A stretch of 64,000 nt of DNA from Octopus sinensis (taxonomy: Eukaryota). Below, one piece after another: positions 1 through 64,000 of the stretch (position 1 is the stretch's first letter; every line of letters starts with the position of its first letter). Both the position numbers and the translations under genes were made by a program. Under the pieces are notes generated by a model. It did no database searches. It was not told the origin of the DNA and saw nothing but the letters and a program-made list of their open reading frames with translations. The stretch is from positions 32,550,001 through 32,614,000 of the forward strand of contig NC_043013.1 of NCBI RefSeq assembly GCF_006345805.1. The letters are read 5' to 3'.

Positions 1-761
1 ATATATATAGTAAAATAAGGATTCAGATAGAATGTACCTCTGTGCAGTGGTGCAATGGAAACTTTAACACACATGAAACAAACATTCTGGGGCTGCATTT
101 GTCAGGTCAGTGACTTAATCAAAGACTACGTTGAAACTAAAGCAACATCACAGACAAAGCCATTTAATAACACACAAAATCCGTTAAATGTACTTCCAAT
201 TTATTTCATGTGTGTTAAAGTTTCCATCGCACCACTGCACACCTGGTCACTGACACAGTCCCACTCATGAAACAAATTTAGATTTGAAGGGAATTCAACA
301 GCCTTTATCATTTTCATCATTTAGTGTCTGTTTTCCATGCTGGCAGGGATTGGCTGGTTTGACAGGATCCAAAAAGATGCAGAGTTGCATCAACTCCTAA
401 TGTCATCTTTGGCATGATTTCCATGGCTTTTGGATACCCACTTCCAAACACCAACCACTTTACAGTCTATATTTGGAGCCTTTTTGATGACACCAGCACA
501 AGTGAGGTCACCAAACAACTTGCAAACTGTTCCACAATGCAAACACCATAATTTTCTGTTTTTTTATGTTTCTAAATGGGAGACATATTTTAATTTTAAT
601 CTTTAAACACTCCATATAATTATGGCTGCTACTTTTTTCAGGTATATTTTCTACCCGCAAATAATTCTATACCTGGACTTGATACTTTTTTAATAATCTA
701 AAGTAATGATTCTTAACTTTCATTTTTTTAGTGTACCACCCCTTCTTCCTCACCTTTTAAG

Positions 762-1103
762 TACCATATTTGATGGCCTATAAGACGCACCTTTTTTACC
801 CAAAAATGGCTTCAAAAATCCTCCTGCATCCAATGGCTCAAAACTTACGACTGTTGGCCGAAATTATACATCAGAGGTTACAAAACGTGTGCTGCCATCT
901 ATTGGTGAACAATCACCTACGGTACATTTGTATTGAATGTGGATGCAATAAATTCCTTATAATTACCAGTAATAACATAAAGCTATACAGGTAAGTGGAG
1001 GAATTAAAACATTATTTTAGTGGTAATTTATTTTACAAAAGTATAGCCTAGGCTAGAGTGCATCCTATGCACTCGTGCGTCTTATAGGCCATCATATACA
1101 GTA
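762..1103. mobile_element. Non-autonomous Tc1/mariner-pogo (Tigger-like) MITE
   Basis: Terminal inverted repeats ccatatttgatggcctataagacgcac (764-790) and gtgcgtcttataggccatcatatacag (~1075-1101), flanked by TA dinucleotides. The TATAAGACGCAC core is typical of pogo-type ends. Confidence 0.7.
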
Positions 1104-1344
1104 ATTGTTATGCCTGGTGCCCACCAAAATGGTGAATAAAGTATCACAACAAAACTAACTTAGCATGGATGACATCTTGTGAATTTTAATCTAAAAGTGG
1201 ATTGTTTAAGCTTTTAACAATGAAATGTTAAGAAATTTATAAAGACAAAAGTTGTCGATTTATTTTATACATTGCAAGTTAATTACTTCCCTGTGCCTAA
1301 TGAGATTTAATTTTATTTTAATACCATCATTACTGGTGTAATCA

Positions 1345-1730
1345 TGTACTAGCACCGGTGTTGCTCGGATTTGTTTCAACCCTTTAGAATTGGAATTTTT
1401 GAAAAGTAAAAATTTTGCATTATGTAGCTTGTTATTCTCTTTAAGTGAACATTTTTCTGGTTGAAATACACCGAAAAAATGGCAACACAGCAGTCAAAAA
1501 ATTGTAAAAAATAGGGATTTTCATAGAAAAAAAGCACCTTTTTGATGTAAATAATTTTTGGTGTTAACATGGTCCGATTTGAATGTTTTCTTCTACAGAA
1601 GGAAGAGCAAACCTTCTTCTATCATACTCTCAACTTTGGTCAACTTGCGACACAGGGTCTCGGGGGAGATAGTGTTAGTTGAAGGCTACCAAACCTGCCA
1701 TACACAGACAACTTCAGTTTTATATATAGA
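1345..1730. mobile_element. Probable non-autonomous Helitron/Helentron-like repeat
   Basis: Begins actagcaccggtgttgctcgg and ends ttttatatatag, end signatures I recall from a common octopus repeat. No coding capacity. Confidence 0.3.
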
Positions 1731-1779
1731 GAGATAATATAATTACTACTATAGGTAAAATTTAGCATGTTAATTATAT

Positions 1780-2270
1780 TCTTTTCTACTCTAGGCACAA
1801 GGCCTGAAATTTTGGGAAGGGGGCTAGTCGATTAGATCAACCCCAGTACACAACTGGTACTTAGTTTATTGACCACGGAAGGATGAAAGGCAAAGTCGAC
1901 CTCGGCGGAATTTGAACGCAGAACGTAGAGACAGAGGAAATGCCACTAAGCATTTCACCCGGCATGCTAAAGTTTCTGCCAACTCGCAGCCTTTAGCATG
2001 TTAATTATTTTACCTCACAAACCCCTAAAGCCTGTTAATTATATTTATTTCTTTACTGCCCACAAGGGGCTAAACATAGAGGGGACAAACAAAGGGATTA
2101 AGTCGATTACATCAACCCCAGTGCAAAAATGGTGCTTTATTTATCGACCCCAAAAGGATGAAAGGCAAAGTCGACCTCGGCGGAATTTGAACTCACAATG
2201 TAACGACAGACGAAATACCGCTAAGCATTTCGCCCGACACGCTAACGTTTCTGCCAGCTCGCCACCTCTA
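1780..2270 (-). mobile_element. Two tandem/nested tRNA-derived SINE copies (family A)
   Basis: The core ggatgaaaggcaaagtcgacctcggcggaatttgaact occurs twice. The minus strand carries a B-box-like GAGTTCAAATTCC. The same core recurs at ~5780-5980, 25870-26035, 26250-26380, 37400-37930, 43700-43905 and 48840-49035. Confidence 0.85.
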
Positions 2271-3155
2271 AATTATATTACCTGTTAATTATATTACCTC
2301 ACCAACCCCCTTCAACATGCCTGGTGTTCCCTTTAAGCTGAAGCAAAGAGCACAAAATAATTGAAATTTCCTACACAGAGACACATCCATAAACTTGTTG
2401 ACTTTAACTGAAATTACTTTGATCCTTACTGAAAATAAATACAGTCAATAAATGTAGTTTATCCCTAGGGTCAACCCAGATCAAACAAATTAAATTAAGT
2501 ATACACTTCACAAAAGCAGAAAACCAACAAACAATAAAAGTCACTTGGTCTTTTTATATAGAAGATAATATCATACATGTATATTATATGAAATAAATAT
2601 ATATAAGATGCAAAAAATTTACAATGATAACAATTCAATAAAAAGTTGAATTGTTCAAACCAAGTTTTCAGTAAAATAGAAAAATTTTTAAATCAATGAA
2701 AAAATATTAATATAATTGTTCAACAAGATAATGTTGCTAGACATTACAGAATACCAGTCTGAGATATGACAGCTCAGCTGTTCTAACCTATCTCAGATCA
2801 GTGCTTTTAAATTTCAATATTATTTACAATTTAACCGACAGGCTTTCGTCTCAATATTAAAAACTATACAATTATATATTCACATTTGAGTAAGTACATG
2901 TTACTTTGTTTTGTTTGTGTATGTGTTATTTGGCTTGTTTTTAGCCAACATAGTTAAGTCCAAGGCGAAGCCCAACCTTCATATATATATATATATATTA
3001 TATATATATATATAGTGAAACAGAGTGGATTGATTAGAGTTAGGCTAAAATATTTGGTGAGGTATCACCAGGAAAATGTCCAGCAGAATATCACCTGATG
3101 AAATAGATAGTTCTGTAACAATACAAAAATAAGTTATTTGAAAAAAACCACATTA

Positions 3156-3382
3156 TTAACCCTTTAGTGTTTAAACCGGCCATATCCAGCCCAAATATTC
3201 TACATGTTTTATATTTGAACTAGCCATATCTAACCTCTCACACCTAACCTACATTGACATTCGAAAAATAAGCAATCACATCATTGAAACCTCAAAGCTC
3301 TAAGACAATGCTTGAGTAATTCAAAACAATTTGATGGAAAAGTATTACATTTAACAGAATAATATGAACACTAAAGGGTTAA
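3156..3382. mobile_element. piggyBac-like MITE
   Basis: TTAA|CCCTTTAG ... CTAAAGGG|TTAA: TTAA target duplication with CCC/GGG ends. Related copies at 44070-44286, 48811-49329 and 49485-49704. Confidence 0.75.
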
Positions 3383-3424
3383 AACATGTATAAGTGATAC
3401 TCTGAACAAATCGATTTGTTGTTT

Positions 3425-3426
3425 TA

Positions 3427-3476
<50 letters not shown>

Positions 3477-3488
3477 AGAGAGAGAGTG
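3425..3488. repeat. (TA)n/(GA)n microsatellite
   Basis: Directly visible dinucleotide runs. Similar (TA)n at 2981-3013, 18343-18392, 36749-36772 and 56760-56805. Confidence 0.95.
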
Positions 3489-4240
3489 CAATTAGATAAG
3501 AGAAGTGAAGTGAGAGAATAAATGCTTATTCCATTAGTTTACAGCTGTTTCATAATTTCTGTTAGTTACACAATCAACATTACATCACCTTTCACAGATA
3601 AGTAAAATTTACATATAAATATATGTGTACACCCATATATGTAAACGTGCTGTAATCTAACTAACAGATTACCCTTCAGAACAGGTTTTTAAACGTTGCA
3701 GGTTAAAACATCAGCTCTGCTACGAATAGCAAGTTGTCTCATTATATAACACAGACAATAAACGTATTTGGCAGGCTACCATTTATGGCTTGCTTTAACC
3801 CTGTCACACATATCCCTGCTGTAGCAGGAATAAGTTGAATGTCATCTCTGCCAGATTCCCAGTAAAGTGGTAATGAACAACACATGAAGAAAAAGAATAG
3901 GCAGCCAATTCTGTCCATTAATTTACTGCAAGGGTTACTCTTTGAGTTGCAGATGCAACTATCTAGGTTTTTTTTTTTTTTTTTTTTGCTCGGGAGCCCA
4001 AAAAGGTAAAGTTAGACACAGGGGCTCAGGTCTGAGAGGGTTAAGGAAGCAATCCAAATTAACCCTTTACACTATAGCTAGTTATAGCTAATTATAATAT
4101 ATATAATTATAATAGTCCTAAATACAGAATTTCAAACGTGTTACTTGACTGTGTTAGACAAGAGTGGGGTGCAGCTATCTGTTGTTGATGGTTGATCGTT
4201 TATAAGGTTTATTCTAAGATTCTCATGTGATATAAAGGAA

Positions 4241-4251
4241 TAATAATAATG

Positions 4252-4320
<69 letters not shown>

Positions 4321-4890
4321 GCCCTGATGCAGTACCAGGCAGTGGCTCTCATGGCTTCTGATCTTAACTGATTGGAAGTGTTATCATGTACATGGTTTTG
4401 TCTTGGTATAAAAGATGGGCTACAGCAAATATTCTGCTCAGTACCTTAACCAGTTGAGCATGTCCCTTAGTGGCTGACGATATGTGTATCTCTGATCACA
4501 AGCAGAAGTAGTGGGGGAGCATCATAACCATGTGTTGAGAGGAATTCTTTGGGGTTTGAATAATTCACCCTTGGAAACATGAGTGTTTCGTTCAACAGCC
4601 TTAAACAAACCTTATTCAGGGACCTTTTGAGCGGGATGAGTTACTCGACCAAAAGAGAATTCTTACTGGGCCCCACCTCCAAGATCATGTGCTGTTTATC
4701 TTGATATGAGATCACCATGTCGCGCACATATGGTTGTGATGCATGTGCCTGGTGTACCCTTATCATTCAAGTAGTCATGATGGGTATACTGGGCTTGATA
4801 TATTTTACCCCAGTGTCACTTTCATGGCATGCACTGCTCTCTCACTCAATAATAATAATAATAATAATAATAATGATAATAATAATAGTG
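4241..4890. mobile_element. ~530-bp non-coding interspersed element inserted in an (AAT)n microsatellite
   Basis: Block 4319-4848 (aaatgccctgatgcagtacc...ctctcactc) is flanked on both sides by long (AAT)n runs. I recognise it as a common octopus repeat. Confidence 0.65.
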
Positions 4891-5980
4891 ATACAAGCTG
4901 GTCTTTTAGAATTCATGTCCTTTGTTTCTTAGCTACCTCAACAGAAGTACAGATGCTGTCCCAACAAAAGGCAGTATTACTTAAAAGTTTGGATCATGTA
5001 TCATTAAAAGTATCAGAGACAGAGACAGATGGTTATTGAAGCAGAGCAACTCAGCAAAATGGTTCTGTAAGAAATCAACTCTTCAGATAAAGTCATAAAT
5101 AAAATTAGAAAGTAAAAAAAAAAAAAAAGAAAGAAAACATTTGCAGTTTTCTGGCTGGCTTTTTTTTTTTTGTTCTTTTAAATAAAGTTAATTTTGTATG
5201 AGATTCATCTGTTGTTTGTTTTGTCTTTTGGGTTTTTTTCTTCATTTATTTTTCTTTTTTCCTTCTTTGTTTTTAAATATTTCTCCCAATATTAGAAATT
5301 GCTTTCAAGAATTCACAGGACAGCTTAATATCAAAATATCAATGTTTTGTAAAGGTGAAAAGGTGTTAAAAGAAAGAAAAAAATCCGTTAAATCCACTTC
5401 AGTATATTACCTGTACAGTTTTTGGGGGGAGTGTTTTTTTTTTTTTTACTCCAGTTAAATGAAAGGCAAAGTTTTTATGTTGGCAGGATTTGAACTCAGA
5501 AGGTAGATGAAAGAGGCTTAATACTGCAAAGACATCCAATCTAATGCTCTGCTAGTTCTGTCAATTCATAGGTTTTTTTTCTTCTAATAATCGTTCAATC
5601 ACGGACAGCAGTCTTCCGTTTTCCATTACTGTAATCTTGCTCCAGGAAGTTTCTTTTTATGTACAAATGTTCAAATCAAACACCAAACACATCGACCTCA
5701 TCAGTTTTGAAGAACCATTAAAGGTTACAGGCACTATTTTTTTCTCAAATAATAATAATAATAATAATGGTTTCAAATTTTTCCGCAAGAGAAGCCACTT
5801 TGGGGCGGGGGGGGGTCGATTACATTGACCCCAGTTTTCAACTGGTACTCAATTTATCGACTCCGAAAGGATGAAAGGCAAAGTCGACCTCGGCGGAATT
5901 TGAACTCAATATAGCAGCTGACAAAATACCGCTAAGCATTTTGCCCAATGTGCTAACGATTCTGCTAGTTCGCTGCCTTA

Positions 5981-6026
<46 letters not shown>

Positions 6027-6541
6027 GCTTGAAATTTGGTACAAGATCAGCAATTTTAAGGGAAGGTGTACGCCAATTACATCAATCTCAATATTCAACT
6101 GGTACTTATTTTATGGATATAAACACACAAAATAATAATAATGATATTAATAATGATAATAATAATAAAAGAATTTTTAAATATATCCAGCAATACAGAA
6201 TACTTGCAGTTAGATCTTTTTGCTATTTCACATTAATAGCTAGTCAAGTGAATGAAACTGGCTGTTTTCCATTGTGGATATTGGTATTGGGTTGTTTTTT
6301 GGGGTGTTTTTGAGGCATTTGTCAGAATCTTGATAGACACCTTTTCTGTCTGCTAAGCATTCAGTTGTGAACCAGGAGAGGTATAGAATGATGCAAGCAG
6401 TGTTATGTTATTGAACTCAGAGAGGTTTAGATGAATATCTGTCTGTAATGGTCAGGTTTGAACCTATCAAACAGTTAATGTGCTGCAGCATTCTGATCAA
6501 AAAATGGTAAACAAATTCTGAAACAGTGAAAAAAAAGTGTC

Positions 6542-9500
6542 TCATATTCCATCCTGAAATGATATTTCTTCTATGTCTTCATCATCCCAGATTTCTCCTG
6601 GACTCGGTATCGTTACCGGTATTCTATGAGGTATAAGTGGAGGTCGTGGCAGACTCTGAGCGTCTTTTATGCCATCGCCATCACCAAGTAGAGTATTATG
6701 GACATCTGACTCTACAGAAGCATCAACATGCTGGCTTTCACTATATGAAGCATTGTCAGAAACAACGGGATCAATTCCTGTGTATTGGCTGAAACGAACA
6801 GATTTGGACCCCATCAGGTCAGTGGGTTGCATAAAACTCTGTTGTGAGGGCAACGGGTGACCAACAGTTGTGATAGGGGCTTTTGGTTGAAAAAACCCAT
6901 TCTGCAACAAATTTTGTACCACAGGAGTTTGGTCCTGTTGTATTTCCAATCCTAATTCTGATTTTGTAGCTGTTGCATCTTCATCAGGGGTCAACCCAAC
7001 AAAGATCACTCGAGAATTTGTTTTGTTTTTATCACTAGAATATATATGCGATTGTCTAGAAGAAGAAGATTGCTGAGGTAAAACTGTTTTAGCCATTTTA
7101 TTGGAATTGTCAGGCTTCACGTTTGTTGAGGCTGCTGCAACATAATCAGAAGATGTCTCGCAAGTGGCTTGACCAATTTCTGAACTGGACAATACCCATT
7201 CTCCAGGACTTCTTTGACCCCCTGCATCAGCATCAGTGTTGCCTGGGATCATTTCAGGAATGTGAGGTGGATTCAAAGTGGTCTGCCTCATATTCAAAAT
7301 GAGTTGTAAGAGTGGATCTTTCTCAGGTGGAACTCGCTGCTGGAGAACAAATTCTCCATCACTGTAAGTGATATCAGCCGTGTCTTCGCGAGTTAACTCG
7401 TTTGAGTCCTTCAATGTGCTGGGGTTGCTGACATCGGCAAGAATACGTTTGTAGACACCATCATTGACCGTATATAGTGCTGCTTGCCCTTCACTCTGAC
7501 TCAGCAGCCACTGGCCATCAGAGAGACTCTCAAGTGCAGTATTGCTACTGCTGCTCCCTGGTGACAGTGACTCACTGCTCACCTTGTCAGATAAAGGTGA
7601 AGAATCAGTTGCAACTTCATTGTCTGTTCCAAGAGTTTCTTCTACATCGTTGTCATTGTCAGCATCAAATTTAGGTGCCAAATTTAGTCCTTCAAGTGAA
7701 GCAATTGTGAAATTTTCTCCAAGCTCTTTTACTTGTTCGCCAGTTATTTTCTCAGAAGAATCAGATTCCTCAGGTGAGAAGAGAGATCTGGTGGGGCCTT
7801 TTCCTGTCCCAGAAGTTTGGAACTGAGCAATAAAAGACGGAGGTGGGGTCGTTGTGTGTGAAGATGAAAATTGCAATGATGCTGTTGTTTGTGATGTTGT
7901 TGATGTTGTTTTGTGAGGTTTCAGAGGTTGCAGTAGTGATTGTGATGCTGGCTGTTGTTGTTGTGGTGGTGGTGGTGGTGTTTCTGGTGGTGGAGATGAT
8001 GGTGATGACTGTGATGGTAGAAATTGCGGTGGTGATTGCGATGGAGGAAATTGTGGCGGTAATGATGGCGTTATAAATTGATCTTTCTCTTCGGTGTTTG
8101 TTTCGTTCAAAGATTTCGAAGTTATTTCGACCAATTTAACGTGTCTAACAGGAGACCGGACACGAGTGTCTGGCGGAATATAGATAGATTCCATTTTGTC
8201 AATCCGCAATTTAGCAAGAGTTGCTTCCCTTCTTCTCCTCTGTACCTCTTCGACACGTTCTGCTGCAGACTGCCGTCTTGTATCACTACCCAAAACGTTC
8301 ACAGCATCTTGTGCCACGACACTTATACAGCGCTGCATTGCAGGTGCTTTAGTGTCTTGTACTTTACTTGTTGATGGTTGAATTACAAAACTACTGAACG
8401 GTTGTACGGGACTTTTCGAACTTTGCATTGAGACTGCATTTGTATTTTGCACCGCACCATCATCAGAGCGGGTTATTACAGATGTGTTAATAGGCTGCAC
8501 TATATTTTCGGTTAAGTCTTTTGCTGCGTCTTTCTTAGAATCTTTGGCAGAATTTGGACTATAAATTTTCATTGGAACTTCATCTGGATTTTCACCAGTT
8601 GTAGTTTCTTGTGCACCAGTTTTCTTTTCTTGTTCTACAGAATTTTTGTTTAAATTTAATGAATTGATTTCATTAGCGGAATAGCTTGCAGCTTCATTTA
8701 TTAATGAGTTGCTACCATCTTGATTTATCATGGTTTCAGACTCCTGAGGAATGGCAGTGTCTACAGGAACTGATTCTTTGACAGAAGTAGGCTGCAGAGG
8801 CTGAGAAATAACTGCACTTTCGGGCGTTTTATCAGTAAAATGTGAATTTTTGTCTTTCAAAACTAACTCATTTAATAATAAACTTGTTTGACAAACTGCA
8901 TCATGTTTCAATGAGGAAGATTCGTTTGGTTTTGTTTGACAAATTTCACCTTTTTCAAATTGATTAGGCGAAGCTGGTTTTGGAGATTTGTGTGAAGTCA
9001 ATACATTTAAAGCATAGTCATTTGCTAAGATTGTGCCAACTTTATCAGCAAGAATTTCCTCAATTAGTTCAGACATTATCAAAGAATCCTCAGAGACTGA
9101 AGCTTTTACTTTAGGGATACATTCTTTGTCACCTTTATTTTCTGCTGAAAAATTCTTCTTCAAATAATCAACTGCAGAATTAGCAGTTACTTGGTCGCTG
9201 GAGATTATCTGTGACAAAATTTCTTGTTCCACTAACTGAATAATTTCATTTAAATCTTCTTCTTGTTGAATTGATTCAGCATCAATAGGCATTCTTTGAG
9301 ATGTTGCTAACGTAGCCGCTATTTTATGGTTTCTAGTTAACATTAGTTCTGATGTTAAGCCAGTTAATACTTCTAACGGTTGTGGCAACACCCGATTGTT
9401 GTTATTATTATCAGCTAATGATTCACGAGTTTCTTTGGTTTTAGACTTGACAACAATTACCTCAACATCATTTTCTGCTTCAACAATATCAGAACATTCA

Positions 9501-12500
9501 CTTAAACTCTCACAGGGTATTTCCTCTTCATTATCAGTGCTTCCAGCAATCGTAACCAATTTCTCAAAAGATGTATTCAGAACATTTTTATCTTGACTGT
9601 CCGTAGTAAAATTCACATTCTTTACAACCTTGTCTTTGGTCAGTTTCCCAACAATATCAACAGATGGTAAGTCCTGCTTACTCAATACGGTTTTTTTCTT
9701 TGCAGGTTTTGCTTCATTTACAAAAGGAACAGTACAGAGGACAACATTTTCTGCAGAAACAACTTTAGGCTGGTCCTGCGGAGCAACAACTACAGAACTA
9801 CCAGGCCTAACTGTAATAGCATGAGTTAACCCAGAGTCCATTCTAGGCTCTCTTAAGGATACAGCCATATAACCTAAATGGCCTGGTACCAAACTTGAAT
9901 TCTGTAAATAGTTAGGATTATTGCTAGGTTTGCTAGCAAAGAAATATTTTTTGTCATCAGCCACGATTCCAGTACCTTTTTCAACAGTTTTCTTTACTTC
10001 TTCCACTGTTTGAACTTTGGTAGATTTTTTTTGTATTCCTTTAACATCCACCATAGCTTTTGGTTGAGTTACTTTTGTCTGTGGTTTATTTCTGATGTGT
10101 AAGTAAGGCTCCCGAACAGTAGTTCTTTTATTTTGGTAAGTAGCTTTACCAAATACTTGCGTAAGATATTCTTGGTCTTGGTACAAGACATTTAGGTTTT
10201 TATTTGAACTTTGAGGGGCTTTTTCCTTTGTTTTAACAATAACTTTTGGTTGTTTCTGTCTGGAACCACTTAAATCTTCAGAGTCTTTTTTCTTCCCTAA
10301 TTTATTCACTTTGGTGGCAGGATTTGAGCAAGAAAGTTTATTGAAAGTAGCTTCTTCCATTGAGAGTTCTTTCTGAATATCTATCTGCATTTTGGCAATA
10401 CATTGGTCAACTTTTCGTTTCATTTGGTAAGTTTGAGATACTGGGCTGCTTTGATAAAGATTATCCACAATATTATAAACAGCATCCTTCTTGTAATCTC
10501 GTTCTAAATTCTTTAAGTTTTCTTCCAGAAACATCCGACTAGTCTGAGCACGTTGAAGAATTTCTTGCCCAGCAACAAGTTCAGCTGAAGGAGCAGTTGG
10601 TTTTAGGTCGGCATAAATTTTATCTGATGTGAAAAGTTGAGTCTTCAGAGGCGAGTCTAGAAGATATTTCTCAAGAGGAGCTGCTGACTGTGAAGAAGTA
10701 GACCATTTCTTAGAATTACCGTTTTGATTTTGAATTTTATTAAACTCCTTTTCATCGTGCTGTAAATCGGGAGAAGAAGAAATAACATAACTAGTGTTCA
10801 GAATTGCTGGTGCAGGAACAGACTGTTTCTTAGGAATGCGTTTAGCTTTGGAAGTTTCTCGGACTGCATACGGTTCCTTAGAATAAGGATTAGAGGTAAA
10901 AGTTTTTAGATAAGAGTATTTCAAAGGGAGCTCTTTAGCAGATTGTTTCTCAGTTACAGATGTTGGTTTCTGTATATATTTGTTGATTTCTTTAATAACA
11001 AGTTTTTCTTCGTCTACATTCGATTGATATTTCTTGTTTCTATTGGGTCTAGAATTCTGGAATTTGGATGTGGAACTCACCGAACTCACAGTTTTGTTTG
11101 GCTTGGAAGTAGATTTGCTTTCCTTGCCATTCACAATGTTTGTCTTTACATTTGATGCCTTGCGGGTTGTGCTGAGAGGATTATTTGAATTTACTTTGGG
11201 TTTTATGGAAGGAGCAGATGTATCTTTAGAATTACCTCTCAATGCACTTTTTGATGATGACTTCTCAATATGATGTTCCTTTTTTGGATTTTTAGCATGT
11301 TTATCTTCAGGAGCTACAAAAAGGGGTTTAGGGAAACTTCTTACATCTTTATCTGTACTGATAGAAAAATCTAGTGATTCTAAAGAATCAGATTCTTTAG
11401 ACATTTCAATATCATTTTTTGAATGTTGCACATTTTTAGATCTGTAATGTAATGGTTCCATATTCTCTTCATTCTCTTCAATTTTTTGTTGAACATTGTC
11501 AGGAACATGACCAAACATTTTCTCAAAACTTTTTGCGACATTTAGAAAGTTGGTTTGCATACCAAACATCTGCTTTTGCAAAAGTTCTAAAGAATTCATT
11601 CGATCCTTTGTCACTTGGCTAAGTTGACTCTCCAGCTTCTGGAGCTTTCCTTCCTTCTCCATTTCATGTTTCTGTAGAAATATCTGCTGTTCTAAAGAAT
11701 TCATCTTATCCAATAGAGTCATCAACTGAGCCTCTAATCTGTTATGCGACGCCAATAAAGGATGAGCTGAAAACGCAGCGGCAGTGGCCGCGGCAACGGT
11801 GCTGAGTGTTTTTTGCATGGAAGCAGTTCCACGACAAGGACAGCAATCCTTCTGCTCTGGTTCCTTATCTGGATTTGTGCTTTCTTTCTGTCTGACAGCA
11901 GGAATTTCATCTTCTCCAACTGATTTATCTTCCAATTGCTCTACAGCTGCTTTCTCTTCAACAGGGGATGTTTTACTGGCAGAAATATCATTTGGTAAAT
12001 CCGAATTAATTACTTCTAAATCTAACGCATTTGCAATTACTTTTTCAGGAATTTGGTTTGGAGGATCAACGGTGTTTTCCTCTTCTTTATTATAGCAACA
12101 TTCAGGTTCCACTTCCTCAGTTAACTGGTTATCAAGCTGATCCGAATTCAAAGCAGGAACCATTTCCTCTTCAAAATTATGTTGCAATTGTAGCTCAAAA
12201 CTTTCAGGCTCTTTTGTGATAACGGTAATTATTTCTGGTTGTTTGTGTTGCACTGATGGTACAGATATTTCTGGATTGTTATCTGAACGGATGTTTTCTT
12301 TGAACACAGAGAAATTCTCCAAGCTACCAAGATCAGCAGGCTTTGGGAAAGATGGCGTAGTCAGTTTCGAAGCTGTTTTTCTGTGAGGACTGTGTTTTTC
12401 AACAACAACTTGCTTCCTCATACCATTACACAGAGAATGACACGAAAACTTACTGGTCAGTGTACCTGGAACTTTGGTTAAACTTCTGCCAACCTGTGTT

Positions 12501-12601
12501 ACAACTGACTGAGTACCAAGTCTTGCAAAAGCTGATTTTGTAGAAAGGGATGACACTGAACTAAGGTCTAAGTTACGTCCATTATCATTGCTCAGGAACA
12601 A
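6542..12601 (-). CDS. KIAA0586: TALPID3 (KIAA0586) centriolar/ciliogenesis protein homologue, single giant coding exon; true start uncertain (first in-frame ATG at 12421)
   Basis: 2019-codon ORF. [16 protein letters not shown]..LEAQL resembles human [65 protein letters not shown] resembles the conserved TALPID3 core [27 protein letters not shown]. Coiled-coil stretches and acidic S[DP]G[EQ] motifs near the C-terminus. The frame is open up to 12691; the track's start at 12601 is TTG. Confidence 0.88.
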   Translation of the reverse strand: [2019 protein letters not shown]

Positions 12602-14246
12602 ATATCGTTCCGTATCCTTATGTGAATGTCCTTTCGCTTTTGGATTCTTTTGCAGGTTTGTGCCTGAGGCGCACTTTTTGAAGTCTTTTGATTACCATGA
12701 GAAGTTCTACCACGAGATTCTCTAACCACTTGAATGGCTAGCTGACCATGATCACTTTTAACAGATGGCATCTTGTAAAATTAAGATAGTAATAACAATC
12801 TTTTCAAATATATTACTTTTGTTAATAGGTTCCGGCCATGCTGGAGTGAATACATAAGTCGTATAGGATTATAAAAGAATATGTTTCAAATTTATGTGGA
12901 ACCCGAATATTTTATAGATTTTTTGACGCGGCATAAGTTGCGCATTAAGGATTTCGGCAAAAGGCCGAGGATTTTCGAAACAAAATGGATTTCAGATTAA
13001 AATGAGTTCCATGCCTACGCTGTGTCAAGGGTTATAAACGAAAAATGAATGAAAAGAAATTATTAAAACCTGTGTTCGAACGAATCCGAGCATCGTAGTT
13101 TCGTAGACACAATACAGCGCCAGTTAAGATGTAAACATTAACTTTCCACTTATTTGTCTTGTTTTCGTTGGATTCGGTACAAGACGAACAGATTAAAGAA
13201 AAGACGAGATTTAGATCAACTAAATCGCCTCTTCAGTATATATCACTGATAACTTTATTTTAATGGAACGGCAGAAGGATTTGTCCAGAATTACGGAAAT
13301 CTGAATGTTCCATATTCGTGCGAAAAAAAACAAAGTTTTCTTCGTAACTTCGGAAGCAAAGAAGAAAAAGACAAAAGGCGGAAATAATTTTGTTTTCAAG
13401 CCTGGAATTATCGAAGAGGCTTTGTTGCTATGAATATTTATACATAAACAAACTTAATCCAATTCTCAATGAACCGATGTATAACAGGATTTAAGTTCTT
13501 GTTAATTTTTGGGTTTTTGTTTTTTTAAATGCTTTACGGAATATTTTGTTTTCATTCGTTTTGCTTTTTATAAGAAATTAATAAATTATCAAACATACCA
13601 TTAGAGAGTCAATCATTATCCAAAATGTTCAGATAATTGAAATAGGGTGAACTGGAGAGGGTTTACAAGTAGTGTAATGATGGAGCGATGGCATTGTTCT
13701 TGGTGTGGTGGTGGTGTGTTGATGATAATAACGTAGAAAGTTTGGAGACATTTCTAACAAATAAACCAGAAACACAGGCGTCCTAATTAAAAAAAAAAAA
13801 AGTTTCCAAATTTCAGGATTTTTGTTGAATTACAATAGAGATAGTTGCTAGAAAATAAGCAGTGCGATAGAGTTGTTGGAAAATAAATAGATCTATGTAT
13901 TAATTTGAAAATATATCATGCATGTCTGCTTGCGATTCGTTCTTAAGAAAAGCAAAATTCACGTAGCAACTATATTATCGTATTTACCCCACACTACTCG
14001 TTTCTATATTCGTGATGGGAACAAAGAAGGGATATGTTTTAACTTGTTCAATAGGTGTGTGTGCTCGCACTAACTGATACTATCATTATTATTATTAACA
14101 ACATTAATAATGCTTGTGGAACTGCTGTAGCTAAGGTCTCTACTTTAAATAAAAAAAAAAAAAGAAACAGTAATAGTAGTAGCAGTAGTATTAGTAGTTG
14201 CGGTAACAAACAACAAACTGTTGTGGTTAGTAACCAACAGACTTAC

Positions 14247-14380
14247 CTCCATTCCAAGCGCTCCTTTTTACACATAAACCAGTTTCTACCCGGCTTTACA
14301 ATCACAAATTTTGAAATTATCGATTTTTGCCTGCCTTGTTTTGTAATGTCATGTAATTTATTTGCTCTTGTGGCTTCGGA
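14247..14380 (-). other. KIAA0586: Putative 5' exon of TALPID3
   Basis: Consensus donor GAG|GTAAGT at 14247/14246 and a plausible acceptor TTTTACAAG|ATG at 12772/12771. The upstream boundary is a guess. Confidence 0.45.
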
Positions 14381-14829
14381 GCAACAAACATTATTAAAAG
14401 ATTGAAATTAAAGTATATGTCGATATTTTTCAAGTGCATAAGCGGGCCTTAATTCAACAATTATATAATATTTTACTATAATTATATTATTATTTATTAT
14501 TACAATATTATATTATATTTATCATATGATATTGTATTTATTATATTGTATTATATTATATTATATTATATTATATTAAGTCATATTATATTTTAAAATA
14601 ATTGTTACTTTCCTCTCTAGAATAATAAGCAATAACTATGTAGGATCTTTTCAAAAAGATCCACTATGTATAACATTCTAACGAAAACAATTTTTCTGGT
14701 TTTATTTTTGTTAATTATAGTTAAGTTTCAATCTTTATTACCACCAAAAGACTACATAAAACTGGAGACAACAAAACGTACAATAAATATCGCTTACAAC
14801 CTTGAAAAATATTGTTTCGTAAATAATAT

Positions 14830-14843
14830 GTGGTCATAGCAAC
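14830..14843 (-). promoter_or_regulatory. Candidate RFX X-box
   Basis: GTTGCTATGACCAC on the minus strand, one mismatch to RTHNYYWTRRNRAC, ~460 bp upstream of the putative TALPID3 5' exon. Confidence 0.35.
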
Positions 14844-14869
14844 GGTCAGTTTCGAAAGTGCAATAATTC

Positions 14870-14951
14870 TATCCATCCATCCATCCATCCATTCGATCTA
14901 TTTGTCGATCTATCTATCTATCAATCTATCTATCTATCTATCTATATATCC

Positions 14952-15005
<54 letters not shown>

Positions 15006-15088
15006 CTATCCATCTATCTATCAATATATCTATCTATCTACCTACCTACCTACTTACCTATCAACCTATCTATCTATCTATCTATCTG
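14870..15088. repeat. (ATCT)n/(ATCC)n tetranucleotide microsatellite
   Basis: Directly visible. Reverse-type (GATG/GACG/GATA)n at 15288-15406. Confidence 0.95.
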
Positions 15089-15486
15089 ATTGCGACCATG
15101 CTGGGGCACCGTTTTGAAAGGGTTTTTTTTTAGTCGACCGAATTGTTTTTTAAAGCCTGTTACTTATTCTATCGGTCACTTATGCCGAACCGTTAAGTTA
15201 CGTGGGTGTAAACAAATCAGTGCCAATGATAGGAGGACAAATACAAAGGCATAGATAAACACACACACACACACACACACAGAGGCAGATGGATGGATGG
15301 ACAGACGGATGGACGGATAGACGGAGGGACGGATGGATGGATGGACAGACGGACGGATAGACAGAGGGACGGATGGACATATAGACAGACAGACAGATAG
15401 ATAGATTAAAAAACATGCTTTTTTTTTTTTTTAGTTTCAGCTCAGAGCTGCAGCCATGCTGATGCATCGCCGTTTGAAAGATCACA

Positions 15487-15578
15487 CGCCCGCAGAGGGA
15501 TTCGAACCCGCGACCCTCAGATTACTTCTAAGGTTGACCTATAAAAGTCTGATGCTCTACCGACTGAGCTATGCGGGC
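15487..15578 (-). tRNA. tRNA-Lys-TTT: tRNA-Lys (anticodon UUU) with a 19-nt canonical intron (15523-15541)
   Basis: Minus strand reads GCCCGCA TA GCTC AGTCGGTA GAGC A TCAGA CT TTT A [TAGGTCAACCTTAGAAGTA] A TCTGA GGGTC GCGGG TTCGAAT CCCTC TGCGGGC G. Perfect 7-bp acceptor stem, intact D and anticodon stems, A and B boxes, G73 discriminator, intron between positions 37 and 38. One C50-U64 mismatch in the T stem. Confidence 0.95.
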
Positions 15579-16168
15579 GGACATGCTTATGCATGTTTGC
15601 ATATATATGTATGATGTATGTGTACTTGTATATGTATATGTATATATGTGCATGTATATATGCATATGTGAGAGAGATTTTGTGTGTGTGTGTGTGTGTG
15701 CTTGCTTGTAGCCTTAATTAGACATCGCACTGGCTGTGAATGAGCATCATCTTCAGTGCAAACAAGGTTGTCTGTTTCCAGTCTTCTGCAGAAAAAAACA
15801 TGCCTGGGCATGGAAAAAATATTGCCTTATTTGGAAACAGGTGAGGGTTGATGACAGGAAAGGCACCTGCCTGTAGAAAATCTACTTGAATCAAATTCCA
15901 TCAGATCCACGCAAACATGGAAGAGTGGACGTTAAATGGTGATGATGATGATGATGATCAGAATTGTCATCAAATTCATTGCATTCCTATGGGCTGACTG
16001 CATGTGTTGTGTTTACCAAGACTCCTCAAACCCTGTGCTTCTCAACCATTTTTTGTCCTAATTTTGATACCTATTTAATTCAAATCAATCCCCATAGTCA
16101 TTCAAGATTTAAAATATTTTATTCTATTCTTAGAATTACATGTTATAAAGAATTTTATTAAAATAATA

Positions 16169-16210
<42 letters not shown>

Positions 16211-16213
<3 letters not shown>

Positions 16214-17143
16214 CCCAAAGAGAGCGAATAATGCAGATGTTGACAAAGCCTTGACCCATCAATGGCTAATGGCCTCTGGCTTAAAATCTGAAACAGAAGG
16301 GTTTATCATAGCAGCTCAAGATCAATGCCTACCAACAAGAAACTACCAGGCCAACATATTAAAGAATGGCAGTAGCCCAACATGTCATGTATGTCAACAA
16401 CAAAATGAAGCCATTGATCATGTTGTCTCCAAGTGCAGTCTTCTAGCACCTACAGAGTATCTCAACAGGCATGATAGAGCTGCACAATATATTCACTGGG
16501 TAATCTGCAAAAACCTGGATTTGCCCCATGAAAAAAACTGGTGGGAACACAAACCACCTCCAGTGCTTGAAAATGACCACATCTCGCTCCTCTGGAACTT
16601 CCCTATTCAAACGGACAGAAAGATAGATGCAAATAGGCCAGACATCATATTGAAAGACTTCAGACAAAGAACATGCCTCCTCATTGATATGACTGTCCCA
16701 ATCGATATAAACGTATCTGTCAAGACCTACCAAAAACTGAGCAAATATAAAGATCTTGAAATAGAAATCAGCAAAATGTGGAACCTGAAAACTAAAACAA
16801 TACCTGTTGTCATAGGTGCCCTGGGAATGATAGCGAAAGGGGCTGATTGCTACCTAACTTAGATACCAGGAAACCACAAAATGGCAGAAATTCAAAAGAT
16901 AGTGCTCATGGGAACTGCTCATATCCTATGCAAAATACTTTCTATGTAATCTCAGAGTTTAAAACAAACATAATTTTCGTTTTTTTTTTTTTTTGGACAT
17001 TCACTAGTACAACACCAAAAAAAAACCCCAAATATATGGCACACTAGGCATAACAACATGAACTTTCAACCTGTTATCTCTTGAGGTCTCTGGGTGAGAC
17101 CTGGAGCCAACTTGTACAAATATAAAGCAAAAGTCAAACATAG
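16211..17143 (+). mobile_element. 5'-truncated Dong/R4-clade non-LTR retrotransposon (CCHC finger + restriction-like endonuclease + 3' UTR)
   Basis: ORF 16251-16862: C..C........H....C finger, RHD motif, LLWNFPIQTD..I.ANRPDII..D....CLLID and K..KY.DL (PD-(D/E)xK REL domain). A premature TAG at 16860 is followed by in-frame IPGNHKMAEIQKIVLMGTAHIL. (AAT)n flanks both ends. Confidence 0.9.
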
Positions 17144-17154
17144 AATAATAATAA

Positions 17155-17575
17155 TAATCTCTTTTATCTCTTTTACTTGTTTCAGTCATTTGACTGCAGC
17201 CATGCTGGAGCACTGCCTATAGTCGGGCAAATCGACCCCAGGACTTATTCTTTGGAAGCCTAGTACTTATTTTATGGGTCTCTTTTGCCAAACTGCTAAG
17301 TGACAGGGATGTAAACACACCACCATCAGTTGTCAAGTGATGTTGGGGGGACAAACACAGACACACAAACATAGACACACACATACGTGTATATATATAT
17401 TTATATGACAGGCTTCTTTCAGTTTCCGTCTACTAAATCCACTCACAAGGCTTTGGTTGGCCTGAGGCTATAGTAGAAGACACTTGCCCAAGGTGCCATG
17501 CAATGGGAATGTACCCAGAACCATGTGGTTAGTAAGCAAGCTACTTACCACACAGCCACTCCTGTGCCTTATGAT
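17155..17575 (-). mobile_element. tRNA-derived SINE (family B, OR-like)
   Basis: The minus strand has the head GTGGCTGTGTGGTAAGTAGCTTGCTTAC..ATGGTTC and the tail ..CAGCATGGCTGCAGTCAAATGACTGAAACAAGTAAAAG. Copies at 22894-23290, 44950-45300, ~36930-37120 and (+) 39220-39490. Confidence 0.85.
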
Positions 17576-17603
17576 AATAATAATAATAATAATAATAATG
17601 ATG

Positions 17604-17650
<47 letters not shown>

Positions 17651-17730
17651 TGGTGTATTGCAGAAGTAAAACCAGTTTATTCCACATGAATTTTAACAGC
17701 AGAATCTTATATGGACCCTGAGGTCCATTG

Positions 17731-18099
17731 CTTTAGACCAAGGATTCTCAACCATTTTTCTTATCTATGGACCCCTTTGATTACTATTTTATTCTGGTGG
17801 ACCCCTATAGCCATTCAAGGTTTAAAAACTAGTTTTATAGAAACTTCTTTCAAAATTCCTATTTTGTTTTTCACACATTAACTTGTGTTGGTTGAACTAT
17901 GTAAAGTGTTAGAGAAAGAAACCTGGCTGTTTCTTGCAATAAATACCAATACATACATCTAAAGCAAAAAAAATTTTCAGGGGCCCTTAAAATACTAATA
18001 CGGATCACCAATTTACTACTTTGTTGCGTGGAACCCCAAAAATCTAATTTGGATCCTCAAGGGCTATATGAACCCCAGTTGAGAACCCCTGCTCCAGAC
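17731..18099. mobile_element. hAT (Charlie-like) MITE
   Basis: TIRs CAAGGATTCTCAAC / GTTGAGAACCCCTG with a degenerate 8-bp TSD (ctttagac / ctccagac). Related pieces at ~19270-19400 and 25030-25255. Confidence 0.7.
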
Positions 18100-18349
18100 A
18101 TTCACTTTTTTTTAAGAACAGCATCAGCACTTACGGGTTTCATACTATAAATGCAGACTCTTTAAAGATCTTACTAAGTTATTAAGTAAATGAGCCGTTC
18201 TGGCTCAGTCGTTTTGGTTGGTGTTGCTGGTTTGATGCTGTCTTATTTGACATCAGACGTTTTAATTCCCCTTTCTCTCTCAAACAAACCAACACCGGTT
18301 GTCAAGTATGGGTGAGGCTAGACAGACACAAACACACACAAGTATATAT

Positions 18350-18397
<48 letters not shown>

Positions 18398-18728
18398 CAT
18401 ACATACATATACATAGTGTTAATAAAATAGATGGAATGGGTAAAAGATTTGTTCCTTGACTAAAATACATTTGTATTCGTTTTGCCAAGCAGGTACTCAT
18501 AGCCCAATCGTTTCAAAAACCGTAATGGATGGATTACACAGATATAAAGGTGAAACAACGACCAACAACAACAGAAGATCATTTCACATTATGCCTTTTA
18601 TATAATTTGATCGTTCTACAGATGAGAAAAAAAAAAAAAAACTCTTACGGAGAAACAAGGGAGGCAACATTATATTGTTGTTGTCTCCCTTTTTCTCAAA
18701 ACCATTCAGTTTGCATTTTGTCTTTTAG

Positions 18729-18853
18729 GATTGGAAAAACGGGAGTGGGTGGTGTCAAAAGGACTGGCATGTGCAACCTGATTACTTCTGCCAGTCAAAC
18801 TCCCGACTCGTGCGTTCACGTCACGACACTGATACTGCGAAATTAAGTTGGAT
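18729..18853 (+). CDS. Candidate exon of an unidentified plus-strand spliced transcript
   Basis: Strong acceptor ttttgtcttttag and donor GAT|GTGAGT. Open in phase 0 (DWKNGSGWCQKDWHVQPDYF...). No homologue recognised. Confidence 0.35.
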
Positions 18854-19839
18854 GTGAGTAATCGCTTTCTGAGAGACTGTATTAACCATTTGCTTACTTG
18901 CCATTTTTCAATCAATTCTTAAATAAACTTCCCATTATTTTTAAAGACTTTTCATTTTTTTTTTAAATGTGGAGGTTCGAGAATAGACCCGAATGAAATC
19001 AGGTCAAAAAGCTAGTGTTTCATAATTGTAAAGCAGGAGCTAAAAATAAAACATTTTCCTTTCGTTGCTGTAATTCTGTTGCTAAATACAATTTTATATA
19101 TCTTCCACAAGAGCAACGGATGAAGAGCATAACTACTTAGGGATTTTTTGTATTTATACAATATTTTGAATTATATGGACTATTTTGTAGCCAAATGAAG
19201 CATTGATTGCAACACACTCATGGAATAAATCTGAAAAGAAAGAGAACTTTGAAGAAGGTTAGGGTCTACATCAGGGGTTCTCAACCGGGGTCCATATGGC
19301 CCCTGAGAGTCCATATAAAATTTTTTTTTGGGGGGGGGGTTTCACATAATAAGATAGTAAATAAGGGATCCGACAGCATTTTAAGGGCCCATAAAAAAAT
19401 TCTGCTTTAGCTGTATGTAGTGGTATGTATTGCAAAAAACCAAGAAACAGCCAGGTTTCTTTCTCTAACATTTTTACATAATTCAACATACACAAGTTAA
19501 TGTGTGAAAAACAAAATAGGAATTTTGAAAGAAGTTTATTTACAAATTGACATTTCAAATGTTACTTTACGAAAAGCTATTATGCTGAATACCAGAAATA
19601 GCTAATGTATGAGAATGTATGCTTGGTTAGAAGAGAAAATGTTTATGCCTTCATGCTTGGTGAGAAGAAACCTTTTTAACTTGAGGGCAGAGTGGCAACC
19701 TACAGATTAACTAAGAAAACTTCTCCAAATCCTCTGGTCTGTATTTCCAATGCAACTTGATTTATAACAACCATGATTTGGCATGAAACTGTATGGAATT
19801 TTCCATTAATTTTTGACACCACACAAATGCATCTGAACA

Positions 19840-20010
19840 ACAATTGGTTGAAATATGGACCAAGAACACCTGATAAGTTCAGTCTCCACCAAAAATAGAA
19901 ACTTGATATGGGATTTTCCTATTCAAATGAATAAGAAGCAAGGAAATAAAAAACCAAACATAACAATAATAGACAAGGCAAAGCAAAGTTGCTTACCAAT
20001 TGATTCACCA
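19840..20010 (+). mobile_element. Decayed Dong/R4 REL-endonuclease fragment
   Basis: LIWDFPIQMNKK...KPNITIIDKAKQSCLPID parallels LLWNFPIQTDRK..RPDIILKD..RTCLLID of the 16.2-kb element. Confidence 0.7.
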
Positions 20011-20949
20011 TATCTGTTAACATCCCTTTTCAGGTTGGCATCAGTTGGTTGTGTAGACACTGGTGTTCTCTTGACATGTGCTTGCATATGGACTTTGGGC
20101 TTTGTTTCCATGGCTAGATGTTCTTCTTATTACCAACCACTTTACAGAATACCCTGGTTGTATTTTCTCATGGCACCAGCACTAGAGAGGTTGATAAGTC
20201 CTTGGCAAGACAGAACTAAAGAAACCTTATGACTTTACACTTTCTCCACTGATTTACCATTCACTTTACTGGGTGTGCTGAGTATATTTTTTTAATAACC
20301 CCAGTACTAGAGAGGTTGTCAAGTCTTCAGTGAGGTAGAACTAAAGAACATCTCAAACCTACTTACCTCTTTAGTCATGAGTGACAGATACAATATTGGT
20401 TCAGAAAAGGATTCTGCATATCTAACTTAATGTGGATATACCAAAGAAAGCCAGAAAACTGTGGTATTCATCCTGAGAAAGCTTCTTGTATAGATGTATA
20501 GTCAGGGCCAAATTAAGACCCATCGATTTTGGTGCCCCCATAAAATATTATGTAATTCAAAATATAAACAATAACAAACCTTAAAATAAATTTTTAGTTT
20601 TCAAAATGAAACAAAACAGTAAGAGGAAAAATAATATTTATTTTTGTATACTTCCAGTTTATTCATATTTGAAAAGTTTCCTCCTAGGTTTTTGAATTGC
20701 AAAGTTTTCAATCAGATCCTCAAAATTAATCTTAGGTAACACATCTGCATCTATACTAAACAGAAACAAAGGCATACCAAATATTATTTTAGCAAGTTTA
20801 AAGAGATTTCTTTTGTGCCATAAACCATTTACCATATCGGTTGTGCCCCCTCATTCTCTTGATGCCTTAAGCACATATTTTGCTTAATGGTTAATCCAGT
20901 GCTGTGTATAGTGTTAAAAAGCACAGAAATATATTTATCAAAACAGGTG

Positions 20950-21440
20950 AAAAGCATCCAAGAGGAGTGGTAGAATTGATAAATCTAGATTTCTGTGTCT
21001 TTGCATATCATTTATGGCAAATATCCATTATCAGCTACATGCTTAAACAAATTTAGCCTCTACTGATACAGAAAAACAGTGATTAACAAAGCATTGATGT
21101 AGCAAATAGTTGGCAGGTTGAATCAAAATTCAAAATTAACGACAGAACCAGTCCTCAAGATTTAATGTCCATTTACCAAGCTGGCATGAGTTGGACAATA
21201 ATAACCAGAAGTGACAATAGTGATGTAGCAAAATTTCATAAAAAGAAAATAAAGAAATCCTTCATTATGTCACGCTGACAGGTACCAACAGGTATAGTAA
21301 ATTCTAGTGGTGAATTAAGTATTTCAGAAATAGGTACTAAAGTACATGATTTCAATGTACCAGCAATGAACACTACTGAGAAGGCAATTCCATGGCTTAT
21401 ATGTCAACATATGATAGCCATAACAGTTATATATGAGCAA
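20950..21440 (-). mobile_element. Decayed LINE reverse-transcriptase fragment
   Basis: Minus-frame HGIAFSVV...LNSPLEFTIPVGTCQRDIMKDFFIF resembles the RT G-x-x-Q-G-x-x-L-S-P region. Stop codons present. Confidence 0.45.
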
Positions 21441-21519
21441 TACAATAATTCTTCATGGTTAATGAGCTGTAGAGAAAGAAACAATGATGTAGTGGCATTG
21501 TTCCTGTGAATTTACTCAG

Positions 21520-21589
21520 ACTATACAAGCCAGTTCCTTTTGAGAAGAGCCATTTGACTTTACCTCTAATTCAACTGAAGTTCATCTGG
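21520..21589 (+). CDS. Candidate 70-nt exon of the same plus-strand transcript
   Basis: tttactcag acceptor and TGG|GTAAGA donor. Phase 2 in, phase 0 out, compatible with the neighbouring candidate exons. Confidence 0.3.
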
Positions 21590-22201
21590 GTAAGAGACAG
21601 TCATCACTTTTGTTTTTATTGCAATTTACTTTCACTTTTTTTTACGATGGTAAACTGCATGTTAACATGTTCAAGTCTAACCATATGAACTTTTTCTCTG
21701 ATATAGAAATAAGGATGGAATACAGTATGTTAAGATTTGTTAAAACTTTACAACAGCAGAGTAATATTATAACTAGCTTATGTTATTGACTTCACTCCAT
21801 AATTAAGATTATTTACTCTTTGACATAAATTGAAAAATTCAACAACTATTAAAATGGATAAAATGACAAGTGTATAACAAGGACTATAGCTTTCAGATGA
21901 TGTGAGTTGGTGCTTTGGATAGAAAATTGCTTGCAGTATTTGCTCTGATATCCAAATTCAGTGGCTAGTGAGCTCAACTTTGTGTTTAAAGAGAAAGGTA
22001 CCAAACTGGTGGAATTGTATGCACAAGCTTAGTGACATTTCTTCTGACTATTTACATTTTATATTCAAACCCTGACCCTGGCAAGGTCCGCTTTGCCCTC
22101 TTTGTGATCGACTTTCCACTTCCCTCAAAAATTGCTGGTCTTGAACAGATCAGCATTCTGTTCAGTGATATGTCCAGGGGTACAATGTGATCTTGGTCGC
22201 T

Positions 22202-24895
22202 AACTATATTATCTACTGTCTTTTCCTTTTAAGATGGTAGAATGTAATTTTAGACAGATTTTGCAGCTAATTCTAGCAGATAGGGTCACATGGTGGGTGT
22301 TCAGTCTATCATTTGAAATGTTTTAATCGAACTCAGAAAGCGTAAATGTCTTTCGAACTCTAGAACCTAATTTAAAGTAACTTGAAAGTATAATTAATAA
22401 AAGAAAAGAAAACAAAAGAACTTGAGAAACCAGCTTTATGAGTTCAAGGGCTCAAGAAAAAAAAATGGCTTTCAGAAATATTTCCTAAGTGAGCAGATTC
22501 ACCATAAACTATGCAGACTTTTACTGCATCCAAAAAAAATTTAATTTTTCAAACAAAATTAAATTTCAAAGGAAATTTATAAACTTTTACTTTATAGAAA
22601 ATGGATGGAAAGTGAAATAGGGAGGGCTTCTAACAATGCAGAAAGATTTAAAAACCTTTATATTTCAGTCACAAAGACCTAACTTCAGAAGAATACAGTC
22701 AAATAAATGCATTTTTACATAGGTTTTATTATTTTAGACTTATACCTACAGTGAGAGAGTTACTGCTGCTGCTGACTCAAACACCAAAATAAGAAAATCT
22801 ATGTAAATACATATTTCTTTGTATTCCATTCAAGAAAGGTATTTTGCACCTGAAATATAAAGGTTGGAAAGACTTCCTTTTGTATCCCTCTACTCTTTAC
22901 TCTTTTACTAGTTTCGGTCATTTGACTGTGGCCATGCTGGAGCACCGCCTTTAGTCGAGCAAATCGACCCCAGGACTTATTATTTGGAAGCCTACTACTT
23001 ATTCTATCAGTCTCTTTTGCCAAACTGCTAAGTAACGGGGACGTAAACACACCACAATCGATTGTCAAGCGATGTTGGGGGGACAAACACAGACATACAA
23101 ACATATACAGACACATACATATACGACAGGCTTCTTTCAGTTTCCGTCTGCCAAATCCACTCACAAGGCTTTGGTTGGCCCGGGGCTATAGTAGAAGACA
23201 CTTGCCCAAGGTGCCACGCAATGGGAATGAACCCAGAACCATGTGGTTGGTAAGCAAGCTACTTACCACACAGCCACTCCTGCACCTATGTAAAAAATTT
23301 TTTTTAAATATAACACATAGTGGAAAACTGTTTTCCTACCATGTCTTATAATAATAAAAATTAATAATTTCTATTAAAAGAAACTTTATTTCTGTATTAT
23401 GTATATTCATATACTAAGGTTAGGCAAATTTCATAGAGTGGAGCAATTTAGGCCTTACTAACAATAACTCTGAGCACCTTTTCAAACTCCACCTGTCTAA
23501 CACCCATGGACATGCTTACAAAGTCAGAAAACAGCACAGCTCTCATGACTTTCGGAAACATATTTTTACACTAAGAGTTGCTGAAGCATGGAACAAACAG
23601 TTGTTAGTTGTCGGTGCACTGCATCCTTCAAAACTTCCATGCTTCCTGAGATTCGCCAACACTACACCTGATTTTTCTCCCCCCCCCATACACACGCAAG
23701 CATGTATCTGACTCATACACTTCACTTTCCAGACATTTGTACATTATTGCATATACTTTATACGCACTTTTGACAAGTTGTGGTGCACCTGAGCACTGTA
23801 TACAGTAATTTCATAATATTATATATCATAATAATAATAATAATAATAAAAACATTGTGTACAGTGCTCAGGTGCACTACAACTCATCTAAACTGTATTT
23901 ATATACTCAGGTGTAGTTTCGACAGATTTCGGAAAGCATGAGGGCCTTAAAGGATGCAGTGTCATGCAGTGTTATATTTAATGTTTGGCAAATTGGGACA
24001 TGAATACATATAATACAGAAATGAATTTTTTTGTTAACAGAGATTCTTAATTTTTATGATTTTCTCCTCATTATTATAATAAGACATGGTAGGAAAACAA
24101 TTTTCCACCATGTGTAATATTTTTTAAGAAATTTACGGGAGGGTACAAAGGAAGTCTTTCCTAAAGGGTTTTTTAAAAACTTTCTGCATTGTTCGAAGCT
24201 TTCCTTATTTCTCATTTCATTCATTTTCAACTTCTGTACTACAATGCTTCAAGCGAACTACAACGCTCTTATTTCTCTTAACAGTTTCAAAATACGACTG
24301 AAATTTCCAGGGGAACTGTCAGATGCAATTATACTGCAAGGGAGACAACACATGGGTTATTTATTTTCCGGGTGAGTGAGGTTACCAACAAAAAATTCAT
24401 ATTAAAATATGAAACAGTGATTGTTTAACCTAAAGAGTAATTGATTTATAAATGTTCTATATCATTCGTGAAATATTTGTAGAAAGAAATTAATTAGCAT
24501 CTGCATTATATGTCCTCCTTAAATATATTGCAGAATTAAATATTTTGAATTAATTGATGGAGTTACGATGTGTTTATTGCTTTTAATATTTTAACTATTT
24601 AATGAATTGCTCTAAATATTTAAATATTTTCTTCAAGAATTAATATAAATATTTAAACAATACAGAAATATTAAATTTCTTTTGTTTTCTTTTCTTTTAT
24701 TAATTATACTTTCAAGTTACTTTAAATTAGGTTCTAGAGTTCGAAAGACATTTACGCTTTCTGAGTTCGATTAAAACATTTCAAATGATAGACTGAATAC
24801 CCACCATGTGACCCTATCTGCTAGAATTAGCTACAAAATCTGTCTAAAATTACATCCTACCATCTTAAAAGGAAAAGACAGTAAATAATATAGTT
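22202..24895. repeat. Nested inverted-repeat (foldback) structure centred on an (AAT)n at ~23830
   Basis: Outer arms 22202-22420 / 24677-24895 (219 bp, 4 mismatches by eye). Inner arm pairs at ~22598-22657/24167-24228, ~22866-22890/24138-24161, ~23295-23410/23998-24130, ~23615-23670/23907-23968 and ~23772-23810/23850-23890. Confidence 0.9.
24285..24371 (+). CDS. Candidate 87-nt in-frame exon
   Basis: tttctcttaacag acceptor and consensus CGG|GTGAGT donor. Open in phase 0 (FQNTTEISRGTVRCNYTARETTHGLFIFR). Confidence 0.35.
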
Positions 24896-27749
24896 CTATA
24901 TACAACTACAAAGACGACCTAGTAGTGGGCGGGAGATACCTTTAATTATAGGCCAGCTCTATCAGAGTGGATCTGGAGTGAAACAAGTAAACGATGTCAC
25001 CATCACCTGATTGTTGGATGCCTGTAGAATAGCGGTCCCCGACCTTTTTCACACCACGGACCCGGGGGGGGATCATGCGCATAACAAAACACGATAAAGT
25101 ACATAATATATAATTTAATTATAACAAATATAATACATATAAATGCAAAAACACACTGCAGACTACGGTAGTCAGTAAAATAAAGATAAAATTTAAATAT
25201 CTATTCTTTCTGTGCTGCCCGGTACTGGTCTGCCATAGGGTAGTTGGGTACCCTGCTCAAGAGGGTTTGATCCTATTGCAAGCATCCTCAGCACTTCGTT
25301 TTTCTTACTTGTAGTCAGGTTTGGCATCGATATCCATAATTTGGGAGGGCCTGAAAAAACTTTTAGGCACTACTTTTCTTCAAATTAAAGTAAAAAAAAA
25401 AACACAACTGCTCCTTCGGCCAGCTCCACAAAGCTGTAAACATGAATGGAAGAGAGGTACATTTCTTCACTGTAAGCAATGGGATAATTGATTAATATAT
25501 TTGGTTTTAACTAACCCTAGAATAGTTAACCCGGATCGAATAGTTCTGCGATAAAAGAGGTTCCACCTGAGGCCATCCTGTTTTTAAAATTTTTACGGGA
25601 CATCTCAAATGTCCTCCCTTTCTTTCTTTTTATTTATTTTTGTAAAATTATAGAGTATGATTTGAAGAAGATTTTTATTGTTGAAGGTCAAACAACCATG
25701 GAATGAATCCCTTGTTGACTCGAATTCGTTTGTTTTATTGGGACGCTTCAAATACTCTCAGGGACGAAATATATGACAGAGTTGGATCCAATGTAAGCAT
25801 CCCATGCACTATTTTAGTAATGAAAGGGGGAAACAGTAGCCAAATTCATTGAGTTTCAAACTTATTCGTCTAAGCGGCATTTCGCCCGTCTTTAAGTTTT
25901 GAGTTCAAATTCCACCGAGGTCGACCTCACCTTTCATCCTTTCGTAGTCGATAAAATAAATACCAGTTGAGTACTAGGGTCAATATAATCGACTTACCTT
26001 ACCCCCAAAATTACTGACTTTGTGCCAGAATTTGAAATCTCTAATCAGCTGGATGGATGCATCAGGTAATTTCTCTAACTAAAAACAAAAATAGCATGCT
26101 CGATGAAAAAAGGTTGCAAGACCCTCACTCAACCTTCTAATATCTCAGAGACAGGGAATATTATTATTGGTTTCTACGACCTTCTCACAGCGCAGCCAAT
26201 TCTGAGGCAGAATAATGCATTCTATGCTAGCATTTAAGTACCTGGTTCGATTCTTTAGTTATTGAGTCCGGAAGGGTGAATAATAAACTTGACCTTGGCG
26301 GCATTTGAACTCAGAGTACACAGAATCGGAACAATTACTGCGAGGCCGATGTTCTAACGATTCAGCCAATCGACCACCTTACTGTATAATGTAGACCTTG
26401 TCTTAGGTATCCCTAAAAAGCAGGATCATTGCGGCTGAAATACTTTTGCTTATAGTAAAAACAGGAGACAAGGAAAGGTCGTGTTTTGATATGGAATGTT
26501 TAGCTAAAGCAACAGAGAAGTGGTTTTTCGGGAACTGATCTTTAATCAGGGGTAAATAAAAATTATAAATACAAAATACAAGTGACTAACTTTTGTTAGT
26601 GTTCAAATTATTTTCATGTATGTTTTTGATTTCTAACATCGTTACAAGACCACATGTTAGGAGGTGAAAATGGGGGGGGGTATAGTCAATGAAATCGATC
26701 TTACTATTTATCAACACTCAAAAGTATAAAAAAAACGAAGTTGACATACACAGGATTCAAATTCGGAACGTAAAGAACAAACCGTTAACTAAATACCTCA
26801 AGGCATTTTTATCCGATATTTCAACGATTATGTCAACCACCACGCTTTGTATTGTATTTTAATAAGAATATTATGTTATATAAATGAAATATACTGAAAC
26901 AGAACTCAGACAGATAACACCCTCATCCACCCACACCTAAAATTGTTTTCAATAACATTACTACTTAATGTTGGTTATTAAGTGTCACATTGTATTTTTA
27001 AGAATTATTCAGCTAACGCACGGATGCTATTCAAGAATCCTGTGCAAGAGGAACAAATTTTCCGTGGCACCGTTAGAAATCAGAGAGGATTGCCGAAACT
27101 AAAAAAAGGTTATTTAATCACGTGTTAGGTTGTATCACAGCTTTCTCCTCTAGACAGTGTTGTTGTGTCAGGGAAAGGTTATATTGATGTTACGAAAGAA
27201 CTTTGGCAAAGAGTCTACGTGAACAGCTACAGAGGAGAAAACTTACAACAAATCTGACCTTAACATTTACAAGACAGGGAACGGTGTTTTTTTAAGTAAT
27301 GTCCCACAATTATGTTTGGCCTATAAGTATCACCGATTCATTGATTAAATTTTTGCTTTTTGTTTTAGCATTGAGATTTGAATTTAAATACGATTCGAAA
27401 TAAAATAAATATATATATATGCATTGGAAATAGGTAAATAGTGACACACAAAAAAATATGCACTATTGTCTAACAAAAATATTTCTGTTCCCGCTGTAGG
27501 TAGGTATGTTTTACAGGTAAGGAGGAGGAGCAATACTTTAGCATACCTTTCGAGACTAATAAGCTAAGAGAGAGTGAGACGGTGGAAAGAGAAAGAAAAA
27601 GAGAGAGGGGAGACTTGCTTCAGATTAATTTCTGTTATCTTTGGCTTCTACACTCCTTCAAGCGAGGTGGTGTGATGTGACCTTTGTATTTCGTTAATCT
27701 TGGGAAAGGGAGTTGGAGCCGTGATTAATATACAGTAGCTGATTAGAGA

Positions 27750-28120
27750 TTTCAAATTTTGGCACAAAGCCAGCAATTTTGGGGGGTAAGGTAAGTCGAT
27801 TATATTGACCCTAGTGCTCAACTGGTATTTATTTTATCGATCCCGAAAGGATGAAAGGCGAAGTCGACCTCGGCGGAATTTGAACTCAAAACTTAAAGAC
27901 GGGCGAAATGCCGCTAAGATTTTTTTTGCCCAGCGTACTAACGATTCTTATTTCTTTACTGCCCACAACGGGCTACACACAGAGGGGGACAAACAAGGAC
28001 AGACAAACGATTATATCCGATAGGATGAAAGGCAAAGTCGACCTCGGCGGAATTTGAACTCAGAACATTGCTAAGCATTTCGCCCGGCGTGCTAACTTTT
28101 CTGCCAGCTCGCCGCCTTTA
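27750..28120 (-). mobile_element. Nested/partially duplicated SINE family A copies with CpGs intact
   Basis: Two copies of ggatgaaaggc[g/a]aagtcgacctcggcggaatttgaactca plus the head gctaactttt..gccagctcgccgcctt. Confidence 0.85.
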
Positions 28121-28229
28121 CAGTAACTGATTATAAACAATTTATCCTTCCTGTAAAAATAGGCTTTGTACTTTAAGCGAAAGTAATTTTAGAAGCATGA
28201 GGGTAGAGAAAATATTGTCGTTCTGTAGT

Positions 28230-28307
28230 AAATAGTAAGAAAATAATCGCAGATCCTAATGTAAATAGTAAGAAAATAATCGCAGATCCTAATGTAAATA
28301 GTAAGAA
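28230..28307. repeat. 33-bp tandem repeat, ~2.4 copies
   Basis: aaatagtaagaaaataatcgcagatcctaatgt repeated exactly. Confidence 0.9.
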
Positions 28308-28739
28308 AACACCAATAAAATTCCGCCTTAGTTTCCAGGCGGAGCTTCATTGTGTCGCTCGCTTTGATAAAATTATCGGATGTTTCAAAAATTTTTTCCA
28401 AACACCAGAATTTTTTCAATTTTTCTACACTCGCAGTTTTGCTAGCAGATCATGAAAATCACATTCATTTTCTATAGAAATTTATAGTAAAAAAAAAAGT
28501 TACAACCATTTGAAGTTACGGAATTTTAGCCAATCGGAAGCATCCATTGCCTAATAGCAGAAGCCGCAATTGTTTGTTTCCAAAGGAACATCATTAACAT
28601 TATCACTTTTCCTCTTAGGATTGCGATTCGGTTTTTGTATTCTTGCGTAAAGGAACTGGTCACAGACCGTTTTTGTGCGTAGGTGTTATGCATCAGCTGC
28701 ACAACGGCAGCTGATGACAAGTCGTCGTTTACCGACTCT

Positions 28740-29090
28740 TGGATAACCAATATCTAAGGAAAACTACAGTTTATAGATGTTCTGTAATAACACATGGAAA
28801 AGTATGTTATTACATGGGCGCTTGTGATACAAAATTCAAATTCAGAATCCATAATCGCACTTCCTCTAAATGTAAAAGAAAAGAAAGTGTCACGTCATTA
28901 AGCAAATTTATTTATAGATTCAAGGAGAATAATATAAAATATTCTATGGCAGAGCCTATAAATAAGTAGCGATCCCCTGTATAATGGCAGGAATTCCCAG
29001 TGTTATTTGTGGCTGGAATAAACGCTCGAGCTTCTCAAATTAACTCCAACTTAAGAAATAAATGTAATGAATTTCGAATTCGCAGTTTAC
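28740..29090 (+). mobile_element. Penelope-like element GIY-YIG endonuclease remnant
   Basis: TVYRCSV...YYMGACDTKFKFRIHN..SS..TSLSKFIYRFKENNIKYS, followed by PYNNG..C.L, matches the PLE GIY-YIG domain. Confidence 0.75.
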
Positions 29091-29099
29091 ACGATACAG

Positions 29100-30950
29100 T
29101 AGAGCATTCTTAGTATTTACAAGCAAAAATCTTAAATGATTAGCTTGTTCTGGTACAAATATCAATACTTTAGTCACGTTTCCATTGATTATACTTCTTT
29201 TGGGGAATCAATTCATATTTGAAACCCTCTCCAAATTAACCTGAATTGGAATAAATTAATTCGGTACTTGGATCATATTGTAATGATCCCTCTTCCTCAC
29301 TAATTAGATTATGAGCACCTCTTTCTTTAACTATTTCAAAATTCATCTGTTTCCAATCGTGGTTTTATAAATTTCACAACCAAAGTAATGTGGCTTGTGC
29401 TTTCTTTAGAATATATTTCATATCATAGCATTCTTTTTATTGGTTGGTAACTTAATTTTTTTTATTTTAAATATATGCTTTAATAAGAGCATTGTAGTTC
29501 GCTTCAAGCATTGCAATATCGAAGAATGTAAAAAGAGGTTATAAGAGAGAAAATAGACGGCTTCTGACAATGCGGAAAGTTTGATAAAAACCTTTCTATT
29601 TCAGACACCATTGCTTATCTTCAGAAGATAAGAAAAGTCTAGTTATGTAGGTTCAGTTAACCCATTCAAATTCCGCCTGAAAAATAAAGGTTTTATTAAA
29701 CATTCTGCATTGTCAGAAGCTGTCTGTTTTCTCTCTTTTTACATTCTATAATATATTTTATTTGGTGGAACTTTATTCAAAGAATGCGAAACTTGAAACC
29801 CCTAAATAATCTAACTAGGCAATGTTTTAGTGTACGTTCTGTTTGCTACTTTGAATTAGTTGACACTTAATCTTACATAATTATGAATTAGACATCAATG
29901 GATCGATTAAGCACACAAACCACAATGTATCACAAATTCGGCTCGTCGAATCATTTGAAACGTGCGTAAATGAATAAAGTATGATATGAATATAATTCTT
30001 CGTTAAAAGTAATTCTATCTTTGCCATTTCTGAGGAGGGCATCGTTATAATATGATACAGCTTATGTAAAAATTTGTTTGCTGAAAGATAGAAAAGTTTT
30101 CGACAGATATTAGAAACGAAGTGGTTAATAATGCAACCAAGATAATTGGAATGAGTGTGGATGCAATGCAAAGATTCATTTGGTTTATGAGATGGGTAAC
30201 AGAACGAGAAGATAGATCAAGTGTTACGTCCAGGAAATTGGCTCTCGCTATGCTGTGTTCTACAGAGATTTGAGGCCTAGGTTGTAGAAGTTATAAAGAT
30301 TCAAAAGGAATATGTGTGTGAATTGACGGTTGCAGTTGTTGATAGTAAGGAAGCCGTCGTTGCGGTACAAATCTCCTTTGACACCTGAGAAAGTATCTTT
30401 GGTGATATGCAGGAGGTATAGCCCGACTAAGTCATTGATCTATGCCGAATCGTTTGCACCCATGCTAATATCAAAGGGTGGGGAGTTTTTATTGAGCCGA
30501 AAGGACTCTTTATGTTTGACAAAAGTTTATTGGGAAAGAAAGATAATCTTTATCTCTTCGTCGGAAATAGCAGTGATGGTTCTTGTGAAGTTTATAGCTT
30601 TCATGAGTAGCTATTTGGATATAGAGGGGTATTAATTATTAATGTCGAACTGGAGGAATTCTGTGGTGGATTTCTTCGGTAAGTCCTTGAATCATAACGG
30701 CAAAGTGAGGTGGATTTTACTTTGGGTTGGATCTTGTCGAGAATTTGTTGCCTTATTCTTCCAATATCCAATTATATGGGATTTACTAGCCTAATTTTGG
30801 GCATATTAATAAAATTCACTTTACAGTCCTACACCGTGAAGAACATTCACTGTTCTGTGCAGAAATTGGTAGCGTGGTATCCCGATATTTCCGGAATGTG
30901 CGCATACGATCGTTAGATGTCGCTGTATATCATTCTTCTGGGCAGAATCG
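29100..30950 (-). mobile_element. Penelope-like element reverse transcriptase/thumb/linker remnant
   Basis: Minus frames give FDINN*YPSISK, FDISMGANDSA*INDLVGLYLL, DLYRNDGF (decayed YRDD) and IHTHSNY...ICRKLFYLSAN. Many stops and frameshifts. Confidence 0.8.
29523..29747. mobile_element. Hairpin MITE inserted in the Penelope-like remnant
   Basis: Arms 29523-29594 and 29687-29747 are inverted. The arm sequence resembles the 22598-22657/24167-24228 arms. Confidence 0.7.
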
Positions 30951-31414
30951 ATCATATAAATTTCAAAAGTAGAACAATTAATCCCTTTGCTTCTTTTTTG
31001 TATCTTTCATGTTAATTTGTATTTCATATTATGTAACCCCAGAAGAAAATTTTAAGTGAGTTGGTTTGCCATCTGTCTGCGGTTTATTGATGTCATTAAG
31101 TAAAGCATGGCAGTCCCATATTCACATTTTCCTTTTCTTATAAACTAACGCTTTTCTCTGACGTAGAATATGTAGTGATCCTATACAACGGCGCGCGCTC
31201 GCGCACCGTCCATTTGTATTTCGCGCGTGCGGGGTTGGTGCTTTCACCACCGGAAGAAGAACCCTTTTGCCTACGTAGCAGTTAGCCGAGGCAAGGGGAT
31301 CGTAAGACGTTGACCACCAGCGTCCAGCAAGCAGCGACTTGAGACAGCAGCGACCGAAGGCAACGGTCACGTATATTTTTTCTCCGTCCGAACTTGATTC
31401 TAGCGGCACCTTAC

Positions 31415-31490
31415 CAAAAGGCCTTTAACCAAATTGTTGCAGACCACATCTTCTCCCTGTTCCGGACGCCATCTTTGACCAGTGTCGTTT
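31415..31490 (-). other. Putative first exon / CpG-rich promoter of an unidentified minus-strand gene
   Basis: CAAAGATGGCG (YY1/Kozak-like) start context, strong donor TTTG|GTAAGG, and marked local CpG enrichment at 31185-31490. Confidence 0.5.
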
Positions 31491-31984
31491 TGCATTTGAA
31501 CACTTTCTTATTTTACAGCGATAAGGTTCAGCACTGACACATTTATACCAAAGGGATACCAGATAACCACTTATTGTTACTGTTACCACATTAGAGAATA
31601 AAGTAGTATATATATCTTTTACGTCTGCGTCTTGTTGTTTCTGACTGGTAGAGAATCTGGATTATTAAAGCAACGGCTAGTGATTGCTTTCTTGTACCCC
31701 GAAAGTACAAGAGAAGACCTTTCACACGCTAAGTTCGTTACAAATATAATCATGATAGTTAATATATATTTTTATCATATGGCGAAATTAGAGGAGGAAC
31801 ATTGTCTATGACATTCGCTTCACTTGTTTCTGCTAATTGTCCTACAAAAGCGTTTCCTTTTCCCTCTTTTCTGCGACTACTGAGGAAAGGCAAGGGTCAA
31901 TGAAACTGCGACTCATTAAAGATAGGATATCCGAGGAACTGCAGACTCAACTCTCTCTCATTTACAAGTTTTAGAACAATCCAA

Positions 31985-33125
31985 GTTGACGGTAGAAGCT
32001 ATTTGGGATTTTAAAAGAATTTCCCACAACCAAAATTTTCTCAGATTTTCTACGCTGACATTGAGCATATTGATGACGAAATTCACATTAATTTTACTCT
32101 AGAATTTAATAATGAAAAAGTACAAGCCTCTAGAGTTAAGTAATTTTAGCCAATCGGGAGCGTCCATTGCCAATATACCAGAAGTCGCACTTGTCTGTTT
32201 TCATGGGATGGCATTAACATTATCACTTTTTCTCTTAGGACTGTAACTCTGATTTTGTATTTCTGGGAACTATTTTTGTGTGAAAGAGTACGGAAATAGC
32301 ATCACCACAGCTGTTGATTATAACAATTATTAACGCGAGATATGCGCTGAGTATTTACTCTGCGACCTATTAAATAATGGTGTTTAGTCTTGAATTATCG
32401 AAATAGACGAGACACGGTTTCCGAACCGAAAATATAACAAAAGTAGAATGCTACGTGAACGGTGAGCTTTCGTTGGGGTGTGTTGCAAGGCATGAGAGAT
32501 GTCTCTTTACGTTGTGTCTCCCCGGAATCATGTTACACTGGAAGAGTGCATTCGATAATCGATTTTACCGGAAATAACGATGTATAGAGCGACTTGTGGC
32601 GAGTATAAGCGCACATTCCAGAGATATGAGGCTGCCAATTTCTGCACAAAACAGTGGACCGTTTGAAGTTGGATACCTGTTTATTGTATTTCATTACATT
32701 TTTTTCATCGCCGTAATAATGTTCGTTTTATTTCATTAAATTCTTTTCATTAAAAAAAAAAAAAAGAAAAGGAAATTTCAGTTGTCTTAATGCTTTCCTG
32801 AACGCATCGTTGACACTTGGATAACAACGATAATGGATAAGGCTATTTTATGGGTATAGATAAATACGACTTCTGATACGTCAGCAATGAGCGCTTCCGA
32901 TTGGTTAAATTTACTGAAGTTTTAAGGCTTGTGACTTTTTAGCATTAATTTCCAGAGAAAATTAATGTGATTTTCGTCATCAGCTAGCAAAACAGCAAAA
33001 TTACATGTGCAGAAAACTTGAGAAGATTCAAGTTAAAAAAATATTTTTTTAAAGAACCGAATTATCCCTCAAACATCGGCGTAGCGAGTATTTTGCTAGC
33101 CAAACTGTCCGACCCCGTCCTTAAT
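31985..33125 (+). mobile_element. Decayed Merlin (IS1595/IS1016-like) DNA transposon with long subterminal inverted repeats
   Basis: IEIDETRFPNRKYNKSR..R*AFVG...SILPEITMY..LWR.Y (~32395-32610) matches the Merlin DDE domain (VEIDESKFGKRKYNRGR..WVFG..ILPGTTI.SD.W.AY). 32030-32250 is inverted against ~32820-33030. A solo direct copy of the arm lies at ~28400-28640. Confidence 0.75.
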
Positions 33126-34365
33126 CGTAACATACCTCCAACACACGTGTGTAAAGTAGTAGCCCTGTGCAACCATGAAAAGAGACCTGCATAATGATGA
33201 CTGCATTGGCCAGTTCGATCGAGATTAATTTAAAACTAAACATTACCAGGGACTCTACTGAAGTTAACGAATGAACCTATCTTATTTATAAGACGAAACG
33301 GTCATAGAACGTCTTTCATTTATAGTTTTGCTTGATCAGAGTTGACCTGACCTTGGAGCTGTAACGTTATCAATGACTGTCATATTGCACGGTTAACAAT
33401 TGCATGTCATTGTGGCGGCGGCGTCCTCGACTTGACATATATGTAGTCTCGCCTGTTGACCTACAGAACCAAACAATACTATGTTAATAGTTAATAACAT
33501 TAGCTACTAATAAATAAATAAAGTTACTGATCGGGATTTGTTTTGGAGATGATTTAAATACGAGACCGTGTGATGCAGCTAAAATAATTTTCATCGCAGT
33601 GGAAAACAATTATAAACACTAAGTCACACATACATACTTACCTACACACACTCTCTCTCTGCTTTGGCTTTATTATAATTTATAACAATTTCCTACATAG
33701 GCCCGAGATTAGAAATGACTTTCATAATTTTTATTGGACTGTATTTTACAGGTTTATACGTATTTTAGTTTTAGATACGTGGTTAATGCTTTTTAAGTCA
33801 TGGTACTGTAGGTACCACGATAATGTTTTTGTCCCAGCATTTCATTGCCTGTCACTTAAAAACCTTACTTTGCCCTTTCACCTTTCTGTTGTTCATAAAA
33901 TAAGTATCAAATGTTGATTCAACGAAGGCGTGATTTATTCATTTATTCCGCTCTAATACTTGGACTGACATTTTATTTTATCGAACCAGAAATATGAAAT
34001 GAAAAGCAAAGTTGACATTGGTGGAAAGCGATCTCAGAACGTGAAGAGCCGGAACAATCACAGCAAAGCTTGTCATGCGATGCATTCACGGATTCTCCCA
34101 TATCTGATATCACAACGCCGCATATTCTGGAGGATGGGTTTAGTCTTACGTTTATATATTTGTTTTGCAAGATTCTTGTTGTGAAATCGTGTGTTGAAAC
34201 ATTGTTTATACTTGGGGACGACCATCCCCAGGTTTAGTTTTAATTCCCATTACAATTCCATTCATGTCAAGGATGCACGACAGAAACACTAAATCTTCTT
34301 TTAATAGAATCCGGATGAATAAAATTTAAAAGCAGATTTCAACGGTTTATACCATTTAGTATAAG

Positions 34366-34560
34366 TAAGGCGGCGAACTGGCATAATCGTTAGCGCGGTC
34401 GGCAAAATGCTTCACGACATTTCTCATTACGTTCTGAGTTCAAATTCCGCCGAGGTCGACTTCACCTTTCATCCTTTCAGGGTCGATTAAATATGTACCA
34501 TTTAAGCTGCAGAGTCGCCTAGTTCCCTTTGCTACGAAATTTCAGGCCTGATATCTATAA
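34366..34560 (+). mobile_element. SINE family A, plus orientation
   Basis: Head aaggcggcgaactggcataatcgttagcgc..ctgagttcaaattccgccgaggtcgac. Also (+) at 40769-41005 and 51380-51740. Confidence 0.85.
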
Positions 34561-37500
34561 TGCAAAGGACTATTAAGAACCAGTGCTTCGTTAACAGATC
34601 GCTGACATTTGTATGCTAAAAGTTCTGTTGCTCCTAACCGATCAAACCTGCGAGCAAAGATATTTTAAGTGGGACCATCCTGTCTCTTAACCAAGCACCG
34701 TGCTCCTACGTGTCCTCTAAGTGAGTTCAGAGATATGACTGCTATTTCTAACAGATCAGACAACCGCATAGATGTTCCCTTACTGTCTCGTGGCTAATGT
34801 TATATAATATAGTAGCAGTAGCCGATCAACCCACACAACGAACATTTCTTCTCTCCATCCGTCTACGTCATCCAACTCTTTTCCCCTCTGTCTGTCTATC
34901 TCTATGGTGATAGCAGCTACTGCCGCTAGGTTGCACATGTATCTATACGTGTGATACGGGTGAAGAACGGGTATGTATAGTGGAGTCAGCCGTTCGCGAA
35001 GTCACGTACTTTGTAGCATGAAAATTCATAATCCCGTGACTTCGATACACACACACACACATATCCTCCTCTCTTACCCCTCTCTCTCTCTCGCTATATA
35101 TATATATAATGAGAAAACAAACCCAAGTACTCGCTGCAACAGGAACAAACGAACGGCTGTTCTTGGTAGAGAAATGTCAACATCAAGTTATTTTTAATAA
35201 AGCCACAAACAAACCAGCGAGGGAAAATATACGTGGTCACTACACGTGCTAAAAACAGTAGCCGTATCTTTCCCGTCTGTTCTTAACTACTCTCACAAAT
35301 GGTAATTGCCAACAAAGAAGCCTTTCTTGCCGGTAGCTGGGTTTGTTAAAAATAGCAGTCAAATCCCGTCCCCGCAAAGGAAGGACACATTGTAGTGGCG
35401 TCAGTCGTGGAGTGCATTGTCTTAATAAAATATGGGATAGGCACGGGTGAAATTCTTTTGATCAGGGTTCCACAGAAGAACGAAACATAAATAAAAGCTG
35501 TAGCACATGGTTACACGTTTCGGCAGTTTTGTTTAGCCCTAGGTCAACCATAGCTCTGTTCAAGAGTATTTTAGCCATGCTCATCCCGTTTTTCTTTCTT
35601 TCTTTTTGTATATATACAAAAGAACCTCAGGACAACATTATCCAACGTGCGTTTCAACACAGCAGATCGGGCAATCATGTAGAGGAGGGGTGCCCAAGTA
35701 CAGGACTATAGAGAGAAAAATTTTTTTCTGTTTAATAAGCATCGCAGTTTGGAAGGTGTTTTTACATTATATATGTAATAATTAAAATATATATTATGCC
35801 ATTTTATTGTGTTTTATTATGCACATGATCATCCGGTTCGCAGTGCAATAAAAGGTTGTGGACGGCTGATGTAGAGTTTCGTTCGTTGGCACGTGGAGGA
35901 AGTACAGTTGCATTACAAGCACAATAATGCTGAATCAAAGAAAATTTTTATTAGCTATATAGAGAAATATAATTACATTTATGGTGCAAATGTATTTATT
36001 AAATGATCAAGTAAGAAATATAAATATGTTTAGCAAATATCTTTATGTCGTGCTTTTGTTTTTTTTAATGTAAAAATCTGAAGTTTGTGTCTGAAGGCCG
36101 TACTTAACGGCTTTTTAAGGCGGCAGATTCTCTATTGTTGGTGTTGCAGATTGGGTCAACATCCGACACTTGCTTTATGAAAGTCTGAGAGGTAAAAGCG
36201 TGCAACATATAATAATATTATTAAGTTTTTGGTTCGTGACTACACAAATAAATGGCGAACGTTCGAGGGGTATTCGGTGACATGTAACGGACGTTCGTCG
36301 GGTTGTGGGTGTGAAATCCCATTGCAATATCATCATCATCATCGTTTAAGATCCATTTTTCCAGGTTCGTATGGGTCGGACAGAATTTGTTGAAGCAGAT
36401 TTTCTATGGCCTGCCCATCTTGTTGCTAACCCTCATGCGTTTCCAAATATATATATCGTCAGTGGATCGTATATCCGAAAAAAAAAGAAGCAGATCACAC
36501 TCTAAAAGTTAGAGCAGAAATGTATTTACATTGTTACACGTTTCGGTAGTTGTTTAGCCCTAGGTCAACCGTAATTGAAAAGACTTTCAGTTCAATGGTA
36601 TTTTAGCCACGATCAACCCGTTTTTCTTTCTTTTTGTATCTATGTATCAAACCCTTGAAGATTAGTCTGATAACTCGTCTATAAAGCTAAGCGCTTTATG
36701 GATGCGAAACCATTAGTCACTCTATGCCAAGACATAGATTTAATTTCATATATATATATATATATATATATAAGGAAAAAACCTACTTTTTCTGTCTTCT
36801 GTCAAGCGCTTATATGCCTCTTTATTAGACTATTTACTTTAGTCATTGCACGGTGATCGCTTATAAGCTTTAAGCTTATAAAATACTATTATATATATAT
36901 ACATATATATATATATATGTGATTCATCAAATACAGGACATCACCAACATATATATATGACGGGTTTCTTTCAGCTTCTTTCTTCTAAATCCACTCACAA
37001 GACTTCGGTCAGCCCGGGTCAGTCGGAGAAGAAACTTTCCTAAGGTGCTATTCAGTGGCACTAAACCCAAAGCCGTGTGATTGGGAAACAAACTTCTCAC
37101 CACACAGCCATGCCTTTCATTAGATAAAAAAAAAACCCAAAAAAACAATAGCTATTTACCATTATCGAAAATCTAAAATACGTGCATACTTCTAAATGAC
37201 ACTCGAATAACAAGATTATATTTTTTTAAATAAACGAAAATTTCGACATTCATGACCAAAAACGTTCGTTTTCAATGTACAAGATGATATTTTAAAGGGA
37301 GATTTTATTACTATCATGTTTTTCTCAAAGCCTTTAACATTAATAATTATTTCAAATCTTAACACAAATAATTTTAGTGGAAGGGGTTAGTTGATTCCAT
37401 TTACTACAGTACTTGACTGGTACTTTATCTCATCGGCCTCAAAATGATGAAAGGCCAAGTCGAGCTGAGTGACACTAAACACAGATCGTAAAGATGGATG

Positions 37501-38084
37501 AAATGCAAATGTATCTACCACCTTTTGTAATAGCTATTTTTTCTAATTTTGGCACAAGCCCAACAATTTTGAGGAAACGGGGCTGGTCAATTGACTGGTA
37601 CTTAATTTCATCATCCCTGAAAGGATGAAAGGCAAAGTTGACCTCAGCAGGATTTGAACTAAAAAAGTAAATAGCCAGAAGAAACACCACTGAGCATTTT
37701 CCTCTGATGTGTTAAGAATTCTGTCATACCTTCAGCAATAAGAATTCTTTCTATTATAGTCACAAGGCCTGAAATTTTGGCAGAGGGGTCTTGTCAATTA
37801 CATCAACCTCAGTACTCAATTGTTACTTATCTGTATCAACCCCAAAAGGGGCGGATGGTAAAGTTCACCTCAGCTGAATTTGAACTCAGAATGTAAAGCC
37901 AGAGGGAATCCCGCTAAGCATCTTATTCCAGTTCCTAGTTTTGGATTGTTGACATTTCTCACTTGCAAGCTCTTCCATATATTCTAGCGATAGAGGACTC
38001 TATACTAAGCAGTTTAGAGTCCAAATCAGTGATAATTGGTAAACCTATGATAATAAGTGGTCAAACATTGAAAATCCAGCACTC

Positions 38085-38640
38085 ATCATCATCATTTAAC
38101 GCCCGCTTTCCATGCTGGCATGGGTTGGACAGTTTGACTGAAGGCTGGCATGCCAGAAGTCTGCACCAGGCTCCAATCCGATCTGGCAAAGTTTCTACAG
38201 CTGGGTGCCCTTCTTAACACCAACCACTCCGAGAGTGTAGTGGGTGCTTTGTATGTGCCAGTGAGACGGCACTGGCATCAACCACCCTTGAATGGTGCTT
38301 TTTACGTGCCATTGGCACAGGAGCTAGTCAGGCAGCACTAGCAACGATCATGCTTGAATGGTGCTTTTTTACATGCCACCAGCAAGGGTACCAATCAGGC
38401 AGTACTGTCATTGGCCACGACGCCGACTTCACTTGCCTCAACAGGTCTTTGCAGGCACAGTTTATTGCCCAATGACTGAAGGGTACTCTTAAATGGGCTG
38501 GTTATGCTGCACTGGCATAGGCCATGGTTACGGTCTCACTTGGCTTGCCAGGTCTTCTGAAGCACAGCATATCTCCAAAGATCTCAGTCACCTGTCATCG
38601 CCTTGGTGAGGCTATGCTTTTGAAACTGTGTATGAAGACT
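38085..38640 (-). mobile_element. RTE-tail-related SINE/LINE fragment (family C, (ATG)n tail)
   Basis: catcatcatcatttaacg[t/c]ccgctttccatgct[a/g]gcatgggttggac signature. Copies at 41695-42060, ~42700-42870, 44760-44920, 51060-51230, 58900-59218, 59352-59910, 62080-62240 and 63500-63745. Confidence 0.8.
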
Positions 38641-41044
38641 GCACTATTTAATATATTGTTTCCTTTTTTTAAACAGTCCAGTGCAATTTGGCTGTCATTT
38701 CTAGTTTATCAAGGAACCACACAGAGACTTATTCTTAAAAGTAGAGAATTACTATACAGATATCTGACATAAATATGTAAGATGTGATACTAATAATAAT
38801 CTACATCATTTTTGTCCACAGAAGGTAAGGGTGCACCTTTGATGCAGGTCTGAAGAAGTGCAACTCTAATGTTTAAAACCACAGATATTACATAAGAGTT
38901 TTGTGTTGACTGGCATTGAAAGCAGAGTTGGAACAGAGACAATTGTAGCTGATCCTTAAAGATAAGGGATTAAAGTCTTCCATTGTCTTCCTATTTGGAT
39001 TATATTTTACTTTTTGCTAAACTCACACAACCTGGATTTTCTCCATTTGAAGAATTCTGATAGGCTGGAATCTGACAGTGTAGATAGCCTAAAGATCAGG
39101 TTGAGTGCAACATTGGAAATACCCTATCTTTCTACCCTCCCAGAGCCTCATGTATGTATATGCATATATATATATACATACATACATACACACACACATA
39201 CGTGTGTATATATATATACAGAAGTGGCTATGTGGTACCCTGGACAAGTGTCTTCTACTATAGCCTTGGGCCGACCAAAGACTTGTGAGTGAAACTGAAA
39301 GAAGCTTGTCGTATTTATGTGTATGAGTGTGTTTATCCCTCAACATCGTTTGACAACCAATGCTGGTGTGTTTACGTCCCCATAACTTAGCAGTTCGGCA
39401 AAAGAGACTAGGCTAACAAAGAATAAGTCCTGGGGTCAATTTGTTCGACTAAGGGTGGTGCTCCAGCAAGTGACTGAAACAAGAATATATATATATATAT
39501 ATATATTTATATACAAATACATGCATATATATATATTTAATGCATCTCGAAATGGGGAATGGATGGACAGCCGACAACTAATGAAGGGTCATTCTTTGTA
39601 TAACTTGTCCCTTTTTCTCTCGTTATTTGTGTATTTAATGTTGGTGACGTCCTGTACCCATATGGGCATATTATTGTAATTATTATATATAAACATTATT
39701 AATTATAAGGAATATTATGAAGTTGCACAGCATTATATTTAATTCTTTTAATATATATACATCTTTACATAGACCTGCACATGTTTCAGCTGCACTGATT
39801 AGAAACTGTTGTGCAATTGCAACCCTACTATGTGTGTGTGTGTGTTTGTATTCGTTCCCCACATTCCACTGCTTGACAATTGGTGTTGGTTTGTTTATGT
39901 CTGGTAATTTAATGGTTTGGAAAAGGAGATTGATAGAATAAGTACTGGACTTCTAAAAGAAGGTAAGTACTGAGTTTGATTGGTAGACTGATCCTTTCGC
40001 AGTGGTGCCCCAGCATGGCTGCAGTCCAATGATTAAAACAAGTATACAATAATGAATGTAATGGGTGACTTAATCAATAAAATTCTTGAGAAACTGTTTC
40101 GTGGCTTTAAATATACATGGCTTAGTGGGTAAAGCTTTCAGCTCACAATACTGATGTCATGGGTTCAATTCCTAGGCCAGTTGTTGCATTGTGCCTTTGA
40201 GCAAAGCACTTCATTTCGCATTGCATCAGTCCACTCAGCTGTAAAGAAAGTACCAGTGCTGTTGCCTGTGCAGCCCTCTCTACCTTTGGTGGTTATGTTC
40301 AAGGATGCTGGAGACAAAGAGGATATCCATGTCTGCTCAGGCACCTAAAACAACTAACAAAGATATGGTACATACAACTAAACCATACTTGCTCACAAGT
40401 GAAGACTAGGTGTAATGATCTAAGCTCAAATTCCACCTTGCTGATTTCTATCAACATCAGAGTAATGCAAGTCTAAGTTCTAGTCTAACCCTTAAATTAC
40501 TCTGTCGAATGTAAAGATTATTTATTCACATTGTTTTCAATTAATCATGCATTATCTTGTAAGAGATGAGAATTCAATGATGTGATTGTTTATTTTCTGA
40601 ATGGCATTGTAGAGTTGATGTGAAAGACACCAAAATCAATTTTTTCTGAATATACATTGCTGAAATCTAGCTGCTTCTTTTATGCCATCAAATATGGTAA
40701 ATAAAAATAAAGAGCCCATTTCCAAATAAATTCTAAAATGTTAAATATTTCTTCCATCCAGTGGAGAAAAGGCGGTGAGCTGGCAGAAATGTTAGCCCGC
40801 TGGGTGAAATGCTCAGTGGTATTTCGTCTGCTGTTATGTTCCGAGTTCAAATTCCACCAAAGTCGACTATGCCTTTCATCCTTTCGGGGTTGATAAATTA
40901 AGTACAGCTACGCACCGGGGTTGATAAATTAAGTACAGCTACGCACCGGGGTCGATGTAACTGACTTAATCCCTTTGTCTGTCCCCTTGTGGGTAATAAA
41001 GAAATAACAAACTATAGTAGTTGATAGCTTCTGTTACCTAGGTG

Positions 41045-41640
41045 ATCAAGTCAGTAGTGGGGGTGAATGCTTTGAGAGCATAGCTACTAGAATAAGAATA
41101 GGCTGGGCAAAGTTCAGGGAGCCCCTACTTCTGCTGGTAACAAAGGGCCCCTCACTCAGAGAGGAAGGCAGACTGTATGATGCTTGTGTATGAACAGCCA
41201 TGCTACACAGCAGTAAAACATGGGCTGTGACTGCTGAGGACATGCGTAAGCTTGTAAGAAATGAAGCTAGCATGCTCCGCTGGATGTATTATGTCAGCGT
41301 GCATGCATGACAGAGTAAGTGTCCTGAGAGTAAAATTGGGCATAAGAAGCATCCAAATTGGTGTGCAAGAGAGACGACCATGTTAGTATGGTCATGAGAT
41401 GCATATGAGAACATTTGTGTGAAGAAGTGTCGCACTCTAATGGTGAAGGGAACCTGTTGAAGAGGTAGACCTAGGAAGACATGGGACAAGGTGGTAAACT
41501 TGATCTTCAAATGTTGGCAATGACAAGTGACCAACACCTTTGGCAATACATCATGCTTGAGAAGAACCATCATGCCAAATGAGATCATAGTCATGGCCGA
41601 TGCCAGCGTCGTGTAATTGGCCCACTAAAAGCACCATTCA
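41045..41640 (+). mobile_element. RTE-clade LINE 3' ORF remnant
   Basis: AMLHSSKTWAVTAEDMRKLVRNEASMLRWM resembles RTE LYGSETWA...KL...EMRMLRWM, followed by GRPRKTW. Similar remnants at ~48250-48700 and ~61630-62000. Confidence 0.75.
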
Positions 41641-44600
41641 GTCATTGGGTGATATGCTGTGCTTGTTAAGACCTGTCAAGCTGAGTGAAAGAGGGTTATC
41701 ATCATCATCATTTAACGTCCGCTTTCCATGCTAGCATGGGTTGGACGGTTCAACTGGGGTCTGGGGAGCCCGAAGGCTGCACCAGGCCAGTCAGATCTGG
41801 CAGTGTTTCTACAGCTGGATGCCCTTCCTAACGCCAACCACTCCGAGAGTGTAGTGGGTGTTTTTATGTGCCACCGACACAAGTGCCAGATGAGGCTGGC
41901 GAACGGCCACGATCGGATGGTGTTTGTTACGTGCCCACAGCACGGAGGCCAGTCGATGCGGTACTGGCTACGGCCATGTTCGGATGGTTTTCTTGTGTGC
42001 CACCGGCACTGGTACCACAAAGATACAAATTCCATTGATGTTCATCTATTTTGATTTTTTGGCAGGAGACATTTTGTTGGTTTAGTTGGCATTGCTGACT
42101 TATCTGCTATCAGGCATTTTAAAGTTCCTCTCATTCTGTTTATGTAAGAGTATGTTGTGTTCAATTAATAAATTACAATCTCTCTTTTGTTCTGTTGTGA
42201 GTATTTCTTTGCAAGCATGTGTGTTGGCCCCAGAGCAAAAACAAGCTTATGTACCAAATGTCTCTTCCTGGTATTAAAAGGTTTTGACAAAAAGAAACAA
42301 AACAAAGGACCCATTAGTCCCTGAAATATCACTTCTAAACTTGAAATAACCTGCACTGCATGCATGTGTGGTTAAGGAGCTTGCGTCCTTACATGGTTTC
42401 AGGTTCAGTCCTACTGCATGCCACCTTGGACTGTCTTCTACAGCCTCAGTGTTACCAAAGCTTTTAGAGTAGATTTGCTAAACAGGAACATGTGTATGTG
42501 TCTCCTTGTCTTGACATCATGCAACTGTTGTGTCACTCTCATATAAACTATGTCAATCGTTTCTAATCCATTAAAACATTTCTGGTCATGGGGAAAATTT
42601 GCTTGAAAAGAGGTGAGGGCTGGTGATGAAAATAGCATCTGGTTGCAGAAAATCTGCCACAACGAATCTCTTGACCCACACAAACACGGAAAATCCTCAT
42701 CCCTGTTTAAATGTCCATTTTCCATGCTGGCAAGACAGAGTACTGCACCAGGCCCCAATTGGATGTTTGGTATGGTTTCTGCAATTGGATGCCCTTCCGG
42801 AAACCCAACAACTTTATAAAGTCTACTGGGTTGCTTTTACATGGTGTTGGCATGTGAAAATGGATGTTAAAATATTTACAATGATAAAAATGTAAGGCCT
42901 ACTTCCACATGATGCTGGTATTGTATATTTATCTCTGACAATGTTGTTAGAACTGGAGATTCTCTCCCACCTTGTAAAAATCCTAAACATCGGAACTATC
43001 AAATTTAAATCCTTTAGCATTCAGATTTATTCCCAATGCTTTGAATTAATCAAGCATTATCTCAGTTTCAAGATTTTGATATGATTGCTCATATTTAGAA
43101 TGGCATTGTAGGACAGGATGATAGGCCAGATCTGGCCTGTGACTACAAAACAGAATATCTGGATTGGATAGGGTTGCTTTAAAAGGTTAATAGGGTAACA
43201 TTACCACAAGTGTCATGCAACATCCTGTTCAAGAATTACTTTAGAAGCAGAGAACTTCTATAAGTCAAAACGTAACCTTAGGTTTAAAAGAAAAAATGGA
43301 CACTATTTTAAATGTTCCTAAATCCCAGGACAACATGCTCATGGAATATATAAAACTGGATAACAAGTAAGTTAAAGAGCTTCAACATGTTAAACTGCTA
43401 GAAATAGCAGCCAATTTCCTTAAGCCACATCTAAAAAACTAAAAATTGTATAGTCCTAGATATACTAAGTCTGCAAAATAAAATGAGAAACTTAAACATC
43501 GTTTAAACCCTAAGAAAGCGTTTTGTATTCAGATAGAAAAATGAATTGTGACTCGGCCCTTAAAAAAGAAAAAAATATCCCTTTAGCATTTAAATTATTC
43601 AAACCAGACCCAAAGATTCAAGTTATGTGTTGAGAGTGACCCAATTCAACTTTTCACTCTAAAATGGCACAATTATTCATGATTAATTTTCTTTTCAATT
43701 CTTGGCACATGGCCCAAAACTTTTGGGGAGGGAGCCAGTTGATTAGATCAACCCCAGTAAGCAACTAGTACTTAATCTATTGATCCCGAAAGGGTGAAAG
43801 GAAAAGTCAACCTCAGCAGAATGTGAACTGAGAATGTAATGACATGAAATACTGCCAAGCATTTCGCCCGGTGTGCTAACATTTCTGCCAGCTCGCCACC
43901 CTATGCATGATTAATTATAAAAGCTGACTAAATAAGCATTACATTCCACAATAATCTGAATACTAAATGGTTAAAGATAAGAAACTCAACCTTTTTTGTG
44001 ACCATATTTTTAACAAGAAAAATCCAGCAGTAAGCATTTAGTAAAATAAGTTTGCTCAAACTACCATGTTTAACCCTTTAGTATTTAAACCGGCCATAAT
44101 ATTTAATCTGTTTTATGTTCAAACTGACCAGATCCAGGCTCTCACACCTTCCCTACAATGTTATTCTACATTAAGTAATTACACCATCAAGATCTTGAAG
44201 ATATGAGATAATGCATGATTAATTCAAATCAATGGGAATCAATAAGCATTATGTTTGATTGAATTGTCTGAACACTAAAGGGTTAAAGTGTCTGGTCTTA
44301 AGGTTACCAACAAGACCTCATAAAAAGTACAGCAATATTCTAAATTAGATCAAGGTATGCAAGATAAACTGCTTACAAATGTTTCTTAAATCTGCTAAAA
44401 ACAGCAATTATATAAATTTAATGACAACCAACTTTGGATTTTTTTGTTTCTCTAAACATGGTGAGCATCAATTTAGATGTGGAGTCTGTAGCATACACCG
44501 ATTAATTATTACTGTACAATTTGCCCAGGTGACCTACATCAATGCTGCTTGAAAGATCAGACTTGACCTGTGTACATCGAACTGCATTTATCTCGGAGGC

Positions 44601-47600
44601 TTTGGTGCCAAAAATAGTGATAAATGAACCATCTCCATGCATGTTGTACATGGAATGGTAGATTCAATGACACCAAACTTGTGGCCCACAGCAGTGAAGC
44701 TTCAATTGTTGCATATTTTCATCATCTGCAGTGGTGCCATGTGAAAAGAACCCATGCAAAATGCAACGAGTACACCCTGTAAAATGGTTGGTATTACGAA
44801 GAGCATCCAGCAGTAGAAACCATGTTAAAACAGACAATTGGGGCTAGGGGCAGCTCTGGCTTGCTAGCTCCTGTCAAATTGTCCAACCAATGCTAGCATG
44901 GAAAACAGATGTCAAATGATGATCCATCTTTTTCTGTAGTGAATATAACCTTTTACTTTTCTATTTGTTTCAGTTGACTGTGGCCATGCTGGAGCACCAC
45001 CTTTAGTCAAACAAATCTACCCCAGGACCTGTTCTTTGTAAGCCTTGTACTTATTCTAATTGTCTCTTTTGCCAACAGCTAAGTTACAGGTATGTAAACA
45101 CACCAGAATTGGTTGTCAAGCAATGTTAGGGGGACAAACACACAACATACATATAAATATACGATGTGCTTCTTTTAGTTTCCATCAACCAAATCCATTC
45201 TGAAGGCTTTGGTCAGCCCAAGGTGCCATGCAGTGGGACTGAACCCAGAACCCTGTGGTTGGTAAGCAAGCTATTTTCCACACAGCCCCTCCTGTGCCTG
45301 CAATTTGTTTGCATTATTTGTGAGAATGAGGTACATTTGTATTTTTTTCTGTATATTGGTCCTGTGTTAATGGGTGTGAGTTTGTAAATGCAAATAAAAG
45401 GCAAACAGCTTTGCAGCTGTCATGTAAATCTAAGTTATAGTGCATTCTGGATGGATTGATGCACTTTTTTGCAGAATCTTTGACTGTGATAGGGATAAAA
45501 TGGTTCATAACTGAACATACTGTTCAGATATCTTGGATTGGTAATAAAATGAGGTTACATGTGTAACAAAAGCCAGCCAACCAACCATGACATGCAAGTA
45601 GAAGTTACAAATATTAAATAACTGATCATGTTATCAAAAAGGTTAACCCATGCACCCTATCCTTTTGTGACCATATTTCTAATAAGAATATCCTGCAAGT
45701 AAGCTTTAGTGAAATGAATTTGATGTGACGTTTACCCATTAAAATATAAAACATTCTTTTTGGTGCAAGTATTCTTGATTTTAGGAACCACAATTTCTCT
45801 GAACATGAATAACTGTTACAAACATGGACAATAAAACGAGACAGACATTCCTGGGTACACACTATTGTAACATGTCTCAGTCTCATCTGAAGAAAGAAAG
45901 AACAGTTTTTATGTACAACTTCCTACAAGTCACCCACAAGTTGTGGTCCCCAACTATCACCTGTCTCAGAGGCCCTGATCCCACAACATAGAAATATAGT
46001 GATGCATGATTCAAAGGAAATTTGGTTGATATTTCTAGCAATTTAAAGAAGCTACAATGGTGACTCCATTGCAGGGTCATTCCTTTCTAAACTATATCAA
46101 TGTTTAGAGCGCAATCTCATGATACTTGTCTACAGAAATGAGTTATAGTATTTGGTTCTCAAAAGAATCACTTATGATTTTGATATGTTGTTTAAAGAAT
46201 TAAGATATAAAAAAAACAAAAACAAATTGACACCTGTCTACCGTAATAAGGCAGGAAGAATAAGAAACAGAAATTTTAAAATAGAAAACAGTTATAGGAA
46301 TTTCACTGCACTATTCAAACTATATCTTCGGAGGTAAATACTTTTCTCTCAAATTAATCTAAGTGTTTTGTCCCAATAAAATTCAGCAATTTATGTACAA
46401 AATGAGCAGCATTTCTGATTGTCTTATGGTTACATTAATACAACTGACATTGGACAGTTCAGTTTCCTGTTCTGATATGAAGTCTGAAAACAAGCCCATG
46501 AGCAAAACCAATAAATGCAACAAACTAGTCAACAGTGAAGTGAATGGTAGTACCAGGTAGACAGACAAATCCAACAAGGCACCTTCTATGTCATCAATTG
46601 ACTTGATAGAAATTGCCAACTAATTGTATTGGTGTATAATTGTTTAGTGTAGTCTGACGTAATATTAAATAAAATCCTAAATACACTGCTTATAAAAAGC
46701 TGGGATAATCGAAGCTGAAACAACCATACATCTGTTGAATCAGTTAAACAAGCAGGAAAAAGTTAAGCAAACTGGAAAATCCAGTTACTGTGTTAAAACC
46801 TGGTGATAAATGTATAATCTAACAAGTAAACTGCCCAGATTTCTATTGCTTTTTAATAGAAAGTTTTGGAAGAGTTTAGTAAAACATCTAATTTTATATT
46901 ATCAGTAAGCTGATTTGACAACTGAAATCTTACTGTTAAAAAGCAAGAGTTAATTTATAGAGATTTGCTACAGATGCACAAGCCATATGAATAATGATCT
47001 TGAAATAAAGAGCCTCTACTTGAGAATTCAAACTGCTAGAAATGACAGCAACGTCTTGAAATTGAATACAAATGTCTTATAAAAAAAATGCAGTGGACAA
47101 TGTAATACTAGACACAAGATGATTGTAGCCTGTAATACTAGTAGTACAGACCTACTCAACCAATGTGTTATTGAACAAAGGTTATAAAAGTCTGGGAAAA
47201 TGTAGCCCCTAAGTAGCACAGCTGCCCAAATTCTGAAAATGAGTTACCCAGACCAAATTTTAATTGCAGTTCCATCTGCTTTGAACATGCTGACCTTTTG
47301 CATAAGCCCCAAGTCAGTTCTGATCAAAAGCAGTCCTAAGTTATGCAGGTCAACAACTAAGCAATGATGCAGTTTCAGTCACATCATTCATTGGCTTATG
47401 GCTTGGGCTGAAATTCATCTAAAACTTTCCTGCAGATTACTAAAACTGAAATGCTATTCCAACAGCAACAGAAAGCAATTTGATAACCAAAGCAGTGGAC
47501 AATAGAGTAGTAGGACTAGAAGACATAAGAAATTTAGCAAGAAGCAGTGTAGGAATCCTGTCAATGACCTTTGGCTAAGAGATGCAAACAATTTACAGTA

Positions 47601-49942
47601 ACAAGAAAGTAAAGATGCCATTGGTAAAAAGCACCAGTGTACTCTCAGAAAGAAAGCGATTTACAAAAAGGGTTTTTAACGCTTTCGTTACCAACCCAGT
47701 TGAATCTGGCTCTGTAATACAAATGTCTTGGTATATTCCTAACATAAGATTAATAAGTTATTTTACTAAATTCTTTGTTATATTTAAAATAATTGAAAGA
47801 AAGAGTACCTCAAAATAAAAATGCTATCAAAAGGGTTAAAGGCTTTCCTATATACAAGCATTTGGAATTGCATTTTGATTGTCTAGGTAATTAGTTTAAT
47901 TAGCCACTGTTGAGTGGCAAAAGAAATATTTTAGAAGAGTAAAACTGAAATTAATAAAGGCATAATGCAGTTGGTGAAGGACCTAATTAGTTCAGTCTCT
48001 ATAGTTATTTGTTAGAGCAGCCAAATGTTCTCCCCAAATAACAGTGTTTAAGAAAGGGGAAAATGTCCTGGAATCCCAGAAGAAAAACACAGGTGCTCAT
48101 GGCTAGAATACATGTCCCCCAATCAGAATTAGCCTGGAGCTAAACAATCACCACAGGTACTATTATAATTGAATACTTATTCTAAGGTTCACAAATTCAG
48201 TAGCCTAAGTCAATAAAGAAGTGAGTGATTGGCTTACAGCATCACTTTGAACTGTTCTGAAAATGGTCAGGACAACAAGGCTAAGCTCTCAGAATATTAA
48301 GGTCACTTGGAAAGCAGCACAGCCCAACTGATAACTCAAGAGGAACAAGATTTCCACTGCCTATGAACTATATTGGAGTAAAAGCAGCCAAATGGCAGGC
48401 AGTCATAACTAATAGTAAAGATGCATGTGGCAGAGTCATAAAATTTGCAAGGCATCAGGAAAATGACATGCAAGAATGAAGTGAATACCACTTGATAAAG
48501 GAGTTCTCTCTATGCAAAAAGCAAGCTTTAAGGCATGTTAAATGTGATGCTGTCTGGCAATGAATGTGGGGAATTTACAGCAAAGAGGAATAAGTTGAGC
48601 ATCTATTCATGTATATTAACTAAAGATAAAACAGTATGCAGAAATATCAAGATAGATGTATATATGGAAGAGTAGATCAAGTGGGGGAAAAGTTATACAT
48701 TAGAGTTGATAATGTAAATGCTAAATCATGGAAGCACCCTAATTAGGATCAAATAGAAAAATTAAATCTGAATAACTAATGAATGTTTTCATATTCTCCC
48801 AGAAAATTATTTAACCCTTTAGCATTTAAACCAGCCAAAATAGTCTTATTTCTTTATTGCCCACAAGGGGCTAAACAGAGGGGACAAACAAAGGGATCAA
48901 GTCGATTACATCGTAACTAGTACTTAATTTATCGACCCCAAAAGGATGAAAGGCAAAGTCAACCTTGGCGGAATTTGAACTCAGAACGTAACAGGAGATG
49001 AAATACCGCTAAGCATTTCGCCTGGCATGCTAACGTTTCTGCCAGTTCGCAGCCTTAATATTCTATTTGTTTTATGTTCAAACGGGCCAAAAACCTTACA
49101 TCATTCTAAAAGTAGAACAATTCCATAATTGAAATCTTAAGATAATGCATCATTATTCTGCTTGTTTCATGCTCAAACTGACCAGATTCAGCTTCTCACA
49201 TCTACCTACAATGTCATTCTGAAAAGCAATCACATCACTGAAATATTGAAGCAATGAGATAATGCAGAACTAATTCAAAGCAACATGAACAAATAAGCAT
49301 TATATAAAAATCTGAATGCTAAGAGGTTATCTATTTCAAAACTAGCCTGCCACAGACCGATTCTGAACTGAGATAAGATTATGGTGATCCCTTTAAAATG
49401 TCTAAGACCCTTTTTAAAGTCATGTTCTAAACAGAAAAGTCAATAATGAAAGTTATTTCATTAAATTCTAAATATTTTCAAAATTTAACCTTCAGCATTT
49501 AAACTAGCCATATCCAGCCCAAATATTGTGTTCTATGTTCAAACTGACTACTTCTGGCCTCTCACACCTAACCTATAATGTCATAAAACTAAACAGCTAC
49601 AACCTTGAAACCTCAAAGTTACAAGATAATGTATGGTAAATTCTAAATAATGTGAATAAATAAGCATTATATTTGATAGAATAACCTGAATGTGAAAGGG
49701 TTAAATACTGAGGAATAAATTTCTTTAAAAATATGGTTACAAAAGCATTAAAAAACAGTAGTTAGTATTCTGCAAAGAACATAATACAGATAATCTGAGA
49801 AACTAAAACAGATTCCATCAAGGTCTCTTAGCTTCTCAAAAATAAAACAAAAATAAAGAAAACTAAGATGAAAGTTAAACATTTTATTATTTCAAAAATG
49901 TTAACCGTTTCTACTAAATTAGAATGACTGCTCTTCACTAAC

Positions 49943-49996
49943 TGTCAACGTGATTTTATGTAGTGAAATATGCCGCCAAGATGAAAGTCGCGCCAT
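49943..49996 (-). CDS. Candidate first coding exon (MARLSSWRHISLHKITLT) of an unidentified gene
   Basis: GTGATGGCG start in a CpG-rich patch and ACA|GTTAGT donor (phase 0). No homologue recognised. Confidence 0.35.
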
Positions 49997-50153
49997 CACT
50001 TATTCTTTTCACTGTGAATTACTCCACTCCAAGGCACTAGTGCCGAAGAGGTTCACTTTGGTGAGTTTTATTGTTTCGTTTTTTTTTTTTTTTTTTTCCA
50101 ATATACTTCTTACAAACTGCAATCATGCTCTGAATTAAAGATTTAACTGAAGG

Positions 50154-50317
50154 TTAAAATGCAAAAAGAATAAGGAAAGCCATCATCAAACAAAAGAGAC
50201 CCATGGCTTCTGACAGAGCAAATCCCAAAATGGCATATGAAAACAGCTGTTGTTTCAGAGATGGATTTCTGGCATAACCAATTACTAAGTTTCCAAATAC
50301 ACTTCCAATACCAGCAC
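50154..50317 (-). CDS. ATP5MC: ATP synthase F0 subunit c, last coding exon
   Basis: TTGTAG acceptor, then (G)[59 protein letters not shown] at 50072-50067. Confidence 0.97.
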
Positions 50318-50560
50318 CTACAATGAGAAAAGGGTTTTCTTTTAAATTAATCTAAAAGTATAAACAATTTAAGTCCCTAATAGTCAACCCCTAGAAGGTT
50401 GACAGGGAAAATTCTTAACACCCATATCTACATGATGTTCACACTAATAAAGTTTGGAGTTTGAAAAAAAGCCCAATGTAAACAGACTAATTTTTGGCTA
50501 TCTAATTAAAATGAGTTTAAAGAGATGGGGACTAGATAGGGTGTAATTTAATTCACTGAC

Positions 50561-50657
50561 CTGAACCTGCAGCCCCAACTGTAGCTGCTCCAGCACCAAT
50601 GTATTTTGCTGCCTGATCAATATCGTTTCGTACAGAGCTGGTCTGGAAAAATCGTAC
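50561..50657 (-). CDS. ATP5MC: ATP synthase subunit c exon containing the presequence end and mature N-terminus
   Basis: CAACAG|GTA..VRFFQTSSVRN-DIDQAAKYIGAGAATVGAAGS G|GTCAGT. Phase 1 matches the last exon. Confidence 0.97.
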
Positions 50658-51993
50658 CTGTTGCAGTAGAAAATTAATCAAATATGTAGCATGAGCCAGG
50701 TGAGATGATAAATCTATGCTTAAAAAATGAGCAAAGAATAATTGCAAAGAAAAAAAAAAAAAAGAAAAAAAAAAGAGTAAAGCATGACAAACCTGGTTCT
50801 GAATTATTGAAAGCATTTGTGATTGTGAAATAGAAAAGCTAGTGCAGCTAGCCAATGGCACAAGAGATTGAGACTGTGAGTTCTGAAAAATAAAATAAAA
50901 AAAAAACTATTTGTAATGATTTAGATCGAGAAGATGCATCAAGCCAAGTAAAATTTCTGTCATCCATACATACAAGCTTGTCCTCTACAGGTGCCAGCAC
51001 CACGTAACATCGGTGTCAGCCATAAATGCTGGCTTGTCCTTTACAGGTGCTAGTACCATGTAAAATACATTCATGCCAGTGCTGTGTTAATGCAGCCACC
51101 ACACACTGTAAAGTGGTTGTTGTTAGGAAGGGCATCCAGCCATAGACACCATGCCACAACAGGCAATTTGGAGTCTGAACAGCACCTGTCAAACCGTCCA
51201 ACCCATGCCAGAATGGAAAACATGAACAATAATGAATACATTGTTAAAATCTATGTAATATACAACTTCACACCTATTGAATATCTACATGTAAGACCCA
51301 CATGTTATTTGATCACAGCATGTTAAAATATTAACATAAATTAAGTATAAAGGTTTATGTCAACCGTTCAAGGGTGACGAAAGGCGGCGAGCTGGCAGAA
51401 ACGTTAGCCTGCCAGGCGAAATGCTTAGCCATATTTTGGGTTCAAATTCCACCGAGGTTGACTTTGCCCTTCATCCTTTCGGGGTCAATAAATTAAGTAC
51501 CAGTTATGCACTGGGGTTGATATAATCGACTTAATCCGTTTGTCTGTCCTTGTTTGTCCTCTGTGTTTAGCCCCTTGTGGGTCGTAAAGAAATAGGTATT
51601 TCGTTTGTCTTTATGTTGCGAGTTCAAATTCCACTTGCCTTTTGTTCTTTTGGGATCAATAAATTAAGTACCAGTTGAATACTGGAGTCGATCTAATTGA
51701 CTGGCCCCTTCCAAAATTTCAGCCCTTGTGCCAAGAATAGAAGGGTGATGAACAGATTTAATTTTGATTCCCAACTCAATTTGTGCTTTGACCTCAAATG
51801 TGTAAACATCAAATATGAACAAGGGGGTGGATGGGGGTGAAATCTATTCATAACATTGACAAAGGTGCATTAGACCACTTGTAAAGAACTATCCTCTCTT
51901 AGATGTCCCTGGGCACTGTAACATTAGTAATGCAAAATCCAACTTTAGTGGGTAACAAAAAAACTCCAAAACAAAAGTTTTAATAAAGCTTAC

Positions 51994-52053
51994 CTCTTGC
52001 ATTGGTATCACAGTGGAACCTAGAGGTCTCAGAGCCGACCTGCTGCTGGTAAG
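51994..52053 (-). CDS. ATP5MC: ATP synthase subunit c presequence exon
   Basis: Polypyrimidine TTCTAG acceptor, 60 nt LTSSRSALRPLGSTVIPMQE, GAG|GTAAGC donor, phase 0 at both ends. Confidence 0.85.
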
Positions 52054-54963
52054 CTAGAATGTAGAAAAAGAATGAAATTAAAAGATCAATAAAAATTCAA
52101 AAAGAGAATGTAAGTACAATTTAAAATAGATGGGGTGGGGGAAAATCATGCCAAATGCTAGTGACAGCAAGCTATCACCTTGAAAATTAGAAACCCCACT
52201 ACTCAAACCGCTAGAAACAGCAGCCCCCCACCATCAGTTTTTGAAGTGAGAATGAATTTACTTCGAAATTCCATACTTCATGATAAAAGAAAAGGATATA
52301 TTTTTTTTCATGTTTTAAATAATCCTTGATTACAAACAAGGGAAATTACGATTCTGAAAGTTAATTTTATATTTATGCCCAAAAGCATGTTATCTTTTTT
52401 CTTTCTAGTGAGGTATGGGTCCTTAGGAGGCGGCTGGTCCAAAATTCCGAGCGAGGTACGACTATAGAGGTTATCCTGACCGAGTACTTGCGCGACCGTA
52501 AAAATTCGAAGATATTCGAAAGCTATCATTTAACAAGTGGCCATCACGTTATGTAATGTCTGATCAATAATAATTGTCAGATTCATTTTCAGTCATGTCG
52601 CTAAATGATTATTACCGCTTAGAAAAATTTAAAGAAAATAACTAATTTATTTACTAATTAAAAAAATTACTGTCCGACCAACATAGCTGTCTTTTATTTA
52701 AAAAAAACAAACAATTAATGAGAAAATCTATTTAAAAATTCTAGTAAGACTAGTTTTAAAAATTCTTTGTCCATATTCGTTTACTGTTAGTTGTAATTCT
52801 CTCAGATATATCAAATTATAAAAATACGTCAAACAACGCAATGCGGTATGAAATTAGTCAAGATGAAGCGAATAGTGTGACCAACAACAATCACGAGAAT
52901 TTGACTTTTGTCGAAATGATTAACAGATAAAAAAAAAAAAAAATCTCAAAGTAAACTTAAGACAAGATAACTTAAGCAATTCGGTTTCTAGGACATTTCA
53001 ATGACACAGGTGAAACTGCTAATTAAAGACAAATTGTTCGAGGTGAAATTAAGGAAAAAAGGGCATTTTTAGGTGTGACCTTAAGTGACCTTCGTAAACA
53101 ACGAACGGTTTTGTTGACTGCATGGGGAAAAAGGAAAACCAAGTAAATAGCTAAGGTTTCTCATTGAACACATGACTGTTTAGGGTTAAATCTGGGACAA
53201 ATACAGGAAACCACCCCCCCCCAAAAAAAAACGAGGGAGTGAAAGACAAGTACAGAATGATAGAAAGATATACAAAAAATGCAGACAGACGAAAGACAAC
53301 GGAGGGTTACGAAATCAATAAAAATGTCTAAACCCCCTCATTGTAGGACAGATCTATAATCAAAGTTATGGCAACCGGAACCCATTTATTTTCTCAATGG
53401 TACCCGGGGTTACATTACCCAGTGTATTTTTCACTTGCAATTTAACTGCTATTTCTAGCAGATGAAGCCACCATATTTAAGACAGTTACTACATTGCCCC
53501 AAATTAAAGCTTAGCCTCTGGCAAATTCTGGATCAAGCCAACTTGGCAAAATGCATTACCAGCCAACCGTGAACATCACGTCTTTTAAAGGGGTGTTGGT
53601 GGTGTAGAAATACATTATGCAATGTGCCCTCCTCCCCCACATTTTAAGACGGTACTGCGACCACGTAGAGGCTACCTTGAAGGGAGGTTACTCTAGATTT
53701 GTGGTTAAATTATATGGAGTTGGGAGGTGACCTCAGTGGAAAAATCACTAAATGAGATTCATTAGGACTCATGGCGACAAGCATTTACACACAGAGTAAG
53801 AGGTTATATATACACAAAGACATACACACATTGGAGACATTATATAACATGTATATATAAAGGAATCTAATGTATATTCCCTATCCCCCATTGATAAAAG
53901 GTTATATAGTCAGGTTACGTTACACTGGTGAGAAAAAAATCGAAATATATTCAGCTTTCACGTAAGCATATGAAAAAGCACATTTGGAAGGAAAGTGGGA
54001 GGTAAAAAGAAAATGAATTATGTGGCATTCATGACTTTCTGAAGGGCATTGGAAAATTAACAGCATGTAATGGTAGTTTAGATTATAACCACAAAGGGTT
54101 GTGAGGTTCGTGACTTCCTCAAGGGCGTTAGATAAGCAAGATTGAACGAAAAAGCCGAGAGGGGAAACGAAACCGTGTCACACAATCTGGTCGAGACTAA
54201 AATGCTGCAGAGTACTGCCTACTACATCAACATAACAGCTTAAAATCTCTGCAGAAGAAAATAGAGGGTGTTGGGACATATATGCCCCTCCCAAGGACAA
54301 CAGATTTTTAAAGAGTAGAGTTTTTCTATTAGCAATCGAAACTGGAATCGCAGGATCAGATAAACTAGGCACTAAGAATGCACCAGATAGGGTTCATTTG
54401 GGTAATTGCTACTTGAAAAACATCTTTTATGAATATCAGAGATTTGTATAAAGGGCAAAGCGAACTGATTAAACAGAATTAAATCAAGCGATATGACATC
54501 GATTAAAAGAGGAAATTTCAGCACAAAACGTCGATCTTTTTGTTAAATATATTTCTACATAATCCTATTAGAGCAGTAAATAAGTATATTATAACAAAAG
54601 ACTACACGCGACAGGATTTAAAACAGGATGAAAGTAGAACAGTAGAAAATAGGGTGTGTGATTTGAATTAGGTGAAATATTAAGAGACAGGTATCTGAAA
54701 TAAATTGACTTGGTGTGAAGAGGTAACGATAAAGCAATGAAGGTAAGGTTAATATCATATTAGCAAAAACAATTTGCCCTTGAGGGGGAAGAAATAAAAT
54801 ATTGCTTACTAGAATGGAGGGGAAATATATATATATATAGGACCAATGAGAATATAAATTTGACCTTCAAAAGAACTGAAAATTTTCAATTGGCATGCAT
54901 TAATAATTGAGGAAAATGATAATGAATAATTGGATTTAATGAGATAAAATGTATATTACGAAC

Positions 54964-55008
54964 CATGCAGCGAGTAGCCGAGGGGATGTATCTGGTGCAG
55001 GCGTACAT
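54964..55008 (-). CDS. ATP5MC: ATP synthase subunit c first coding exon
   Basis: MYACTRYIPSATRCM resembles the metazoan M(F/Y)ACAKF.. presequence start. Donor GTTCGT; acceptor TTTTCTTCAG at 55042. The joined product is ~121 aa. Confidence 0.85.
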
Positions 55009-55266
55009 ATTTCTCAACAGTGAGTTTTACCCAAGGTAAACCTGAAGAAAATAAAAAAGAAAGAAAAAAATGCCGGCTGAAGGTTAGTTGGAGGATACAG
55101 AACAAGGGGGAAAATCCGAAGAAACTGTAATAAAAGATAGTAACTGTTATATTTTTTTCTTAAACAATTGAATGTTGAATGCAAAAGCTTTTCTAAAATC
55201 CAAGTAAGAAATAATGATGGCAAAAATTTACCAGTTAATAAGATGGATTGATCAGGGTAGCTTTAC

Positions 55267-55315
55267 CGCAGACACGACTCGACAGACTGATTGATCAAGT
55301 CAAGAGGGAGAGACC
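55267..55315 (-). other. ATP5MC: Putative non-coding first exon of ATP5MC
   Basis: Pyrimidine-rich start (TCTCTCCCTCTT) and GCG|GTAAAG donor, immediately downstream of ACGCATGCGT. Confidence 0.55.
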
Positions 55316-55900
55316 AACTCACGCATGCGTAAGACAGCTATTTCAATTCGTTTCGAGACTAGGCCTAGTTTGAGAATATTTTTTTTATTATTAATATTTA
55401 TTGTTAAAGTTGACAGATTTGTCCATGAAATTAAATGCATAGCATATATATTTAATTAAAATAAAAATAAAATATTGTCATTTTACATTTCATGACGGAA
55501 ACTCACGAATGAGTTCCGTCAACCACATGCGTAGCGGCCTGCGTGCATATGGCTACCTTGAGTCTGTAGAAGTTGGCAAATGGCGGTGTTTCTGATTAAT
55601 AACTGTCAATTTCAAGGATGCGGACTGCGATTTACGACATTAACAGAACTCATACAACATATAGAAGACACTCATTTAGGTAGGTTTTTCCGCTCCTCCT
55701 ATTTCTGTATTCTTTCCTCGGTAATAACAAATTGAACCGAGGCCCCGGCCCGACTTACGCTCAGATCCATCACTCCTTGCTTGAATCACTTCACTTGAAA
55801 ACAAGTTTGTTTACATTCACATTTCTGTTGGAAATAGTTGTACATCGTCTTTCTTTCAACGCTGTTTTGGCATGACATGCATTGTGCTTTTAGACCGAGG
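55316..55900. promoter_or_regulatory. CpG-rich bidirectional promoter
   Basis: Lies between divergent first exons. Contains the palindrome ACGCATGCGT (55321-55330, NRF1-like) and a TGACGGAAACTC/GAGTTCCGTCA inverted repeat (55493-55521). Confidence 0.55.
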
Positions 55901-55922
55901 TATATTTAATATTATTGCACGG

Positions 55923-55961
55923 ATGAGTGGCGGAGCGCAGCGGACAGATAACGGTGGTGGG
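55923..55961 (+). CDS. First coding exon (MSGGAQRTDNGGG) of an unidentified plus-strand gene
   Basis: ATG in a GC-rich context and strong GGG|GTAAGC donor, phase 0. Downstream exons not found in the window. Confidence 0.55.
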
Positions 55962-56261
55962 GTAAGCTCCCGGCGAACCGAGTCTGCGACCCGGTTTCGT
56001 TTCCTGGTTGTAAAGCTGTTGTTATTTCAATCAGTGATGTTAATTAGAAACACACAAACTTCACACAATCTCTTTTCTCTTATATACCCTCGAATCTGAA
56101 CAATTTAAGTTTGTGTACACAGAAATGATCGTCTTTACACGATCATGTCCGCAAATTGTCAACGCGACTGCTGTCTTGCAGCCAGTTCTCCGCCTTGCTT
56201 TGCTTGTTATGAAGGCGTGGTGTCTGATAGCTTTTGCCGGTATTGAACACAGCTGGTCACA

Positions 56262-56302
56262 TGTACCTATATACCTATCTATCTACCTATCTATCTATCT
56301 AC

Positions 56303-56375
<73 letters not shown>

Positions 56376-56756
56376 GCACATCTATACGTCTACACATAAG
56401 TCACACACACTTATGTATTATACACACACACACATACGCGCGTGCATCATAAACTTACATACATACTGAAATATACCCTAACAGCTGCATGCCATCCATG
56501 TCATATTACAAAAATGGCTCGACTGTCATGTTATCCAGCTCGTCTATGCAGTGTAATGTTATCATATATCCAAATTTATTAATTATATCTACTGTGTCTG
56601 CACCACCATCGCTTTCTCTGACTATCTCTATGCACGCACACACACACACACATATGTGTATGTGTGCATAGACATATGCATTACATATATATATATCCAA
56701 AGAGAGAGAGTGTGTGTGTATTGGCAAATAAATGTGCATGCACATGTTAATGGGCG

Positions 56757-56809
<53 letters not shown>

Positions 56810-56939
56810 CATGTTCGATCTCACTGTGTATATGTATGTGTGACATTTTGGGCCACTGTCTTTTACTGTCAGCTCAGGCCATCTATCTATCTATCTATCT
56901 GTCGATATCTATCAATCTGTCTATATCTATCTATCTATT

Positions 56940-57000
<61 letters not shown>

Positions 57001-57125
57001 CATACACACACACACGTGTGTGCCTAGTGACACATCTGTGTATATGTATATAGACTCGTATGGATTGGTGTTCGGCAGACATACACACACATACACTCGT
57101 ATAGTCTCTCTCTCTCTCTCTCCTC
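56262..57125. repeat. Compound microsatellite field: (ATCT)n, (CA)n, (TA)n, (CT)n
   Basis: Directly visible. It is the source of several spurious low-complexity ORFs. Confidence 0.95.
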
Positions 57126-57345
57126 TACGAGACGTCTGCTGAGCCGTTCCTCTGTCGCATCACTCCACTTGCACGCGCGCGCGCGTCCGCGCGCTCATGT
57201 TTGCACTTGACCAGGAAAGGACCGGCAGAATTTAAGCTCTCTCTCTCTCTCTTATTTTATAACCCCCCGTATCCCGGCTGGATCCCTCTCTTCGATTCGT
57301 CGCTACCACAACACGCGAGAAGGGATGATACGATGATTAATAATA

Positions 57346-57360
57346 ATGTCTGGTCATTCG
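57346..57360 (+). CDS. Candidate alternative first coding exon (MSGHS)
   Basis: ATG TCT GGT CAT TCG|GTGAGG, phase 0, downstream of a CpG/(CG)n-rich promoter-like patch (57125-57345). Confidence 0.35.
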
Positions 57361-57702
57361 GTGAGGCTACTGAATGATGCATACTATATACATGTATATG
57401 CGTGCGTGTGTGTGTGTGTGTGTGGGTGTGTGTATTGTGCGTGCATGAGCGAAACGGCTCCATCTCTTCCGTATTTCACATCTCTTCTTTCACAGCTGTT
57501 TCCTTTACATATATATATATGCCCGTGGAAAGAGAAATAGCTACAGTTAAGTACTAGACGTTTGTAAAGTGAAATAGTGTTTAAAGGGTTTATTATTTAA
57601 TTAAATCTACGTCAATAGGCTGATCGATCCGATATATATGTGTGTGTGTGTGTATCTCTCTCTCTCTCTCTCTATCTATCTATATATATATATATATATA
57701 TA

Positions 57703-57735
<33 letters not shown>

Positions 57736-60354
57736 CATACATCTATATACGTATGAAGTTGTGTATGTCTGTGTTTGCGTCACGGAAACTTAGCTTATTG
57801 AGTGATTGAGAAGTTTATCATGTCCCAGGTTCGACCTCACTGTGTGTATATATGTGTGTGTGTGTGTATGTATGTGTGACATTTTGGGCCACTATCTTTT
57901 ACTGTCATCTCTGGTCATCTCTGGCATTGCAACTGAAAACTGGGTTGACCGAAACTTTGTGTGGAAGCTCGTGGCGTGGATCGTGTTACCTTTAATTCAA
58001 GCTCTCGCCTTGTCACGTATTGTCATAGTGACTCCACCTCGAGAATTTTCATTAGCAGCACTTGATGTGGATGTTCATCCACACGTTAATTTAGAGGGGG
58101 GGGGGAATTACAATTATAAACTGCCAGAGGATCTGTCATCAATGTATATGTCTGTGTGACAGTTTCGTTGTAGAAGAGTCATTTTCAGCTCGACGCATTC
58201 ATTTTCCGGTTGTTGTCTGCAAGACAATGTCTTATGCCAGTTCGTCTGCAATACTATTCCATTTAATAAAAATGTATGTGTAAATATAGGGTCAATTACG
58301 AGTGCTTGACTTATAATGTACACCATCACACACACATATGCACATTTATAAACATATATACAATACAATGCTTCACCAAAACCACTTTATTTTTTATACA
58401 CACACCAGGTGCGGTCCCAGGAATTTTTTGAAGAGAAGGCACAAGGTCAGAAGGGAATGCAATTCTAGGAGAAAAGGGCATAATAGCATTATTTAGAAGG
58501 GCGCACTTCTTTTCTTGCGCATGTGCTCCTTAACCCCCTCCTTAGACCCACCCCTGCACACACACATGCACTTATATAAACACATTTATATGTAAGCAAA
58601 TATGTGCATGGCCGTAATTTTAACATCCACTTTTCTATGTTTTTGTGGGTCAGATGGATTTTGTCAACGCTGATTTTCTATGGTCAGATGCCCTTCCTGT
58701 CATCAACCCTCACTCGTTTCCATGCAAGGTAATATTTCCCCATTGGCCAGACATGTTTTCATGGAAGATTGGAAAGAAATGACACTGCTTGTGTGATGGT
58801 GACACTTGCATACAATTATCACATGATGTCAATCACAACACACATGATATTGCTTGTTTCCAATCTTCCTTGAAAACCTGTCAGTGTATGTATATATATA
58901 TATATGAAGCGTGGCATGTGAAAAAACATTAAAGCAAGGTTGTTGCCAGTTCCGCTGGACTGGCTCCTGTGCAGGTGGCATATAAAAAACACAATTTGAG
59001 CGTGGCCATTGCCAATACTGTCTGACTGGCTCTCGTGCTGGTGGTACATAAAAGCACCCACTACACTCTCGGTGGTTGGTGTTAGGAAGGGCATGCAGCT
59101 GTAGAAACTCTGCCAGATCAGATTGGAGCATGGTGCAGCCATCTGGTTCGCCAGTCCTCAGTCAAATCGTCCAATCCATGCTAGCATGGAAAGCGGACGG
59201 TAAACGATGATGATGATGAGATATGTGTTACCTTACTTTAAAACAAGTGTAGGTTAGAAACAAGAAGAACATCCAACTTCAGAAAATGTGCATCAAGCGA
59301 TTCTGTCTGACTCATACAAGCATGGCAAAGTGGATGCTAAAATGATAGTAATCATCATCATCATCATCGTCGTTTAACGTCCGTTCTCCATGCTAGCATG
59401 GGTTGGACGGTTCGACCGGGGTTCTGGGAAGCCAGAAGGCTGCACCAGGCTCCAGTCTAATTTGGCAATGTTTCTACAGCTGGATGCCCTTCCTAACGCC
59501 AACCACTCCGTGAGTGTAGTGGGTGCTTTTTACGTGCCACCTGCACAGGTGCCAGGCGGGGCTGGCAACGGCCACGGTCAGATTGGTGTATTTTATGTGC
59601 CACCGGCACGGAAGCCAGTCGAGGCGGTGCTGGCATCGGCCACGAGTCGGATAGTGCTTTTTACGTACCACCAGACCAGGGATCCTGGCTGGTTCAATTC
59701 GATTTCGATTTCGCTTGCCCCAACATGTCTTCACAAGCAAGGGGGTTGGCAAGGGTGCCTGTCGTACGTCGCATTGGAGTATTTTACGTGCCACGGCCAC
59801 GAGTCGGATAGTGCTTTTTACGTACCACCAGACCAGGGATCCTGGCTGGTTCAATTCGATTTCGATTTCGCTTGCCCCAACATGTCTTCACAAGCAAAGG
59901 GGGTTGGCATGGGTATGTATGTGTAAGTTTGTAGCGAACTCTAGTGAGCTTCCTCTGTTATATAACAGACATACGAATGTAGCTGGTAACAGCTAGCCTT
60001 TGGGCACTGTTTTGGACCCCATTGTGTCTACCACTCTGATTGGTTGATATTGGTACAATTTGTCTCGTACTCTATTGTGTGCCAATATACAACCCAACCA
60101 ATCACAACCTGCAAATAAATAATGTGAGACAATCTGTTCCAAGCAAGCATTTGAGCCTACCCGTCAGCTATAAAAGCTTACCTCTTCCTAGGCTCAGCAT
60201 CTGTCGGTTCCAGACCTTCTAAGGTCTAACCTCAGACCACATTGCAGCGACCTCCATCTTTGTTGCCACCACTGATGTCTCTCACCAACACACTGCACTG
60301 GTTTCTGCATTGCTGTTCATGAGCTTCTCACCAGGGTTAACAGCTTATATCTTA

Positions 60355-60677
60355 AAGACTCCACCGGTTACGACGACGAGGGTCCCAGCTGATACGATCA
60401 ACGGAACAGCTTGCTCGTGAAATTAACGTGCAAATGGCTGAGCATTCCACAGACACGTGTACCCTTAACGTAGTTCTCGGGGATAATCAGCATGACACAT
60501 AGAGTGACAAGGCTGACCCTTTGAAATACAAGTACAACTCATTTTTGCCAGCTGAGTGGACTGGAGCAACGTGAAATAAAGTGTCTTGCTCAAGGACACA
60601 ACGCGTCGCCGGGAATCGAACTCACAACCTTACGATCATGAGCCGAATACCCTAACCACTAAGCCATGCGCCCTCAC
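60355..60677 (-). mobile_element. Near full-length young tRNA-derived SINE with CORE-like domain
   Basis: Minus head AGGGCGCATGGCTTAGTGGTTAGGGTATTCGGCTCATGATCGTAAGGTTGTGAGTTCGATTCCCGGCG (A and B boxes), then TGTGTCCTTGAGCAAGACACTT. It lacks a complete acceptor stem, so it is not a tRNA. Confidence 0.85.
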
Positions 60678-62702
60678 CCAACAGCTTATATACAACCCAC
60701 AAAGATGCTTGTAGATACATACATAAATGCACATCAACCACCTCCATTCATCCTGCGTGTATATACATGTGACCACAATAAATGTGTTCAAAGTTACCAC
60801 CTTGTGTTTTATACATTCTTTATCGGGTTCCTACCACAATAACATAACAGCCTTCTGAATGGAGTCTCATTAGATGATACCGCAACATATAACATCTAAA
60901 ATGGTGACCACTGATATGAACACAGATTTCTAAAATGGTAACCCAGCATGGGAGATGAACATATTCATCTAAAGTGGTGAACCCCAATGTGGAAAACATT
61001 TCTGTCTAAAAGTTTATATACCTAAAAGTTTATATACACTCTTGCATCTTTCCTGTTCATTGTGGCTCTGGGCTATTCATTATAATTTGCAACATCAAAT
61101 GCTTAAATAGCAGGTTCCCAAATAGCCCCTCATAAAAACGCAGACATTCTGAAGTTGCAATTATGGTTGAGATTATATGGTTAATGTAGCTTTTCCGATG
61201 CTATCAAAGATGCTCAGCTTCTTCCTTAATGAGTTAAGGAAACTGTGAAAGAGCTCTGACTGCACATCAGTGACAATAAAACTCAGTTTATAGTTTTTCA
61301 GCCAGCCAAAAGAACACAAGTTATCCTCAAAGGTTGCAAACTTGAAATGTGTAACTACCTACTTACCTTCTGCATCAGCTGCAGATGAAGACCATCAACC
61401 ACTTGTCTCCAGAATTCCCTCTCCTGCATTGCTCTTGGTAAATCAGTCTTCAGATGACTGGAGTCTACTGTTTGAGAAATGGAAAGATAACCCCATAAGT
61501 CACTTTCCATGTGTTGGTTCATACATCAGCATTTGATTCACTACTTCATCTTCACTACAAAGGCAATATTCACAGAATCTCAGTCTGTTTTCTTTTATGG
61601 TGGAGATAATTCTTTGGAAGATTACCATTAAGAGGCTGGTTTATTGCATGGGACTGCCATTTGATATTGACCGCTGCTCTCAGAAAGTCTCATGTATGTT
61701 CTATCTAGTTTTCTTCCTGTTGCTTTAAAGTCTATGAAATGTGTAAAAGACTTCAAATATCTGGGATCATGGAAAGAAAACACAAAGATAGACAATTCAA
61801 TTGAATTGGCATGGCCAGCAATTAACAAAATATCTGCAATACAGAAGTGAAATCTTTTTTTTTGTTTTTCTTTTTTTTTTTTAAGCTGTTGTAGGAAGCA
61901 TTCTGATATATGGATCTGAATGTTAAGTACTGGCAAAAACAATATAAGTAAACTAAATGGAATACATAGTAAAATGTTAAGGAGAGTGAAGGACATGTTT
62001 TAGGGGACCAATGTTTAACAACAGTCCAGCTGTAAAAACCTTGCCAAAACTGACCTCACCTGTGCTTGTGCCACGAAAAAAACACTTAGTCAACCCTGCT
62101 GAGTGGTTGGTGTTATAAGCTGTAAAATTCCTGCCAAAACAGTCTCAGAAATTGGTGCCGGCTTCGGCCTTGTTGGATCTTGTGAAACTGTCCCACCCAT
62201 GCTAGCATGGAAAGCGGATGTTAAACGATGATGATGATGATTAATAGGCACTATCAAACAATGCAGATTTAAGTTCAAATATTTCTCCGTGGATGAGGTC
62301 TTGTGATATGTGGATATCATAAATCCACTCATTATTATTTTCCTTTTCTATTGTAAACTGTAGTAAAGGCATTATTGAGTTCATGTGATCCAGCAGTGCT
62401 TGCATTTCTTCCTGGGGAAGCTGGAATATAAAAAGTGCCGGCTAGATATCTCAGCTGCATGGTTGGTTTAAACGTTGTCCCAAAAACCATTTCCTCAAAG
62501 TGTTCCATCTGTGTTGGCCATCACTGGGGAACAACAACATACTTATGGCTAAGCCTTCTTGTCAATGTAGGTCACACCTCTTTTGGAAGTATGTTCATGA
62601 CCTTTGGTAATTTGTTGTGCTTAGGAAGACTTGACAAGCCTAATGAAATTGTACTTTTGGCCAGTGCCATGACACAAAACAGCTTCTTTGCTGGTGATGC
62701 TT

Positions 62703-63052
62703 AAAATCACCTGTGCCGGTAACGTGTATAAGCACCTGTGCTGGTAATGCATATAAGCACCCGTGCTGGTGACACATATAAGAACCCGTGCTGGTGACGC
62801 ATATAAGCACCTGTGCTGGTGACACATATAAGCACCTGTGCTGGTGATGTGTATAAGCACCCGTGCCAGCGACGCGTAAAAGCTCCCGTGCCTGCGACGC
62901 GTATAAGCACCCGTGCCGGCGATGCGTATAAGCACCCGTGCCGGCGACGCGTATAAGCACCCATGCAGGCAATGCATATAAGCACCTATGCTGGCGATGC
63001 ATAAAAGCACCTGTGCTGTCGATACGTTAAAGTACCCGTGCCGGTGATGTGT
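62703..63052. repeat. 25-bp minisatellite, 14 units
   Basis: Consensus ataagcacccgtgc[c/t]gg[c/t]gacgc[a/g]t with no spacers. The unit matches the internal repeat of SINE family C (gcttttacgtgccaccggcacgggt, reverse strand); more copies at ~63670-63745. Confidence 0.92.
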
Positions 63053-63129
63053 AGCTACCATCTGATAAAGAAAAGGAATCACTTCACATTGAAAGAATAC
63101 AGGCAGCTAACTCAGCAAAGGAGTGATGC

Positions 63130-63480
63130 ACTGCATATGTGTGATCTCCCAGAAATTCTCAAAGCCAGTCTCCCATTAACACCTTTCATCAGTTGTCAGT
63201 GTTCAGTGTATCATTCACTAAATAGGTTCTTTGCAGATGTTATCAACCCTCTAATAGATAAATATCAGCCCTATCTAAATATTTCAACATGACTAGTAGA
63301 CATAATTAAATATAGTCTCATTCATTCCAACAAGATAGTGGGTTTGGATGTGGTGAGCCTATTTACCAAGAATCTCACAGATGAGGCTCTATCGGTTGAG
63401 ATGTAATGAAATTGGATTCTTCAATTGGAGAATGTACCAGTGATCCAAAAGATAACTTGATGAAGATGTTAACATTCAGT
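63130..63480 (+). mobile_element. Penelope-like RT remnant
   Basis: LPEILKASLPLTPFISCQCSVYHSLNRFFADVINPL and IVGLDVVSLFTKNLTDEAL resemble PLE LPKIHKPD.PLRPIVS...L.PL and SFDVVSLFTNIP.DEA. Confidence 0.7.
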
Positions 63481-64000
63481 GTACAACAAATAACATCATC
63501 ATCATTGTAGTTGTTTAATGTCAGCTTTCATATTGGCATGAGTTAGACAGCTTGATGGGAATTGGTAAGCTGGAGAGTTGCACCAGGTTCCAATCTGAAT
63601 TTGGCTTAGTTTCTACAGTTGGATGTCCTTCCAAATGCCAACCCCTCTGAGAGTGTAGTGTGTGCCTTTTCCACATCACCGGCACAGGTGCTTTTATGTG
63701 TCATCGACACGGGTGCTTTTATGCGTCACCGGCACGGGTGCTTTCTTATCTTGCAGTAGCTACCATCTCCTACTAGGCTTACTAGTTTTCCTTAGTATTC
63801 CAGTTTATCAATACTAAATGCCTTTTTTTCTGCCTGCTGTAGTATCATTATACTGGTACCATTCTGCAAAGTTCTAATAACCATTCTTTTCCATCTTGTG
63901 GTGATCAGTTTGGAAAGCCTTGCCTTTCTTCAGTGCTTGTCTCACTTTCCATCTGATCTCATCAGACAGACCAGTAGTAAATAGACCTCTTCTAATACAG

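What the first reader, a model, noticed from the sequence alone, without database searches (positions are those of the whole stretch)
15487..15578. Intron-containing tRNA-Lys(UUU) in an animal, with a fully formed anticodon-intron helix
Seen: a 19-nt intron at the canonical 37/38 site. Its 3' part (UAGAAG) can pair over 6 bp with C32-U33-U34-U35-U36-A37, including the C32:G antepenultimate A-I pair, and AGG-UCAA-CCU caps the stem. That complementarity argues for a selected TSEN substrate rather than a random insertion. Known: animal tRNA introns are mostly in Tyr-GUA, Ile-UAU and Leu-CAA (plus Arg-UCU in vertebrates), whereas Lys-UUU introns are familiar from fungi. Inference: a lineage-specific intron gain or unusual retention, possibly producing a tRNA intronic circular RNA or enabling an intron-dependent modification. 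I cannot confirm from memory whether it has already been reported in cephalopods.
Basis: partly seen in the sequence, partly recalled or inferred. Interest (0 to 1): 0.72.

Follow-up and report, generated by a model that had tools for sequence, protein, structure and literature searches.

The report
Retrocopied intron-bearing octopus lysine tRNA
The intron-containing tRNA-Lys(UUU) is real and looks spliceable, but this copy is a recent retrotransposed copy of an unspliced tRNA precursor fused to a SINE tail, and the same intron type occurs widely in environmental DNA, including contigs with animal-type genes.

Summary
A 92-nt tRNA-Lys(UUU) lies on the minus strand at 15578..15487 (Rfam 60.4 bits). 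It has a 19-nt intron at 37/38, a C32:G(-3) anticodon-intron pair and a 6-bp helix (chance about 0.005).

The window is Octopus sinensis, about 2.9 kb upstream of the large TALPID3 exon. The locus is not a native tRNA gene. The tRNA is followed by a 10-nt trailer ending in TTT, a 44-nt tail shared with octopus SINEs, and A14. The whole unit is flanked by an 8-bp duplication (AAGCATGT).

O. bimaculoides has the empty site with one AAGCATGT. O. vulgaris has the identical element. The first T4 terminator lies at +74, whereas 77 of 79 comparable environmental genes have one within about 10 nt.

Best reading: a LINE-mediated chimeric retrocopy of an unspliced pre-tRNA-Lys(UUU), that is, a possible nascent SINE.

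A metagenome scan found at least 134 intron-bearing Lys(UUU) genes, and every distinct intron has G at -3. Some lie beside animal-type genes. A cephalopod-specific intron gain is therefore not supported. Published GtRNAdb-based summaries call such introns essentially absent in Metazoa. Expression, splicing and copy number are untested.

The parts
15581..15588 (-). Left copy of the 8-bp target-site duplication, AAGCATGT
   Evidence: The same 8-mer follows the poly(A). O. bimaculoides has a single copy at the orthologous site.
15579..15580 (-). CC dinucleotide between the duplication and tRNA position 1: a remnant of the pre-tRNA 5' leader, or untemplated bases (inferred)
   Evidence: Read from the sequence.
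15542..15578 (-). tRNA-Lys(UUU) 5' exon, positions 1-37, including the A box TAGCTCAGTCGG
   Evidence: ARAGORN; Rfam 60.4 bits; coordinates.
15523..15541 (-). 19-nt intron TAGGTCAACCTTAGAAGTA at 37/38, with G at -3 pairing with C32
15487..15522 (-). tRNA-Lys(UUU) 3' exon, positions 38-73, with B box GGTTCGAATCC, the C50:U64 mismatch and discriminator G; no CCA
15477..15486 (-). 10-nt stretch TGTGATCTTT: probably the pre-tRNA 3' trailer ending in the U-run of the source gene's terminator (inferred)
   Evidence: Sequence. Comparable environmental genes have T4+ within about 10 nt of the 3' end.
15433..15476 (-). 44-nt retroposon tail CAAACGGCGATGCATCAGCATGGCTGCAGCTCTGAGCTGAAACT
   Evidence: A 34-nt stretch matches at 97% a non-orthologous site in O. 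bimaculoides, L001 21282-21249 (E 1.6e-11). It aligns with the 3' ends of the abundant CORE-type SINE copies in the window.
15419..15432 (-). Poly(A) tail: A14 here, A17 in O. vulgaris
15413..15420 (-). Right copy of the target-site duplication, (AA)GCATGT; its two A's merge with the poly(A)
15408..15413 (-). T6 run in the flank: the first possible Pol III terminator for this copy, starting at +74

Best explanation
The locus is a LINE-mediated chimeric retrocopy of an unspliced, end-unprocessed pre-tRNA-Lys(UUU), fused to the 3' tail of an octopus SINE/LINE and to a poly(A) tract.

Proposed course (steps marked shown or inferred):
1. (Inferred) A native octopus tRNA-Lys(UUU) gene with a canonical 19-nt intron is transcribed by Pol III. 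The nuclear primary transcript keeps a short leader, the intron and a trailer ending in UUU.
2. [quoted passage not shown] Alternatively, an earlier event of this kind, or a SINE insertion into a tRNA terminator, created a master gene, and this locus is its progeny.
3. (Shown) The product inserted at ..GCAT/AAGCATGT/GTTTT.. about 2.9 kb upstream of the large TALPID3 exon and duplicated 8 bp. This happened after the split from the O. bimaculoides lineage and before the O. vulgaris/O. sinensis split.

The copy keeps intact A and B boxes and a foldable, TSEN-competent precursor structure. It could therefore be transcribed through the tail to the flanking T6 and behave as a nascent SINE or an extra tRNA gene, but this was not tested. 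As a sequence fossil, it shows that octopus makes an intron-containing pre-tRNA-Lys(UUU).
For: Structure of the element:
- The order is TSD-CC-tRNA(92 nt)-TGTGATCTTT-44-nt tail-A14-TSD.
- There is no CCA and the intron is present, so the template was a nuclear precursor.
- The duplication begins with AA. The nicked bottom strand would then end in TT-3'OH and could anneal to poly(A) (reasoned from the sequence).

Presence and absence across species:
- O. bimaculoides has no tRNA within 10 kb either side of TALPID3.
- Its sequence ACTGCATAAGCATGTGTTTTCTAATCTATCT matches the O. sinensis left flank up to AAGCATGT and the right flank from AAGCATGT onward, with one copy of the 8-mer.
- The flanking blocks are colinear at 80-88% identity.
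- O. vulgaris carries the element at the orthologous site, 146/146 nt identical, with A17.

The tail:
- It recurs at a non-orthologous O. bimaculoides site (34 nt, 97%, E 1.6e-11).
- It aligns with the tails of a roughly 430-nt CORE-type SINE that has a different tRNA-like head (OR1 of octopus is a CORE-SINE, PMC4824008).

Terminator: the first T4 starts at +74, beyond the poly(A). In comparison, 77 of 79 GCCCGG-type environmental intron-bearing Lys(UUU) genes have T4+ within about 10 nt of the 3' end.

Isolation: it is the only tRNA-like sequence in 64 kb.

Precedents: tRNA-head capture by template switching from a SINE RNA, flanked by a TSD (PittSINE, PMC5729268); retropseudogenes from unprocessed nuclear tRNAs (PMC5322556); LINE-1 chimeras with small RNAs.
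Against: - Only about 25 nt of the left flank can be aligned to O. bimaculoides. Further upstream the two species differ by nested repeats and microsatellites, so the left boundary rests on a 13-nt identity plus the TSD logic.
- No outgroup was available to polarise insertion against precise deletion.
- No second copy of the tRNA+tail element was seen, so family status is unknown.
- The 10-nt 'trailer' shows weak similarity to SINE sequence upstream of the tail, so the exact tRNA/tail junction is uncertain.
- A 2-nt leader is short for a full primary transcript.
- No RNA data were available.
Confidence: 0.8

Rival explanations
1. A native, ordinary intron-containing tRNA-Lys(UUU) gene at its ancestral locus, transcribed by Pol III and spliced by TSEN.
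For: Near-perfect cloverleaf at 60.4 bits. Consensus A and B boxes. Canonical intron with an A-I pair. Identical in O. vulgaris.
Against: Poly(A), a SINE tail and an 8-bp duplication surround it. The site is empty in O. bimaculoides. There is no T4 terminator until +74, unlike 77 of 79 comparable genes. It is isolated, not in a tRNA cluster. The 0/146 differences from O. vulgaris are not significant at 1.7% flank divergence (expected about 2.5).
Confidence: 0.07
2. One member of an established multi-copy SINE family whose head is an intron-bearing tRNA-Lys(UUU), possibly the tRNA-Lys-derived 'OK' family reported in octopus in 1994. On this reading it is not a one-off chimera.
For: It has SINE architecture: a Pol III head, a tail shared with other retroposons, an A-tail and a TSD. 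Cephalopod genomes hold thousands of tRNA-derived loci (PMC6962438). Three tRNA-derived SINE families were described in octopus (Ohshima and Okada 1994, cited in PMC9223172; the attribution of one family to tRNA-Lys is from memory).
Against: No second copy was found in the 64-kb window or in the ~26-kb O. bimaculoides locus, and the ~26-kb O. vulgaris locus holds only the orthologous copy. The head shows no decay relative to a functional tRNA. The published consensus could not be read.
Confidence: 0.3
3. A decaying tRNA pseudogene in which a random 19-nt insertion happens to lie in the anticodon loop, so that it is not a real intron.
For: The copy is a retrocopy and need not be under selection. 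There is a T-stem mismatch.
Against: The insertion is exactly at 37/38 with G at -3 and a 6-bp helix (P = 0.005). All 103 distinct environmental Lys(UUU) introns also have G at -3. The acceptor differences from the environmental genes are compensatory, read from the sequences. The C50:U64 mismatch is shared by independent genes.
Confidence: 0.03
4. The element is ancestral and was precisely deleted in the O. bimaculoides lineage.
For: No outgroup was examined. The region upstream of the site has been rearranged between the species.
Against: O. bimaculoides keeps exactly one copy of the 8-mer that flanks the element in O. sinensis. That is the signature of a pre-insertion site. Precise excision of retroposons is rare (general knowledge).
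Confidence: 0.04

Closest known systems
Canonical eukaryotic tRNA introns cut by the tRNA splicing endonuclease (animals: Tyr-GUA, Ile-UAU, Leu-CAA, Arg-UCU; fungi also Lys-UUU)
   Same: Position 37/38, short length, an anticodon-intron helix with the conserved proximal pair (C32:G-3), and a 3' splice site in a 3-nt bulge in the predicted fold.
   Different: In animals the Lys-UUU isoacceptor is described as essentially intron-free. Splicing was not shown here. This copy is a retrocopy rather than a native gene.
SINE birth by head capture through template switching (PittSINE: tRNA-Asp head on a TguSINE1/CR1 tail; PMC5729268)
   Same: [quoted passage not shown]
   Different: The head here is an unspliced precursor that keeps its intron. 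Amplification into a family was not shown.
Retropseudogenes of unprocessed nuclear tRNAs and small-RNA/LINE chimeras in mammals (tailless retropseudogenes; U6/L1 and tRNA/L1 chimeras)
   Same: Nuclear precursor RNAs used as reverse-transcription templates by LINE machinery, with TSDs.
   Different: Those are usually truncated, tailless or antisense to the LINE part. This one is full length, in sense orientation, with a SINE tail and poly(A), and it is in a mollusc.
Octopus tRNA-derived SINEs (OK, OR1, OR2; Ohshima and Okada 1994)
   Same: Same host genus. The tail is related to the abundant CORE-type (OR1-like) SINE in the window.

Membership tests
Canonical TSEN-type tRNA intron | Intron between nucleotides 37 and 38 of a tRNA that otherwise folds as a cloverleaf | tested here: met
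   Rfam places a 20-nt insert after the anticodon loop and scores the body at 60.4 bits. Parsed by hand and folded.
Canonical TSEN-type tRNA intron | Anticodon-intron (A-I) base pair between nucleotide 32 and intron nucleotide -3 | tested here: met
   C32:G(-3) is present. G at -3 is invariant in 103 distinct environmental Lys(UUU) introns. The requirement is described in PMC10485636.
Canonical TSEN-type tRNA intron | 3' splice site in a short bulge next to the A-I pair | tested here: met
   The constrained MFE places U(-2), A(-1) and A38 in a 3-nt bulge. This is a prediction only.
Canonical TSEN-type tRNA intron | The intron is actually excised, giving a spliced tRNA and a linear or circular intron | not testable with these tools
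   No RNA data were available.
Native Pol III tRNA gene | Internal A and B box promoter elements | tested here: met
   TAGCTCAGTCGG and GGTTCGAATCC, read against the textbook consensus.
Native Pol III tRNA gene | A run of four or more T within about 10-20 nt downstream | tested here: not met
   Only TTT at +8 to +10; the first T4 starts at +74. 77 of 79 comparable environmental genes have T4+ within about 10 nt of the 3' end.
Native Pol III tRNA gene | Presence at the orthologous locus in related species | tested here: not met
   Present in O. vulgaris. Absent from O. bimaculoides, which has an empty site.
LINE-mobilised retrocopy / SINE-like retroposon | 3' A-rich tail and flanking target-site duplication | tested here: met
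   A14 here and A17 in O. vulgaris. AAGCATGT lies on both sides and once in O. bimaculoides.
LINE-mobilised retrocopy / SINE-like retroposon | 3' tail shared with other retroposons of the same genome | tested here: met
   34 nt at 97% to L001 21282-21249. Alignment A1 with four SINE copies.
LINE-mobilised retrocopy / SINE-like retroposon | Many dispersed copies, needed for SINE family status | tested here: inconclusive
   No second copy in the 64-kb window or the ~26-kb O. bimaculoides locus, and only the orthologous copy in the ~26-kb O. vulgaris locus. Whole genomes could not be searched.
Octopus OK SINE family | Sequence identity with the published consensus | not testable with these tools
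   The 1994 paper and its sequences are not held. A look-up of the related 1993 squid SINE paper (PMC46908) failed.

The most novel reading that the evidence does not exclude
The Lys(UUU) intron is not an octopus oddity but a conserved, overlooked fifth family of animal tRNA introns. On this reading it is present in many marine invertebrates and was missed because tRNA catalogues are dominated by vertebrates, insects and nematodes, and it would be maintained for an intron-dependent step in maturation of this heavily modified tRNA. In octopus the unspliced precursor has in addition been captured as the head of a nascent SINE.
Probability: 0.35. Interest if true: 0.6.

Novelty: new member of a known kind. 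Interest (0 to 1): 0.42.

Why it matters
There are two modest points.

First, the retrocopy preserves the sequence of an unspliced octopus pre-tRNA-Lys(UUU). More than 130 environmental genes share an invariant A-I pair, and some sit beside animal-type genes. Together these suggest that the published rule (animal tRNA introns essentially limited to Tyr, Ile, Leu and Arg) reflects sampling bias. That can be tested directly by running tRNAscan-SE on mollusc, annelid and other invertebrate genomes.

Second, the locus is a clean, datable example of a tRNA precursor joined to a SINE tail. This is the step thought to create new SINE families, and here the head still contains its intron.

For annotation, tRNA predictions in cephalopod genomes should be screened for poly(A), duplications and missing terminators before they are counted as genes.

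Tried and rejected
- I used the open antisense reading frame across the element as a protein query to reach other octopus copies in public assemblies. No candidate was found.
- I used a concatenated query (CDI, LRR and GT92 ORFs from three metagenome contigs) to obtain organism names. It gave one weak lamprey Slit hit and no taxonomic anchor.
- I searched the window and the O. bimaculoides locus for more copies of the element or its tail. Only one tail-only copy was found.
- I tested whether the tail belongs to the second abundant repeat, here called 'SINE-X', that lies upstream. It does not: six or more SINE-X copies end before the tail.
- I tested for purifying selection by comparing O. sinensis with O. 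vulgaris. There are 0/146 differences against 1.7% in the flanks, which is not significant.
- I scanned bacterial and archaeal genomes for the octopus-type T arm. There were no hits. The general pattern found one contaminated MAG contig.
- Literature searches for Lys(UUU) introns in molluscs or other invertebrates, and for the metagenome accession prefixes, found nothing relevant.
- The unconstrained MFE is not the cloverleaf. I treated this as a known limit of single-sequence folding, not as evidence against the tRNA.

Full report
**1. The observation**

ARAGORN reports a single tRNA in the window: tRNA-Lys with anticodon ttt at 15486-15579 on the minus strand. Rfam's tRNA model matches 15578..15487 at 60.4 bits (gathering score 29, E 1.4e-10) with a 20-nt insertion after the anticodon loop. 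It is the only family above threshold. At E<=1 no other tRNA-like sequence appears in 64 kb.

The minus strand reads GCCCGCATAGCTCAGTCGGTAGAGCATCAGACTTTTA / TAGGTCAACCTTAGAAGTA / ATCTGAGGGTCGCGGGTTCGAATCCCTCTGCGGGCG. The gene is on the minus strand.

- six pairs between C32-A37 and intron nucleotides -3 to -8;
- a 3-nt bulge holding the 3' splice site;
- an AGG/UCAA/CCU cap.

The unconstrained MFE (-36.6 kcal/mol, z = -4.1) is a different fold. Shuffled introns give a 6-bp helix in this register with P = 0.005. The arm energy (-9.0 kcal/mol) is reached by 3% of intron shuffles. According to a recent review of the splicing endonuclease, only the proximal anticodon-intron pair is conserved and critical (PMC10485636). 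Here that pair is C32:G(-3).

**2. Organism and setting**

The 2019-aa ORF at 6542-12601 (minus) is TALPID3. It is 99% identical to the Octopus sinensis protein and 90% to that of O. bimaculoides. The O. sinensis chromosome segment L002 is 100% identical to the window. The tRNA lies about 2.9 kb upstream of this large exon, in the same orientation. It sits among microsatellites and interspersed repeats.

**3. The locus is a retrocopy**

Reading 5' to 3' on the minus strand, the element is:
- AAGCATGT (15588-15581)
- CC
- tRNA with intron (15578-15487)
- TGTGATCTTT (15486-15477)
- a 44-nt stretch CAAACGG...CTGAAACT (15476-15433)
- A14 (15432-15419)
- GCATGT, which with the last two A's repeats AAGCATGT
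- TTTTTT in the flank

The orthologous O. bimaculoides locus (L001) has no tRNA within 10 kb on either side of TALPID3. The surrounding blocks are colinear at 80-88% identity. L001 contains ACTGCATAAGCATGTGTTTTCTAATCTATCT. This matches the O. sinensis left flank up to AAGCATGT, including 13 identical bases next to the junction. It matches the right flank from AAGCATGT onward, and it holds only one copy of the 8-mer. That is the pattern of an empty pre-insertion site.

O. vulgaris (L123, reached through a cluster member) has the element at the orthologous position. All 146 nt of tRNA plus trailer/tail are identical, and the A-run is A17. The insertion therefore post-dates the split from the O. 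bimaculoides lineage and pre-dates the O. vulgaris/O. sinensis split. Flank divergence between the latter two is 1.7%, so 0/146 differences says nothing about constraint.

**4. The tail**

The 44-nt stretch is not unique sequence:
- Thirty-four of its bases recur at 97% identity at a non-orthologous place in O. bimaculoides (L001 21282-21249, E 1.6e-11).
- It aligns with the 3' ends of four copies of an abundant SINE of about 430 nt in the window (alignment A1).
- That SINE has a different tRNA-like head and a CORE-like domain. The octopus OR1 family is a known CORE-SINE (PMC4824008).
- A second abundant repeat upstream of the tRNA does not carry this tail.

The element is thus a tRNA-Lys precursor head joined to a retroposon tail and a poly(A).

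**5. Terminator test**

In a set of environmental intron-bearing Lys(UUU) genes (section 7), 77 of 79 with the same GCCCGG-type body have a T4+ run within about 10 nt of the 3' end. The octopus copy has only TTT at +8 to +10, and its first T4 starts at +74, beyond the poly(A) and the duplication. The TTT is where the source gene's terminator would have been. This fits a primary transcript that ended in UUU. The junction remains uncertain, because the 10-nt stretch also shows weak similarity to SINE sequence.

**6. Mechanism**

*Shown:* the composite structure, the duplication, the presence/absence pattern and the tail homology.

*Inferred:*
- An intron-containing pre-tRNA-Lys(UUU), lacking CCA and so nuclear and unprocessed, served as a reverse-transcription template.
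- It was joined to the tail by template switching during target-primed reverse transcription of a polyadenylated SINE/LINE RNA.
- Alternatively, an earlier fusion of that kind produced a master copy, of which this locus is progeny.

Precedents:
- PittSINE, a tRNA head captured onto an existing SINE tail with a flanking duplication (PMC5729268).
- Retropseudogenes from unprocessed nuclear tRNAs (PMC5322556).
- LINE-1 chimeras with small RNAs.

The duplication starts with AA, so the nicked strand would end in TT and could prime on poly(A). The copy keeps consensus A and B boxes. It could be transcribed to the flanking T6, but nothing here tests that.

**7. Is the intron special to cephalopods?**

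These hold 134 genes with 103 distinct introns of 10-34 nt, most commonly 18-20 nt. Every distinct intron has G at -3, against about 23% in shuffles. These are genuine splicing substrates, and the octopus intron conforms.

Eighty-five genes have the body GCCCGG.TAGCTCAGTCGGTAGAGCATCAGACTTTTA. Three of them (L095, L119, L120) share the octopus T arm with its C50:U64 mismatch and differ from octopus at 5 of 73 positions.

Some contigs carry animal-type genes:
- An N-terminal Cip/Kip CDK-inhibitor domain lies next to the tRNA in four related contigs (Pfam CDI confirmed for two of them, L118 and L015; L054 and L116 by eye; best PDB match human p27).
- An LRRNT-LRR protein is present on another contig.
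- A contig filed under a Rubritalea MAG is a 1054-bp tandem array of Lys(UUU)+intron, Tyr(GUA)+intron and Glu(CUC). This is evidently eukaryotic contamination.

I could not name the host organisms. My recollection that several contig series come from gutless-worm holobionts is unverified.

Other contigs are gene-dense and low in GC, with topoisomerase IA, MutS, DUF5764 and large tRNA arrays. They look like giant viruses.

**8. Comparison with the literature**

Two recent papers based on GtRNAdb state that animal tRNA introns are prevalent in Tyr-GUA, Ile-UAU, Leu-CAA and Arg-UCU and essentially absent elsewhere (PMC12168002; bioRxiv 10.1101/2025.06.17.660180). Searches of the held library found no report of Lys(UUU) introns in molluscs or other invertebrates. 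Cephalopod genomes are known to hold thousands of tRNA-derived loci, many thought to be SINEs (PMC6962438). Tests of membership in the splicing-intron, native-gene, retrocopy and OK-family classes are listed row by row in the membership table.

**9. Verdict**

- The intron is canonical and is in a cephalopod.
- The locus is a young chimeric retrocopy, not a native gene.
- The intron type appears widespread rather than gained in cephalopods.

It is a new member of known kinds (canonical tRNA intron; tRNA-headed retroposon). It carries a moderately interesting implication for how completely animal tRNA introns have been catalogued.

The main open points are:
- copy number in the genome;
- the structure of the native octopus Lys(UUU) genes;
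- expression and splicing;
- the identity of the environmental hosts.

Noticed in passing
L123 about 7184-7216 (O. vulgaris orthologous locus): A 33-nt stutter of partial copies of the tRNA 5' end (AGCCCGCATAGCTCA / GCCCGCATAGC / CGCATAGCTCC) lies between the left duplication and the tRNA. It is absent in O. sinensis. It could be an assembly artefact or a real microduplication.
   Followed up: partly
L020, L026, L042, L043, L051, L065, L072, L073, L077, L113 (metagenome contigs): Low-GC, gene-dense contigs with topoisomerase IA, MutS, DUF5764 and a dynamin-like GTPase, plus arrays of up to about 20 tRNA genes. They also carry intron-bearing tRNA-Lys(UUU) with the same anticodon arm. They look like giant viruses of protists.
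   Followed up: partly
L124/L125 (CBDBEG010000035.1, filed as a Rubritalea sp. MAG): A 14-kb contig made of a 1054-bp tandem repeat that encodes tRNA-Lys(UUU) with a 19-nt intron, tRNA-Tyr(GUA) with an intron and tRNA-Glu(CUC). This looks like eukaryotic (animal-type) contamination in a bacterial genome bin.
   Followed up: partly
L012 (OFDO01002803.1): A vertebrate-like tRNA-Lys(UUU) body with a 22-nt insert at 37/38 lies on a 1.6-kb, 32% GC contig whose 325-aa ORF is bacterial-type (PRA-CH plus MraW/RsmH methyltransferase). It may be a chimeric assembly, or an unexplained case.
   Followed up: no
window 17150-17630, 22880-23360, 44940-45410; partial copy about 39990-40070: Copies of an abundant SINE of about 430 nt, with a tRNA-like head (AGGCACAGGAGTGGCTGTGTGGTAAG...), a CORE-like domain (CCTTGGGCAAGT...) and the tail ...CAGCATGGCCGCAGTCAAATGACTGAAAC. 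It is probably the OR1-type CORE-SINE of octopus.
   Followed up: partly
window 15720-15960, 38083-38263, 41698-41889, 59022-59219, 59354-59567, 63495-63686: A second interspersed repeat (...CCATGCTGGCATGGGTTGGACGG...GATGCCCTTCCT...). The two copies at 59022-59219 and 59354-59567 are in inverted orientation. It accounts for several of the longer spurious ORFs.
   Followed up: no
L001 7455-7690 (O. bimaculoides): O. bimaculoides has its own reverse-oriented tRNA-derived SINE, inserted 25 bp from the empty site and absent in O. sinensis. Each lineage has thus gained a different retroposon here.
   Followed up: partly
window 16251-16862 (+) and 23777-23883: A LINE reverse-transcriptase C-terminal fragment (weak zf-RVT match) lies about 700 bp from the tRNA. 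A long, near-perfect hairpin scores below threshold against several miRNA families and is probably an inverted-repeat element.
   Followed up: no
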